A stretch of 64,000 nt of DNA from Candidatus Poseidoniaceae archaeon (GCA_038125145.1 JAYPDK010000001.1:4368-68367), one strand, 5' to 3'; counted from the first letter of the stretch, positions 1-64,000 are shown. The notes: generated by a model from the sequence alone, not told the origin. Made by a program: numbers and translations.

Positions 1-462
1 GGCCGGCAAACCACCAGGTCCAACCAAGCGTCGTTCAACAAGTTCGAGCCCTGAAGTTGTGAGGTGCACCCGCACCGACCAATCCGGTGTCGAGAGGTTG
101 ACGCTGAGGGTGCTGTCTTCGCCGAGGAGCGCTGTGCCCAGCTCAGCAGCGAAACGTGGCGACGTCCACCCCTCGACGTCACCCACACGACGGCATCGGA
201 CGCCGAAGGTCCGCGCTTCTCCACGCCGACCTGACGCGTCGATGAGGTGTGCTGCGATCCTTCCGAGGTCGTTCACGTCCCCAAGCAGGCGCACGCGGTC
301 GATGGCGACGATGCCGAGGTGGTGGCACAAGGCGTCCTCAACCAATCGGACGTCGTCCTTGCTCCGAACGACGATTTGGTCCCGTGTGAACGAGGGGCGG
401 AGTTCGATGCCCTCCCGCTTGGCGAGCGCGGCCATCGAGCGCTTCATCGTGCGCTGAAACAT
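1..462 (-). CDS. THUMP-domain protein, N-terminal part. The gene starts near 462 and runs off the window edge; likely a tRNA-modifying methyltransferase or ThiI-like protein.
   Basis: Manual reverse-strand translation from ATG (rc at 460-462) gives MFQRTMKRSMAALAKREGIELRPSF...ARTFGVRCRRVGDVEGW...FAAELGTALL with no stop down to position 1. This is THUMP-like by motif recollection. It is absent from the ORF track because no stop lies within the window. Confidence 0.45.
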   Translation of the reverse strand, partial: MFQRTMKRSMAALAKREGIELRPSFTRDQIVVRSKDDVRLVEDALCHHLGIVAIDRVRLLGDVNDLGRIAAHLIDASGRRGEARTFGVRCRRVGDVEGWTSPRFAAELGTALLGEDSTLSVNLSTPDWSVRVHLTTSGLELVERRLVGPGGLPA

Positions 463-535
463 CCGACGAACCGGCTTGGATTTCAGGCCAACTTCACCAA
501 GCCGGAGCACCCAGTGAACGTCACCGTCCACGGGC

Positions 536-2071
536 TCAAGCCTCCCCGTTGTGAAGGTCGACGACCTCCGACGAGGGGGTGATGTGCTTGGCAGCGTTGT
601 TGCGGCGAGCGCTCAACGCGGACAAATATCCCTCGTCGATGTCGCCGGTGACGTAGCGTCCGTCGAAACAACTCGCGTCAAACCGACCAGCATTGGAACC
701 TGCCATTGCGGTTACCTCAACCAAGTCCTCAAGGGTTTGGTAGAACAACCGGTCGCTCCCGATGTGAGCGTTGATTTCCTCGATGGAACGCCCGTTGGCG
801 ATGAGTTCGGTGGCGTCTGGCATGTCAATGCCGTACACGTTGGGGTGCCGGACCGGAGGTGCGGCTGAGGCGAAATACACCTTCCGTGCGCCAACGTCCC
901 TGGCCATGTCGACGATTTGCTGGGACGTGGTGCCTCGAACAATGGAATCGTCAACAAGCAGGACCGCTTTTCCTTCAAACTCGTGAGGAATGGCCGACAA
1001 TTTCCTGCGTACAGATTTCTCCCTGAGGGTCTGTTCAGGCATGATGAAGGTACGACCGACGTACCGGTTTTTGACGAAGCCTTCACGGTACTTCACACCC
1101 AAGGTCGAGGCCAACTGCAAGGCTGCGATTCGCCCCGAGTCAGGGATGGGAATGACGGCGTCGATGTCATGGTCAGGCCAAGATTCCATGATCCGCTCGG
1201 CGAGGCGACGTCCATGGTTCAATCGAGCTTGGTAGACGGAGATACCATCGATGATGGAATCCGGACGAGCGAAGTACACGTGCTCGAAGATGCATGGGGC
1301 ATGCTCCCGCTCCTCTGAACACATGGCTTCGAAGAGGTGGCCGGAGGCAGAGATGAACACGGCTTCACCGGGCGCAACGTCACGCTCCACATCGAAGCCG
1401 AGGGCCGTCAATGCGACGGATTCGCTCGCGACCAGCCATTCCGACTTCCCCTCCACCTCGCGCCGTCCAAGGATCAGCGGGCGGATGCCATGTGGGTCAC
1501 GGAAGGCGAACAGGCCGTACCCGGCAATCATCCCGATGCAGGCATAGCCCCCTCGCACCGTTTGGTTGATCTCTCTGATGGCGGAGAACACGGTTTCCAC
1601 GTCAAGGTGGGAGGCATCGCTGATGTGGAGTTGCCTCGCACGGCGGTGGAGAGCGACGGCGAGCATGTTCAGCAGCAATTCTGAATCGCTCGTGGTGTTC
1701 ATGTGGCGGAAATGTTCGTCCCGAAGGATACGCTCAAGGTCCTGAGCGTTGGTGAGGTTACCGTTGTGTGCCAAGCACAATCCGTAGGGGGAGTTGACGT
1801 AGAACGGCTGTGCTTCGGCGCTTGATGACGAACCAGCGGTGGGGTAGCGCACGTGCCCAAGTCCAATCGAGCCCATCAGCCGTTCCATCGTTGGTTGATC
1901 GAACACGTCCGCAACGTGCCCGTTCGCTTTCCGAAGGATGAACCTCCCCGCGTGCTCGGTCAAGATTCCAGCTGCATCCTGCCCGCGGTGCTGAAGCACC
2001 GTCAAGCCGTCGTACAGCAACTGATTGACGTGGGTTCCTTGCCGACCCACAATCCCGATGATGCCGCACAT
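536..2071 (-). CDS. purF: Amidophosphoribosyltransferase (glutamine-PRPP amidotransferase)
   Basis: 511 aa ORF beginning MCGIIGIV (Ntn-hydrolase catalytic Cys2), with glutamine amidotransferase class II and PRTase motifs (DDSIVRGTT). Confidence 0.9.
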   Translation of the reverse strand: MCGIIGIVGRQGTHVNQLLYDGLTVLQHRGQDAAGILTEHAGRFILRKANGHVADVFDQPTMERLMGSIGLGHVRYPTAGSSSSAEAQPFYVNSPYGLCLAHNGNLTNAQDLERILRDEHFRHMNTTSDSELLLNMLAVALHRRARQLHISDASHLDVETVFSAIREINQTVRGGYACIGMIAGYGLFAFRDPHGIRPLILGRREVEGKSEWLVASESVALTALGFDVERDVAPGEAVFISASGHLFEAMCSEEREHAPCIFEHVYFARPDSIIDGISVYQARLNHGRRLAERIMESWPDHDIDAVIPIPDSGRIAALQLASTLGVKYREGFVKNRYVGRTFIMPEQTLREKSVRRKLSAIPHEFEGKAVLLVDDSIVRGTTSQQIVDMARDVGARKVYFASAAPPVRHPNVYGIDMPDATELIANGRSIEEINAHIGSDRLFYQTLEDLVEVTAMAGSNAGRFDASCFDGRYVTGDIDEGYLSALSARRNNAAKHITPSSEVVDLHNGEA

Positions 2072-2125
2072 GGTCGTTCCCGACCTACTGCATGTGAAGC
2101 CGATTCTTGGCCTTGTCCCACAAGG

Positions 2126-2305
2126 TCAGGCCTTGGGCCGGTGGGATTTCTTGGACCAACTGTAGGTGCGCATGCGTGCCGTCGCGCCGTAGCCACAAGA
2201 GGCACAGACCGACTTTTGCTTGTGGTACGCATTGCGACCGCAGCGGCGGCAGCGGATGTGGGTCGTCTTTTGGCGTCGGCCCATCGACGGAGTGCCCTTT
2301 GACAT
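2126..2305 (-). CDS. rpl37e: 50S ribosomal protein L37e (59 aa, C4 zinc ribbon)
   Basis: Hand translation of the minus strand from ATG (rc 2303-2305) gives [59 protein letters not shown] then stop. It is below the 60 aa cutoff of the ORF track. Classic L37e signature. Confidence 0.85.
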
Positions 2306-2341
2306 CGACCCACCTCGTGGGTCTCGCGACCTTGAACCCCT

Positions 2342-2812
2342 TTATGAAATCGACTCAGGGGGGGTCAAGCCCTCCGCTTCGGGCAAGGTGAGCCGCCGCA
2401 GCCCTGAGGCAGCGCTGAGCAGGCCAACAAGCACGGAGAGCGCGAGCCCGAGCACGGCCGGTGCGATGTCGACCAGGTCGGAAAAGAACTGGGCTTGTGC
2501 TGACCCGTTTCCGGAAAGGTGCCCGCCGGCCTCGAGCACGCGGAGTCCGAGGAGGAATCCGACGGCCACAAGGACGAGGATCCCGACCACTGGAGCCGCC
2601 GGCCTGTCGCGGCTGTCACCGTAGGCAAGCAAGGTGAGGATCAACATCACAGAAGTCACCATAAAGCCCGCAAAGACCGTGTTGGCAAAACCGAGGTGCA
2701 CGGCATCGGACGAGGGCCTGCTCCCGTCTGCAAGGACCAGCAACAACACGGGCCCCGATGCCACAGCCAGGAGCAGCAGGACGGCACGGGTTCGCCGCAT
2801 CACGTCATTCAT
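2342..2812 (-). CDS. Hypothetical integral membrane protein
   Basis: Several hydrophobic helices (AVLLLLAVASGPVLLLVLA, VGILVLVAVGFLLGL). The start was placed at the internal Met MNDVMRR just after the stop of the upstream membrane gene; the start is uncertain (2800 or 2812). Confidence 0.4.
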   Translation of the reverse strand: MNDVMRRTRAVLLLLAVASGPVLLLVLADGSRPSSDAVHLGFANTVFAGFMVTSVMLILTLLAYGDSRDRPAAPVVGILVLVAVGFLLGLRVLEAGGHLSGNGSAQAQFFSDLVDIAPAVLGLALSVLVGLLSAASGLRRLTLPEAEGLTPPESIS

Positions 2813-3539
2813 CGGCCAGCACCCCCCGTGGACGCATGCTGATGATGTGGGCTGCTCGAGCCAAGGCCTCTGGAGAGGGAGGGGGAAGGGGCTCCGGCTC
2901 CGGCATTCGTCGTTCGAACACCCACACCACAGCCAGCACGACGAGCAACGCCAGGCACGCACCCAACAGCATCCCTGCGAGTTCCGGCACCATGCCGATC
3001 GCCAAGGAGCCCTCAACACCACGAACACGCAGCGCTGCTGCAGATGTTACGGCCGCAACCAGCAGGGGCGATGTGCGCGAACGCCGCCGCGGGATGTAGG
3101 CGAGGTGGAGGACCGCGAGGGAAGCGCTCACGCTCACCACACCAGCCAGCAGCGCGGTGGCGAAGCGGTTCCACGCTTCGACAGAGGCAAAGGTCGGCTC
3201 CCGCACCACGAGCATCCACACGCTCAGGAGCACCAGCACGTATCCCACGAGGCGCCAAGCGGAGGGAAGTCGGCCGACGGGCACCTCTCCCGTGAAGACG
3301 ATCAGCACCAGGCCCAACACCAGCGGCCCTGCAGCGATGCTGGCTTCCCACATCAGCAGGACGGCCGCGGTGCTGTCCGAGGACGGGACCGTCAACGGGG
3401 CCAACAGCACCAGCACAAGTGCGGCCACGGCGACGGGCTTCCATGCCCGTCCCCCTCGTCCGATCACGTTGAGCGTCGCGAGGGCCAGCACCAGTGCTGG
3501 CAACCACAGCAACAGGGCTGCGTTCACTTCAGCCTGCAT
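2805..3539 (-). CDS. Hypothetical polytopic membrane protein
   Basis: 244 aa ORF with about 7 hydrophobic segments. The antisense plus-strand ORF 2634-3632 is R/H/Q-rich junk. Confidence 0.5.
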   Translation of the reverse strand: MQAEVNAALLLWLPALVLALATLNVIGRGGRAWKPVAVAALVLVLLAPLTVPSSDSTAAVLLMWEASIAAGPLVLGLVLIVFTGEVPVGRLPSAWRLVGYVLVLLSVWMLVVREPTFASVEAWNRFATALLAGVVSVSASLAVLHLAYIPRRRSRTSPLLVAAVTSAAALRVRGVEGSLAIGMVPELAGMLLGACLALLVVLAVVWVFERRMPEPEPLPPPSPEALARAAHIISMRPRGVLADE

Positions 3540-3626
3540 GCTTCAGCCTCGGTCGTGCAGGTCAAGAACCCTCCCAAGTTGATGGTCTTCCGTCCGTCGT
3601 TCAGGGGCAAGCCCCGCCTGCGTCAT

Positions 3627-3638
3627 CGCTAAATACCC
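3627..3638 (+). promoter_or_regulatory. Putative archaeal TATA box (GCTAAATACC) about 30-40 nt upstream of rpl44e
   Basis: This is the only AT-rich hexamer in the divergent intergenic region 3540-3662, and its spacing fits an archaeal BRE/TATA. Confidence 0.3.
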
Positions 3639-3674
3639 GTCTCCGGTGGCCGACACGCTCGGGTGATGTTGATG

Positions 3675-3956
3675 GTGAAGATGCCCCGTCAGGTCAAGCG
3701 CTACAGCCCCTCTGCGGGCAAGCACACCCTCCACACCGTGGAGCGCGTCAAGAAGAAGCGCGCATCCGAACTTCGCTGGGGTCAGCGACGCTTCCGTAAG
3801 GTCACCGCTGGGTACCGCGGTTTCCCGCGTCCCAAGCCGGACGGTCGTGAAAAGCCAACCAAGCGCGTCAACATCCTCTACCGCTGCACCGAGACGGGCA
3901 AGGCCCATTACGCTCCGTGCCAGCGTGCGAAGAAATTCGAACTCGTGGACAAGTGA
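3675..3956 (+). CDS. rpl44e: 50S ribosomal protein L44e
   Basis: MKMPRQVKRYSPSAGKHTLHTVERVKKKRASELRWGQRRF...YRCTETGKAHY matches the L44e family. The GTG start at 3675 gives the canonical MKMPR N-terminus; the ORF track extends it to 3663. Confidence 0.85.
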   Translation: MKMPRQVKRYSPSAGKHTLHTVERVKKKRASELRWGQRRFRKVTAGYRGFPRPKPDGREKPTKRVNILYRCTETGKAHYAPCQRAKKFELVDK

Positions 3957-3966
3957 AGTGATCAAC

Positions 3967-4137
3967 ATGTCTGGCAATTTCATCAGCGTGGCCTGCCGGG
4001 ACTGCTCCACGGAGACCACCATTTTCGATCGCTCCGTGAACGTGATTTCCTGTGGTGTCTGTGGCGCCACCCTCACCCGACCCGCTGGCGGCAAGGCCAG
4101 CCTCGTCGGTTGCCGTATCGTTGACACCCATGAGTGA
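3967..4137 (+). CDS. rps27e: 30S ribosomal protein S27e
   Basis: MSGNFISVACRDCSTETTIFDRSVNVISCGVCGATLTRPAGGKASL, the C4 zinc-finger S27e signature. The start is at the internal ATG of ORF 3847-4137. Confidence 0.85.
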   Translation: MSGNFISVACRDCSTETTIFDRSVNVISCGVCGATLTRPAGGKASLVGCRIVDTHE

Positions 4138-4151
4138 GGGGGGCCGCGCGG

Positions 4152-4940
4152 ATGGCCGGCGGCTCTCAGGACGGACCCCAAGAGGGGGACCTCGTCGTGA
4201 CGACGGTGTCGACGGTCAAGCAGAACGGCTGCTACGTGACCTTCGATGAATTCCCCGACAAAGAGGGATTCATCTTCATTGGTGAAATCGCGAGCGGTTG
4301 GGTCCGAAACATCCGGGCGCATGTGCGTGAGGGACAGCGCCTGATCTGCAAAATCACGGGGATGCGGAGGGACGGAACGTCCTACGAATTGAGCCTGAAG
4401 TCCGTGTCAGAGGAGCGGCGGCGTGACCGACTTCAGATGTGGAAAAACGAGCAGCGCGCCGCTCAACTTTTGGCCGTGCTGGGCGAACAACTCGGCTGGT
4501 CCGAAGAACAGATCGACACGACGAGGACCGAATTGACGGATTCCTTTGGCACGCTCTATGGCGCCTTCGAGGAGGCGGCCACCAACGAGACGGCGATGTC
4601 CGAATCAGGTTTTGACGACCCCTGGGTTCCGGCGTTCGTCCAATCGGCCTTGGAAAACATCGTCCCAGCGTTCGTTGAAATCCGTGGCACGTTCACCATC
4701 ACCTTTGAGCAGCCAGACGGCATCGACCGCATCCAAACGGCCCTTCTCGCTGCAGAGGCCTGCACGGACAAGGAAGCAGAAATCGAGGTGATGTGCTTCT
4801 ACGACGGCGCTCCGAAGTACCGGATCGAGGTCAAAGCACCCGACTTCAGAAGTGCCGAGGATCTATGGGAGCAGGCCACCAGCGCCGCGCTCGAGAGCAT
4901 CACATCGCAGGGCGGCGAAGGCGAAGTGTGGAGGGAGTGA
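4152..4940 (+). CDS. eif2a: Translation initiation factor 2 alpha subunit (aIF2-alpha)
   Basis: S1 domain EGDLVVTTVSTVKQNGCYVTFDEFPDKEGFIFIGEIASGWVRNIRAHVREGQRLICKI, then the helical and C-terminal alpha/beta domains. An alternative GTG start at 4134 overlaps the S27e stop (GTGA). Confidence 0.85.
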   Translation: MAGGSQDGPQEGDLVVTTVSTVKQNGCYVTFDEFPDKEGFIFIGEIASGWVRNIRAHVREGQRLICKITGMRRDGTSYELSLKSVSEERRRDRLQMWKNEQRAAQLLAVLGEQLGWSEEQIDTTRTELTDSFGTLYGAFEEAATNETAMSESGFDDPWVPAFVQSALENIVPAFVEIRGTFTITFEQPDGIDRIQTALLAAEACTDKEAEIEVMCFYDGAPKYRIEVKAPDFRSAEDLWEQATSAALESITSQGGEGEVWRE

Positions 4941-4941
4941 C

Positions 4942-5157
4942 ATCGGGCGTCAACTCCTCCAACGCTGCCTGGCATGCTCAGCGTGGTGCTTGTCCACCAC
5001 CTGCGCTACATGCGGCGGAACGGCCCGTGCTGCGGCTCCGATCAAGTGGTCTCCGGAGGACACCAAGGCCGACCTTCGCCGACGCCTTGAGGGCGTCACC
5101 GAAGCGGCCTGGATTGAATCGCTACCATCGCTCGGCGACGTGACCGAGGAGGAGTGA
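4942..5157 (+). CDS. nop10: H/ACA ribonucleoprotein component Nop10, start codon unresolved
   Basis: LQRCLACSAWCLSTTCATCGGTARAAAPIKWSPEDTKADLRRRL aligns with the Nop10 zinc ribbon and linker (e.g. [34 protein letters not shown]). It is in the conserved position after aIF2-alpha. No ATG/GTG/TTG lies between the aIF2-alpha stop (4938-4940) and the zinc ribbon; the nearest in-frame ATG is 4852, inside aIF2-alpha. Confidence 0.6.
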   Translation: MGRQLLQRCLACSAWCLSTTCATCGGTARAAAPIKWSPEDTKADLRRRLEGVTEAAWIESLPSLGDVTEEE

Positions 5158-5208
5158 GCCTTCTCGGGCTCATGCTCCCCGCACCAACCCTTATGCCCCG
5201 TCGCGCGG

Positions 5209-5961
5209 ATGTGCGGCAGTATGTCGCTCAGCACCCATTGGGTATCGGAGGCTCGTCCGAAAGGAGGGCCCTGCTTCGTCGCCTTCCCAGGTGTTGGCGA
5301 CATCGGGTTGCTGGCGCTTTCGATGATCGAATCAAGCCTGCCCTCGTCGGTTGTGGCCGAACTGTTCGACCCTGCGCTTCCGCCGTTGGCGACCCTTGAC
5401 GAGCGTGGTGTGCTTCGTCCCCCTCACCACAGGCTGATGCGGGTGGACACCTCATCCGGCCCCGTCCATCTCTTGATTGGCGCTGGCCAAGCGAACACGC
5501 CCATCGATCAACACCGAACCGCCATGGACCTCGTTGAGGTGCTCCAAGGCTTCGATGAAGTGGTGGGCTTGGCGGGCTTCAAGAGCGGCGCCATGGACCG
5601 GCGTGCCTTCTTTGTCGCAACCTCTGCAGAGGGACTGTCCACCATGAAGGCTGCAGGGCGGCAGGTGAGCACAACGGAGCCGAGCGCCGGTTGCATTGGC
5701 GTTCTCGCCTTGCTGGCCTCCCTCGGACCGCACCAGGGCCTCCCCACCTCACTGGCCATCGCCACGACGTTGGGCGCGAGTCAAGACCGATTCGCTGCGC
5801 ATCGGCTTTTGGATCTGCTCGATGAGGCCTTTTCTCTTGGCCTGCCAGAACAACACGACATCGAAGCCGACCTGCGGGGACGACTCTCCGACCGTGCACC
5901 GGATCATGTCGAGAACCTCGTTGCCGAACTGGTGGAAGGTCCGGACGCGTTCTACGCGTAA
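5209..5961 (+). CDS. PAC2 (proteasome assembly chaperone 2) family protein, COG1938-like
   Basis: 250 aa with N-terminal GFPGVGDIGLLA motif and conserved archaeal synteny immediately downstream of nop10. The family assignment is by recollection, not a search. Confidence 0.5.
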   Translation: MCGSMSLSTHWVSEARPKGGPCFVAFPGVGDIGLLALSMIESSLPSSVVAELFDPALPPLATLDERGVLRPPHHRLMRVDTSSGPVHLLIGAGQANTPIDQHRTAMDLVEVLQGFDEVVGLAGFKSGAMDRRAFFVATSAEGLSTMKAAGRQVSTTEPSAGCIGVLALLASLGPHQGLPTSLAIATTLGASQDRFAAHRLLDLLDEAFSLGLPEQHDIEADLRGRLSDRAPDHVENLVAELVEGPDAFYA

Positions 5962-6045
5962 GGCGCCGAGAGAGGGATTCGAACCCCCGCGTCTGACGAC
6001 AGTGGATTTCGAATCCACCGCACTACCGGGCTATGCGATCTCGGC
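5962..6045 (-). tRNA. tRNA-Ser (anticodon CGA), type II with long variable arm; the 3' CCA is not fully encoded
   Basis: Reverse complement reads GCCGAGATCGCATAGCCCGGTAGTGCGGTGGATTCGAAATCCACTGTCGTCAGACGCGGGGGTTCGAATCCCTCTCTCGGCGCC. The acceptor stem is GCCGAGA/TCTCGGC, the anticodon loop is TTCGAAA (CGA), the T-arm is GGGGGTTCGAATCCCTC, and the discriminator is G followed by CC. Confidence 0.75.
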
Positions 6046-6098
6046 CTGCTCCGAGGCCGAGGCATCACGGTCATAAGCATGATGCAGCAGGCTGCAAC

Positions 6099-6299
6099 GT
6101 GCTGGTTACCCTCACGTTGACGGAAGGGCAACGGCTGGTCGACGTCGAGGAAGGTGCCTCGATCCGCGACGTCCTGCTGCGCGCCGACCTCGCACCTAGC
6201 CTCCACATCGTTGACCACGAAGGGCAGGTGCTGCCGATGAGCACCGTCCTGAACGCGGAGGTGCACCTGACCGTGACCCGGACGGCCTCAGGCGGCTGA
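6099..6299 (+). CDS. Beta-grasp ThiS/MoaD/SAMP-like small protein (about 66 aa) ending in Gly-Gly
   Basis: GTG-initiated MLVTLTLTEGQRLVDVEEGASIRDVLLRADLAPSLHIVDHEGQVLPMSTVLNAEVHLTVTRTASGG then stop. The size, beta-grasp-like pattern and C-terminal GG fit ubiquitin-like sulfur carriers or SAMPs. The longer ORF 6033-6299 has an implausible R/H-rich N-terminus. Confidence 0.55.
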   Translation: MLVTLTLTEGQRLVDVEEGASIRDVLLRADLAPSLHIVDHEGQVLPMSTVLNAEVHLTVTRTASGG

Positions 6300-8123
6300 A
6301 GCGTCCGACGCTCGGGCAAGGACCCGAATGTCAGACCCGTCCTGCAGGCTGCCCTGCAGGTCGCTGATCCAAGCTCCTGCTTCGAGGTTCGTGATGGCGA
6401 CGACGTCTCCCGCCTCGAGGTGATCGTACTGACGCGGCATCGCATTGCCCCAGCCGTCGACTTTCATGGTCCCCGTCTCGTCCATGACGACCAGGCCTGG
6501 TCGTCGCCAAGGCTTTCCATACTGGCTGACTCCAGATTTCTCGTACAGGTACGCAACCCTGCCGACCACATCGACACGGGCAGGACGGCTGAGGGCGAGC
6601 GAGGTCAACGGCTCGTCCTCGACCACGGTCACAGCCGAAGCGGGGTCCACCTTCAGCACAAGCTTGCCACCGCGCCAGAGTTGCGGAAGTGCTCCCACAA
6701 CCCGAACACGTTGACCCTTCTGCAGGTTCAGGTCGACAGCGTCCGGTACGTGCCGACCAGCCACTTGGAGTTCGGCCTGATGTTGGCCGTCGGTGAGCAC
6801 GACCTTGGGGGGGCCACTTGCACCTGAAAACACCGAATTCACGTCGAGGACAGCCTCCACACGTGGGTCGATGGTGCCCAACTTCTCGACCGTCGTCACC
6901 ACCGACTTTCCAGGCAACTGGAACGATGTTGGGAGGTCAGCGAACGACCCATCGGGGCCAGGACACACGCTGGACCACTCGCAGCGAACGCAGCGGGCCC
7001 GTGGGTCGTCGTCCGGCCCAACGGGCGCCCCGCCGGGCGCATGATGCAGGTACGGCGCAGGAGCAGGTGGGCACGCCTCCTCACGTGGCTCCTCCGCCTT
7101 GAGTTGGCTCCATAACGCATCGATGGATGCTTCAAACGCATCGCACCACGCGTCGTCGGGCACCTCAACGTCCACCGTGGTGCCGGTTCCGAGGAACCAG
7201 ATGCTCAACTGAGCGGGACGTCGCCGGTCGTCATGGGTGGCCCTCCAAAGGGCAGCGTACGCCCTCAACTGCTCATGGTACCCCGCCGTTCGGTCCGAGG
7301 CACCGGTTGACGCTTTGAGGTCCACGATGTGCACCTCTCCGCGCCACCGGTACACGAGGTCGTATTCACCTTGAAAGCGGAAGGACGGATGAACGGCTTG
7401 GGACACGAAGGATGCCGCACTGGGGTCCACAAACCATGGACGGCAAACCTCCCACGCTTCAAGCACGTCAACCGCACCCGTGATGGCCAGAGGGTGTGGC
7501 CCACCCAAGATGGCAGCTCGGCCGTCCGGTGCGGGGATCGTCGGACGGTGCCCGGCCCGCCATGCCTCGAGGGACGCACCACCCCCCTCCGCAAGGCATG
7601 CAGCCACTTCCTCGAGGTGAAGGTCAATCGCACGCTGCGCCATGGAAAGGGCGCGTCGAGGATCGATGACCGAGGACCAATCACCAGTTCTTCGTTCGTG
7701 CTTCGACCATGCAGCGTGCTCTTCGTCAAGGGCGGCCGGAAGGTGGACGTCCAGCCGTGCGTACGCCCATGCACGAAGGTCGTCGAGGTCATCGGGCCGA
7801 CTGAGCAGCAGCGGCAAGGCGTCTGCTGGCCATCCGTCGTGGACTGAGAGGTCCGGACGGCCGTCCTCGTCCAGAGGCGTGCCGTCAAGGATCGTCCCTG
7901 GCGCGTTTCGCACGACGCAGCCCGGCGACTCTCGGAGGGTTTTGCAGACGGCCAATTCGACGGCTTTTCCAAGATGAAGCGGCGGCGTCTGCGCGATCTT
8001 GAGGCGCCTGACCTTTTCGAGGAACCATTGACGGGGGCAGGCGTTCCACACGTTCAATTGGCTTGCAGAGAGCCTCCGATAGGGCCCTACCGTATCGTCC
8101 CCATCAGGGTGAAAGACAGGCAT
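6288..8123 (-). CDS. RecB/Cas4-family PD-(D/E)XK nuclease with 4-Cys Fe-S motif fused to two C-terminal OB folds (paralog A)
   Basis: N-terminal SASQLNVWNACPRQWF (first Cys). Nuclease motifs GEYDLVYRW (motif II), HIVDLKASTG (motif III, DYK-like) and EQLRAYAALW (QhxxY). C-terminal CVRCEWSSVC (C-x2-C-x5-C). Two OB-fold-like segments follow (about residues 400-500 and 510-600). No Walker A. Confidence 0.7.
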   Translation of the reverse strand: MPVFHPDGDDTVGPYRRLSASQLNVWNACPRQWFLEKVRRLKIAQTPPLHLGKAVELAVCKTLRESPGCVVRNAPGTILDGTPLDEDGRPDLSVHDGWPADALPLLLSRPDDLDDLRAWAYARLDVHLPAALDEEHAAWSKHERRTGDWSSVIDPRRALSMAQRAIDLHLEEVAACLAEGGGASLEAWRAGHRPTIPAPDGRAAILGGPHPLAITGAVDVLEAWEVCRPWFVDPSAASFVSQAVHPSFRFQGEYDLVYRWRGEVHIVDLKASTGASDRTAGYHEQLRAYAALWRATHDDRRRPAQLSIWFLGTGTTVDVEVPDDAWCDAFEASIDALWSQLKAEEPREEACPPAPAPYLHHAPGGAPVGPDDDPRARCVRCEWSSVCPGPDGSFADLPTSFQLPGKSVVTTVEKLGTIDPRVEAVLDVNSVFSGASGPPKVVLTDGQHQAELQVAGRHVPDAVDLNLQKGQRVRVVGALPQLWRGGKLVLKVDPASAVTVVEDEPLTSLALSRPARVDVVGRVAYLYEKSGVSQYGKPWRRPGLVVMDETGTMKVDGWGNAMPRQYDHLEAGDVVAITNLEAGAWISDLQGSLQDGSDIRVLARASDASAA

Positions 8124-8165
8124 ACCGGGTGAACCCGGCGCGGACCCTCTTGAACCTCACGTTGT

Positions 8166-9869
8166 CTATAGAACGAATTCCACCCGGGTCGACCGCGTGT
8201 CGATCCGAAGTTGAGGCAGGCCTTCACGCCAACCGAGTTCTGCACCGGTCAAGGCGAGGCTGTCACCGGGCCGAAGGGACAGCAAACGGTCGGTGAGGCT
8301 CCCGCCGAACATCGCCACTTCGATGACATGATGGCCGTCCCACAGGTGGAGGGTGGACATCGCCCAGGGACGTCCGTCGAGCCTGTTCCCGCTGTTGCGT
8401 CGGATGGAAAGCACCTTGCCACGGACGTTGGCTCGCGTCCGAAGCATGCCAAGCCGGGTCGTGTGCACCTCAGGGTCATCGTGGTGAATCGACGTCCCTG
8501 CGTCCGCATACAGCCGTGGTCCGCCCCGCCAGGCACCCGGCAACGCTCCACGAACGAGCACATCGCCGGCGGGGTGGTCATGCAAGGCCGGGGCTTGCCC
8601 AGGCTCGACCTCCTCGATTGGAACCACGGCTCGCCCGCTCGTCAGCGCTGCACCGATGACCGATTCGCCGAAATGGTTGGGCATCGGCCCCCAGTGGCCG
8701 TCGAGCCGTCCTCGAACGTTCACGCGACTCGGAATGGCGGCCAGCGGTTCGTAGGGAGGCGCAGGAGGCGGGACCTCCGTCCGTGTTCCAAGACGGTCCT
8801 CCAACAACCGGACCAGGCCAGCCTCGGTCGCCAGGGCACAGGACCTGCACGTGCTCTTTCGGCATCCCCCTTCGACGGGCAGCGGCAGGGCCACTGGACC
8901 TTCGGAAACCCTCTGGCTCATCGCCTCCGCGATGGCGCGAAGGTCCGCCGTTGCTGCGTCATGGTCCGGAAAAGGCTCCACCGCTTTTCTCCACCCACCG
9001 TCGAGGTACCATCCTTCCAAGCCGTCGGGCGTTGTTCCAAAGCACGACGTCCACAGCCAGCCGTAGAAGCGCATCTGGTCGTCGAGGCTTGGACCGTACG
9101 GCCCACCCCCGTCTCCGGATTTGATGTCCACGAGACGAAGACGGCCGTCCCAGCGCAACACCAGGTCCAATTCGCCCGCCGCCCAACCTTCTGGGTGGAA
9201 CATTCGTTGCGGTTGAAGCACCCGCGGGTCCTTCACCCAAGGCCGGACGATTTCCCATGCTTCAGCAGCATCAACGGGTTCGCTTTGCGATTTCCAACCG
9301 TCAAAGCCGGGAAGCACCGGGGGTTCGAGGTGAGCAGGCCAGCGATCGGGCAACGGATGGGAGGCAGCAGCCCCGTTGCAAGGCGCTGGAACCTCATGGA
9401 CCTGCTCGCCGCGTCGGAACGCCTGAAGGTGCGGACCACCGCCTTCTGCGATGCAGGCTTCCACCTCCTCCAGCAGCAGGTTCACCGCACATCCAAGCCT
9501 GTGTCGGAGGTCTTCTTCATGGAACGGCCATGGCTCGCCCACCTCACCCCTCCGCCAAGGCTCCTCGGCCCATCGTCGTGCGCCCTCTTCGTGCACAACG
9601 GTTGCTTCGTGCTCAACTTCCCTTGCCAACCATGACGTCAGACCGAGAAGGTCGAGGCCTGCAGGAGCATGACGCATCACGAGGCGCACGACGCCCTCCT
9701 CGAGCACGTGGCCAAGCACCTGTGAGGCTGAGGTTGGAGACCCCAAACCCACTTCGCGTGTGAGGCGCCATTCCGTCGTGCACCGTTGCCACGTGCTGTA
9801 CCCCGAGCCTGAAAGGCGACGACGCGACCGCCCGAGCGGCCCGCCGACCGGTGGCGTCGTCACGGGCAT
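8166..9869 (-). CDS. Paralogous RecB/Cas4-family Fe-S PD-(D/E)XK nuclease with two OB folds (paralog B)
   Basis: SGYSTWQRCTTEW (first Cys). GELDLVLRW, LRLVDIKSGDG, DDQMRFYGWLW. Cys triad CRKSTCRSC. Shares the motif EEVEACIAEGGG with paralog A (EEVAACLAEGGG). Two C-terminal OB-like segments. The ATG is at 9867-9869, 39 nt after the ABCE1 stop; the ORF track start at 9911 is a TTG. Confidence 0.7.
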   Translation of the reverse strand: MPVTTPPVGGPLGRSRRRLSGSGYSTWQRCTTEWRLTREVGLGSPTSASQVLGHVLEEGVVRLVMRHAPAGLDLLGLTSWLAREVEHEATVVHEEGARRWAEEPWRRGEVGEPWPFHEEDLRHRLGCAVNLLLEEVEACIAEGGGPHLQAFRRGEQVHEVPAPCNGAAASHPLPDRWPAHLEPPVLPGFDGWKSQSEPVDAAEAWEIVRPWVKDPRVLQPQRMFHPEGWAAGELDLVLRWDGRLRLVDIKSGDGGGPYGPSLDDQMRFYGWLWTSCFGTTPDGLEGWYLDGGWRKAVEPFPDHDAATADLRAIAEAMSQRVSEGPVALPLPVEGGCRKSTCRSCALATEAGLVRLLEDRLGTRTEVPPPAPPYEPLAAIPSRVNVRGRLDGHWGPMPNHFGESVIGAALTSGRAVVPIEEVEPGQAPALHDHPAGDVLVRGALPGAWRGGPRLYADAGTSIHHDDPEVHTTRLGMLRTRANVRGKVLSIRRNSGNRLDGRPWAMSTLHLWDGHHVIEVAMFGGSLTDRLLSLRPGDSLALTGAELGWREGLPQLRIDTRSTRVEFVL

Positions 9870-9907
9870 GACGGGCGGTACGGTCCCTCGCGCATGAAGG
9901 GCGCGCC

Positions 9908-11683
9908 TCAAGACTGGTAGGAATAGAAGTCCCCGGCCGTTCGCTGTTCGCGGTCCTTGCGGCTGTCGGCCTTGTTGATGCGCGGACGTTTGGACTCGTG
10001 ATCACGACGGAAGGTGATGTCCACGCTCGACAAGAAGCGGTTCATGCCTACCCTAAGGTCAAACGGTCCGGCCGCTTCACCGTGTCGACCACCTTCGCCT
10101 TCGAAGACAAGCAACGAATCGCTCACGATGTCGATGAAGTACACATCGTGATCGATGACGAAGGCGGCTTTTTCGTTGGATTCCATCGTTCGTCGAATGG
10201 CCTTCGCTGCTTCCATGCGAGCGTTGGCGTCCAAATGGGCGCTCGGTTCATCGAGCAGGTACAGGTCGGCCTCACGCCCGAGGCAGACGGCGATAGCAAC
10301 GCATTGCCGCTCACCACCAGAAAGCCGCTTCACTCGTTTCGGAAGCAGTTGATCGATGCCGAGGGCTCGGATGACGTTCACGTTGAATTCACCGCTCCTC
10401 CATCGAGGGCCAAGTTCGCTGTCGAGCCAGAGCTGCACCGTACCATCGATGTCCAAGTCAAGGTGTTGTGGCTTATAGGAAATCTTGGCGTCGCCCGAGA
10501 CCCATCCCGCATCGTATTCATGCTCGCCGGCGAGGATTTTGATCATCGTGGATTTCCCGGTCCCGTTCGGCCCAACCACGCCGACCACTTCGGCACGGTG
10601 AACGGCACCTTTGCCCGCCTTTAGGCTGAAATCACCCAATTTCTTCTCCAGCTCGCCCCATTCGACCACTTGCGCACCGGTTTCGACCTTCCGGTCGCGG
10701 TGCCCAAGGAACGTGATTGGCTTCTGACGAATGCGCACGTTTTGTTCGGGGAGAAAGCCGTCAAGGTAGGCGTTGATCGCGGTGCGGGTGGCGCGTGCGG
10801 GAGTGAAGATTCCAAACGCACCCTTTGTGCCGTAGACGATGTGGACCAAGTCAGCAAGGACGTCCAACACGGCGAGGTCGTGCTCGATGACGATCACCCT
10901 GCGGTCCTCAGCGAGGCGTTGCACAATGCGGACAATGCGCAAGCGTTCGTGAATGTCGAGGTACGAGGAGGGTTCGTCGAGGAAGTACACGTCAGCGTCC
11001 CTCAGCAAGGTGGCCGCCAGGGCCATGCGCTGCAGTTCACCGCCAGACAGTTGCCCAATCTCTCGCTCCATCAGGTGATCGATGCCGAGGTCCCGCGTCA
11101 GTTGGTCGCAGAGGTCTCGTTCGTCGACTTTGCGGAGCAGGGCTCCGACCTTTCCCTGAACCCGCTGAGGAAGGCGGTCAACGTTCTGTGGTTTCACGGC
11201 CACGGTGATGCGGCCTTCCTTGACTTCCGTCAGGAAATCACGGAGTTCACCACGGGGCAGGCTGTGCAGCACTGCGTCCCAATCGGCCTCACCTCGGAAA
11301 TCACCAAGGTTCGGAACAAGCCGTCCGGACAGCGCGTTGAAGGCGGTGGATTTACCCATGCCGTTGGGACCAAGGATCCCGACCACCTGGTCCTTTGACG
11401 GCGTAGGGAGGCGAAACAACCTGAATCCGTTTTGCGAGTATCGATGGATCATGTCGGTTTCGAGCTCTTCGGGCAACTGCTCGATGATGAGGGCATCATG
11501 CGGGCATTTGTTGATGCATATGCCGCAACCGATGCAGAGGCTTTCAGAGATGTGGGGTTTGCCCGTGCGGGCATCCATAATGATACATTCTTGCCCGTTT
11601 CGAACAGGGGGGCAATAGGTGTGGCACTCATCGTTGCACTTCTTTGGTTGGCAACTGTCCTCACGAAGAACAGCGACGCGCAT
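9908..11683 (-). CDS. abcE1: Ribosome recycling ATPase ABCE1 (RNase L inhibitor homolog)
   Basis: N-terminal double 4Fe-4S ferredoxin (CIGCGICINKCP), two ABC domains (GILGPNGMGKST, GVVGPNGTGKST; LSGGELQR). Confidence 0.9.
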   Translation of the reverse strand: MRVAVLREDSCQPKKCNDECHTYCPPVRNGQECIIMDARTGKPHISESLCIGCGICINKCPHDALIIEQLPEELETDMIHRYSQNGFRLFRLPTPSKDQVVGILGPNGMGKSTAFNALSGRLVPNLGDFRGEADWDAVLHSLPRGELRDFLTEVKEGRITVAVKPQNVDRLPQRVQGKVGALLRKVDERDLCDQLTRDLGIDHLMEREIGQLSGGELQRMALAATLLRDADVYFLDEPSSYLDIHERLRIVRIVQRLAEDRRVIVIEHDLAVLDVLADLVHIVYGTKGAFGIFTPARATRTAINAYLDGFLPEQNVRIRQKPITFLGHRDRKVETGAQVVEWGELEKKLGDFSLKAGKGAVHRAEVVGVVGPNGTGKSTMIKILAGEHEYDAGWVSGDAKISYKPQHLDLDIDGTVQLWLDSELGPRWRSGEFNVNVIRALGIDQLLPKRVKRLSGGERQCVAIAVCLGREADLYLLDEPSAHLDANARMEAAKAIRRTMESNEKAAFVIDHDVYFIDIVSDSLLVFEGEGGRHGEAAGPFDLRVGMNRFLSSVDITFRRDHESKRPRINKADSRKDREQRTAGDFYSYQS

Positions 11684-11744
11684 GGTTCCACCCGTTCAAC
11701 TGGCCACGGCGTGACGCTATGAACGTGCCCGCCGGGGGGCGGCC

Positions 11745-12284
11745 TCAGACGAGGCCCTTCAGGAGTTCCTGACCGCTGACCAACCTGGTCGTGCACGGCG
11801 AGGGGAACTTCATGCTCGCCTTGCGCAGGGCAGACTTTGCGGTGAGGTAGTGCTCTGCCGTGGTTTGGAGCGTCAGGACGCGCTGACCGCGCTGCACACG
11901 GGCTGCCGTACCGACGTTCTTGCCGAACGCGCAGCGCATGCCCTGCGACACACGGTCCGCACCTGCTCCAGTGGCCTGCTTGTTCTCACGCAGGACGTGG
12001 TGAGGGTAGGTGTGGACACGAAGGGCGTAGCCCTGTGCGCCAGAGGCGTTCCTGATGGTTGAATTGCAGATCACACGGGCGGCCTCAAGCGCCGTGTGGC
12101 GGATCTGACAGGCGTTGTCCACGCGGAGTTCGATCACCACGGGGAAACCCCCTGTTTCAGCAGCACGCCGGTTGCCGGTGTGGAACTGCATGATACGGTT
12201 GTTCGGAACACCACCGATGTACTTGCGGCGCGTGTATGCGGGACCCTTGACTTGGCGGTACATTTTTGCAGGCTTGCGTGCCAT
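11745..12284 (-). CDS. rpl10e: 50S ribosomal protein L10e (uL16 family)
   Basis: MARKPAKMYRQVKGPAYTRRKYIGGVPNNRIMQFHTG... The start is at the internal ATG of ORF 11745-12542. Confidence 0.85.
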   Translation of the reverse strand: MARKPAKMYRQVKGPAYTRRKYIGGVPNNRIMQFHTGNRRAAETGGFPVVIELRVDNACQIRHTALEAARVICNSTIRNASGAQGYALRVHTYPHHVLRENKQATGAGADRVSQGMRCAFGKNVGTAARVQRGQRVLTLQTTAEHYLTAKSALRKASMKFPSPCTTRLVSGQELLKGLV

Positions 12285-12399
12285 CGTTACACCTCCGAGC
12301 AGCCCGTCGACCTGACCCCCACTTATGAGGCCTCCGATGGGGCACCCGGACCGCGTGGAGCGAGGGAAGGCTTGAGAATCTCGGGCTCGACCTCCCCCC

Positions 12400-13584
12400 A
12401 TGGCGAGCCGCTTCTCCTCCCTCTTGGAGCAGGAGTCGGAGCACCAATGGCTGGCCATCGGCCTCTTCGCGCTATTCGCCCTCGCCGGTGGCTGGGCCAT
12501 CAACGCCAGCAGCGACCTTTCTGGCGTCGGACTCGCCTCCATGGACGCCGCATGGACGCAGGAAGACCTGCTCGACGTGGCGCTTGTGGAGGGAAGTTGG
12601 TCGAACGCTCACGTCGGCCTTGTGGACACCGATACGGGCCAGCGAATTTACCGGCAAACAGGAGCCGAAGCCTCCGAATTCAAACTCCTCGACGCGAGCG
12701 AGCGACCCTCACGCCTCTTGCCGCAGGACGATGGCAGCGTCTGGTGGGACGCGGCCGCTGGAGAAGTGCGGGGCGTGGCCAGCGACGGCCAGCGCATGAC
12801 AGCCATCACAGGCTTGGACGACGAGCGGGTGCTTGACCTCCTCGTGATCGATGAACAGGGCGTCTATGGAATCCTCCTGTACCGTTCAGGTACGTCCACT
12901 GGTGTTGTGGCCTTCGATGGACTTGATGGCAACTTCAGCAGCCTGAGCGCGCCTGAAGGCGTCACCTGGACCGACCTCGAGATGACCGACTCCGGCCAGG
13001 TGCTGGCCGCGGGATGGCGCATGTTGGAGGGAAGCAACCCCGCCACACCAGACGTGGTCAGCGTGGTTTCCTTCCTCTCGAACGATGCTGGAACGCTGAC
13101 GCTTGACGTCGCGAGCGTCGATGGGCCCAAGGGGTACCTCCACACGCTGCTCCCCAGAAACGCAGAGGAGGTGGTCCTCGCCACCCGCCAAGGAACGATG
13201 CTTCTCGACAGCAGCGGTTCCCGCACCTTCCTGAACGTGCCCTCCCTTGCGGCGGCCATTGACGCCGAGGGGAAGGTATGGTTGATCGGGGCTGCGGACG
13301 GCACCACGGTGGTGGTGTGGGATGGAACAGGGACGGACGTGCGAAGCATGCCCACGCCGCTGGGAATTCAGGTTGAGGTAAGCACGAGCACCACCTCCAC
13401 ATGGCTGTTGTTCGGTCCAGACAAGGACGGTACGCTTCAGGGAATAGAGATCGACATGAGCATTGAGGCGTCGGTGTTGAGCGGACGAGGTTTCCTGAAC
13501 ATGCTTTTCCTGCTCGTGGGCGTTATCTCGCTCGCCGGTGTTGGCGCATCATGGTGGGCCGAGGCCCGAAGGTCGCTCGATTGA
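12400..13584 (+). CDS. Hypothetical membrane-anchored protein (N- and C-terminal TM helices, Thr/Gly/Asp-rich ectodomain)
   Basis: 394 aa ORF. TM at WLAIGLFALFALAGGWAI and a C-terminal FLNMLFLLVGVISLAGVGASWW. No recognizable catalytic motif. Confidence 0.45.
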   Translation: MASRFSSLLEQESEHQWLAIGLFALFALAGGWAINASSDLSGVGLASMDAAWTQEDLLDVALVEGSWSNAHVGLVDTDTGQRIYRQTGAEASEFKLLDASERPSRLLPQDDGSVWWDAAAGEVRGVASDGQRMTAITGLDDERVLDLLVIDEQGVYGILLYRSGTSTGVVAFDGLDGNFSSLSAPEGVTWTDLEMTDSGQVLAAGWRMLEGSNPATPDVVSVVSFLSNDAGTLTLDVASVDGPKGYLHTLLPRNAEEVVLATRQGTMLLDSSGSRTFLNVPSLAAAIDAEGKVWLIGAADGTTVVVWDGTGTDVRSMPTPLGIQVEVSTSTTSTWLLFGPDKDGTLQGIEIDMSIEASVLSGRGFLNMLFLLVGVISLAGVGASWWAEARRSLD

Positions 13585-13652
13585 CAGCATTGCCTTCGCC
13601 ACCTTCATGTGCCCTCGTCGAGGTGTACGAAGCCTGTGCGTGGTGGAGTTCG

Positions 13653-16286
13653 ATGGCGAAGCGGACGATGATGGAGCAGCACGCCGAGATCAAGGCGGCG
13701 CATCCACAGTCGATCCTCTTCTTTCGCATGGGGGATTTCTACGAGCTCTTCCACGAGGACGCCCACGTAGGCGCAGAGGTGCTTGGACTGACCTTGACCG
13801 CGCGGGACAAGTCTTCCGGCACCCCCATCCCCATGGCCGGCTTTCCATGGCACCAGCTCGAAGAACAGGTGCGGACGATGCTGTCCTCCGGAAGGACCGT
13901 GGCCGTGGCTGAGCAAGAAGACGAACTTCGAGAGGGTGCGACCTTGCTCGAACGTGTCGTCACCCGGGTGTACACTCCGGGCTCGTTGTACGAGGAGGGG
14001 TTGCTGCAGGACGAGCGCGCGAGCCTGTTGGCCGGCGTGGTTGAACGCGAAGGTTTCGTCGGCCTTTGCCTGCTGGACGCTGCGGCCTCCACTGCAACGT
14101 GCATGCAATACGACGGTGAGGAACGGTGGTCGATGTTGACCGATGAACTGCTTCGATGGTCGCCATCGGAGGTTGTCCTTCGCCCCAGCCTCGCCGGGAC
14201 GGATCCCTTCCTCCGCCTCATCGCCGAACTCCGCGGCGTGGTGGTGTCGCAGCACGATGGACGCCGAAAACGGGGGCGTGAACGGCTCATGCGTGCCCTC
14301 GGCGTTGCCGATCTTGGCCACCTGGACCTCGATGGAGCTGAGATCGCCCTCGACGCGGCAGGCCTGGCCACCGACTACCTCTCCACGGTGCTGCATGCTG
14401 AGGTTGAATTGGCGGACCTCGAAGTCGCTCATCAGCACGGCGCGATGGTGCTCGACAGAACCACATTGAGGAACCTTGAGATCACGCAAACCTTAGCGGG
14501 CGAGCACGAAGGCTCCCTTGTCGCCGCAGTGGGACGTTGCCGCACCGCCATGGGACGCCGACGCCTTCGCGCGTGGCTTCTCCGTCCGTTGACCGACCTC
14601 AACGCGATTCATGCTCGACAGGACGCTGTCGCGTCCCTCAGCCGTTCCTCCCGCCGCTTGGATGGCGTCCGAACCGCCCTCACCGGCATGCGGGACCTTG
14701 AGCGCTTGGCCACGCTGGCCGGGCACGGGCGAGCCAACGCAAGGGACCTCATGGCGACAGGGCTTGCTTTGGACCGATTGCCCGCACTTCAGCGGGCCTG
14801 TGAGGAGACCGATGACGCATTGCTCAACGCATTGGGGGAAGGCCTTGACGGCCTTTCGGCGTTGGCCGACAGGATTGCACGAACGCTGGTCGATGCACCC
14901 CCTCTCTCCGTCCGAGAAGGCGGGCTGCTTCGCGAAGGAGTGCACGATGAGGTGGACCGCCTCCGAAGCATCGCTGACGAAGGAACGGCATGGTTCGAAG
15001 CCTACGAAGAACGACTCCGACGCGACCTTGAGATTCCAAGCCTCAAGGTGAGGCAAAACCGTCAGATTGGCTGGTTCATCGAGGTGACCAACACCCACCT
15101 CGACAAAGTTCCAGAGGACTTCCATCGCAAGCAACAGATGACCAATGGCCATCGATTCATCACCTCGGACCTCGTCGAGCGTGATCAAGCCCTCTTGAAC
15201 GCCGTCACGCGTTCAAGGGCGTTGGAATACGACGTGTTCGTCGACCTACGCAGAACCGTGGCTGAGCACGCTCGAACACTGGCGAACCTTGCAGGCCGGG
15301 TGGCATGCATTGACGTGCTCCATGGTTTTGCCGTGGTGGCGCGGGAACGAAGGTGGTGCAGACCTGTTGTTCACGAAGGAGACGACCTGGTGCTTGAGGC
15401 CGCACGGCACCCCGTGCTCGAGCGTGAACCGGGCTTCGTGCCAAACAACCTGCGGTTCGACCGCAAACGACGCTTCCTGCTCATCACTGGACCGAACATG
15501 GGTGGGAAATCGACGTACCTTCGCACGGCGGCCTTGGTGACCCTTTTGGCGCAATGCGGCAGTTTTGTCCCGTGCGATCGAGCGAAGGTGGGACTCGTCG
15601 ACCGCGTCTTCACCCGCGTTGGTGCGAGCGATGACCTGCTACGAGGTCGTTCGACCTTCATGATGGAGATGATCGAAGTCGCGCACATCCTTCGGCATGC
15701 TTCGCCATCCTCACTGGTCCTGCTGGACGAGATTGGACGGGGCACGTCGACGTTTGATGGGCTCTCGATTGCATGGGCGGTGACCGAGGACATCGCAAAG
15801 CGAATCGGGGCGAGGACCTTGTTCGCGACACACTACCACCAACTCATCGGACTTGAGGACGACGTGCACGGCGTCGTGAACGTCTCTGTTGGGGTGTCGG
15901 AAGCCGATGAAGGGCTCCGGTTCTTGCACACCGTCAGCGACGGACCGTGCGACGAATCCTACGGGGTCCGCGTCGCGGCCTTGGCCGGCCTTCCACGTGA
16001 CGTGGTCGAGCGGGCCAGCGACCTGCTGCGCTTCCTCGAGGGTCAGGCCACCGGCGCTCGGGCTGGTGTTCAAGGTCAACCAAGCAGGCGTGCACAAGGA
16101 CAGGCCAGCCTGTTGACCTACCTCGGAGCGAGCCGGCCAGCAAGCGTGCCGACTCCGCGCCCACCCCACGAGGAAGACGTGCTGGCGAGGTTGCAGGAGG
16201 TGGATCCTGACGACCTGAGCCCTCGGGAGGCCGCAGCTGTCTTGCGAGCGCTTGTGGAACGCAGCCGAGGTGAACGTGATGGTTGA
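13653..16286 (+). CDS. mutS: DNA mismatch repair protein MutS (bacterial MutS1 type)
   Basis: HPQSILFFRMGDFYELFHEDA mismatch-binding domain. Walker A in ITGPNMGGKSTYLR. C-terminal HTH region. The start is at the internal Met MAKRTMMEQ. Confidence 0.85.
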   Translation: MAKRTMMEQHAEIKAAHPQSILFFRMGDFYELFHEDAHVGAEVLGLTLTARDKSSGTPIPMAGFPWHQLEEQVRTMLSSGRTVAVAEQEDELREGATLLERVVTRVYTPGSLYEEGLLQDERASLLAGVVEREGFVGLCLLDAAASTATCMQYDGEERWSMLTDELLRWSPSEVVLRPSLAGTDPFLRLIAELRGVVVSQHDGRRKRGRERLMRALGVADLGHLDLDGAEIALDAAGLATDYLSTVLHAEVELADLEVAHQHGAMVLDRTTLRNLEITQTLAGEHEGSLVAAVGRCRTAMGRRRLRAWLLRPLTDLNAIHARQDAVASLSRSSRRLDGVRTALTGMRDLERLATLAGHGRANARDLMATGLALDRLPALQRACEETDDALLNALGEGLDGLSALADRIARTLVDAPPLSVREGGLLREGVHDEVDRLRSIADEGTAWFEAYEERLRRDLEIPSLKVRQNRQIGWFIEVTNTHLDKVPEDFHRKQQMTNGHRFITSDLVERDQALLNAVTRSRALEYDVFVDLRRTVAEHARTLANLAGRVACIDVLHGFAVVARERRWCRPVVHEGDDLVLEAARHPVLEREPGFVPNNLRFDRKRRFLLITGPNMGGKSTYLRTAALVTLLAQCGSFVPCDRAKVGLVDRVFTRVGASDDLLRGRSTFMMEMIEVAHILRHASPSSLVLLDEIGRGTSTFDGLSIAWAVTEDIAKRIGARTLFATHYHQLIGLEDDVHGVVNVSVGVSEADEGLRFLHTVSDGPCDESYGVRVAALAGLPRDVVERASDLLRFLEGQATGARAGVQGQPSRRAQGQASLLTYLGASRPASVPTPRPPHEEDVLARLQEVDPDDLSPREAAAVLRALVERSRGERDG

Positions 16287-18186
16287 GCGGTCACGCATCG
16301 TTCAACTCGACGAGTTGACGATTGGGCACATCGCTGCCGGCGAGGTTGTTGAACGGCCGGCTCAGGTCGTGAAGGAACTGGTCGAGAACAGCATCGATGC
16401 CGGCGCCTCCAGCATTGAGGTACGCATCGAACGCGGTGGGTTCGACATGATTCGCGTGGAGGACGATGGTCACGGCATCCTCCCGGAGGACCTCAGCCTC
16501 GCCCTCGACCGCCACGCCACGTCCAAACTTGCACGAAAGGAGGACTTGGCCGCCATCCATACGATGGGCTTCCGCGGCGAGGCCCTGGCATCCATTGGGG
16601 TGGTGAGCCACCTCACCCTCACCAGCCGCTGTGAAGGCATGGAGGGGGCTGAGGTCCGCATGCAGGAAGGCAAGCGAAGCCACGTCGAGGCCCGAGGTCG
16701 TGGACGAGGTACCACCGTGACCGTCGAGCGCCTCTTCGCGAACGTCCCCGCCAGGCTCGCGTTTCAGCGCCGGCCCCAGACCGAACACGCGCGTATCGTT
16801 GACGTGGTGGTGGACCACGCGATGGCACACCACGCTGTTGGATTCCGACTCGAGTTGGACGGTCGAGTCGCCCTTGATGTTCCTCCCGTTGACATGGTGG
16901 AAGACCGGTTGCACGACCTCTTGGGGCAGCGCGCTGGTGAATTGCTTCCGCTCCGCCCCCCTCCCGACGACGAAGCGGCACCAGGAGAGGAGCGATGGAC
17001 TGGATGGATCAGCGCACCAGACATCACGCGTGGTAAGGCCGATGACGTTCACGTGCTTGTGAACGGTCGCCCGGTGGCGGCAGGACCCTTCCTCCAAGCC
17101 GTTCGACGGGGCTACCGAACCCGGCTTATGGTCGGCCGGCATCCTGTCGCGGTGCTTCACCTCAACCTGCCCGCAGAGGAAGTGGACGTCAACGTCCATC
17201 CAACCAAGCGTGAGGTCCGCTTGCGTCACGCATGGCGCGTGCTCGAACGCCTCGAGCGTTCCGTGGCCCACACGCTTCAATCCGTGGCCACCAAACCGGA
17301 AAGCGCTGGAGCCATCCCGGAGTTGTCCGGGCTTGACTCGGTTCGTCAAGAGGTCCTCTCGGTCGATGTCGAACCGTCTGCTCCTCCTCCAGCCTGGGCG
17401 CAAGCCGCGGGCGTGGGTCGGATCGTCGAACCCCCAATCACATCGCCCCGAGAGAACATACCGTCCACGCCTCCACAGGCCACCCTCCCTGGATTGGACG
17501 CTGACCCTGTTGCACCGGCCCTTTCGGAAGCCGAAAGGGACCTCCATCGGCACGCAGGCGATGGAGCGTGTGGACCAACAGAGGAAGCGGCCTTGGAAGG
17601 TCAACTGAACGACCTTCCACCAATGGAGCCCCTCGGTCAATTCGCTGGAACGTACATGCTCGTGGAAGCAGGAGAAGAATTGCTTCTCATCGACCAGCAC
17701 GCGCTTCATGAACGGATTCGATACGAACGGCTGCGCCATGACGATGCGTTGTGGGAGGGCCAGCGGCGCCTCATCCCCATACCGCTCGACCTTGATGCAC
17801 GCACCGTCGAACGTGTCCATGCGGGGGCCGAACGGCTGCGAGGCATCGGATTTGAATTGGACCTCATCGATGACACGTGGAGCATCACGGCAGCACCGCG
17901 CTTGCTTGGTGACGACGCCGGCGCTTTCCTTCTTGACCTCCTTCAGGACGTCGACGAAGACGGGGCACCGCTCGAAACCGTCGAGCGCCGGCGTGATCAT
18001 CTCGCGTTCATGACCGCATGCAGGGGAGCGGTGAAGGCGAATCAACCGCTGACGCGTGCGGAAATGCGACGTTTGTTGGAGGACATGCGGCGCATTCCGA
18101 ACCCATGGGCCTGCGTTCATGGGCGACCAACGGCGCTCCGCCTCGACCGGCACGCCCTCGACCTGCATTTTGGTCGTGAGGGCTGA
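16279..18186 (+). CDS. mutL: DNA mismatch repair protein MutL
   Basis: GHKL ATPase motifs (ELVENSIDAGAS, DDGHGI, GFRGEALASI) and a C-terminal dimerization/endonuclease region. Overlaps the mutS stop by 8 nt. Confidence 0.85.
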   Translation: MVERSRIVQLDELTIGHIAAGEVVERPAQVVKELVENSIDAGASSIEVRIERGGFDMIRVEDDGHGILPEDLSLALDRHATSKLARKEDLAAIHTMGFRGEALASIGVVSHLTLTSRCEGMEGAEVRMQEGKRSHVEARGRGRGTTVTVERLFANVPARLAFQRRPQTEHARIVDVVVDHAMAHHAVGFRLELDGRVALDVPPVDMVEDRLHDLLGQRAGELLPLRPPPDDEAAPGEERWTGWISAPDITRGKADDVHVLVNGRPVAAGPFLQAVRRGYRTRLMVGRHPVAVLHLNLPAEEVDVNVHPTKREVRLRHAWRVLERLERSVAHTLQSVATKPESAGAIPELSGLDSVRQEVLSVDVEPSAPPPAWAQAAGVGRIVEPPITSPRENIPSTPPQATLPGLDADPVAPALSEAERDLHRHAGDGACGPTEEAALEGQLNDLPPMEPLGQFAGTYMLVEAGEELLLIDQHALHERIRYERLRHDDALWEGQRRLIPIPLDLDARTVERVHAGAERLRGIGFELDLIDDTWSITAAPRLLGDDAGAFLLDLLQDVDEDGAPLETVERRRDHLAFMTACRGAVKANQPLTRAEMRRLLEDMRRIPNPWACVHGRPTALRLDRHALDLHFGREG

Positions 18187-19440
18187 TCATTCCGTCGCTG
18201 CCGTGCAGCGAAGGCCCAACGCTGCGACGCGGTCAAGGTACGTTGGGTCGGCGACGTTGTGCAATCGAGGACCTTCAATGGTCGCGCCGGTCGCCGCGGC
18301 TAGCGCAACGGCCGTCATCATCACCCGGTGGTCGCCATGGGTCCTCACGACGGATTCGGGTCGACGCAGGCGTTGCCCGCCCTCGACGTGCATGCCATCG
18401 TCGGTGGCCGTCGCTTCGATGCCGAAGGTGGTCAGCAGGTCGACGGTGGAGGAAATTCGATCCGATTCCTTGTGGCGGGCATGAGGCGCTCCACGGATCA
18501 CGCCACCACCTCCGAGGGCCAACAACGCTGCAAGAGGACAAATGAGGTCGTTGGCGGCAGCGAGGTCCACGTCAACCTCCCGCGTTGTTTCATTGGGAGC
18601 AAGACCGTCCTTGTCCCATGCAACCCCAAGCGCAGGCGCAAGGTCGTGCAAGATGTCCGCCCCGAGGGCCTCCTTTGCATCCGGCCACCCAACCAAGGAC
18701 AGGCGAGCGCCGACCGTTCGCACGTAGAGCATGGCGAACGAAGCCATCGATGCATCACCTGGTAACGTCACCTCCTTTGGAGGCCTCGGTGTCCACGGCG
18801 ACAGCGAAAGCCTGTCCTTGCTGAGGCATCCTGGCCAGCCGCACATCGACGCCACGCGCTCGCTCAGCGCTGCGTGCTGGGAACTGCGCACCACCCCGTC
18901 GAGCCGCACCTCGTGTTCGCTGTGCAACAAGGGACTGCTCAAGAGAAGTGCCGAGTATGGCTGGCTGGAACGGTCCCGACGAAGCACCGCCTCCCGGTCC
19001 GTGCTGCCCGTCCAAGGTCCTCGGACCTCCATTGGGAGGCGCTCGTGGCCGTCGCCGCATCGCACCTTCACGCCTTGGTCACGGAGAACGCTGGCAAGGT
19101 CGTCGGCACCCCGACGCCGGAGGGACGCGTCCCCGTCGAGCATCACGGGCACGTCGAGGTGGGAGGCAAGCGCGACAAGCATGCGGAGGGCTGTGCCAGA
19201 GTTGCCGGCATGAAGCAGGGACGGTGGGCGCACGAAGGGCGCAGCAGGGCGTATCATCCATGCCCCGTCACTGTCCACAACCTCAACGCCGAGTTGGGAA
19301 AGGCAACGTCGCATTGAGCGGGCGTCTTCACCAAGGCCGTCCGCACCGTTCAAACGTAGCTCATGCTCGCTGAGTGCCCCCATCATGAGCCAACGAATGG
19401 CGTGGCTTTTCGAAGGTGGTAGGGCCCAGGTGCCGTCCAT
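18187..19440 (-). CDS. aroA: 3-phosphoshikimate 1-carboxyvinyltransferase (EPSP synthase)
   Basis: LPPSKSHAIRWLMMGAL and LLHAGNSGTALR motifs. The start is at the internal Met MDGTWALPP of ORF 18187-19734. Confidence 0.85.
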   Translation of the reverse strand: MDGTWALPPSKSHAIRWLMMGALSEHELRLNGADGLGEDARSMRRCLSQLGVEVVDSDGAWMIRPAAPFVRPPSLLHAGNSGTALRMLVALASHLDVPVMLDGDASLRRRGADDLASVLRDQGVKVRCGDGHERLPMEVRGPWTGSTDREAVLRRDRSSQPYSALLLSSPLLHSEHEVRLDGVVRSSQHAALSERVASMCGWPGCLSKDRLSLSPWTPRPPKEVTLPGDASMASFAMLYVRTVGARLSLVGWPDAKEALGADILHDLAPALGVAWDKDGLAPNETTREVDVDLAAANDLICPLAALLALGGGGVIRGAPHARHKESDRISSTVDLLTTFGIEATATDDGMHVEGGQRLRRPESVVRTHGDHRVMMTAVALAAATGATIEGPRLHNVADPTYLDRVAALGLRCTAATE

Positions 19441-19617
19441 GGCCCCGTTCAAGGGAGCAACGTGGAGGACCTCCACGAGGTTTTGAGGCCCGCCGTCTGG
19501 ACGCGCTTTCCACCGCCGTGCCCATCGATGCGCCACGCATGGAGCACTGGGGGGGGCGGGATGAAGGTTCGTTCTGCCTGAAGGCAGCCTCAAGATGGGG
19601 TGGCGTTTCGCTCCCAC

Positions 19618-20622
19618 ATGGCCGTCCACGACCTTCGTGGACGGGCGCTTGGGGACCTGCGCATCTCCGTGACGGACCGATGCAACCTCAGGTGCACCTA
19701 CTGCATGCCGCGTGAGTCCTTTGGACCAAACCACGACTTTCTCCCGAGGTCAGGGTTGCTCACATTTGAGGAGATCCGGGACGTTGTTGTTGCCGCAGCA
19801 CCGCTTGGCGTGCGCAAACTTCGCCTGACCGGAGGGGAGCCGTTGCTGCGTCGAGACCTCGAACGGCTCGTGGCCTTGCTTCGGACGGCCGTTCCAGAGG
19901 CCGACATCGCGCTGACCACGAACGGTGTGCTGCTCGCCGGGAAAGCGATGGCACTTGCCCGTGCCGGACTTGACCGGGTCACGGTTTCGCTCGATGCCAT
20001 GGACGCGTCGGTCTACGCCGCCATGGCGGATGTGGACCACGGACCGGAGGCGGCGATGGAGGGCATCGAGGCAGCGCTCGATGCGGGGTTGAGCGTGAAG
20101 GTCAACTGCGTCGTGCGGGCTGGCGTGAACGAGCGTGACATTGTCCCACTGGTCCGCACCTTCGGGCCCCGAGGCATCACCGTTCGCTTCATCGAATACA
20201 TGGACGTTGGAGCCACGAACGATTGGAGCATGGCGTCCGTGCTCCCCGGAACAGCGGTGCGTGCCATGATCGAGGAGGTCCACGGCCCACTGAACGCCAT
20301 CGCGCCCTCGTCCCCGAGCGACGTGGCACGCACGTGGAGGACCAAGGAAGGATGGACCTTCGGGTGCATCGATTCGGTGACCACCCCCTTCTGTGGGGAC
20401 TGCAGCAGGGCCCGCCTTTCCGCAGACGGTGCGCTGTACACCTGCCTGTTCTCAAACGACGGGCATCCGTTGTTGCCGCTCGTCAGGGAAGGCGCTTCGA
20501 CCGAAGATTTGCGTCAAGCCATCGTCAGCATATGGAGCGGACGAAACGACGCCTACTCTGAGCAACGGAGTGGGTCATCGGAACGCTCGGGTCGCGTTGA
20601 GATGTCGTTCATCGGTGGATGA
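19618..20622 (+). CDS. moaA: GTP 3',8-cyclase MoaA (radical SAM, molybdenum cofactor biosynthesis)
   Basis: DRCNLRCTYCMP radical-SAM motif and a C-terminal CGDCSRARLSADGALYTCLF auxiliary cluster motif. Confidence 0.8.
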   Translation: MAVHDLRGRALGDLRISVTDRCNLRCTYCMPRESFGPNHDFLPRSGLLTFEEIRDVVVAAAPLGVRKLRLTGGEPLLRRDLERLVALLRTAVPEADIALTTNGVLLAGKAMALARAGLDRVTVSLDAMDASVYAAMADVDHGPEAAMEGIEAALDAGLSVKVNCVVRAGVNERDIVPLVRTFGPRGITVRFIEYMDVGATNDWSMASVLPGTAVRAMIEEVHGPLNAIAPSSPSDVARTWRTKEGWTFGCIDSVTTPFCGDCSRARLSADGALYTCLFSNDGHPLLPLVREGASTEDLRQAIVSIWSGRNDAYSEQRSGSSERSGRVEMSFIGG

Positions 20623-21117
20623 TCATCCTTCGATGGCCGGAAGTTGGACATCGAACAGCACCACGCCACTGTCTTGAAGTTGCGAATAGACCATCTTGAG
20701 CCGCCACCCACCTGCATCGGCACCAAGCCGTTCTGAGGCGACAACGAGGTAATCGCCTTGGGTCACGGAGTACCCTGCATCACGGTCATGGAACGTGACG
20801 TTGGCCCCGACCACCCCGTAGACGTCGCTGTCAATCACCCTGCCTGTTTCGACGATCGTCCCGTTTGGATCTGAGAGCGTGTACGTCGTCAATGCTGGGT
20901 CCAACGCCTGATCCAAGCTCGAAAGGCGTACCACGTGGAATCCGTTCTCAAGCCCTCGGATGCTTGCGGTGGCCTGTGGAGGTGACTTCTCGGTGGTGGT
21001 CAACGCCCCTTGGAACATGAGGAACACCATGCTGCTGAGGAGCACGGTGATGGCGAGGAGGAGCACGGTCGCAATGACGGGGCTCACCGCCGCATCGTCG
21101 GCGCAGTCCCTCCGCAT
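20623..21117 (-). CDS. Archaeal type IV pilin-like protein with class III signal peptide
   Basis: N-terminus RRDCADDAAVSPVIATVLLLAITVLLSSMVF: charged region, then small residues and a hydrophobic helix, typical of PibD/FlaK-processed archaeal pilins. Confidence 0.55.
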   Translation of the reverse strand: MRRDCADDAAVSPVIATVLLLAITVLLSSMVFLMFQGALTTTEKSPPQATASIRGLENGFHVVRLSSLDQALDPALTTYTLSDPNGTIVETGRVIDSDVYGVVGANVTFHDRDAGYSVTQGDYLVVASERLGADAGGWRLKMVYSQLQDSGVVLFDVQLPAIEG

Positions 21118-21177
21118 GGCCGCAGGTCGGCCTCGCGGGACTTGAACCACTCGGCGTTCGGCGTGGGGAGGAACGCC

Positions 21178-22320
21178 TCAGAGGACCCACAGCGGCCGGC
21201 CACACTCCATCGCGCGGCGGATGCCACCGATGGGGCCGAGCATCCGAAGAATGCCTTCCGTCAGCATGTCGTTTCGCATGAACGCGTAGCCGAGTTGCTT
21301 CGACCGTAACGAATTCCGAAGTGCGGGTCCGAAGGTCCACTCCACACGCTTTTGGTAGGCCTCCAGAGGTGCCCCCGCTCGAACGTGGTCAAGGATCGCG
21401 TCGGCGGCAAAGCATCCCGAAACCACGGCCTGGCTGATGCCACCCCCGTTTGACGGCATGACCAGACCCGCCGCGTCGCCGACGGCGAGCGCGTTTCCAT
21501 CGACCATTCGTCGAACAGGGCCCCCCATGGGGATCCACCCGCCTCCAACCTCCATGATCTCGAATCCAAGGGTGGAACAGAAGCGTTCGAGGTGGTCCTT
21601 CAAGCGGCCATCGAGGTAGCCTGCACGGACACCAAGGCCCACGTTGGCCGTATCCGGACCCTTGGGGATGATCCATGCGTATCCGGATGGAGCGACGCTT
21701 CCAAGGAAGACGTCGAAGGTGGGTGGCACATCACCACGCACCTGCGCGTACACCGTTGGCACCTGATCCGAGGGCCGGCGAGCAGCGTCCGTCCCGTGCC
21801 TCAACCGAGCCACGTGAGCGAGCGCACCAGAGGCGTCAACGAGATGATCGCAGGTGAGGCGCCCTCCATCGCTCGTCACCAGTACTTCACGACCTGCGCG
21901 ACGCTGCTGGTGCAGCCGCTGAAGGGCGACGCCGACACGGAGTTCTGCCCCCGCCTCGACGGCCCGCTCTGCCAGGTGGCCGTCGAATTGGGCGCGGTGC
22001 CCCGCGTACGCATCGAGGGAGAAATCGTAGGATCGACCCGAGGGCAGGAACACCCGCATGGCGTCCAGCCGATGCAAACGGATGCGATCGGGCACATCGA
22101 AGGTGTCGATGAGCCACGCATGGTCCTCAAGCCCACGGAACGTGTGGACGATTTCACCCCAATTCGGGATGCATTCACCGCACTGTGCCGGGTGCCCGAC
22201 GACGGCCCGACGTTCAAGCACAAGCACGTCCATTCCCGCCTCGGCAAGCCGTCGTGCGCAGCTCGATCCTCCTGGCCCAGCCCCGACAACAACGACGCTT
22301 CGATGCTCGATGTCGGGCAT
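21178..22320 (-). CDS. Geranylgeranyl reductase family FAD-dependent oxidoreductase (digeranylgeranylglycerophospholipid reductase)
   Basis: Rossmann VVVVGAGPGGSSCARRLAEAGMDVLVLER; GGR-family internal motifs; sits next to the GGPP synthase. Confidence 0.8.
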   Translation of the reverse strand: MPDIEHRSVVVVGAGPGGSSCARRLAEAGMDVLVLERRAVVGHPAQCGECIPNWGEIVHTFRGLEDHAWLIDTFDVPDRIRLHRLDAMRVFLPSGRSYDFSLDAYAGHRAQFDGHLAERAVEAGAELRVGVALQRLHQQRRAGREVLVTSDGGRLTCDHLVDASGALAHVARLRHGTDAARRPSDQVPTVYAQVRGDVPPTFDVFLGSVAPSGYAWIIPKGPDTANVGLGVRAGYLDGRLKDHLERFCSTLGFEIMEVGGGWIPMGGPVRRMVDGNALAVGDAAGLVMPSNGGGISQAVVSGCFAADAILDHVRAGAPLEAYQKRVEWTFGPALRNSLRSKQLGYAFMRNDMLTEGILRMLGPIGGIRRAMECGRPLWVL

Positions 22321-22324
22321 CGCG

Positions 22325-23311
22325 TCACCTCGTTCGTTCCCCGACCTCTCGGAGCATGTCGAGCATCAGGGGCACGGCTGGTCCAGCTCCGACGCGTTGC
22401 AAGGCAGCACCGGCGCGCTCAAGATGCAAGTCCACCAAGACCTCTGCATACTCCAAGGAGGACGAGCGGTGGAGAAGGTCCATCAGTTCAGGCCAATCGG
22501 CTTCCTTGAACGAAGAAAGGAGGGCGGCGAGCCGGTCTCGTTCGGCACCATGCGAGAGGGTGAGCGCGTGGATGAGGGGGAGGGTCATTTTCCCTTCAAC
22601 AACGTCGGCTCCACGCGGCTTGCCCATATCGGGGGAACCCCGGAGGTCGAGCAAATCGTCCACCAGTTGGAAAGCAACACCGAGTTCCTCGCCGAAGGCC
22701 CTGAAGTGCTCGGCGTCCTCGGCGTTCCTTCCGGCGACCAACGCCGCTGCCTGACAGCCGGCGGCGAACGGGCCTGCGGTTTTGCCCCGGACGATGTCCA
22801 GGTAATCTTCTGGCGAGGTGGTCAGGTCATCGATGTGGTCGAGTTGAAGGAATTCTGAGACGGCGATGTCCGAGCAACTCCGAGCCATGATGGACACCAC
22901 GCGTTCATCGTACCGCCCGCCGAGACCGAAGCCTTGCACAAACAACCAGTCGCCCGTGATGATGGCTTTCGCGGACCCTGCGAGAAGGTGAACCGTCGTC
23001 CGACCGCGGCGCTGGTCGGCTTCGTCGTTCATATCGTCGTGCACCAGGGTCGCGGTGTGGATCAGTTCGAACGCAAGGGCCAGCGGGAGCACGTCCTCTG
23101 GGTCCTTCCCACCCGCAGCCTCGAACGCGAGCAGCACGAGCAACGGCCTGAGCCGTTTTCCACCGGACAGCAACACGTGCTCTGCGAGGTCAACCACCTC
23201 GCCGTCCCCCTGCTCGCGTGCTGCAGCAAGGTGCGATGCAAGGCACTCGTCAACCCTCTCACGCAAGGAGAGCAGCCGTTCCACCTGCTCGGTGGCCAGC
23301 GTGGACATCAC
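22325..23311 (-). CDS. idsA: Geranylgeranyl diphosphate synthase (trans-polyprenyl synthetase)
   Basis: GKRLRP; first DDxxD-type motif LVHDDMNDEADQRRG; second motif FQLVDDLLD. Confidence 0.85.
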   Translation of the reverse strand: MMSTLATEQVERLLSLRERVDECLASHLAAAREQGDGEVVDLAEHVLLSGGKRLRPLLVLLAFEAAGGKDPEDVLPLALAFELIHTATLVHDDMNDEADQRRGRTTVHLLAGSAKAIITGDWLFVQGFGLGGRYDERVVSIMARSCSDIAVSEFLQLDHIDDLTTSPEDYLDIVRGKTAGPFAAGCQAAALVAGRNAEDAEHFRAFGEELGVAFQLVDDLLDLRGSPDMGKPRGADVVEGKMTLPLIHALTLSHGAERDRLAALLSSFKEADWPELMDLLHRSSSLEYAEVLVDLHLERAGAALQRVGAGPAVPLMLDMLREVGERTR

Positions 23312-23375
23312 TTTCGTCCACGAGGGTGGCCTTCTTAACGGGTGTCGAGCGCCCCGAGGTCATCGAGGGTCGGTG

Positions 23376-24464
23376 ATGGAGGAAGAGGTCGCGCGCTATC
23401 TTGTCGCGCTTCCTCCTGACGACGATGACATGGCTTCGACGCACGCGAATGGCGTGTTGAGCGGACTCAGCGAACCGACCTTTGTCACCAAACCTTTGCC
23501 AAGCATGCACGACGCGGTTCGGCTCTTGCTTGACGGCGACGTCGACCTCATTGCAGTTTCAGCCACGCAGTGGTCCAGCATGGACAAGACCGGTTTGACG
23601 GTGGCGTCCGCCCTCGGCCGACGGGAACCCACATGGATCCTCGTGGCCGATGACCGCCCAGACATGCTCGAGCATGGGGCTCGTGTCGGCTGTGATCACC
23701 CGTTGCTCCACCGCCAACTTCGCCGGTTTCGACCAGACCTCTCCCTCGTGAACCCGAACGACGAGGACCCCTCATGGTGCACGCTGCCCGCGGCCGAGCG
23801 CATGAGCCGTTGGGAGGAACAGCGGACCTCTGGTGACCTCCATGGATACGTGATTCCTCGATCCATGCACCGGTGCTTGGAGGGACGACCGCCCCGTCGG
23901 CACACGTTGGGACTCTACCGTGAGGACCCTACACGGCACCGCTTCGTGCCGCCTCCCTTGGGGGGTTTCACCCTGCTCGTCGCTCGGTCCGGCTTCCCGG
24001 CAGCACCTTTGCGCCCGATCAGCGATGTCGGAGCCTTGCTCGCCCACCGGTTGGAACGCGCCATCCTTGAAGCGATTCCCGAACACCTGCAATCGATAAC
24101 CGGGGTCCACGTTGAACGGCGACGCGTCGGAACCCTCCTGCAAGAAGCAGCGAAGGTTGAGGACGAACACGCCATCGAATCGTTGCTTGACCCTGAAGCC
24201 AGCCTGAAAACGAAGGGCCACCGCCTGGAGATCATCGTCGAAACCCTCGGCGTCGATGGACGAGGTGCAGCAGCCAGCGAACGTGTGTTTCCGGAAGCGG
24301 AAGCACATTCCGGCATGGTCCGTGCCCTGGAAGAATGGTCCGAACTTCTTGATGCGATGACCACCGACCACGAGGAGTTGGGCCGCGGGGTGCATTACAT
24401 GGGAGAATTCGAGGAGGCGTACGCTGCAGCCCACCCTTCGATGATGCGCTTGGAAGAGGAATGA
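23376..24464 (+). CDS. Divergent HemC (hydroxymethylbilane synthase)-like protein lacking canonical catalytic residues; hypothetical
   Basis: By-eye alignment to HemC: DVDLIAVSATQWSSM against DIAVHSMKDVP; REPTWILVADDRPD against REDPRDAFVS; HPLLHRQLRRFRPDLSLVNPN against [24 protein letters not shown]. The Lys/Asp of the HSMKD motif are not conserved. Confidence 0.4.
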   Translation: MEEEVARYLVALPPDDDDMASTHANGVLSGLSEPTFVTKPLPSMHDAVRLLLDGDVDLIAVSATQWSSMDKTGLTVASALGRREPTWILVADDRPDMLEHGARVGCDHPLLHRQLRRFRPDLSLVNPNDEDPSWCTLPAAERMSRWEEQRTSGDLHGYVIPRSMHRCLEGRPPRRHTLGLYREDPTRHRFVPPPLGGFTLLVARSGFPAAPLRPISDVGALLAHRLERAILEAIPEHLQSITGVHVERRRVGTLLQEAAKVEDEHAIESLLDPEASLKTKGHRLEIIVETLGVDGRGAAASERVFPEAEAHSGMVRALEEWSELLDAMTTDHEELGRGVHYMGEFEEAYAAAHPSMMRLEEE

Positions 24465-24548
24465 AGGTCGTCAGTCGGCCGTTGAACGGTCGTGTTTGGT
24501 GCGAATCCCCATATACCCACAGGCGTGGAATTGGAACGGGTTGAAGCA

Positions 24549-26408
24549 ATGGTGGACGCCGCGGCCATGCTCGAGGAACTCTATCGGGCGAAGCTCGACG
24601 ACCTGCGGTCGATTGCAGCGGCGTATGACCTGCCACGGACGGGCGGCGTGGATCTGCTTCGCGCCCGCCTCATTCGAGACTTGGTGCTCGGGGATTGGGA
24701 CCTGAGCGATGAGGGTCTTGCAAACCTCAAAAACGTGGAATTAGGGGACCTCCTCGAAGTGTTTGGGATCAAGAAAACGGGCTCCATCCGAGCACGCCGT
24801 CAGCGCCTGTACCTTCACCTGAACCACGACGCGAAGGGGCTCTCTGTGGAAGTGCTGGAAGAAGCGACCAAGGACGACCTCCAAACCTTGGCACGCGCGC
24901 TCGACCTGCAAGTCTCCGGCTCCAAACAACTGCTCCAGTCCCGCATCGCGGGGGTCCTCGAAATGCAGCGTGGCGCATGGGGGCCAATCAAGCGGGCCCT
25001 CCGAAGGGAGGGTGGCGCGACAGGCATCTCGGTACCGCAGCCCGAAGGCGCACCGCTTCGAGAGGAAACATCGGAACAGCACCAGCAGCCCGAGGACGCT
25101 CAGGTGGATGTTGTGGACCCCATCGAAGCAGCGACAGAGGACGACGCAGACGACGAGCCCCCTGCGTCGACCACCAGCGACGTTGGACGGGCTGTGGAGG
25201 CCTTCGCGGACGCGCACCCAGACGGGTGGACCGACGGCGAAGAAACAGAACTTCGAATGACGCTCCAATCCCAGGGCGTCGACGTCACGCGGGGTGACGT
25301 GGCCGCTGAATTGGACGATGCCTTGAGGGAGTTCGCCGTCAGCCCTCCTGCCCTCGAGGAACTCCCCCCTGAGCCGATGCCCGAGGAACCGACGGCCTTG
25401 ACCCTTGACGAGCGGGCGGACCTTGACGACCTCGACCGGCGCACTGCAGAGGTTGAGGCGTCCTGCAGGCACTACCTCAGCATTGGCAGCATCCACGACA
25501 CCGCGGACGTCGATGCCTTCCTCGATCACCTCGTTCAACAAGGGTTTGATACAACGAAACATCACGTCCGCCAAGCCATCATCGTACGGCTTCACGACGT
25601 TGACCGTCGACGAGCCGACGAGGAACTCGCCCAGCGTGACCGGCCCTCCACGTGGCGTGGCCGGGAAGCCGTTCGGGCCTTCGAACACCAGCGCCCGATG
25701 CTGCTCGAAGCCGTCGACGCCGCGACCATGGAGGGCGACAGCCCAGAGGCTCGCTCAGCCTACCTCACCGCTGCCACCAACCTTGGACTGGACCTCTCTG
25801 AACCTGCAGTGTCTGGACGAGTTCACGCCCTCTACGACCTGCATGTGGAACTGCTCGCAGAACGTGCCTCAATGGACCCTGTCGCCTCACGACGCCAAAG
25901 CGCGCTGCGCGTGCTCTTCCACGGAAGCGTTCACCTTGACGTGGCCGCGCGACGGACCTTGGAGCGCTTGGAACGGGGCCTTCCTGCCTTCGAAGACCTC
26001 GTCGCTGCTGTGCTGGACGATTCGACCGGACGCATCGAGCCCGGTCATGAAGCCCTCATCATGACGTACCTTGAGCGACGAGGGCTTGAGGTCAACACAG
26101 CCGACCTTCGGCCTCGCGTGATGGCTTGTGCTGGGGTGCTCGCAGCAGAGATGGGGCTCATTTCGCTCTCAGAAATCCCACGGCTTGCTCCAGGCCTCCG
26201 GGTGTCGGACGACCAAATTGACGACATTGTTCACGAGTTGCAGAGCCTCGCCGCCTCCTTCCGCGTCCCAGTTGGGCGCGATGAAGACCCCGAAGACGCC
26301 TCCACGCCCCCTGCTGCGCGCGACGGTCGAGATCGGCGCGTGGACGGCGCCAAAGCCATGGTGGACCGTGCCGATGCGGTCCTCTCTCGCATGCTCGAAG
26401 AGCGCTGA
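24549..26408 (+). CDS. Hypothetical acidic protein with three N-terminal SAP-like helix-extended loop-helix repeats
   Basis: Three repeats: LYRAKLDDLRSIAAAYDLPRTGGVDLLRARLIRDL, LKNVELGDLLEVFGIKKTGSIRARRQRLYLHL, and LEEATKDDLQTLARALDLQVSGSKQLLQSRIAGVL. The remainder is acidic/helical. The ATG is at 24549; the ORF track start at 24492 is a GTG. Confidence 0.5.
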   Translation: MVDAAAMLEELYRAKLDDLRSIAAAYDLPRTGGVDLLRARLIRDLVLGDWDLSDEGLANLKNVELGDLLEVFGIKKTGSIRARRQRLYLHLNHDAKGLSVEVLEEATKDDLQTLARALDLQVSGSKQLLQSRIAGVLEMQRGAWGPIKRALRREGGATGISVPQPEGAPLREETSEQHQQPEDAQVDVVDPIEAATEDDADDEPPASTTSDVGRAVEAFADAHPDGWTDGEETELRMTLQSQGVDVTRGDVAAELDDALREFAVSPPALEELPPEPMPEEPTALTLDERADLDDLDRRTAEVEASCRHYLSIGSIHDTADVDAFLDHLVQQGFDTTKHHVRQAIIVRLHDVDRRRADEELAQRDRPSTWRGREAVRAFEHQRPMLLEAVDAATMEGDSPEARSAYLTAATNLGLDLSEPAVSGRVHALYDLHVELLAERASMDPVASRRQSALRVLFHGSVHLDVAARRTLERLERGLPAFEDLVAAVLDDSTGRIEPGHEALIMTYLERRGLEVNTADLRPRVMACAGVLAAEMGLISLSEIPRLAPGLRVSDDQIDDIVHELQSLAASFRVPVGRDEDPEDASTPPAARDGRDRRVDGAKAMVDRADAVLSRMLEER

Positions 26409-26414
26409 AGGCGC

Positions 26415-27650
26415 TTATCGGGTCGCGTAGAAGTTTTGGATGATCGAGGTGACCGTCTGGATGTCACGAATGTCACGCTGCTGAAGGTCTGCCAGAATGG
26501 CCTCCCGTTGCCGCACGTGCTGTTCGAACACTTCTGGTGTGATGCCCGCAGCGTTGCAAATGCGCTCCCTGAACTGCGACGGGATGCCGGTCTCTTCGAT
26601 TTCATCGGTGTTGGCGTTGTACTTCCAGATCGCGTTGAGGCGGGGTTTGTCCCCTTCCATACCAGCCACCTCGGCCACTTCAACGATCTTCCTCGCCGTC
26701 CTGCCATGAACGTGAAGTCGGGCCTGGATGATGATCAGGTCAAGCCCGGTCAACATGATCGGCGGAACGCTCATCGGCGGGTTGATCAAACGCGTGACGG
26801 TTTCCTGCGCTGTGTTGGCGTGCAGGCTCCCGAAAGAGCCGTCGTGGCCGGTGTTCATGGCCGTCAGCAGCGTTGCCGCTTCCGAACTTCGGACTTCACC
26901 CACAATGATGCGGTCAGGCCGCATCCTGAGGCTGGACTTGAGGCAATCGTTCATGTCAACTTCTGGGGTCCCATCAGGTCGTTCACGGCGCGTTTCCATG
27001 CGTAGCCAGTGGTCGTGGTACACCTGAAGTTCAGCCGTATCCTCGACGGTGAGAAGGCGTCGGTGCCATGGAATGTACATCCCAAGGCAGTTCAGGGTCG
27101 TGGTCTTCCCCGACCCGGTGCCACCTGCGATCACGAAGTTTGCAGGACGGCTATCGAGGCCCTCAATCCATACCCACATCATGGCCGCCAACCGCAGGTT
27201 GACCGTCCCGAAGTTGATGAGGTCAATCATCGTCAGTGGGTCCTCCTTGAACTTACGAATCGTCAAGGTCGGTCCATCCGGCGAGACAGGAGGAATGGTT
27301 CCGTTGACACGGGAGCCATCGGGAAGGCGGCCGTCGAAGATGGGCACCATGCCAGGTCCGTCGCCGAGAGGGACATTGGTGAACGCTGCGATGTTGGCTG
27401 CGATTTGCTGGCCGTCGGCGTCGGCAATCCAGATGTTGGTGCGGCACATGCCGTGATCCCTGTGCGCGACCTTGACGCACTGGGTGCCCCCGTTGTACAT
27501 CACTTCCTCAAGCCCATCGTCCTCGAGCAAGGCGGCGAGGTCCCCGTACGGATTGGCCTCAATAGGCCCCTCAACGTGGTAAATCGGTGAGGGGTGGTTG
27601 TCTTCCTCGTAGATCGTAACGCGCCCGTACTGTGCAAGGATGTTCGACAT
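26415..27650 (-). CDS. Type II/IV secretion system ATPase (archaeal FlaI/TadA/CpaF-like pilus assembly ATPase)
   Basis: Walker A VIAGGTGSGKTTTLN, Walker B/Asp box, His box; 411 aa. Confidence 0.85.
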   Translation of the reverse strand: MSNILAQYGRVTIYEEDNHPSPIYHVEGPIEANPYGDLAALLEDDGLEEVMYNGGTQCVKVAHRDHGMCRTNIWIADADGQQIAANIAAFTNVPLGDGPGMVPIFDGRLPDGSRVNGTIPPVSPDGPTLTIRKFKEDPLTMIDLINFGTVNLRLAAMMWVWIEGLDSRPANFVIAGGTGSGKTTTLNCLGMYIPWHRRLLTVEDTAELQVYHDHWLRMETRRERPDGTPEVDMNDCLKSSLRMRPDRIIVGEVRSSEAATLLTAMNTGHDGSFGSLHANTAQETVTRLINPPMSVPPIMLTGLDLIIIQARLHVHGRTARKIVEVAEVAGMEGDKPRLNAIWKYNANTDEIEETGIPSQFRERICNAAGITPEVFEQHVRQREAILADLQQRDIRDIQTVTSIIQNFYATR

Positions 27651-27653
27651 GAC

Positions 27654-28385
27654 TCAGCCTCCAATCATCAACAGGGCCCCGTAAAACAGGCCCATGGAAA
27701 GCGTGCTCCAGAACGGAAGCCACCACAACATGGCGTCCATCCGGCCCAGCATCCGGCCGCAGATGGCGACCGCAACGGCACTCGCAGCCCCGAAGAAGAT
27801 CGAGAAGGTCGTGGCGATGCTGTCGATTTGGTATCCTTTGGACGGAGGTGCGAAGAGACCGATCAACACGGCGATGAGGCCGGGAAGGCCGAGGCACACA
27901 AACAGAACGATGGTCATCACGAGCCCTGAGAGGTCCTTTTCCCGCTTGTCGATGAGGTCGTTGAGGCGCTGGTAGTCGTTTGCGAGGTCGTACAACACGG
28001 CCTGGAGCGGAGCGTTCTGTTCGACCGCTGTCTGGATGAGTTGCACAACACGCTGCACCTGTGAGGACCGGGTGCTTGTCGCGAAGGAGGCCAACGCTGC
28101 ATCGAAACTTGAGGAGTGGCTCTTGGACAGGGCTTCGCTCAACAAGGCACCGAACGGACCCTGAACGTTCGAGGATTGGTCCATCATCACCTCTTGCAGG
28201 CCGAGCCCTGCTCCAACGCCGTCGCTGAGGGATTCAAGAAAACCGGGGAGCACTCCCTCAACGGCTCGCCGGCGCCGGCGTTCGATCATTGGAGGCACGC
28301 CTCCGGCAGCGAAGGCAAGACCGATGCCCGCAAGAAGCAGCAAGGGCAGGTTGTCGTTGAAGGATTCAATGAGCCTCCAGAACAT
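27654..28385 (-). CDS. T2SS-F domain membrane protein (TadC/FlaJ-like platform protein)
   Basis: 243 aa with N-terminal TM helix, cytoplasmic helical T2SSF-like domain, and C-terminal TM helices. Confidence 0.65.
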   Translation of the reverse strand: MFWRLIESFNDNLPLLLLAGIGLAFAAGGVPPMIERRRRRAVEGVLPGFLESLSDGVGAGLGLQEVMMDQSSNVQGPFGALLSEALSKSHSSSFDAALASFATSTRSSQVQRVVQLIQTAVEQNAPLQAVLYDLANDYQRLNDLIDKREKDLSGLVMTIVLFVCLGLPGLIAVLIGLFAPPSKGYQIDSIATTFSIFFGAASAVAVAICGRMLGRMDAMLWWLPFWSTLSMGLFYGALLMIGG

Positions 28386-28394
28386 GGTCTCACC

Positions 28395-28979
28395 TCACAA
28401 GCCCGGGTCGGTGGTGTGGGCCTTCCGCCCGATGAACGCCATCAGCAACACCGTGGCGCCGAGGCCGCCGACCGTGATCACAGGTAGGATTGGAATCAAT
28501 CCCGAGAGTCCGAGCATGCCCTGAAGGTCCTTCGGAACGATTTGAGGTGCGAGGGCCAAGACCGCGATGAGGATCGGTGACAACATGCCCACGGAGAGCA
28601 TGGTTTCTGGAAGTCCCCCGAGGCCCTCGATGTACTCCTTGACGGCTTCCGATCGCTCCTCCTCCATCCGGGAACCGAGTTTACGAAGTGTTTCGATGAC
28701 GTCCGTGTTTTGAGTGAGGTTGGTGTGGAGGGTGTTGAGCAGTTTGCGGTACCCGTCGGTCTCGCTCGTGGTCATGAGTTTCTTGATTTCCTTGTCGAGG
28801 CCTGGAGACTTACCGGACTGAAGTCGCTTGAGGACGCCGGCAAAATCTTCCGAAATCACGCCGTACCCGCCGCGGCCAATGGTGTGCATGGCTGCTTCAA
28901 GCCCCACCCCAGAGGACATCATCACGTCCATCGCACGGATGACGTAAAGGATCTCACGACTTTCCTCGATGCGCCGCAT
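28395..28979 (-). CDS. T2SS-F domain membrane protein (TadB/FlaJ-like platform protein)
   Basis: 194 aa with T2SSF-like helical domain and C-terminal TM helices. Lies 9 nt upstream of the second T2SSF gene. Confidence 0.65.
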   Translation of the reverse strand: MRRIEESREILYVIRAMDVMMSSGVGLEAAMHTIGRGGYGVISEDFAGVLKRLQSGKSPGLDKEIKKLMTTSETDGYRKLLNTLHTNLTQNTDVIETLRKLGSRMEEERSEAVKEYIEGLGGLPETMLSVGMLSPILIAVLALAPQIVPKDLQGMLGLSGLIPILPVITVGGLGATVLLMAFIGRKAHTTDPGL

Positions 28980-28993
28980 GACGTCTCCCTCAC

Positions 28994-29356
28994 TCAGTCC
29001 TTGTCCTCAATCAATTCAAAGGTGAATTCCTCAGACGTGCCATCGTAGTTCATCGAAGCGAACATCACCTTGACGTCCCGCTCCTCAAATGGGTCGTGGA
29101 TGAAGGGTTGGCCTCCACGGAACATGGCCATGACGTCCTTGTAGCGGTCTCGGTCCATGACACCGCGGACGGTGTACACAGCGCTCTCGGAGCCTTCGTC
29201 GTGAAGGTCGTCGCCTTCACCACCACGCACGACGGTACGCGTCAATCGACGGACCACGCGAACGGAGATGTCCGTGTTTGGGAATCGCAACCAGTCTGCG
29301 CTCGTCGTTGCCGACGCTGGTCGGATGAAGAAGTCTGTTCCAGCCACAACCCCCAC
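28994..29356 (-). CDS. Hypothetical soluble protein (120 aa) in the pilus/RPA gene string
   Basis: No TM segment and no recognizable motif. Tightly packed between the RPA-associated gene and the T2SSF genes. Confidence 0.35.
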   Translation of the reverse strand: MGVVAGTDFFIRPASATTSADWLRFPNTDISVRVVRRLTRTVVRGGEGDDLHDEGSESAVYTVRGVMDRDRYKDVMAMFRGGQPFIHDPFEERDVKVMFASMNYDGTSEEFTFELIEDKD

Positions 29357-29386
29357 AGGGCCCTGCGGACCTTCAATGTGATGGGC

Positions 29387-30331
29387 TCATTCGACCATCC
29401 GATACCAGCCAAAGGAGACTTCGAAGACGCTGCCCTCATCGAGCAGACCGTCAAGTGCCGTGTCGGCGACACCGGCGTCGAAGCCTTTGGCCCCCATGTT
29501 CTTCACCAGGGTCTCGTAGTCAACACCACTGCCCTGATCCAGGGTTTGGATCAACTCCGTCATCGTGGCCCCTGCGTCGGCATCGCCCGCCGGTTCTGCC
29601 GCATCTGTGGCCCCACCTTGCGCCTCGTCCCCGGTCAGCGGCAACGCGGCAGGCTCGGTTCGAACGGACGCCATCTTGCCTTCTGCGATGTCGAGGGCTT
29701 GCAGAACGTGAAGCCTGTAGTGCTCGACAGAGGCACCCTCGTAGTGCGCGAGGGCGTGCGCAAGGCCTTCGGCCAACGGAGCAGGCACCCCTGCCTGGCG
29801 CATCGCCTCTGGACCTTCGGCTGCAGAGGGCATGCCCTTCTCGTGCGCATCCAGCCGCTCCAGCGTGGCGGCTGCGGTTCGTGCCAGCCATGCGGCGTAG
29901 CGGGGTGGGTCAATGCGAACCACTTCTTCTGGCCGGAGGCTGGTGTACACGGCGCCCTCATCGGTCTGGTACCAACGGGCCTTGGCGACCATCATCACGT
30001 GCATGGTTTCGCCTTCCTCGAGCGACCTCGTCAGGTCCACGATGGCCTCTCGGGCGCTCTCAGGATCGAAATCCCCTGCGCTGAAGTAAAACAGGCCTGA
30101 GGGGTCTCGGAGTTGCCCCATGTGCATGACCTGGCCGTTCGCCGACTCGCGTGGTTCGACACGCTCCAGCAATCCTGCCACGAGCACGCGGTTGATCTTC
30201 GCGCCAAGGCGGGTGATGACGAACGAGGGATCGTATTCACCCGAGCCTCGCTCGTTGAGGGTCGCCTCGCCAAATTCTGAGGCAAAGATGTGCCATGCAG
30301 GCTGTCGCTTGATGTTCCGAGGTGCCTCCAT
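29387..30331 (-). CDS. RPA-associated protein (RPAP-like): OB fold plus C-terminal winged helix
   Basis: The start ATG overlaps the RPA1 stop (ATGA). OB-like core NIKRQPAWHIFASEFGEATL...VLVAGLLERVEP...MHMGQLRDPSGLFYFSAGDF. C-terminal wH-like DYETLVKNMGAKGFDAGVADTALDGLLDEGSVFEVSFGWYRMV. Resembles the haloarchaeal rpa-rpap operon organisation. Confidence 0.55.
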   Translation of the reverse strand: MEAPRNIKRQPAWHIFASEFGEATLNERGSGEYDPSFVITRLGAKINRVLVAGLLERVEPRESANGQVMHMGQLRDPSGLFYFSAGDFDPESAREAIVDLTRSLEEGETMHVMMVAKARWYQTDEGAVYTSLRPEEVVRIDPPRYAAWLARTAAATLERLDAHEKGMPSAAEGPEAMRQAGVPAPLAEGLAHALAHYEGASVEHYRLHVLQALDIAEGKMASVRTEPAALPLTGDEAQGGATDAAEPAGDADAGATMTELIQTLDQGSGVDYETLVKNMGAKGFDAGVADTALDGLLDEGSVFEVSFGWYRMVE

Positions 30332-32031
30332 CACGCCACCCCCCATGCGGCCCGTGCTTCCGTGGCGATCATGCCACCATCCTCCTCGATGGACTCGAAG
30401 CCATCGGCCATGAACATGGAACTGCGGTCGTCCACCAACAGCCTCCCGCTGATTCGCACCCGACCCCCAAGCCAACGTGAACGGAGCGACTGCACCCACG
30501 CACCGGCCCCTTCGTCCTCAATCACCGCGCGGAGTCGATCCATGTCGAGTCCAAGCGCTGTCAAAGCCGCGTCTTTCCCGACGAACACCGACAACGATTC
30601 TGCGTCGCCCTGCACCACCAGGCGGAGGCGAACGTCCTCGTCCCCCTCCTGAGCGCCGTGATCGGTGCACGCCCCATCGCGCAAGACCCGTCGGCATTCG
30701 CCACACCGATAGATCAGACCAGAGTCGTCGCGGACGCTCACCACGTATCCTTCCGACGCCACACCTACACGCCCGCTTCCGTTGGCAAGTTCATCGAGGT
30801 CAACCTCAACAGCGTGGTTCTCCAGGTCGATGGTTGCATCCCATGGGGTGGCTTTCAGCACCTCGACTTGCTTCGCTTCGTCCACGGTGATGTCCGGGAC
30901 ACCTTGCCACGCACGCACGCGAACGCCGCTCAAACGCACGGCGACCGGAAGGTCATCGGCCGTGAACGGGAGTTCGGACCAAGCGCTCATCCTGCATTGT
31001 CCGCTGGGGTCTGCCACCCGACCAGACCAGAGGTGCCGTTCCTGACCCTCTCGTGTGAACGTGCGCTTCTGCCATTCATGCACCTCCACGACGCAGGTCA
31101 CGTCGCGAGCGCCGTCCCGCAGCCCCGCAATGGTCAGTTGACTGGCGGCTTCAAGGTCATCGGCGGACGCAAACGAAGCATCGTGGTAGGCCTCAATCGT
31201 GGTTGTTCGACCGAAGTTCAATTCAGGAGTGTCTCGGAAACTTCGTACCGTGGCCCCATCGACCTTCACCAGCTGTCCAACCTCAAGTTCAACGGGCTCC
31301 CATGAGAGGAATCCTACAGATCCGGTCCCGTCGGCGAGGCGTCCACGCACCACGTCGATCGTTCCCGAACCATCGCGCCGGTGAATGACATCGGGTCGGA
31401 CAGCAAGGACGCGAGCCACGACACAAACCGTCCCGGCTTCGGGCAAGTCGGCGATGGACAGAGGCTCACCAGGAGCCACCACGGGGGCAGAGCCCTCCTC
31501 AAGCACCACAACGCGGGTGGATTGGTTGACGTTCAGCGAGCGTCGACCTTGATATTCGTTGACCGAGGCACCTTCAAGCCTCACAATGCTGCCCGAACGA
31601 AGTTCCTGCTTTGGAGCCCAGTCCTTGTATTCCCATCGGGTGGAGGGGGAAGCGGAGTCGTAAGGGAGGTCTTCCAGAAGACCGAATGCAATGGTGCGTT
31701 GTTCACCACGCACGGTTTGATCCCGGACGTTGTGCGAGACAATCCGGACGGTGATCTCCACGTTTTGGTCGTCGCCGCTCAACTGGTCGAAGCGTTCCAC
31801 GGATTTCATCGGGCGTGGAGCCTTTCCAGCGGAGGCGCGACCTGCAGGCGCACCCGACGACGGCGCCGCATTGACCTGCAACGTTCGGATAATGGAGTGA
31901 ATCGAGTCCTGAGGAGGGATGAGGAATTCCTCCTCGTACTGACGAAACGCGGCGACGACGTCCGCTTCGCTCGCTTCGGGGCACGCGTCGAGCACCAACG
32001 CAACATGGTCGCCGTAGGGGTGGCTGCTCAT
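30331..32031 (-). CDS. rpa1: Replication protein A large subunit (RPA1-like; multiple OB folds and C4 zinc ribbon)
   Basis: At least three OB-fold segments and a CGECRRVLRDGACTDHG zinc ribbon. The start was chosen at MSSHPYGDHVAL, which is preceded by a GGTGGAGG Shine-Dalgarno-like element; the ORF track extends it to 32151. Confidence 0.75.
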   Translation of the reverse strand: MSSHPYGDHVALVLDACPEASEADVVAAFRQYEEEFLIPPQDSIHSIIRTLQVNAAPSSGAPAGRASAGKAPRPMKSVERFDQLSGDDQNVEITVRIVSHNVRDQTVRGEQRTIAFGLLEDLPYDSASPSTRWEYKDWAPKQELRSGSIVRLEGASVNEYQGRRSLNVNQSTRVVVLEEGSAPVVAPGEPLSIADLPEAGTVCVVARVLAVRPDVIHRRDGSGTIDVVRGRLADGTGSVGFLSWEPVELEVGQLVKVDGATVRSFRDTPELNFGRTTTIEAYHDASFASADDLEAASQLTIAGLRDGARDVTCVVEVHEWQKRTFTREGQERHLWSGRVADPSGQCRMSAWSELPFTADDLPVAVRLSGVRVRAWQGVPDITVDEAKQVEVLKATPWDATIDLENHAVEVDLDELANGSGRVGVASEGYVVSVRDDSGLIYRCGECRRVLRDGACTDHGAQEGDEDVRLRLVVQGDAESLSVFVGKDAALTALGLDMDRLRAVIEDEGAGAWVQSLRSRWLGGRVRISGRLLVDDRSSMFMADGFESIEEDGGMIATEARAAWGVA

Positions 32032-32233
32032 GCGAGGCCCTCCACCTGCGTTGTTGCCTTCATGGGCCAGCATGGTGGACTGGCGGTGGATGCACGTGCG
32101 GTTTGGTTGAGACTGGACACTTCCTTCACCTCCTCGGACTTGTCGAGTCAAGTCGAGGGCCTTTGAACCCTCCCAAACGCCTCCGAGGCGGGGCGGGTGG
32201 GAGCCTCAAGGCATCCACCGCGTGGGCCATCGT

Positions 32234-33634
32234 TCACGCGGGGTTGACACCAAGGCTCCCGCGGAACAACACATCAGCCAGATGCAGGGAGCCACCTGGT
32301 CGCCCGTCCCGTCCCGGAGCGGCCGCCAACACCACGTCGGCCCCGAGGGCTTCGGCCAAGTTTCCGGTCAGTCCCGCCTGACGCACCGCGCCAACAACTT
32401 CACCGTCGACGATGCGAAGCACGCTGGAGGTGGTGACCGAGAAATCGCCCGTCGTGGGGTTCGCCGTGTGCGCACCCATCACATCGTGGACGAGCCATCC
32501 GTCCTCGACCTGCTGGACCAGGGCTTCTGGATTCGGACGTGCGGCGGTCGAGGTGAGCACAAGGTCCCGTGTGGACGTGCTCGGTGGGCCTCCAACGGAG
32601 CGAGAAGCCGAGCCGGTGCTTTCAGCATGTTCGACCTGCCCGTCTGCAACGGCCTTGGCCGCACCGCGTACGGACCAATTCGCAGCAACAAAGCGGCCTC
32701 CATCAACGATGGTTCGGGTTGAGGTTGGGACCCCGTCACCGTCGATGGACGCCGTGGTGGCCCCTCCAGCCAACCGGCCGTCGTCGACGATCGAGAGGTG
32801 GCCTGCCATGACCCGTTCACCCACACGACCGGACCAGAGGGATTCGTTTCGCGCGAGGCGAGGGCCGTTGATCGCGCGAGGGACAATCATGCCGAAAAGG
32901 GAGCCAAAGGCACCGTCCGAGAGGATGACGTCCTGACGACCTGAACGGGCGTCGGTCACCTCAATCGGATCTCGCGTGCATGTGGCCCAGTGGAGCGCTA
33001 GGTCAACGCAATCTGGAACGTGGGGGAGGAGACCATCGTCTGACGTGCCCTCCCAGCCGCTCGTCAATTGATCGTCGTGGTCGATCGTGACCTGAACACC
33101 GAGCCCCATCGAGGTGGAGGCAGTTGAACGTTCGATGCCTTCGCTGGACAGGAAGGCCGTGGCCGAGGCTGAGGCGCTGATGCCGCCTCCGGTCACCACC
33201 GCGTCGGGGTGCTCTGAGGCCACGTGTGCAAGCACGGCATCGGCCCGCTGCATCAGGTCGTCAGCGGTGAGGTCGTCCACCCTTCGATCGAAGGACGAGG
33301 GCGTGGAGGAGACCTGCGTCGCCTCAGGCAACTCAAAGCCATCCACAGAGGGGGACCGGCGGAGAATGGACATCGCCTCTTGGACCGCACGTTCTGCACC
33401 CGAGGCATCAACGACGCGTGCGAACGCGAAGCGACCATCTTGCACGAGGCGAAGGCCAAAGCCACCCTCACCGCCCCCGCCGACAAGGGAAATCCTCCCG
33501 GCTTCGATGTCGACCTCGGTGCCGTACGTTTGGGATCCAAGAACGTCCCACTGCGCCACACCCGCTCGCGTGCACGCTGCTCCAATCGTCCTGCAGGCCT
33601 CTTCCACCCGCTCCACTGCCCCATCAGCAAGCAT
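32234..33634 (-). CDS. pmbA: PmbA/TldE family metalloprotease component
   Basis: TldD/PmbA family architecture with a C-terminal GNxxExLG-like region. The start is at the internal Met MLADGAVERV, 4 nt after the tldD stop. Confidence 0.7.
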   Translation of the reverse strand: MLADGAVERVEEACRTIGAACTRAGVAQWDVLGSQTYGTEVDIEAGRISLVGGGGEGGFGLRLVQDGRFAFARVVDASGAERAVQEAMSILRRSPSVDGFELPEATQVSSTPSSFDRRVDDLTADDLMQRADAVLAHVASEHPDAVVTGGGISASASATAFLSSEGIERSTASTSMGLGVQVTIDHDDQLTSGWEGTSDDGLLPHVPDCVDLALHWATCTRDPIEVTDARSGRQDVILSDGAFGSLFGMIVPRAINGPRLARNESLWSGRVGERVMAGHLSIVDDGRLAGGATTASIDGDGVPTSTRTIVDGGRFVAANWSVRGAAKAVADGQVEHAESTGSASRSVGGPPSTSTRDLVLTSTAARPNPEALVQQVEDGWLVHDVMGAHTANPTTGDFSVTTSSVLRIVDGEVVGAVRQAGLTGNLAEALGADVVLAAAPGRDGRPGGSLHLADVLFRGSLGVNPA

Positions 33635-33638
33635 GGCC

Positions 33639-35063
33639 TCACCCGACCAGCGCGCTGCGGATGCGCATGTACGGCCCACCGTCCCCGACAGGTACGGTTT
33701 GGCCTTTGCCGCAAAAGCCTGGTGAAGCAAGGCCGCCGTCCTTCGCAAGTCCATCCACGTTGTTCAGGATCTCCAACGTTAGGCCGGACACGCTGACGTC
33801 CCGCAGCGGGCGAACCAATTCACCGCCTTGAATCAGCCATGCCTCTTGGGCCGCGAATTGGAACGAGCCACGTCCCGTGTCAACCTGCCCACCCCGTGTA
33901 CCGCAGGCGAGCACGCCATGTTCAACGTCCTCGAGAAGGGCATCGAGGTCCCTGTGCGTGCCGCCTTGGATGATCGTGTTGGACATTCGAACGAGCGGGT
34001 GGTGCAAACCGTCCTGCGCTCGAGCACCCGCATTCGGCTCGAGGCCAAACTTGGCCGCCGTTTCACGGTGGTTGAGGTATTCCGTCAGCACGCCCTCACG
34101 AACGAGCATTTTCTCCCGTGCGTCAACGCCTTCGTCGTCGACGGGATAGGCCCCGTATCCCCCTCGAATGGTGGGGTCGTCGATCACAGTGACGATGTCA
34201 GACCCAATGTTCTGGCCGAGGCGCCCATCAAGGCAGGAGTCACCTGCTGCAACAAGGTCGGCTTCGCACGGGTGACCCAACGCTTCGTGCACGTACACCC
34301 CGGTCAAGTCCGGGTCGGCCACAAGGGTGAATCGACCCGAGGGCGCAGCCTCGGCTCCCAACTGGCGAAGGGCTGCGGCCTGCCCCTCGCGTCCGAGCGC
34401 TCCGAGGTCGGCTTGGAGGATGTGGTCGGCCCCCCCTTCCCCGCCGTGCCTTGTTCTATAGGAGGCCACGCGGTCGCCCTCGCGAGCCGTCACGGTGCAA
34501 TGCAAGAGGGCCCGTTGCAGGGTCCATAGCCGATCCATTCCTTCGCTTGTGAGCACCTCGGTTTGCAGGTGCTCATCGACCCATCCCGTTGCAACGGAAG
34601 CAATGTGCTCATGCCCACTCGCCTCCTGCTCGACCGCTGACATTGCGTCAAGGCGTTCTTCGAGATCGAGGTTGCGCACGTCCCCACGCGGGGTCCAATG
34701 GACTTCGTCCTGAACGACGGGCACTTCAGCCAGGCTGACACCGTCCGTGGACGAAGACCTGCGACCTGCAACAGCACGGGCGAGTTTCAGCGTCGCCTCT
34801 CCTTGAGCGTACACGCTCTCAATGTCCGTGGTGGAGTGGGTCCCCCACGCGCCGTCGGCAAGGACACGGAGGGTGACACCAACGTCCTGAGCGGGGACGG
34901 CGGATTCCATGGCACCGTCCCTGACGCTGATCGAAGTGGAATCGCACGACATCGCTCGCACTTCAACGTACGTGGCTCCCATTCCAGTCAACCGGTCAAA
35001 CATCGACGTAGCGCGCGCTCCGTCGAGCCACCGGTGCGTTCCAGAGCGACGGTCGAGCACCAT
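33639..35063 (-). CDS. tldD: TldD family metalloprotease
   Basis: HEALGHPCEADL (HExxxH) and conserved TldD C-terminal GxC motif. Co-directional and adjacent to pmbA. Confidence 0.75.
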   Translation of the reverse strand: MVLDRRSGTHRWLDGARATSMFDRLTGMGATYVEVRAMSCDSTSISVRDGAMESAVPAQDVGVTLRVLADGAWGTHSTTDIESVYAQGEATLKLARAVAGRRSSSTDGVSLAEVPVVQDEVHWTPRGDVRNLDLEERLDAMSAVEQEASGHEHIASVATGWVDEHLQTEVLTSEGMDRLWTLQRALLHCTVTAREGDRVASYRTRHGGEGGADHILQADLGALGREGQAAALRQLGAEAAPSGRFTLVADPDLTGVYVHEALGHPCEADLVAAGDSCLDGRLGQNIGSDIVTVIDDPTIRGGYGAYPVDDEGVDAREKMLVREGVLTEYLNHRETAAKFGLEPNAGARAQDGLHHPLVRMSNTIIQGGTHRDLDALLEDVEHGVLACGTRGGQVDTGRGSFQFAAQEAWLIQGGELVRPLRDVSVSGLTLEILNNVDGLAKDGGLASPGFCGKGQTVPVGDGGPYMRIRSALVG

Positions 35064-35100
35064 GTTGGGAAGGCCCAGCAGCGGTGTTTGAACCCTCGCC

Positions 35101-35574
35101 TCAGGCAAGCAAATCCGATTCTGCAATCCGACCGAGGGCCAGCACCTCGGCGTCGCCCTCGGACGGCAGGCCGAGGCGGGCGCGACCTGCAAGCGTCATT
35201 GCATGCGGTGTTGACGGGTGCAGCCCATGGACCATCATCCGTTGGTCGACCTCCGTCGACGCCACTGAAATGGCCACGAGCCATCCGCGTTCCGCGCCCG
35301 TCGTCAGTCCAACCGCGCGGATGGCTTCCCCAACGTGATGGGACCCCGCCAAGCAGCGCATGAATTCCGCGGCGAGGCTACGGGCCACCGCCGTACCCCG
35401 TTCCCAGCGCCGTTGTGCCGCGATGGAGGCGGCGCGAACCTGCCGTTCGGAGGCGACGACGTCGGACGCCAAGAGCACGATGGCCCCCCCCATGAGACCG
35501 TCCTCGACCGAGAGCGCAAGGGCACGGGGGTCGTTGACCGCGTCGGCGACCCAAGGGACGAGGCACATGCCCAT
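35101..35574 (-). CDS. cgi121: KEOPS complex subunit Cgi121
   Basis: VLLASDVVASERQVRAASIAAQ...SLAAEFMRCLAGSHHVGEAIRAVG aligns by eye with the archaeal Cgi121 core (LNADVVATKKHVLHAINQA...EILVRASGQRQIHEAIKIIG). Confidence 0.5.
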   Translation of the reverse strand: MGMCLVPWVADAVNDPRALALSVEDGLMGGAIVLLASDVVASERQVRAASIAAQRRWERGTAVARSLAAEFMRCLAGSHHVGEAIRAVGLTTGAERGWLVAISVASTEVDQRMMVHGLHPSTPHAMTLAGRARLGLPSEGDAEVLALGRIAESDLLA

Positions 35575-35586
35575 GCCTCCTGTCCC

Positions 35587-38163
35587 TCATGGTCCATCTT
35601 CAACGCTCGTCTCCCGCTCCCCCGGCAAGGGCAGGTCGTCGGAGCGGGGTTGGGGGGCGACCGGGGCACGAGGAGCAGCGAAGCGGACCGCATCATCGAG
35701 CATGCGCTGGACGAGAACGGGCCCCCAGCCACGCCAGCCTTCCACCTGACGCCGTATTGCAACGGGCATCGCAAGGAGGTCCTCGGGGGTTCGGATACCC
35801 ACTTCCGCGAGCCTTCGTGCACGCTGCCGGCCAACATGACGCACCTTGACCAGACGAAGCAGGTCGGATTTGCATCCGTGGCGGACACGATGGCGGGCCT
35901 CGTCCAACAACGAAGACAAGTGATCCAGGGCAGGGAGATGGTCGTCGAGAAAGACGTCGTCCGTGGTCAAGATCGCTGCGGCACCTGCAAGCAACCACGC
36001 CATGAGGTCGGTTCGGTGGTGAAGGTCGCCTGGTGCGACGTCCAGCGACGCCTCAATCTCTTTGAGCGACTTCTCTTCAATCCATGATTCGACCAGCCAC
36101 GCCGACTTGACCGTGCTCAAATCCCGTTCCTCGTATTCCCGGTCTGCGAGCACCTCATCCACAACGGTTGCGTATTTCTTCCAAAGGTCCGAATCCCGCT
36201 CCGTGTCCTTGGCCTTGAGGAAGAGTTGGGCGAAGTCGTTCGTTGTCGCTGCAAGGTGCAGCAAGCCGAAGCACGTGACGGGGGCGTCGCCCCGAACGAG
36301 GCGCCGAACACCGCGGCGTAAGCCGGTCCGAAGGACCGACGCAGACGCAGGATCGAGGTACAACCGCGTGACAACCCGGCCCATCTCCGTCGCCTCGTAC
36401 ACCGTTGCAGGGTCGCGAACGTTCACTGCAGTGACCGAAGCAGACCGGATGGAAGAGGCCGGGGTAAACCCGAAGACAGACGGTTCATCATCAGAACGAC
36501 GAGGAGCCGATGGTGCAGGCGAGGGCTCATCCAGGATGAGGTCGTCACGGCCGGTGGCTGGGCTGAGCCATGCCGGAACGTCGTCCTCCCATTCTGATTC
36601 GTTGGCAGGAAGGGCGGGGATGAAATCCGGATCGGCGTCCAAGCGGCGAAGAAAGCGTTCGCTGACGAGCCAATCAAGGATGGCATCGATGCGTTCCATC
36701 AATTGAGGCAGCGGCCACTGCCGCGCAAGGAAGGTCCGTGCGAAGAACTCCTCGAGCGCACCACGGTGACGAAGCCCCCCCGCAGCCACCGCGGACAGCA
36801 AATGCATCCTGAGCGCCGCTTCGTTCGCCAGTTTGGACGTCACGTCCTCGACGGGCCCGTGGAAGTATCGGTCGGCCACGTCGTCGGCCACTTCCCAACC
36901 GTCCGTCCCTTTGCACAGCACCCATGCTTCACCAAAATCGTCGTACCGAGGACGTCCAGCCCGGCCAAGCATCTGCCTGACCTCCATGACCGGAAGGGGC
37001 CGGCTCCCTCCGTCCTCAAATCGCTTGACGTCTCGAACCAGCACGCGACGCGCCGGCAGGTTGACGCCCGCGGCGAGCGTTGGTGTCGCAGCGATGGCCA
37101 GCAAATCTCCGTCCTTGAACGCCCCTTCCACGGCAGCCCTCTGGGCATGGGTCAACCCGGCATGGTGGAAGGCCACGCCGTCACGAAGGCAAGCACGAAG
37201 TTGGTCCCCAAGGGTGGATTGTTCCCCTGTGGAAAGCCTTCCAGCGGCCTGTTCCAAGCGAGCCAAGCGTGCTGGGTCGTGCTTCTCGAGGTGCTTTCGA
37301 ACCCGAGGTGCGAGCTTCTTCGCTTCTGCGACCGCAGACCTTCGCGTGGACACGAAGATGAGGGCTTGACCACCTTGCGTCAGCGAGTCAAGCAGCACGG
37401 CCCAGGTGGGCTGCGATACTGGACCGTCCAGCGTCCGAGGCGGACGAAGATCGACGCTCCCTTCGGCCCCCGACTGAACCTTTCTCGGCTCGAGATGGAG
37501 GTCGTACAGGGTCGCGTACTCCAAGGCCACCGGCCGCCAGGATGAGACCACGAGGTCCGCTTCAAGCCACGTCGCGAGGTCCTCGGCGTTCCCGACCGTT
37601 GCTGACAAAGCGACGATCTGTGCCGAAGGCCGCAGATGCCTGAGTCGTGTGAGGTTGATTTCCAAGGTCGGCCCCCTGCTGCCGTCGTTCAGGAGATGAA
37701 ATTCGTCGGCAACGATGACGCTCACATTGGCCATCGTATCGGACTTGGTCCTCATGATGGAATCCAGCTTTTCTGAGGTGCAAACGAGGATATCGCACTC
37801 GTCAATCCGCTGCGCTTCACCTGCAGCATCGCCAACACCCAAGCCAACCCGAAGTCCGACAGCGTTGGCAAGGGCCGTCAATTCCTCGTGCTTCTCGCTG
37901 GCGAGCGCCTTGAGCGGGACGATGTACACCGCGCGGCTCCCCGGGGCCACCACCAGCAGTTGGTGAAGCATGGCGATGTACGCCACAAGCGACTTCCCGC
38001 TTGCGGTTGGAATGGCGAGGAGGACGTTCCGGCCCTGAAGAAGCGGAGGCATCGCCTGCGCTTGAGGTGGATGCAACCGAACGATACCCCATTCGTCCCG
38101 CAGAAAGTCAATCGCCGAGGACGGGAGGGGCAAGCCGTCGATTCGTGCGGCATCGACAGCCAT
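35587..38163 (-). CDS. hel308: Hel308/Hjm Ski2-like DNA helicase, with an acidic low-complexity insertion
   Basis: Walker A AIPTASGKSL, DEFH box, SAT, QMLGRAGRP motif VI, and C-terminal winged-helix plus helix-hairpin-helix domains. Contains an extra acidic segment of about 100 aa (ALPANESEWEDDVPAWLSPATGRDDLILDEPSPAPSAPRRSDDEPS). Confidence 0.85.
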   Translation of the reverse strand: MAVDAARIDGLPLPSSAIDFLRDEWGIVRLHPPQAQAMPPLLQGRNVLLAIPTASGKSLVAYIAMLHQLLVVAPGSRAVYIVPLKALASEKHEELTALANAVGLRVGLGVGDAAGEAQRIDECDILVCTSEKLDSIMRTKSDTMANVSVIVADEFHLLNDGSRGPTLEINLTRLRHLRPSAQIVALSATVGNAEDLATWLEADLVVSSWRPVALEYATLYDLHLEPRKVQSGAEGSVDLRPPRTLDGPVSQPTWAVLLDSLTQGGQALIFVSTRRSAVAEAKKLAPRVRKHLEKHDPARLARLEQAAGRLSTGEQSTLGDQLRACLRDGVAFHHAGLTHAQRAAVEGAFKDGDLLAIAATPTLAAGVNLPARRVLVRDVKRFEDGGSRPLPVMEVRQMLGRAGRPRYDDFGEAWVLCKGTDGWEVADDVADRYFHGPVEDVTSKLANEAALRMHLLSAVAAGGLRHRGALEEFFARTFLARQWPLPQLMERIDAILDWLVSERFLRRLDADPDFIPALPANESEWEDDVPAWLSPATGRDDLILDEPSPAPSAPRRSDDEPSVFGFTPASSIRSASVTAVNVRDPATVYEATEMGRVVTRLYLDPASASVLRTGLRRGVRRLVRGDAPVTCFGLLHLAATTNDFAQLFLKAKDTERDSDLWKKYATVVDEVLADREYEERDLSTVKSAWLVESWIEEKSLKEIEASLDVAPGDLHHRTDLMAWLLAGAAAILTTDDVFLDDHLPALDHLSSLLDEARHRVRHGCKSDLLRLVKVRHVGRQRARRLAEVGIRTPEDLLAMPVAIRRQVEGWRGWGPVLVQRMLDDAVRFAAPRAPVAPQPRSDDLPLPGERETSVEDGP

Positions 38164-38246
38164 GTCCGGAATGCATGGTCGAGGGGACAAAAGGACTGTG
38201 CCTCGCACGGCGACATCCTCAAACCTCAGCCCCACCGGTGCAGTTC

Positions 38247-38744
38247 ATGGCCGCAGCCGACATGGATGCCGTTGACGAGCGCCTCGCCATCTTCGACGAC
38301 GAGCCAGACATCAACGACTGGGTTGAAGTGATGTCTGGTGCAGCCATGGTGCTGCTTGGCCTCTTCCACATGTTCAGCCCGGGTGACCTGGTCAATCCGG
38401 AGACCATGCAGTGGTTTGCCGCGACCGTCGCAGCAGCGGGATTCGTGTGGATCGGTCACGGGTTGAAGGACATGGCCGTGAAGGAAATTCGTCGCTCTGT
38501 GGCGATGCTCGACGAAACGACGAGCGCTGCACCGGACCACGGCCTCATCCGTGACGTGCTCCTCAATCCGGAAGCGTACCGCGACTTCCTGCTCGACGCC
38601 TACCAGCAGGCTTGGGAAGACGGCGTCATCACGGAAGAGGAGATGAAGGAACTCCGGTCCTTCCAATCGGCGCTCGGCCTCTCCGACGAAGAGATGGACG
38701 AAATCTCGGAGCAAGCCAAGAGCACGGCTCAAGACTCGGATTGA
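38247..38744 (+). CDS. Hypothetical small membrane protein with acidic C-terminal helix
   Basis: Two hydrophobic helices (AAMVLLGLFHMF, FAATVAAAGFVWIG), then a Glu-rich tail. The start is at the internal Met of ORF 38001-38744. Confidence 0.4.
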   Translation: MAAADMDAVDERLAIFDDEPDINDWVEVMSGAAMVLLGLFHMFSPGDLVNPETMQWFAATVAAAGFVWIGHGLKDMAVKEIRRSVAMLDETTSAAPDHGLIRDVLLNPEAYRDFLLDAYQQAWEDGVITEEEMKELRSFQSALGLSDEEMDEISEQAKSTAQDSD

Positions 38745-40717
38745 GTCCCAAACATCCGAACGGCCAACGCCCGTGCCTGACGACGGCGGCTGAACTCCGC
38801 CATCCAGCCACCAGCCACCAAGACCACCCCTGCCAACAAGGTCCATCCCGGCGCCGAAAGCAAGCCATCGGAGGGACGAACGCCATCGTGGCTCGGAAGG
38901 TCCGCAGCCCTCAACCCGTCCGAAGGAACGGAGCGAACGTCGAGCAGGTCCAGGTCACAATCGCAGAGGGAGACCGCGATGCGTTGAGGCAGCAACGCGT
39001 TTTGCAGGCCCGACCACGTGGTCGCTTCGATGTCGCTTGGGCGTGTCCCCCACGCCGGAGCCGTCACCGAACCTGTGGGCGAGGTGTCGGTCATGGCGAA
39101 ATTGAGGTGAGCCACATTGTTGGGCGGCACCTCGTCAACCACCAGCAACGCTTCCAACATGAGGAGGTCAAGCAGGAGCGAGCGACCTGCGAGGAGCACG
39201 AAGCGCTGCACGTGCTCCGGACTCGCCCCACCGACGCGGGCCACATGGCCGAAGATCGCTTCGTCCAGCCGGATGGCATCGATGCCTTCGACCTGAAGTT
39301 GGTACCGCCCGTCCTCCAACGGCACAGCGTCGGTGACCTCCAACCGCAACCGCAGCACTTCGCCATCCAATCGTCCGAAGGTCGCCCCTGCGTGCATCAC
39401 CATGGTGCTTTCCGGAATTCCTGGAGCGGCCACGTCCCAGAGTTGAGCGAGCCGTTCATCGATCAAGTCGTCCAAGGCGAGTTCCCCGGGTTGCTGCACG
39501 GCACTCGAGGCCGCCACCAAGGGGTGCACGACCCCGGCGGTGAGCACCACCAAAAGTCCGGGTACGGTGAGCCCGAAACGAAGCACCACCGAGGTTGTTC
39601 GACGCGTGAAGTCGAGGAGGCCAACGAGCATGAGCGCAACACCTCCGAGGGCTGCAAGGCCCGAGGATGGGTCTGGAAGGCGTTCGGACGGACCGGCGGC
39701 GGGCGCTTGACCACCTCCAGCAGGATAGGCCCCCTCACCGGTGAAGCCGCCCGGGTCGACCGGCCCAATTCCCTCGTACGACAGCACACCCGCCCAGACG
39801 TAGGCTTGGAACCGGTCCTCCTGCCCTTCGAGGCAGAGCGTCGTTGTGCCTTCCCTCAGGGCCCTCCACACGTACCGCACAGACGCCCTGTCTTCGTCCT
39901 GCACAATTTGCATCTCGGGCGTCGGTGCCTCTCGGCCGTCGGCCAAGGTCAGGTGCGGTCGCGCTGATTGCTGCTGAAGTTCAATGGGAACGAGGTCCCA
40001 TTCCATCAACACCCGAAGCACCTCATGGGCTTCCACCTCGAAGGTGAAACAGTCCACATCGGCCCCGACCAACGCCCCATCGTGGGCCATCTCAAATTCG
40101 GTGTCGACGGGGTCAAGCCGTGAACTTGGTTCATCAACATCGGCCGCTTCGGGGTCAGCGGACCAAGCAATGTCCAGTTCAAGGCTGGACGCCCCGCGAA
40201 GGTGGAGGCTCCATGCAGCGGGCCGATCGAGCGTGAATCCGAGGAGAAGCCGAACGTCATCACCGGGCCACAACACCCGCCGTCCGTCGAGGTTCAGCGC
40301 GACGTCATCGGCGACGTAGGCCACCCCAGTCCCTTCTGTGGAAGGTTCGATTGTCCACTGCGTCACGCCTTCACCGTGCACCAGACGAAGGTCCAAGACC
40401 GGCCACGTCAACTTCGTTGGGTCATCGTCCAGCCGAAAGTCAACTTCGACGTGCTCCAGCACCGAGGGAAGCAGCACAAGGAGGTCTTGGGCGGGGTCGA
40501 GGTCGAACTCCAGCACGACCTCAACCGGGGAGACCGGCGTGCCCTGCACCTGTCCCCCGACGGACTCCTCGCCGATGGGGTACGATGTCAAGCGGCAATC
40601 GCCATCGGCCACGCACGACAGGTGCTGCACACCCACGTCTTCGGTCAACGCTGCCTGCCCGGGAGGGACCAAGGCAAGGAGAGGGAGCAGCAGCAGCACT
40701 GCGACCTTGACGTTCAT
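38729..40717 (-). CDS. Hypothetical secreted/membrane-anchored protein (signal peptide, internal TM helices)
   Basis: N-terminus MNVKVAVLLLLPLLALVPPGQA is a signal peptide. TM helices lie mid-protein and at the C-terminus. No catalytic motif was recognized. Confidence 0.45.
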   Translation of the reverse strand: MNVKVAVLLLLPLLALVPPGQAALTEDVGVQHLSCVADGDCRLTSYPIGEESVGGQVQGTPVSPVEVVLEFDLDPAQDLLVLLPSVLEHVEVDFRLDDDPTKLTWPVLDLRLVHGEGVTQWTIEPSTEGTGVAYVADDVALNLDGRRVLWPGDDVRLLLGFTLDRPAAWSLHLRGASSLELDIAWSADPEAADVDEPSSRLDPVDTEFEMAHDGALVGADVDCFTFEVEAHEVLRVLMEWDLVPIELQQQSARPHLTLADGREAPTPEMQIVQDEDRASVRYVWRALREGTTTLCLEGQEDRFQAYVWAGVLSYEGIGPVDPGGFTGEGAYPAGGGQAPAAGPSERLPDPSSGLAALGGVALMLVGLLDFTRRTTSVVLRFGLTVPGLLVVLTAGVVHPLVAASSAVQQPGELALDDLIDERLAQLWDVAAPGIPESTMVMHAGATFGRLDGEVLRLRLEVTDAVPLEDGRYQLQVEGIDAIRLDEAIFGHVARVGGASPEHVQRFVLLAGRSLLLDLLMLEALLVVDEVPPNNVAHLNFAMTDTSPTGSVTAPAWGTRPSDIEATTWSGLQNALLPQRIAVSLCDCDLDLLDVRSVPSDGLRAADLPSHDGVRPSDGLLSAPGWTLLAGVVLVAGGWMAEFSRRRQARALAVRMFGTQSES

Positions 40718-41193
40718 CGCTCCTCAACCTCCGCTGGACGGTCCACAAGAACGCTCCCGCACCGCCTGCACGCGTAGCGACCGTTGCCTCGCCGAAGCCT
40801 GCCATGCCGGCGATCGCAGGCCTGGCAGGTCCACCACCAGCGAACACGCTGTTCGTGAAGGCATGCCGCAAAAGCGGAGGCGTCAGTGCTGCCCGGATGC
40901 GGCCACGCAGCCTCCCAGCGTCGAAACGTTGCATCATGAGGCCGGTGGCCGGCGGCATGGATGTACTCATGGTGCAGCACATGCGCTGCATAGGCGTGCC
41001 ATCGGGCCTCAAGCAAACGGGCGTGAAGGTCGATGACGGACACCGATGCCGTTGACACGTTGTCCCGGGTGGTTCCGGACTTCCAGCGCGTCACACCGTG
41101 CCTCCGCAGCGTGCCGGACCGCAACACGCCGAGCGGGACACGTTCGAGCGCCCGAAGGTCGAACGCTTTCCACTCAGGCATCGTCGACATCAC
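40714..41193 (-). CDS. SprT-like zinc metalloprotease domain protein with C-terminal zinc ribbon
   Basis: HEYIHAAGHRPHD (HExxH) followed by CQACDRR...CRRCGSVL (CxxC...CxxC). Confidence 0.55.
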   Translation of the reverse strand: MMSTMPEWKAFDLRALERVPLGVLRSGTLRRHGVTRWKSGTTRDNVSTASVSVIDLHARLLEARWHAYAAHVLHHEYIHAAGHRPHDATFRRWEAAWPHPGSTDASAFAACLHEQRVRWWWTCQACDRRHGRLRRGNGRYACRRCGSVLVDRPAEVEER

Positions 41194-41268
41194 GCCGATG
41201 ACGTGCGCCTTCAGCCCGTTGAGGACGGAGCGTTGCGCTTCGCTTGGTTGCAGGTGTACGCCTCCCCG

Positions 41269-41739
41269 TCACGACCAGCGGTGGAAGGCAGGGTGCCCTT
41301 CCTTGACCGCCACGAACAATCCTTCCCCGGTGGCGCACACCTCACCTTCTGCTTCAAGGGACATCGAGACCCAGGCTTTCCGACCTTCGAGCCGTGTCGC
41401 ATGGGCGCGAACGACGAGTTCGGTGCCTGCCGGGGTTGGCCGAGTCAAGCGAACGTCGTAGGACGCCGTGACGGTGCACGGCGGCTGGTCCGCCCCGTCG
41501 CGGTCCATCATCGCGATGGCCGCAGCCCAGTTCCCGTGGCAATCGAGCAAGGTTCCGATGATGCCTCCGTTGATCATGCCGGGAAAGGCTTGGTGGTGCG
41601 CTTCTGGTTGAAACCGGGCCACAAGCCCTTCCTCTACGCGATGGGAGTCGATGCGTAAACCGTGCTCGTTTGCTGGCCCACATCCAAAGCAAATGGAGGT
41701 CGGCGCGTGGAGCCGCTGGACACCGGGTGCCTCAACCAT
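41269..41739 (-). CDS. PaaI/hotdog-fold acyl-CoA thioesterase
   Basis: ICFGCGPANEHGLRI plus hotdog core; 156 aa. Confidence 0.7.
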   Translation of the reverse strand: MVEAPGVQRLHAPTSICFGCGPANEHGLRIDSHRVEEGLVARFQPEAHHQAFPGMINGGIIGTLLDCHGNWAAAIAMMDRDGADQPPCTVTASYDVRLTRPTPAGTELVVRAHATRLEGRKAWVSMSLEAEGEVCATGEGLFVAVKEGHPAFHRWS

Positions 41740-41897
41740 GCCTCAGCATGGCGGCACGGCCTTTCAGATGTGCGCACACGACAGTTGATGAGGCGCGCAC
41801 AACATGGGTTGACGTGGGCGACCAGAAGCCACCCCGGCGGGTCGTTCGGACCGCCCATGAATTGCCAAAGCGGCGGCGCCGCGCCATCGAGGAAGCC

Positions 41898-43148
41898 ATG
41901 GCGGCACACGAGCCGGAGGACCATCCTGAGTGGGACAGATCCGCGGAGTGGGACGACATCCGCTTCATGCGAAAACGCATCCAAATGGGCACCATGCGCA
42001 CGGTCCACATGCCGCTGCTTCCCGTCAGCATGGGGGACACCTGGCCGATTCCTGTGACCGTACTCCACGGTGCTCGACCCGGACCGACGATCAACATCCT
42101 TGGAGCCATCCATGGCGATGAACTCACAGGACCCAGCGCCTGCACCCACCTGCTCTCGACCCGCTTCACCGAGCCGGGGGCGCCGCTCGACCCGACGAAG
42201 CTCGCAGGAACCGTTCGTATCGTCCCGGTGGTCAACCTCCCTGGTTTTCGTGAGAAATCCCGCTACCTGCCGGACGGGCGTGACCTGAACCGCGCCTTTC
42301 CGGGATCGCCGTTGTCCAACACCACGCGCCGCGTGGCCCATCAACTGTGGACAAACCTGCTTGAGGACACGGACGCCATCATTGATTTCCACACAGCGGC
42401 CAAGGGACGTTCGAACATGCCTCAACTCCGTGTGGACCTCGCCCATCCAGCCTCCTACCTGCTTGCGAAGGCCTTCGGTGCAGAAATTGTTCTTGATTCC
42501 AAACCGCCCTCAGGCAGCCTTCGAAGGATCGCCAACGACGAAGGCATTCCGTGCATCACCTTCGAAGGTGGCGCAGCCGACACGCTCGACAACCGCTCCG
42601 TCATGGTCGCGGTGAACGGAGCCTTGAACGCGCTTCGCTCGCTCAAAATGGTGCCAGGTCGGCCAACCCGACCCGCGTTCAGGCTCCTCGCGTCAGGGTC
42701 GCGGTGGCTTCGAGCCAGCGAAGGAGGCTTGCTGGATGTGTTCGTGCGGGAAGGTGCGGTGATGAAGGAAGGCGACGTTGTAGCGACGATTGCAGATCCT
42801 GCCGCGCCCGGCCTCTCCGTCGACATTGTCGCGCCCGAAGACGGGCTCATGATTTCCATCGCCACCAACCCCTTCGTGACGGCGGGCATGCCCGTTGGAC
42901 ATTTCCTTCCTCTCGAAAAGCACGTCGACCTTGTGCTTCGGCACGTCGATGAAGACGGAAGCCTGCGTCTGAACGCCGCCCAAGGCGACCCCATGTGGCG
43001 TGAGGAACAGGACGTGGAGGAGGTGACCGTCGAACACTCGTCGTCGGAAGACGCTGAATGGGTGGACGCGATCTTCGACCTGGAACAAGAAGAGAAGGAC
43101 GAAGCGGACGGTTCGGAACGAGCGAAGCGCGAGGATCAGGCTGCGTAA
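41898..43148 (+). CDS. Succinylglutamate desuccinylase/aspartoacylase (AstE/AspA, M14-like) family protein
   Basis: TINILGAIHGDELTG zinc-binding motif, the downstream HTA motif (DFHTAAKG), and a C-terminal acidic tail. The start is uncertain (41748, 41898 or 41970). Confidence 0.65.
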   Translation: MAAHEPEDHPEWDRSAEWDDIRFMRKRIQMGTMRTVHMPLLPVSMGDTWPIPVTVLHGARPGPTINILGAIHGDELTGPSACTHLLSTRFTEPGAPLDPTKLAGTVRIVPVVNLPGFREKSRYLPDGRDLNRAFPGSPLSNTTRRVAHQLWTNLLEDTDAIIDFHTAAKGRSNMPQLRVDLAHPASYLLAKAFGAEIVLDSKPPSGSLRRIANDEGIPCITFEGGAADTLDNRSVMVAVNGALNALRSLKMVPGRPTRPAFRLLASGSRWLRASEGGLLDVFVREGAVMKEGDVVATIADPAAPGLSVDIVAPEDGLMISIATNPFVTAGMPVGHFLPLEKHVDLVLRHVDEDGSLRLNAAQGDPMWREEQDVEEVTVEHSSSEDAEWVDAIFDLEQEEKDEADGSERAKREDQAA

Positions 43149-44389
43149 GCCGCGATGGCGGCTTCGACTTCCTCGTCCTCCATCAATCGACGTTGCGATT
43201 TCGCGACCTCAAAGAGGTGGGCGACGAGGCCGTCTTCGGCCTCCATGCCTCGCTGCTCAAGCCAGTGGATGATGTTCGAACGTCCAGCCATGTGACCAAT
43301 CCGAATGCGTTGTTCAAGTCCGAAATCGGCTGCTGGAACACCGCTATAGACACGGTCAGCAAGCCACTGGTCGCCCTTGCGCATGGCTTTGATGACGGCC
43401 GAGGCGTGCACGCCAGTACCCGTCTCGAAGGCATCGTTGCCAAACACGGGGTAGTTCCGAGGCAGCGGCACACCTGTGTAGGCATGCGCCTTCGCCATGT
43501 AGTCGCCAAGCAGGGTCAAGTCGTTGTCAATCGCGCCCATCAACTTGAGGTTGACCAAGGTCTGGTCCAACGGAGCGTTGCCGGAGCGTTCTCCAAGACC
43601 AAGGGCAGTACCGTGGATCACGTCCGCTCCCGCGAAGACGGCGGCCAGGTTGTTGGCCACACCGAGGCCTCGGTCCTGATGACCGTGCCAGTTCACCTCG
43701 ACCTCGGAACGCTTCAACCCAGCATCCTTGATCACGTGCTCGTCGATGAAGCCGAGCAAGTTTCGAACGCCTTCTGGCGTGACGTGACCGCACGTATCGC
43801 AAACGCAGATGCGTCGGACACCCAAGTCCAGAGCGCGCTGGTAGACCGCAACGATGTCCTCAGGTTTCGACCTCGTGGTGTCTTCGGTCACGAACATGAC
43901 GGGGATGTCCTGTTCAACGGCGTAGCCCACCGCACCCTCCATCGTTTGCATCACGCGTTCCATGCTCCAATCCTCCGCGTAGAGACGGATGGGGCTTGTA
44001 CCGAGGAAGGCCGAGGCCTGAATCTCCATGTCGTGCTTCGCTTGAAGGTCGACGAGCGGCTCAATGTCGCTGACAACGGTCCTCACCGCACACCCCGGCC
44101 GGATTGCGTAGTCGTGCTCCTTGATGTGCGTCAGCATCGCATCGATGTGCTCGATGTGGAACGGCCCGGCCCCTGGAAGACCAAGATCCACTTTCTGAAG
44201 TCCAAGCCGCTCCATGTAATCGAGCAATTCTTTCTTTTGATCGATGGTGGGGTTGAGGGCACTTGGACTCTGCAGGCCATCACGCAGGGTCTCGTCGTCG
44301 AACCAAATGCCGTGGGGATGACGAGCAGGGTCCCTGTGAAAGGTTTCACCGGCGACGTTCCAGTCGTGGATAAGGGCCCGCTCTTCCAT
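43136..44389 (-). CDS. 2-isopropylmalate/homocitrate/citramalate synthase family (DRE-TIM aldolase)
   Basis: FDDETLRDGLQSP and HGHQDRGLGVANNLAAVFAGADVIHGTALGLGERSGNAPLD. The start is at the internal Met MEERAL. Confidence 0.7.
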   Translation of the reverse strand: MEERALIHDWNVAGETFHRDPARHPHGIWFDDETLRDGLQSPSALNPTIDQKKELLDYMERLGLQKVDLGLPGAGPFHIEHIDAMLTHIKEHDYAIRPGCAVRTVVSDIEPLVDLQAKHDMEIQASAFLGTSPIRLYAEDWSMERVMQTMEGAVGYAVEQDIPVMFVTEDTTRSKPEDIVAVYQRALDLGVRRICVCDTCGHVTPEGVRNLLGFIDEHVIKDAGLKRSEVEVNWHGHQDRGLGVANNLAAVFAGADVIHGTALGLGERSGNAPLDQTLVNLKLMGAIDNDLTLLGDYMAKAHAYTGVPLPRNYPVFGNDAFETGTGVHASAVIKAMRKGDQWLADRVYSGVPAADFGLEQRIRIGHMAGRSNIIHWLEQRGMEAEDGLVAHLFEVAKSQRRLMEDEEVEAAIAAYAA

Positions 44390-44482
44390 GTGCTCACCGC
44401 CTGCCGACGAACCGCGGCGAGGTATTTTGTCCACCGTGTCGAGACCTAAGAAGCCGTCGCAGGCGCCTGCGGCTTCTGCTCC

Positions 44483-49226
<4,744 letters not shown>

Positions 49227-49383
49227 TCACAGAGGGTTTCCTACCCTTTTCATTCAACGACGGCAGTCCTTAAACCCCCCCCTTTTTGAACGTCAAAAAA
49301 CGCTCACGTCGCCCCAGAACTGAAGATGGATGGAATCAATTTCTGTCCGAGAGCGTTAAAGGCAGGCCCAAGGTCCACGCGCC

Positions 49384-50181
49384 ATGGCCGACCTGAGGGT
49401 GTGCGTGTCCCTCGAGAGCACCACCGTTGACGACATGGTGGACGAAGCCGCCCGTGCCAACCTTTCAGGCGCCGACCTTGTTGAAGTTCGGTTCGATCGC
49501 CTCTGGCTCGAGAAGCCCGCCCCAGACATCGTTGAGGACGAAAACGGCCGCACGCGTGAAGTCATGTCGTTGGAGACCACGTGGGCCATCAACGACCTCG
49601 AATCCGTTGGCATCGATGCTGCGATTGACCGTCTGTTCGAGGGCATCCCCACCGACATCATGTTCACCGTGCGCGCGCCCGACCAAGGCGGGTTTTTCCC
49701 CGGCACCGAAGAGCAACGCCTCGCGATTTTGGACACCGTGGTGGGCCGTGGCGGCATCGCCTGGGTCGACCTCGAGGACGCGATCGACGATGACCGTCGT
49801 GCTTCGCTCGCGGATGCGGCACAGAAGGCAGGAATCAAGATCGTTGTCAGCAACCACAGCTCGAGCACGCCCGCCGCTGCGGAGATTCAGGCATGGGTCG
49901 AGGCAAGCAAGGACAAGGGCGACCTCGTCAAGTTCTGCGGCGTCATTTCCAACCCCTCCGACGCTTTGCAGTTGGTCGAGGCCTCCCTTTCCCTCAAAGA
50001 CGGAAGCGTCCCCTTTGCCATCATGGGCCTCGGTTCTGGCGGAGACTGGACCCGCCTGCACGCGCCCGTGATGGGCCAAAGCATGGTCTACGCGACCATG
50101 CGCACCGAATACGCGCTCAAGGACGAAGGCCGAATCAACGTTCGCGATGTTCGCGATGCGTGGCAGCTCCTCGAGTACTGA
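49384..50181 (+). CDS. aroD: 3-dehydroquinate dehydratase, type I
   Basis: VCVSL...ADLVEVRFD N-terminal motif and catalytic Lys region (KFCGVISN). Confidence 0.75.
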   Translation: MADLRVCVSLESTTVDDMVDEAARANLSGADLVEVRFDRLWLEKPAPDIVEDENGRTREVMSLETTWAINDLESVGIDAAIDRLFEGIPTDIMFTVRAPDQGGFFPGTEEQRLAILDTVVGRGGIAWVDLEDAIDDDRRASLADAAQKAGIKIVVSNHSSSTPAAAEIQAWVEASKDKGDLVKFCGVISNPSDALQLVEASLSLKDGSVPFAIMGLGSGGDWTRLHAPVMGQSMVYATMRTEYALKDEGRINVRDVRDAWQLLEY

Positions 50182-50185
50182 GTCC

Positions 50186-51154
50186 TCATTGGCCGTCGAG
50201 CCCGAGGTTCGCGTACCGGTGCTGCACGACCACAGGAACGGCGATCAATGCCCCAAGGACGGCCATCATCACAAGCGCCACCGTGGCGGAGGGCATGATG
50301 AACGAACGTGGCGTGGCCGCCACGGCGACATCCGCGTACACAATCGCTTCGGGCGCCTCCATGTCCGCCCCATGCCCGTTGTCCCAGGTGTCGATGACGA
50401 GGTGGAAGGAATCCCACGATTCACCCTCAACGAACGAGGTACGAACTTCAGGCCGGTCCAACGACAGGCTGAAACTAACGCCGTCCACGCCTTCGTACGC
50501 GTGGACGTCACGGTAGGTCGTCCAACCGAGCGGATCGTATCGTCGCAACTCAGGAGCACGCTCCGAGAGCAATTCGCCTACGCCGGAGTCCCACCACCAC
50601 CCGCCGCCATGGGCGTTCTGGTAGGAGGTGCGGTACCTGTCAAATTCGGCGTCCGTGAGCAGGTACACATCGGCGTTCACGGGGACGATCTGACCCTCGG
50701 CATCGACCCCCGTCAACGACACACAGAAGGTGGTTCGATGCTCTGCAGAGAGGTTGAGCCTCAGCACGCCAGCGCTGTCGTTGCCCACCCCCATCAGCGT
50801 GGTCAGCGATGTGGTGAGCGGCGAGATTCGGTTGCCCTGCCCCCAGGCTGTCATCCAATCCTCTTCCGGGTGAAGGGACGGGTCAAGCCCCACGCCAGCA
50901 TCCTTCGAATCGCTTGACACAGCGACGTCTTCGTCAAACCACACCTCGTTGTATGGGGAGTAATACCCCGTCATCGCCGGGGTGAGCGCCAGCCTCTCCA
51001 CGGTTGCGTTCCACCGAGGCTCAGCAAGGTCACTCCCGCATGCTTCGACGCCGACCGCCGCGACGCTGCTGGGAACGACGACCATCGCGACCACGAAGGG
51101 AGAGAGCAGCAACCACATGCCGAGGGCCCCACGGATGCGACGCTTCGACCCCAT
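50186..51154 (-). CDS. Hypothetical membrane-anchored extracellular protein
   Basis: N-terminal signal/anchor and C-terminal TM (ATVALVMMAVLGALIAVPVVV). Trp-rich ectodomain. Confidence 0.4.
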   Translation of the reverse strand: MGSKRRIRGALGMWLLLSPFVVAMVVVPSSVAAVGVEACGSDLAEPRWNATVERLALTPAMTGYYSPYNEVWFDEDVAVSSDSKDAGVGLDPSLHPEEDWMTAWGQGNRISPLTTSLTTLMGVGNDSAGVLRLNLSAEHRTTFCVSLTGVDAEGQIVPVNADVYLLTDAEFDRYRTSYQNAHGGGWWWDSGVGELLSERAPELRRYDPLGWTTYRDVHAYEGVDGVSFSLSLDRPEVRTSFVEGESWDSFHLVIDTWDNGHGADMEAPEAIVYADVAVAATPRSFIMPSATVALVMMAVLGALIAVPVVVQHRYANLGLDGQ

Positions 51155-51192
51155 GGGCGTCGATGTGCAGGCGAGGCCTTTGGACATGACCA

Positions 51193-54100
51193 TCAACGTC
51201 GCCTGAGGGGCCGGATGTACCCGCTGGCCTCGTCCCGTCGTTCCTCTTTGCGCAAGATTCGAGGCGCGGGCGGGGCTTTGTGATCGTCGATGCCCATCAT
51301 CCCGTTGACCTCCACGCGCTCCACGTCGGCGTACGCCTCAGCGCCCTTGGTCGCCTCCTCTTCGTCCTCCGTCGGCGTCCTCATGACGAACCAACCGAGG
51401 ATCAAGGCCGTCATGACCAACGCGAGGAACACCGCTGCGTCTGCCCCGAGGGAGCGGAACCAGGCTGCCCAGTCCTCGCGGGAGAAATCAGAGAGGGAGG
51501 GAGGCAGCGTTGCCTCTGGTGCGACCTCAACATCGACATCTCGGCTGTCGCACTGGCCCGTTTTGTCGCACGCCACGATTCGAACCGTGTAGCGGCCGGG
51601 CGATTCCCAGAGGCCGAAGGTGCGGAACGAATCCTCCGACAAGGGATCAACCCAGTCGTTGGTGGGATCGCCGTCGTTGTTCTGGTCGGTGTCAAGGTCA
51701 AAATCCCATTTCACGGTCACGCCGGACATGATCAGGGTGTCACAATCTTCCATCGAGCCGTCGTTCACGTCGTCGTCCCGGCACAGCGAGCCATCTTCGT
51801 CAAATTCTGCCCAGGTGACAATCACGTCGAGGTTCTCCCCAACTCCGGCGATGGCGTCGTCAGGCGTGAGGACGAGGTCGATCGTCGGCGCCGCTTCGAC
51901 ATGAACGGTGAAGCGGGCGCGCGTCACATCGCCGGTCAAGTGGCCGTCACGGACGGTCAGCGTGACCGTGTAGATGCCGGGCTCTGCGTAAGCGTGCCAC
52001 GGTGATGCGTCGTGCACCAAAGCGCTTCCATCGCCGAAGTCCCACACGTAATCCACGAGGCCGTTCCAATCCGGCGAGGACGGCTCAAGGGGAACGAGCC
52101 GCCCCTCGAAGCGGGCATCACCGTCCCTGGTGCCGTCGGAATCGAAGTACAGCAGGGTTCCGGGGATAGCGTACGTGTCACCGTCGTTGCCAAACGTGCG
52201 CCGAAGCACCGTCGTTCCGGCATCGCCGTTGAATGGCGTGGAGACGTCGATGATGCTCCCGTTGAGCCATGCTTCAAGGATGCGAACTTCGATGATGGGC
52301 GCGGGATTGATCACGTCGAAACTGACCGTCCGTGGTGCGCTTTCGGTGCCGTCTGCGTCGACGACGACCAAGGTGACCCGATGGGTTCCGGGCGTTGTGA
52401 AGGAAAACCGAGGCTGAACCACCTCTTGGAACGTGCCGTCTGGGAAGGACCAATTGAAGGTCAGGTCGCTGACATCACCGACCAGCCCGTCCGGGTCGCT
52501 GCTTGAACGGGCATCGAAGATGTAAGGGACATCCGGAAGGATGCTTGTGGAGAGCAGGTCGAGGGAGACCGTCGAGGATGCTTCACGAACGGTGAACGAC
52601 GCTGTCGGCCGTTGGTTCTCGACAATCACGGCGAGGACCGCCGTCGAGGCACCACCGTCGTCGTCCACAACGTCGACCTGCACAGTGTAGTTCCCGGCGC
52701 GTTCCCAAGCCACGGTCGGTTGCGAGGTCCCGGCGGAGACGGTGTTGAAATCGGATTCACGGTCGACCGGGCCCGTCCCGAGATGGACGCCGCCCGGGAA
52801 CGACCAACTCCACGTTGTGATGGTCCCGTCAAGGTCTTCGAACACCAGCGGCATCACGGTGGGGGTTTGCGTGACGGTACGAATGGGGCCAGCCTCAATC
52901 TGGACGGGCAATCGGTTGTTCACGACGACGGTCAGGTTGAGCACCCCGGTGTTCACGCCGTCAAACACCGTGAGCATGAGGTCGAAGGTCTCGTTGGACC
53001 CGTCGATGTCCGTCCAGGCGTGGTCCGCGCTATAGAGCCCCAAGCCGCTGTCTTGCGAGCCGTCACCCCAGTCCCATGTGAACTCGAGAAGGGGGGTGGG
53101 CACGTTGTCGGTGGTCCTTCCAGCAGAGAACAAAATGCGTTGATCCACCATCACGCTGATGCTTGCGCCAAGCACCTGATTGTTGATGGCGAGCACAGGC
53201 GTGGGCTCGGTATCGTCCACCACGGTGATGTTCATCACGTCCGTGGCCGACCATCGCCCTCCAATGTCCCGGACACGCAGGCTAATGTTGTACTCGCCGA
53301 GGAGTTCGTACGCACGGACCGGGGATTTCAGACCGCTCGTTTCGCCGTCCCCGAAGTCCCAAGCGTAGGCCACAGGCGCGTCAAAGTAAGGCAGCGTGTT
53401 GTTTTCCAGGGACAAGCCCCATGCATCGAAGCCGTCGCCGGCGAAGGCGACGTCGTTCCACGACAGCGTCCTGTTGGAGGAGATGTTGCCATCGGCAACA
53501 GGGGCCATGTTTGACAGGTTGACCACGCCGCTCGTGACCGCATCCACACGGCTACCGAGCACGTCACGCATGGTGAGGTCGAAGCTGTACAACCCGTCCA
53601 TGTTTGGCGTGAACCAGACAGAAGAGGTGACGGCCTCCCCACCCCCAGCATCAACCCGCGTGGTGAGGCCGTCCACGACGGCACCCGTACCATCCCGAAC
53701 GTTCACCTCAACGTCGAGGTCCTCGAAGAAGGCGTTGGAGAGCACATCAAAGTCCACCTGTACGGTATCGGCAAGGCCATCGCCGTCACGGTCCGAGGTG
53801 GTGATGTTACCGGTATCGATGGTCGCTGGCGAGGTGATCCGAGCGGCCTCAAGGTCGATGGTCCCGGTTGGATAACTCGGTCCGCAACTGGTGTAATCGC
53901 AGTCTGCGGCACTGCTCGCGAGCCAGACGATCACCCATACCTCGTCGGTGAGGTTCCCGAAGCCGGGCACCAGGCCAGTCGCAACCGAGGACGCGAAATT
54001 CAGGTCCGTCACCGTCAACAGCCCGTCGGAGGCTGCCCTCGTGACCACCACGCCATCAAAATCAGCCCGGTCACCTGTCACACGAAGGGTCAGGGGGGCG

Positions 54101-55392
54101 GGCGAAGCCGCGCCCGGGGTGAGTTTGAACGAACGGATGCCCCAGCCTTCCATGGTGTGCCCCGTGGTGGAGTACGGTTGCGACCAATCGCTGTTGGTGT
54201 CCGCGGGTTGTGCACGGCAGAAGCCCCCGCTCGAACACGCCGGGTTCAAATCGAGGTTTGAATACCCGTAGACGCCTTGGTCGGAATCCAACGTCACCGC
54301 GACAGAAAAGTTCGCGAAGACCTCCTCCATGGTGCGTCCGATCACCCCTGCGTTCCCGTTTGCTGGCGCGGCGGCCAACTTGGAAATCCCTGCACCGCCG
54401 GTGGCGCTGTCCTGCACCAATTGCCTCATCGCAGGGCCACCGCCGAGGTGGTCGACGAGGTACATCATGAGCATGAAACCCGCGCCGTAGTCTGCGTTTC
54501 GCTGATTCCACCAGCGTACGGAGAGTTCGCTGGCTTGTGTCCATCCGTTCACGTGCCCGCGAAGCGTGCTGTCCGCGCCGAAGCAGAGGTAGATGGCCAC
54601 GTCCGCGTTGCCTTCGTCGATGTACAGGTTTTCGTACGGGTCGAGCGCGTTATGGAGCAGGTGTTGGAGTTCGTGCGCGATGATGGAACGGCCCCACGTC
54701 AAGGTGATGTCCGCGTAGTCCACGAAGACCATCTCGCCTTGGGACGCGAGGCTCGGAGCAAAGTAGCCGCCAATGTTGTACTGGCCGTCGATGTCGTACA
54801 CGACGATTTCGACTTGGCAGTTGTTGTCGACGTCCGGCGGTGCGATGCCGCGGCCGTCGCCGTAATCCTTCCCGTAGTACGTGGTCAAGGTGGGATAGAT
54901 CGTCTGGTCCCACGTCGAGGCGAGGTTCTGCAGCACCGTCGAACTCAGCGTCCGACCCGTCTGAACCAGAAATGCGACGCTGGCCGTGGTCTTCGCGACG
55001 GTCACGGAAATGCTTCCTCCCGAGGAAGGGACGTTGAATTGGTCCCCGACCACGTGTTGGGTGCACGCGCGACCGGAGGTGCTTGAGGAGGATTCGACAA
55101 GCCCAGGGCGGCCGGCTTCGACCCATTGTTGGCGCAGGAAGGGGGTCGCCGACACCACAGGTTCGGATTCGTCAATGAGCAGGTACGGTCGGGCAAAGTC
55201 CCCTGTAAATCCATCAAGGGATGCAGCCTCAACCCACTCGTCGGGCAGGCTTTCCGACGGTTGAGATTCTGAAGGCGGCTCGTTCCCTTCCGCGGGTGAA
55301 GCAGCAACGGTCGGCATCACCGTGGTGGAGAGCAGCATGAGCATGGCCAGAGCCAGAGCCTTGTAGGAACGAGTGGAGCAGGATTCAGACAT
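51193..55392 (-). CDS. Large secreted zinc metalloprotease (HExxH, M6/InhA-like) with multiple PKD domains and C-terminal TM anchor
   Basis: Signal peptide. HELQHLLHNAL...EGNAD zincin motif. At least five PKD-like repeats (WDFGDG, WDWGDGS, WSFPGG, NWSFPDGT, WDFGDGS). C-terminal TM, then an acidic cytoplasmic tail. Confidence 0.65.
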   Translation of the reverse strand: MSESCSTRSYKALALAMLMLLSTTVMPTVAASPAEGNEPPSESQPSESLPDEWVEAASLDGFTGDFARPYLLIDESEPVVSATPFLRQQWVEAGRPGLVESSSSTSGRACTQHVVGDQFNVPSSGGSISVTVAKTTASVAFLVQTGRTLSSTVLQNLASTWDQTIYPTLTTYYGKDYGDGRGIAPPDVDNNCQVEIVVYDIDGQYNIGGYFAPSLASQGEMVFVDYADITLTWGRSIIAHELQHLLHNALDPYENLYIDEGNADVAIYLCFGADSTLRGHVNGWTQASELSVRWWNQRNADYGAGFMLMMYLVDHLGGGPAMRQLVQDSATGGAGISKLAAAPANGNAGVIGRTMEEVFANFSVAVTLDSDQGVYGYSNLDLNPACSSGGFCRAQPADTNSDWSQPYSTTGHTMEGWGIRSFKLTPGAASPAPLTLRVTGDRADFDGVVVTRAASDGLLTVTDLNFASSVATGLVPGFGNLTDEVWVIVWLASSAADCDYTSCGPSYPTGTIDLEAARITSPATIDTGNITTSDRDGDGLADTVQVDFDVLSNAFFEDLDVEVNVRDGTGAVVDGLTTRVDAGGGEAVTSSVWFTPNMDGLYSFDLTMRDVLGSRVDAVTSGVVNLSNMAPVADGNISSNRTLSWNDVAFAGDGFDAWGLSLENNTLPYFDAPVAYAWDFGDGETSGLKSPVRAYELLGEYNISLRVRDIGGRWSATDVMNITVVDDTEPTPVLAINNQVLGASISVMVDQRILFSAGRTTDNVPTPLLEFTWDWGDGSQDSGLGLYSADHAWTDIDGSNETFDLMLTVFDGVNTGVLNLTVVVNNRLPVQIEAGPIRTVTQTPTVMPLVFEDLDGTITTWSWSFPGGVHLGTGPVDRESDFNTVSAGTSQPTVAWERAGNYTVQVDVVDDDGGASTAVLAVIVENQRPTASFTVREASSTVSLDLLSTSILPDVPYIFDARSSSDPDGLVGDVSDLTFNWSFPDGTFQEVVQPRFSFTTPGTHRVTLVVVDADGTESAPRTVSFDVINPAPIIEVRILEAWLNGSIIDVSTPFNGDAGTTVLRRTFGNDGDTYAIPGTLLYFDSDGTRDGDARFEGRLVPLEPSSPDWNGLVDYVWDFGDGSALVHDASPWHAYAEPGIYTVTLTVRDGHLTGDVTRARFTVHVEAAPTIDLVLTPDDAIAGVGENLDVIVTWAEFDEDGSLCRDDDVNDGSMEDCDTLIMSGVTVKWDFDLDTDQNNDGDPTNDWVDPLSEDSFRTFGLWESPGRYTVRIVACDKTGQCDSRDVDVEVAPEATLPPSLSDFSREDWAAWFRSLGADAAVFLALVMTALILGWFVMRTPTEDEEEATKGAEAYADVERVEVNGMMGIDDHKAPPAPRILRKEERRDEASGYIRPLRRR

Positions 55393-55480
55393 GTCCACAA
55401 CCACCGAATCGCCACACTGCGACGACATCAAGACCTCCCCGAGTATGGTATTTAAGCGTGGGCAGGCCACGCGTCACGGC

Positions 55481-56662
55481 ATGCTCCGCAGGCTTGTTCC
55501 CGTCCTGCTCTTGCTGATGCTTCCACACGTGGGGGCTACAGTTCCAGACAGGGAGACCTTGTGCACGGCTTGGCCAGACCTCGTGAGCGACGGTGATCGC
55601 ATGAACGAAAGCATTGCTTGGCAGGTCAGCCTTGGCCCGCGGTTGCCGGACAGCGTTGCCTCGAAGGCGTTGCTGGCTTCCGTTGTCGAAAACAACAGTG
55701 GCTGGACGTTTCACCATGACGTTCATCCGTTCTTGAACGGCAGCATGACGAACCTCATCGCTCAGTACACGCCTTCGGGCGTTGCACGAACGGACCATAT
55801 CATCGCCCTCGGCGCCCACTACGACACGCGTGACCGAGCGGAACGAGAGGCGGAGGAAGCGAACCAAACCCAACCGATTCCCGGTGCGAACGACGGGGCA
55901 AGCGGCGTCGCCGTCGTGCTCGAGATGATGCGACTTGTCCCCGCCATGGACCTCCCCCACCCGGTCATGGTGGTGCTCTTCGATGCCGAAGACCAAGGGC
56001 CAATGCCGGGCTTGGAAGGGAGCCGTCGATGGGCGGACAACCTCTCGCAGGAGGAGATCGGAAGCATCGACGCCTTCCTGCTGCTCGACATGGTGGGCGA
56101 CGCGGACCTGAACCTCGCAAGGATCACCTCAAACTCGGATTCGGTTGCGGCCCCGATTCCTTCCCTTGCTGAAGCGGTTGGGCTGGTCGCAGGCACCACT
56201 GCGTGCGACGGCAGCGACGGCGAAGATGTCTACCAACACACAACGTCCACCAACATCATCGATGACCACATCAACACCCAAGCCGTCGGCATCCCTTCGG
56301 CCGTCATCATCGACCACCGGTACGGCGATGGCGCCACGCGCTTGGCCGATGGACACTGGCATACGCTGGGCGACACGCCGGACAAGGTCTCCGCGGAGAG
56401 CCTCGCGCACGTCGCGAGGTTGGTGGAACTCGGGCTTCGAACCGGCGCATGGCAAGCACCCGAGCCGATTGAGGAGGAACACACGACGACCGACATCAAC
56501 GACCTGACCAACGAGGCGGTCGTTGCAGCCCCTTTGCTCGCCCTTGTGGCTGTGTGGACCGCGCTGGGTCTGTTATCAACAGCCTTCGTGGCCTCCATCG
56601 TCGTGCTTCGGCGCCTGAGGGGCTCCACCTCAACGAACGGGGCATGGAGCTGGGACGGCTGA
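55481..56662 (+). CDS. M28 family zinc peptidase (aminopeptidase-like), membrane anchored
   Basis: Signal peptide. HYDT...D, GANDGASGVAVVLEMMR and DAED/LLLDMVG zinc-ligand motifs. C-terminal TM helix. Confidence 0.65.
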   Translation: MLRRLVPVLLLLMLPHVGATVPDRETLCTAWPDLVSDGDRMNESIAWQVSLGPRLPDSVASKALLASVVENNSGWTFHHDVHPFLNGSMTNLIAQYTPSGVARTDHIIALGAHYDTRDRAEREAEEANQTQPIPGANDGASGVAVVLEMMRLVPAMDLPHPVMVVLFDAEDQGPMPGLEGSRRWADNLSQEEIGSIDAFLLLDMVGDADLNLARITSNSDSVAAPIPSLAEAVGLVAGTTACDGSDGEDVYQHTTSTNIIDDHINTQAVGIPSAVIIDHRYGDGATRLADGHWHTLGDTPDKVSAESLAHVARLVELGLRTGAWQAPEPIEEEHTTTDINDLTNEAVVAAPLLALVAVWTALGLLSTAFVASIVVLRRLRGSTSTNGAWSWDG

Positions 56663-56713
56663 AGTCTGGATGGCGCGAAGTGTCATAGACAACGGCGGCA
56701 CGTCGGTCACCAG

Positions 56714-57592
56714 ATGGCTGACCCCCACCGTGAAGCCAAACTCGCAGCGCTCCGGGAGCGCGTGCGCGACCAACTCGACGGCGAGGATGAGATGGTGGTC
56801 TCAGCCTCGGACGTCGAGGCGGCGGTGGTGCTTCATCCGAGCAACAAGCGATTCATGGACCTCGCACAGTGGGACGGGGCGCTTGATGACGGCACCGTTG
56901 CCGGCCTCCGTCGGTTTGCATCGGTCGCCATCTTCCTTGGAAGCGCCCTTGGCATCCTTTCCGGCCTGTTGTTGCTGCAAGGAAACCCGGTGGATCTGCT
57001 GTCCACAGACCTGCTGTCAAGCGAACGGACGGTCGACCTTCGAATGCAGGTGCTTGAAGCCGAATCGGGTGCAGCGCTTGAGGATCTGACCATCGAATGG
57101 GTGGACCTTGAATCGGGGACAGTGCTGCGGTCGACGACCACAGACGGGTACGGGTGGTTTCACCTTGAAGCCGTCTTGACCGAAGCGAGGCTCCTCCGTG
57201 TAAGCGGTGATGGCTACACGACCGCAGAACTTGAACTGGTCCCGCAGTCCGCGGGGATGCCACCCATCACCCTCACGCCAGGGGACGGCGTGGAACGCAT
57301 GGTCCTCGACGGTGGCGAGGACAGGTGGACGCTCGATGATGCGGTTCGTCTCTCGACGACCATCGGCGTCCTGACGATTCTCTCTGGGGCGGTCGGTCTG
57401 ATGGCGGGTGTCGAAGTGCGTCGAGCAGGACGGTACCGACGAACGCAATACCTCGCAGGACTTGCTTTGTTCAGCCGAGGCCTCATCGTCTTCGGACCTG
57501 CCCTCATCCTCGCAGGGATGATTGCGACCTCCTTCGCCAAAAACCAGTTCGCCGACGTACGGGAGGGGCCGGATGTACCTGATTTCCGTTGA
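56714..57592 (+). CDS. Hypothetical membrane protein
   Basis: 292 aa with internal TM helices. No motif recognized. Confidence 0.35.
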   Translation: MADPHREAKLAALRERVRDQLDGEDEMVVSASDVEAAVVLHPSNKRFMDLAQWDGALDDGTVAGLRRFASVAIFLGSALGILSGLLLLQGNPVDLLSTDLLSSERTVDLRMQVLEAESGAALEDLTIEWVDLESGTVLRSTTTDGYGWFHLEAVLTEARLLRVSGDGYTTAELELVPQSAGMPPITLTPGDGVERMVLDGGEDRWTLDDAVRLSTTIGVLTILSGAVGLMAGVEVRRAGRYRRTQYLAGLALFSRGLIVFGPALILAGMIATSFAKNQFADVREGPDVPDFR

Positions 57593-58901
57593 AGGCGGGG
57601 ACGGTTCCGGGAAAGGCGAGGCCGTGCGCCTCCTCACCGAGATCCTCGCCACCTACCCCTTCACCGAGGTCTGTGCCACGCACGAGCCACGCCGCCATGC
57701 GGAAGCCGGACAGCGAGCGCTGGCGGCCGTTCAACGTGGCGACCTGAGCCCTGCTGAAGAAGCCGCGCTCTTTGCGGAGGACCGGCTGGACCACACCGCG
57801 AGTTGGATCCTTCCTCGCCTGCGGCAAAGTGCCGTGGTCGTCTCAGACCGGAACATTCACTCTTCCCTGGTGTACCAAGGGGTTGTTGGGGAACTCGGCC
57901 TCGACGAAGTTGCTGCGCTGAACGAGGGCGCCGCAGTCCCAGACCTTGTCGTCTGGGTGGATTGCGACCCTGAACGGGCCATTCGTCGCATCCAACAAGG
58001 AACGCTCCGGATGACCAGCGACAAACAGGAGTACTTCGAAACCACCGACATCCAACGCACCATCCGTGCAGGGTTCGCCGACCTGCTGTCGGGTGCCATC
58101 GCTCCTCCTCCCCCGTTTGACGCCGCCGTGATTGCAGGACCGATCCTCAACGAAGGAGGCTTGGACGAACTTGAGCGTGCCCTCCGCCGCACCGTTCGGG
58201 AGTTCATGCGTCAGCGACCTGCGCCACTGAACGTGGACATGGACGAGGTCGACCTCGCCCACATCGGACGCTTGGTGGACCGCATGAGCGCGCAGCAACG
58301 CCTACCCGGGCTGGCGAAAAGCGAGGAATCGGTGCTGCACGGCTGGCTCGCCGGGGCCTCACCAGCGACGTGGATGGAACGCGCCGAAGCATCGTGGCCG
58401 GAACGGTCTGCCGCCGAACGGGACGTCCCTGGCCGCTACACGGCCCGTTCCTCATGGTGCGTTCTCGGCACGCTCTCGCTGATGGGCGGGCCGTGCGACG
58501 TGCGGAGGTTGTTCCATGCCCTCGGCCCGGTCCGGTTCCTGTCCAAGAGGCATGTGAACAGGATGGTTCGATGGATGATCGACGAAGGGTGGATTTTCCG
58601 TCAACAGAACGAGGTCAAGTTCACGGAGGGACAGATGTTTCGCTTGAGCGAGGACCACCTTGCGCAGGGCCGGCTCGCGATGGCGATGTGGCCCGTTCGT
58701 GAACGCCTCGAAGCATGGCGTGAAGCGCACCCTACGTCGGCGTGGGCCGGCGCCCTTCACCACCTCATCGAGGAGGACGAGGCTGGCATGGAGGACGTGT
58801 TGAAGCGCCTCAGCCTCCTCTCGAGCGGCCACGTCGGCTGCCCAGCACCAGAGGACGTCGAGCAACTTGAGGCGTGGTGGAGGCTTGAGCCTCCGGCGTG
58901 A
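57573..58901 (+). CDS. tmk: Thymidylate kinase (dTMP kinase) domain fused to a roughly 240 aa C-terminal winged-helix-like extension
   Basis: N-terminus ISVEGGDGSGKGE (P-loop), DRNIHSSLVYQG, LVVWVDCDPERAIRR match Tmk motifs. C-terminal region VRRLFHALGPVRFLSKRHVNRMVRWMIDEGWIFRQ resembles a wH DNA-binding fold. Confidence 0.55.
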   Translation: MYLISVEGGDGSGKGEAVRLLTEILATYPFTEVCATHEPRRHAEAGQRALAAVQRGDLSPAEEAALFAEDRLDHTASWILPRLRQSAVVVSDRNIHSSLVYQGVVGELGLDEVAALNEGAAVPDLVVWVDCDPERAIRRIQQGTLRMTSDKQEYFETTDIQRTIRAGFADLLSGAIAPPPPFDAAVIAGPILNEGGLDELERALRRTVREFMRQRPAPLNVDMDEVDLAHIGRLVDRMSAQQRLPGLAKSEESVLHGWLAGASPATWMERAEASWPERSAAERDVPGRYTARSSWCVLGTLSLMGGPCDVRRLFHALGPVRFLSKRHVNRMVRWMIDEGWIFRQQNEVKFTEGQMFRLSEDHLAQGRLAMAMWPVRERLEAWREAHPTSAWAGALHHLIEEDEAGMEDVLKRLSLLSSGHVGCPAPEDVEQLEAWWRLEPPA

Positions 58902-59603
58902 TCACTCCGCTTCCTGAACGGCGAAACGTGCTCCTCCGGGCAACGCGACCGAAGCGATGGTGGAAAGGTCGCCCGGGCGAGCGCTCAGCATCGCGCCCAT
59001 CAGCACGCCAAGGCCGAAACCAAAGGGCAGCCCGGTCACCATACGAAGCAACGCCGTCGACTCGTAAGCCGTCAGGAGTTGGACGAATCCATCGAGCCCG
59101 AGCGGCACCACGCACAAGGCTCCGAAGCCGTAGAAGGCAAGGGTGCGCCGCTGGTTCGCGTAGATGGCGTCCTGCCACGTCGATGGAAGGACCGAGAGCG
59201 TCGTATCGGTGATTGTCCATCGGTTCACCAGCCTTGAGCGAAGCAAGGCACCTGCGACGACCAGCCCGGCAAGGATCCCAATGTCCCTCACACACATGGG
59301 CATCTGGTTGCCGTTCACCTCCCAGGAACGTTCGTGGAGCATGTGGCAATTCAGGTCTCCAAAAGCGTACACCATGGCATGAGCGAGCGGTAGGTTGCTC
59401 CATGCAAAGGCCTCCTCAGCGACGACCACCTGCTGGGTATCGTGGTCAAGGTGAGGTTGATTTCCATAACTGAGCGGACCATCGATGGTCGCGTAATCGA
59501 TGGCGTTCGCCCGAGCACCAAGAGGAGGAACAGAGCCACTCGGTAGCGTCAGAGGAGCGACGACCATCGCCAGCAAGAGCCCGAGGCTGACGCAACACAG
59601 CAT
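58902..59603 (-). CDS. Hypothetical polytopic membrane protein
   Basis: Multiple TM helices and a conserved Cys/His patch (GDLNCHMLHERSW...MCVRD). The start is uncertain (59603 or 59648). Confidence 0.35.
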   Translation of the reverse strand: MLCCVSLGLLLAMVVAPLTLPSGSVPPLGARANAIDYATIDGPLSYGNQPHLDHDTQQVVVAEEAFAWSNLPLAHAMVYAFGDLNCHMLHERSWEVNGNQMPMCVRDIGILAGLVVAGALLRSRLVNRWTITDTTLSVLPSTWQDAIYANQRRTLAFYGFGALCVVPLGLDGFVQLLTAYESTALLRMVTGLPFGFGLGVLMGAMLSARPGDLSTIASVALPGGARFAVQEAE

Positions 59604-59722
59604 CGTTCCGACGCGTGCGGCGCGGGTCCCTCCATCGACTCGCGCCATCCATAGATGCTCATTCTAGCGCTCAATGAACCTCTCGCCGGAAGGACGATGC
59701 CACACGCATCAATGGAACGTCG

Positions 59723-60322
59723 ATGGAGGCGAGGAGGAGCGAGGTGCTGTCCGGCGCCCTTCTTGGGGCCGGCTACGGGGCAACGGGAGCCTTCACCGCC
59801 TCGTTGATGGACGAACCCGCTCGTCTTGAGCGGCACCTCACCCTCACGCTGACGTCCTTCGCGCTGCTTCTCGTTTGCTTCTACATCCTGCTTCGACGGG
59901 CAGAGGCGGCTCGCCCGGTCGCCCTTCCTGCCTTGGATGTCCGGGGGACGCTGGCCAAGCACGATGAGGGGCGAGGGGCGTGGCGGCAGCTCAGCCACGT
60001 GCGCCAGGAAGCCGCCGGGTGGCGCGTGGACCTCCATGACCTTGAGCACGTTGAGGCCGTTGTCGACGACCTCGCAGAGATCGCCCAGCGGCACCACCTT
60101 CGTCTCGTCGTCGGGGACGGCACGGCACGCTCAGCCGACCCACGGCTCCGTCGCCGCGTCGAGGAACGGCTTCGGCTTCGGCTTGAACCAACACGCCTGC
60201 GCCACGGCCGAAGGACGTTGAGCACGCTGCCCACCGTCGCAATGCAACACGGAGGGAACCTCCGTCTCCCAACGCTGCTGATGACCCTCTCCATCGTCTT
60301 CGTCGGCCTGCTGTTGATGTGA
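59723..60322 (+). CDS. Hypothetical membrane protein
   Basis: Two TM helices flanking an Arg-rich soluble segment; low confidence that it is coding. Confidence 0.3.
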   Translation: MEARRSEVLSGALLGAGYGATGAFTASLMDEPARLERHLTLTLTSFALLLVCFYILLRRAEAARPVALPALDVRGTLAKHDEGRGAWRQLSHVRQEAAGWRVDLHDLEHVEAVVDDLAEIAQRHHLRLVVGDGTARSADPRLRRRVEERLRLRLEPTRLRHGRRTLSTLPTVAMQHGGNLRLPTLLMTLSIVFVGLLLM

Positions 60323-60362
60323 GCCGAGCAAGGACCTTAGGGCAGCCGGCCCACCTTCAAGC

Positions 60363-62135
60363 ATGGCTCGCATCCACCTTCATGCCGACGCCACGGAGGC
60401 ACCCTCCCGCCGACTTCGAGCAACCACCGAGGTTCACGGGCCGTTCTCAAGCGGCCGGGTTGACCTTTCCTTTCCTCGATGGGTACCGGGCTCCTACATG
60501 CTTCGTGAGCAGGTGCAGTACGTGGACAACATCGCTGCACACGACGACAACGGCGTTCCGCTGAAGGTCGTTCGCCCGGACCCACATTCCCTTCGCATTC
60601 GCGTGCCTGAAGGAGCCTCCTCCGTGCGTGTGGACTACGAAGTGCTCGGCATGGAGATGAGCGTCCGCTCCACCCACCTCGATGCATCGCACCTTCACCT
60701 CATGCCCCCCTTCACGTGGTACCTTCCTGATGGCAAGCACGTCTGGGAGACCGGTGCAGAGGTGCACCTCCGCATTCCCGAATCCTGGACCCCGCACACG
60801 CAGCTTCGCAGCGTCGAAGGAACGCAAGGAATGCATCGCTTTGTGGCCGAGGACCGGGACGCGCTGCTTGACGGCATCATCGAAGCAAACGACGGCCCTG
60901 TCCGCCGTTTTGACGTGGACGGGAGGCCACACGTGCTGACCGTCTGGGACAGCGGGGGGCTGCCTGTGAACGAAGGACGACTGGACGCCTTTGTCCGTGA
61001 TGCGACCCTGATCGCCAAGGAGCACCATGCCCTGTTCGGGGTTCCAACCTTCGATCCCTACGTCATCGTCCTGCAGTTGACCGATGGAGCGCGAGGGGGC
61101 CTTGAACACACCGGGTCACAAACCTCGATGATGCCAAGGTCGTGCCTGACACCCGGTGAAAAAGCAGGGTACAGGGACCTCCTCAGCCTCTTCAGCCACG
61201 AATACGTGCACCAATGGAACGTGAAACGCCTCCGGCCGAAAGCCTTCCTTGAGTACGACCTCTCACGCGAAGTACCAACCGACCTTTTGTGGTGGTTTGA
61301 AGGCGGTACCTCGTGGATCGGGGACCTCGTCTGCCTGCGTTCAGGGGCATGGACCGAACAAGACTGGAAGGACGAATTTGCCCTGAAACTTGCACGGCAT
61401 CGACCACGGAACGGATGTGCTCATGAATCCCTGGCCGAATCCAGCGAAACCGCATGGATTCACCTGTACCGAGGCAACGCGTTCACGAGCGAACGACGCA
61501 TCAGTTACTACCTGCAAGGCGAACTGGCCATGATGGCCCTCGACGTTGAACTGCGCCGACGCAGCCGAGGGACGCACGGCCTTGACGACGTGATGGCCAC
61601 CGCGGTGCGGCTTCACGCCCGTGACGGTTCCGAACCAGGCGTTGACCACCGGAGGCTCCGGTCCTTGCTTACCTCCACGCCCGGCGGAAGGCGCCTTGGT
61701 ACCACCATGGACCGGCTGATGACCGAGCGTGCCCCCCCACCCGTGGAGGCGATGCTCGCGTCGCTCGGTTTGGTGCTCGAGGTGAAAGAAGCCAACGACG
61801 ACGAACATGGAGGGTGGCTGGGCATCGCACTGCGCACCGACGGCACAAGCATCCGTGTCGCTTCGCATCATGACGGCTCCCCGCTGCGCGACGTCGTGCA
61901 ACCAGGCGACGAACTCATCGCGGTGGACGGTCAACGGATCACGGCCAGCGACGACCTTCGACGAGCCCTCGCCGGCCGTGGTGGTTCGACCGTGGAGGTG
62001 CTCTATAGCCACGAGGGCGCGGTCGCATCCGCCAACGTCACGCTTGGGCTCGCCTCCCAGCATGCCCCGGTGGTGATCGGGGGCCGTGGCAACAGCCTGT
62101 GGCGTCGCATCACGGCCAGCCGGCAGGATGCCTGA
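60363..62135 (+). CDS. M61 glycyl aminopeptidase family protein with C-terminal PDZ domain
   Basis: HEYVHQWN (HExxH) plus a downstream Glu, then a PDZ-like segment GIALRTDGTSIRVASHHDGSPLRDVVQPGDELIAVDGQRI. Confidence 0.7.
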   Translation: MARIHLHADATEAPSRRLRATTEVHGPFSSGRVDLSFPRWVPGSYMLREQVQYVDNIAAHDDNGVPLKVVRPDPHSLRIRVPEGASSVRVDYEVLGMEMSVRSTHLDASHLHLMPPFTWYLPDGKHVWETGAEVHLRIPESWTPHTQLRSVEGTQGMHRFVAEDRDALLDGIIEANDGPVRRFDVDGRPHVLTVWDSGGLPVNEGRLDAFVRDATLIAKEHHALFGVPTFDPYVIVLQLTDGARGGLEHTGSQTSMMPRSCLTPGEKAGYRDLLSLFSHEYVHQWNVKRLRPKAFLEYDLSREVPTDLLWWFEGGTSWIGDLVCLRSGAWTEQDWKDEFALKLARHRPRNGCAHESLAESSETAWIHLYRGNAFTSERRISYYLQGELAMMALDVELRRRSRGTHGLDDVMATAVRLHARDGSEPGVDHRRLRSLLTSTPGGRRLGTTMDRLMTERAPPPVEAMLASLGLVLEVKEANDDEHGGWLGIALRTDGTSIRVASHHDGSPLRDVVQPGDELIAVDGQRITASDDLRRALAGRGGSTVEVLYSHEGAVASANVTLGLASQHAPVVIGGRGNSLWRRITASRQDA

Positions 62136-62514
62136 GCCAATCGAGGGGGACATCGCACGCCACGTCCAGCGGGCTGAGGTCATGCATCGTGCTCCGAGGC
62201 GCCATCAGCACTCCGGAAAGCGCCGCCTCCACCACCGTCGCCGGGTCGATGGGAACGGAGGTGGAACGCCAGACGACGGGCACCTTCGCAGCCTCAACGA
62301 CAACGACCGGCACCCGGAGCAAGCCCAGGCGATGCGCCACAGCCAGGCGATGATGGCCGTCAAGCACGACGCCGTGCTCGTGTTCGACGACGATTCGTCG
62401 ACGCACCCTGCCCCAACGCACGTGGATGTGAAGGGAATCCCGAACCTTCCGTTCCTTGACCCGCTCATGCGGGCGAAGGGCGGTCAGCGGCAGCAGGGTC
62501 GCGCCAATCTGCAC
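62110..62514 (-). CDS. ParB/Sulfiredoxin-fold (ParB-like nuclease domain) small protein
   Basis: LTALRPHERV...IVVEHEHGVVLDGHHRLAVAHRLGLLRVPVVVVE matches the ParB N-terminal/Srx pattern including DGHHR. Overlaps the M61 gene 3' end by 26 nt on the opposite strand. Confidence 0.45.
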   Translation of the reverse strand: MQIGATLLPLTALRPHERVKERKVRDSLHIHVRWGRVRRRIVVEHEHGVVLDGHHRLAVAHRLGLLRVPVVVVEAAKVPVVWRSTSVPIDPATVVEAALSGVLMAPRSTMHDLSPLDVACDVPLDWLRHPAGWP

Positions 62515-62584
62515 GTCACGACCCCAAACCGCTGCGATAAGGATATGTCGCGCTCAAGGGGCAGTCGCATCGAGGGAGGAGGGC

Positions 62585-63901
62585 ATGGAGGACGCCGCTT
62601 CGCTTCCGGCACCGCTGGAAGCATGGCTGGACGCCTTGTTGCGGGACCCTGACGACCTTCGCGACGTCCTGAACCGGTTGGACGGCATCGGGTGCCGGGC
62701 ATGGCTGGTTGGAGGCTGCGTTCGCGACGCGCTCAGCCACCAACCCGTGTACGACGTCGACCTCGCGGTTGACCTCGAGCCGGCCGACCTGCTGGCTGCC
62801 TTTGGCGATCGCGCCAAAGCCACCGGGGCCGAATTCGGAACCGTGACGTTGTTGGCTGCGAATGGAACACCGTTCCAGGCCACGACGCTGCGCATCGACG
62901 GGACGTACGTTGACGGTCGCCGGCCCGCGTCGGTTGAACTAACCACAGACCTCGCCAAGGACGTGGCACGTCGGGACCTGACGATCAACGCCATGGCCGT
63001 GGACCCCGCACGCCGCTGCCTCATCGACCTTCATGGCGGTCAGCGTGACCTCAACGATGGGGTGCTGCGGGCGGTAGGACGAGCGAGCGAGCGCCTGCAC
63101 GAGGATGCCTTGCGCATCATGCGCGTGTACAGATTCGCGGCTCAGGCGAGGGCGGAAGGCGACCCATGGAGGATCGAAGCCTCGTTGCGCAGCGCGTTGG
63201 CTGCCACGTCAGACCGCCTTTCCATGGTCGCCATGGAACGTGTGTGGCACGAACTGCAGCGTCTGCTCCGAGGCGACCATGCTCCGCGGGTGATGTGGAT
63301 GATGCATGAGGACGGTGTGCTCGACACGGTGCTCCCGGACGCGAACCTCTCCACGTCGGGTTTCGCCCATTTCCCGCGCCCTCGGGAGGGCACGGAAACC
63401 GGAGACGACGGGGACCGCGTCGATGGGCGCCTCGCACTGCTGCTGTCCGACCTGGACGGCGCTGGGGTCATCGCCTGCTTGCGCAGGCTGACCGCCCCGC
63501 GGAAGGTCATCGAGCGTGTGGCGCGGCTGCACCGCTCGCTGGCCCAGCCACCCCCAACAACGCCAGCAGAAGTGCGACTCCTCCACCACAGATGGAAGAT
63601 GGACCTCCCGCTGCACGTCAACACAGCGCTTGCCCATGACCTCGCCCTCGGGGGAACGGCGTGGGGAGGTGCCGTCGACCTGATCGAGGCGACCTCCCCC
63701 GCGCGGATGGAAGAGGCCCTGCTTGATGGCCACACCATCATGGCCCACACCGGCCTGTCCAAAGGAGAGCGACTCGGTCGACTGAAGACGTGGTTGCACC
63801 GCATCCAACTCGAGGCGGACGTGGTGGACGAGGGCGTGATGCTTGGACACCTTGGGCGCCTCCCGTGGAACGGCCCAGTCGACTCGTGGCCGAGGCTCTG
63901 A
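62585..63901 (+). CDS. Class II (bacterial/eukaryotic-type) tRNA nucleotidyltransferase / poly(A) polymerase family protein, no HD domain
   Basis: AWLVGGCVRDALSHQPVYDVDLAV head motif, RRDLTINAMA, EDALRIMRVYRFAAQ neck motif. The C-terminal region has no HD motif. Confidence 0.7.
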   Translation: MEDAASLPAPLEAWLDALLRDPDDLRDVLNRLDGIGCRAWLVGGCVRDALSHQPVYDVDLAVDLEPADLLAAFGDRAKATGAEFGTVTLLAANGTPFQATTLRIDGTYVDGRRPASVELTTDLAKDVARRDLTINAMAVDPARRCLIDLHGGQRDLNDGVLRAVGRASERLHEDALRIMRVYRFAAQARAEGDPWRIEASLRSALAATSDRLSMVAMERVWHELQRLLRGDHAPRVMWMMHEDGVLDTVLPDANLSTSGFAHFPRPREGTETGDDGDRVDGRLALLLSDLDGAGVIACLRRLTAPRKVIERVARLHRSLAQPPPTTPAEVRLLHHRWKMDLPLHVNTALAHDLALGGTAWGGAVDLIEATSPARMEEALLDGHTIMAHTGLSKGERLGRLKTWLHRIQLEADVVDEGVMLGHLGRLPWNGPVDSWPRL

Positions 63902-63948
63902 GCCGCAACGGCCACATGTTCAAATCGAGGCATCGTTTTGGCACGTCA

Positions 63949-64000
63949 TGAGCAACATCCTCGTCGAGGTTGCCCGCAAGGAAGCGCGACGGAGGCTGGA
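63949..64000 (+). CDS. Start of an unidentified gene running off the window (MSNILVEVARKEARRRL...)
   Basis: An ATG at 63949 with open frame to the window end; too short to classify. Confidence 0.2.

Follow-up and report, generated by a model that had tools for sequence, protein, structure and literature searches.

Several well-described nucleases resemble the proteins studied here. Eukaryotic Dna2 combines its nuclease domain with a C-terminal SF1B helicase that contains Walker A and B motifs, and RPA acts in trans. AddAB and AdnAB, the end-resection enzymes of bacteria, are heterodimers of neighboring paralogs; both subunits contain a RecB-type nuclease domain, and the enzymes have UvrD/Rep-like motors. 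Exonuclease 5 and MGME1 are motor-less ssDNA exonucleases of the Fe-S type or a related PD-(D/E)XK type, which are encoded by single genes and do not contain fused OB folds. Poseidoniales (Marine Group II) are among the most abundant archaea of the surface ocean; they are uncultured, and knowledge of their DNA metabolism comes from annotation alone. We analyzed two adjacent genes, B and A, in a stretch of 64,000 nucleotides from a Candidatus Poseidoniaceae archaeon (GCA_038125145.1, JAYPDK010000001.1:4368-68367; the window). The pair represents a distinct architecture, a Dna2-like Fe-S-type nuclease that has RPA built in, lacks a motor, and is duplicated. An earlier interpretation made from the DNA alone, termed the sequence-only reading below, had regarded this architecture as undescribed. 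In agreement with this, no match to it was found among named families, solved structures or papers, and the literature on Poseidoniales/Marine Group II nucleases and DNA repair, on Cas4-like/OB-fold proteins and on archaeal Dna2-like proteins yielded no prior description.

The gene pair and its distribution in Poseidoniales

The two ORFs were found on the minus strand, where the sequence-only reading had placed a tandem pair of paralogs (Table 1). The proteins can be aligned end to end with 26% identity (E 2e-29), which confirmed the paralogy, and the predicted spacing of 42 nt between the genes was also correct. For A the proposed length of 611 aa was retained. For B, the proposed 581 aa resulted from extending the ORF upstream as far as a TTG at 9911, while the start at a conserved MPV yields 567 aa. 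The two products have masses of about 62 and 66 kDa and are moderately acidic. In current annotations, members of the pair are only called 'PD-(D/E)XK nuclease family protein' or 'hypothetical'.

Table 1. Features of the ABCE1-B-A locus (window coordinates)
Feature	Position	Strand	Remarks
ABCE1/RLI, directly upstream of B, co-directional	9908..11683	-	identified from its translated sequence; Pfam Fer4_RLI and ABC_tran on orthologs
Gene B, first of the pair	8166..9869	-	567 aa; Fe-S-type PD-(D/E)XK nuclease and two OB folds
B nuclease domain, residues ~1-375	8745..9869	-	
B Cys30, candidate N-terminal Fe-S ligand	9780..9782	-	121/121 conserved
B catalytic motifs II and III, E233, D235 ... D248-I-K250	9120..9173	-	121/121 conserved
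B QhxxY motif, Q265...Y269	9063..9077	-	121/121 conserved
B C336-x4-C341-x2-C344, triad with non-canonical spacing	8838..8864	-	121/121 conserved; regex check
B tandem OB1 and OB2, residues ~376-567	8169..8744	-	
Gene A, second of the pair	6288..8123	-	611 aa, ATG start; same architecture as paralog B
A nuclease domain, residues ~1-395	6939..8123	-	Pfam match residues 17-388; model secondary structure
A Cys29, candidate N-terminal Fe-S ligand	8037..8039	-	121/121 conserved
A catalytic motifs II and III, E253, D255 ... D268-L-K270	7314..7367	-	121/121 conserved; regex check
A QhxxY motif, Q285...Y289	7257..7271	-	121/121 conserved
A C378-x2-C381-x5-C387, canonical Cas4/AddB/Dna2 triad	6963..6992	-	121/121 conserved; regex check
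A linker and OB1, residues ~396-505	6609..6938	-	model beta-barrel strands 422-500; Foldseek tandem-OB matches
A OB2, residues ~506-611	6291..6608	-	homologous to archaeal RPA DNA-binding domain

A genome scan retrieved 469 matching stretches, and synteny was counted on the best 80 loci at the species level. All 80 lie on contigs of Poseidoniales; the record of one carries the name of a bacterial MAG. B was followed directly by A in 80/80 loci, with a median gap of 43 nt. The sequence-only reading had asked whether the pair always follows ABCE1 or a beta-grasp gene, and ABCE1 was located directly upstream of B in every one of these loci that included upstream sequence. The median gap between ABCE1 and B was 39 nt, typically 6-66 nt, and the order ABCE1, B, A with gaps of 6-66 nt was observed in about 65 loci. 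Two divergent loci, L081 and L084, retain the triad despite altered outer genes: in both, a gene other than L10e precedes ABCE1, and in L084 the downstream gene also differs from that in the window. The three genes are probably co-transcribed, with ABCE1 representing context, not a proven functional partner. Housekeeping genes surround the pair in the window and in orthologous loci (L10e, ABCE1, eIF2a, S27e, L44e, PAC2, PurF, and MutS/MutL), and a convergent ORF downstream of the pair encodes a beta-grasp-like protein ending in GG. The pair is thus a core feature of Poseidoniales with a fixed position. However, synteny within one order may stem from shared ancestry and not from function.

A and B each form their own orthologous family across Poseidoniales, and together with bacterial single-OB proteins they make up three separate clades. 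Apart from this rare bacterial sister clade, which is labelled Planctomycetes, the family is restricted to Poseidoniales. The bacterial relatives are single genes with one OB fold, so that the fold as such does not entail pairing. They are found in unrelated contexts in organisms without ABCE1. The dN/dS values of 0.075 for A and 0.13 for B indicate purifying selection. The loci examined gave no sign of a patchy distribution. Because the two proteins belong to separate orthologous families with such low dN/dS values, they are ancient paralogs. The idea that one gene is a pseudogene or a decayed duplicate was rejected on these grounds and by the invariance of key residues in all 121 members of each family (see below).

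Nuclease domains and OB-fold modules

Both proteins matched the Pfam profile PDDEXK_1 (PF12705), A with 68.1 bits (E 1.4e-18) and B with 33.7 bits (E 4.8e-8), and both scores were above the cut-off of 22 bits. All motifs quoted in the sequence-only reading were present in A and B, respectively: EEVAACLAEGGG / EEVEACIAEGGG, motif II (GEYDLVYRW / GELDLVLRW), motif III (IVDLKA / LVDIKS), QhxxY (QLRAY / QMRFY), and the cysteine triad (CVRCEWSSVC / CRKSTCRSC). Only the spacing in the N-terminal cysteine motif had to be corrected from x4 to x5, i.e. to S-x-[LY]-x5-C. In both families, the catalytic residues and the four cysteines are conserved without exception (121/121 members each). This result does not support the earlier suggestion that one paralog is catalytic and the other structural, and the idea of B as an inactive structural paralog was rejected. 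Judging from the conserved cysteines, both proteins would be expected to bind an Fe-S cluster.

AF2 models of A and B were obtained with pLDDT values of 92 and 89.3 and pTM values of 0.89 and 0.88, respectively. The nuclease domains are similar in fold to solved members of the Fe-S RecB-Cas4-AddB-Dna2 class, and 285 residues of the A domain could be aligned to Dna2 in a structure comparison. In the predicted structure of A, a large helical insert (residues ~40-245) lies between the helix with the N-terminal cysteine and the catalytic core. The structural neighbors were all DNA enzymes, namely Dna2, AdnAB, ACE1, Exo5, Cas4, and MGME1. Pfam matches, invariant motifs and fold together support the proposed assignment of A and B to the Fe-S-type RecB/Cas4/Dna2 class of PD-(D/E)XK nucleases. 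A motif search with regular expressions did not find Walker A in either protein, and neither had a Pfam match to a helicase, as the sequence-only reading had anticipated.

The proposed fusion of each nuclease to two RPA-like OB folds is supported by the models, by Foldseek and by a profile match. With Foldseek, the tandem OB module matched RPA70 DBD-A/B (E 1e-8 to 1e-7), Teb1 (AB), and POT1. OB2 matched Pyrococcus abyssi RPA (Rpa1 OB-1) by sequence profile (E 5.6e-7). In the window the OB module of B has a pI of 9.9 versus 5.4 for A, but the family medians are 8.6 and 6.3 with a wide overlap, so that a basic B module is a tendency only. Charge asymmetry was therefore set aside as a basis for argument.

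Proposed function and alternatives

On balance we favor, with moderate confidence, a role of A and B as a motor-less, probably heteromeric nuclease for ssDNA ends or flaps in replication or recombination. The substrate would be DNA and not RNA, presumably with a specificity for single-stranded ends. An RPA-type tandem OB module, rigidly attached at the C-terminus of each nuclease, would capture single-stranded DNA and deliver a free end or flap into an Fe-S-buttressed, metal-dependent active site, composed of E253/D255/D268/K270/Q285/Y289 in A and of E233/D235/D248/K250/Q265/Y269 in B. This would be similar to Dna2 with RPA in trans, but with the RPA function built in and without a helicase domain. 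Unwinding would be provided by another protein, or it might not be required. B and A would act jointly as a two-nuclease heteromer, analogous to the nuclease pair of AdnA/AdnB or AddA/AddB. The A-B heteromer seems the most likely arrangement because the two genes invariably occur together, side by side at close spacing, and both encode catalytically intact proteins. We infer heteromer formation and the cellular pathway; the process would be housekeeping ssDNA-end processing, i.e. long-flap/Okazaki processing, fork repair, or end resection at double-strand breaks. If true, the pair would represent a helicase-independent solution to flap and end processing and a compact model for the guidance of a Dna2/Exo5-type nuclease by RPA-type OB folds. 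The bacterial relatives, single genes with a single OB fold, are a naturally occurring minimal version with which the pair can be compared.

Alternatively, A and B could be two independent nucleases that do not form a complex and are adjacent only through tandem duplication, having become sub-functionalised, for example for 5' versus 3' polarity or for replication versus repair. The single genes of the bacterial relatives agree with this, as do the different cysteine spacings (CX2CX5C in A, CX4CX2C in B), the different charges of the OB modules and the finding that no A-B fusion protein occurs among the best 150 of 788 profile matches. However, adjacency, order and short spacing have been retained in all 80 loci despite an identity of only about 26%, which is typical of co-expressed subunits, and we regard independent action as possible but rather doubtful. 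The defense module suggested by the sequence-only reading, i.e. a Cas4-family effector pair against viruses or plasmids comparable to ACE1 with Argonaute or to DruK in Druantia, fared worse and is most improbable. The pair occupies the same chromosomal position among housekeeping genes in 80/80 loci, under strong purifying selection and without patchy occurrence among the loci examined. No cas, Argonaute, Druantia or other defense genes were found in the annotated neighborhoods (Pfam-scanned ORFs of the window, called genes of L081 and L084), and no relatives were found in viral contigs or phage genomes. With the NCBIfam cas4 model (TIGR00372, cut-off 65), A scored 16.3 bits and B did not match. 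PADLOC models (Druantia DruK, Cas4, Aga Cas4-like) matched only in part, along some 100 residues of the catalytic core and with E 7e-7 or weaker, and no partner genes of these systems were nearby.

The constant presence of ABCE1 requires separate consideration, since this sole conserved operon partner is a translation factor, which is easier to reconcile with a role related to RNA than with DNA repair. A translation-linked nuclease co-transcribed with ABCE1 would act on RNA, e.g. on mRNA or rRNA that becomes free or accessible as stalled ribosomes are split by ABCE1, and its OB folds would bind ssRNA. The short gaps within the triad, its persistence in L081 and L084, and the translational neighbors L10e, eIF2a, S27e, and L44e speak for this. 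Against it, the structural neighbors of the nuclease domain are all DNA enzymes, OB2 is homologous to an RPA DNA-binding domain and not to S1/cold-shock RNA binders, and the bacterial relatives occur in unrelated contexts and in organisms without ABCE1. Furthermore, clusters of replication genes with translation genes (L44E-S27E-aIF2alpha-Nop10) are known from archaea and do not imply a common biochemical function (PMC2643942). An RNA-directed role is thus unlikely. A narrower version, in which the conserved order reflects functional coupling and the pair is a ribosome-rescue nuclease degrading exposed nucleic acid, most likely mRNA, is in line with the ABCE1 linkage staying where genes outside the triad change; but structural and sequence relatives again all point to DNA, and we consider it distinctly unlikely. 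Were it true, the Fe-S Cas4/Dna2 class would gain its first member directed at RNA, and the pair would become a candidate for the archaeal no-go-decay nuclease. Conversely, the proximity of L44e, S27e, and eIF2a was rejected as support for replication and is weak context only, because that cluster runs convergently to the pair, with PAC2 and a tRNA in between.

Comparison with described systems

The nuclease domain of eukaryotic Dna2 (PDB 5EAN) is alike in fold, but its identity to A and B is only 11-14%. In contrast to Dna2, A and B have neither helicase domains nor Walker A, they carry C-terminal tandem RPA-like OB folds that provide the RPA function in cis, and their genes are duplicated into a pair. 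With AddAB and AdnAB (nuclease domains; PDB 9NP6, 6PPU), A and B share the organization as adjacent paralogs with RecB-type nucleases. However, A and B are archaeal, they have OB folds in place of the motor and no ATPase motifs, and their heterodimer is putative. Compared with Cas4, solo-Cas4 and ACE1 (PF12705, PF01930), the helical insert of about 200 residues makes the nuclease domain about twice as large as Cas4, and A and B are fused to OB folds and lack a cas or Argonaute context; a phylogenomic survey of Cas4 does not mention an OB fusion (PMC5704561). Sequence similarity to Exonuclease 5 and MGME1 was undetectable by HMMER, and both differ from the pair in being single genes without OB folds. 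OB2 is homologous in sequence to archaeal RPA (P. abyssi Rpa1 OB-1), and the tandem arrangement is like that of RPA70 DBD-A/B. With the NCBIfam RPA equivalogs A and B reached 15-17 bits versus cut-offs of 442-1147 and hence are not orthologs of RPA; in contrast to archaeal RPA, their OB module is appended to a nuclease.

Two paralogous nucleases with tandem OB folds

Genes A and B encode paralogous proteins, as the sequence-only reading had claimed, and these align over their full length with 26% identity (E 2e-29). Both also pass the Pfam PDDEXK_1 cut-off of 22 bits (A 68.1 bits, B 33.7 bits), which supports their assignment to the PD-(D/E)XK nucleases, and the statement that ATPase motifs are missing was borne out, as a Walker A motif was found in neither protein. 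All of the motifs quoted in that reading were recovered, but the N-terminal motif has the form S-x-[LY]-x5-C instead of x4. The length of 611 aa was correct for A, whereas that of B had to be revised. Extension of the B ORF as far as the TTG at 9911 yields the 581 aa reported earlier; we placed the start at 9869, resulting in 567 aa, because both families retain the N-terminus MPV.... An antisense ORF of 474 aa within gene B (8211..9635, plus strand) was not counted as a gene, because such ORFs are typical of high-G+C coding regions. The G+C content is about 63% across the whole window, and the pair does not form a compositional island.

Residue conservation was counted over 121 sequences for each family. 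The catalytic residues E-x-D, D-x-K and Q-x3-Y were retained in 121/121 sequences of both, contradicting the proposal that one paralog is catalytic and the other structural. Equally invariant were the four cysteines of A (C29 and C378-x2-C381-x5-C387) and of B (C30 and C336-x4-C341-x2-C344). Apart from these four putative cluster ligands, the helical insert contains an additional conserved cysteine pair, which could form a disulfide or act as a second metal contact. At column 61 of B, the counterpart of A C60, a cysteine is present in 113 of the 121 sequences and a valine in the B protein of the window.

Confident AlphaFold2 models were obtained for A (pLDDT 92.0, pTM 0.89) and B (pLDDT 89.3, pTM 0.88), and they share one layout. 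An N-terminal helix with the first cysteine is followed by a helical insert (about 200 residues), which holds the family-specific EEVxxC..GGP and EAWExxRPW blocks, and then by the alpha/beta catalytic core, the cysteine triad and two five-stranded beta-barrels. Using Foldseek, both barrels together aligned to tandem OB modules, e.g. RPA70 DBD-A/B (E about 1e-8). The second OB fold also matched OB-1 of P. abyssi RPA by sequence, with E values of 0.0016 for the single sequence and 5.6e-7 for the family profile. These results agree with the earlier prediction of two OB folds per protein.

Distribution and synteny of the pair

A and B belong to separate orthologous families of about 606-617 aa and 567-591 aa, respectively, with source names from Poseidoniales / Marine Group II. 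Existing annotations are restricted to "PD-(D/E)XK nuclease family protein", "hypothetical" and, occasionally, "Cas4 (RecB family)". When each GTDB species was scanned through one genome, 469 matching stretches were obtained, and the best 80 loci were all on Poseidoniales contigs, with the MG-II chromosome record CM001443.1 among them. Of these 80, L009 (CAXRAI010000016.1) is filed as "Salinimicrobium sp.", a Bacteroidota MAG; it bears the full Poseidoniales synteny MutS-L10e-ABCE1-B-A-PAC2-eIF2a-PurF with 62% identity, and almost certainly represents an archaeal contig that was placed in the wrong bin. In comparison with the closest locus, L001, dN/dS values were 0.075 for A, 0.13 for B and 0.017 for ABCE1; neither A nor B is a decaying duplicate.

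In 80/80 loci, B was located immediately upstream of A, and in every locus whose contig extends far enough ABCE1 directly precedes B. The spacers are 42 nt (B-A) and 38 nt (ABCE1-B) in the window, and across the loci the medians were 43 nt (typically 16-61) and 39 nt (typically 6-66). The order ABCE1>B>A was also kept in two divergent loci, L081 (on a 3.0 Mb contig) and L084, although the genes flanking these three are not those of the window: in both, a gene other than L10e precedes ABCE1, and the downstream gene differs as well in L084.

A profile of both families was compared with 1.84 billion cluster representatives and gave only 788 matches at E<=1e-3, while 202 matches reached E<=1e-10; fragments made up the majority of the best 150 of the 788. 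These low numbers indicate that the family is narrow and isolated in sequence. The only distinct relatives were about 25 clusters of bacterial proteins of about 430-477 aa (loci L082 and L083; proteins P0311, P0319, P0337 and P0430-P0450), which have the same nuclease and cysteine pattern and one OB fold. Their genes are solo and in chromosomal contexts, one record/MAG being labelled Planctomycetes, and a Peptidase_M28 gene was nearby in L082 and L083, the two loci for which genes were called. The existence of this bacterial sister clade suggests that transfer between domains took place in the marine water column. In a neighbour-joining tree, A, B and the bacterial proteins formed three clades.

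Genomic neighbourhood

Features of the window (coordinates in the window; strands relative to it)
Feature	Position	Strand	Remarks
L44e, S27e, eIF2alpha	3663..4940	plus	order of the archaeal "LSIN" cluster
PAC2	5209..5961	plus	after L44e-S27e-eIF2alpha
tRNA-Ser (anticodon CGA)	5962..6045	minus	directly downstream of gene A
Small ORF	6033..6299	plus	convergent with A, 12-nt overlap of A's stop; C-terminal ...TASGG, then stop
Gene A	6288..8123	minus	611 aa
A C176	~7596..7598		Cys in 120/121
A C60	~7944..7946		Cys in 120/121
Gene B	8166..9869	minus	567 aa
B C139	~9453..9455		Cys in 121/121
ABCE1	9908..11683	minus	co-directional with B and A
MutS	13551..16286	plus	bacterial-type; all five MutS domains
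MutL	16252..18186	plus	directly after MutS; HATPase_c_3, DNA_mis_repair, MutL_C
MoaA	19600..20622	plus	
638-aa protein	24492..26408	plus	sole match a SAP DNA-binding motif; unrelated to the pair
Hel308/Hjm-like helicase	35587..38235	minus	DEAD and archaeal helicase domain 4
DNA gyrase A and B genes	44483..47221 and 47211..49160	minus	
1425-aa protein	51193..55470	minus	rich in PKD domains; probably a surface protein; unrelated to the pair

The pair is surrounded by housekeeping genes, with L10e and ABCE1 upstream and tRNA-Ser, a small GG-terminated beta-grasp-like ORF, PAC2, eIF2alpha, S27e, L44e and PurF downstream. The small ORF resembles beta-grasp ubiquitin-like proteins of the ThiS/MoaD/SAMP type, had no Pfam match at E<=0.01, and probably starts internally (VLVTLTL...). 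A mechanically called ORF (5952..6266, minus strand) overlaps the tRNA gene and is probably not a gene. The LSIN-type cluster, which in other archaea often adjoins PCNA, PriS and GINS (PMC2643942), is convergent with the ABCE1-B-A unit. MutS and MutL are located about 3.5 kb upstream of the pair on the opposite strand, and the position of MutS is kept in orthologous loci.

Proposed function of the pair

The molecular identity of A and B as two motor-less Fe-S-type nucleases of the Cas4/AddB/Dna2 class, predicted to be catalytically competent and each carrying tandem OB folds of the RPA type, is well supported. The alternative of a defence module is at odds with the constant location of the pair among housekeeping genes and with the absence of relatives on mobile elements or in the viral contigs and phage genomes searched. 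The annotated ORFs of the neighbourhood included no cas or defence genes, and PADLOC returned only partial DruK and Cas4 matches over the catalytic core. The operon-like linkage to ABCE1 leaves room for a role in RNA metabolism or ribosome rescue, which we nevertheless regard as unlikely because all homology of A and B points to DNA enzymes. The linkage may have come about by chance in the history of the gene order; clustering of replication genes with translation genes is known from archaea (PMC2643942).

For the DNA nuclease reading, Dna2 and Exo5 offer a guide, both being ssDNA-end nucleases directed by RPA. By analogy, the fused OB pair would most likely bind ssDNA and pass its end, or a flap, on to the active site. 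If a motor works with the nucleases in trans, Hel308 is one candidate. The strict retention of both genes, their adjacency and tight spacing, and the two intact active sites suggest that A and B may form a two-nuclease heteromer, for which the nuclease halves of AdnAB / AddAB provide the analogue.
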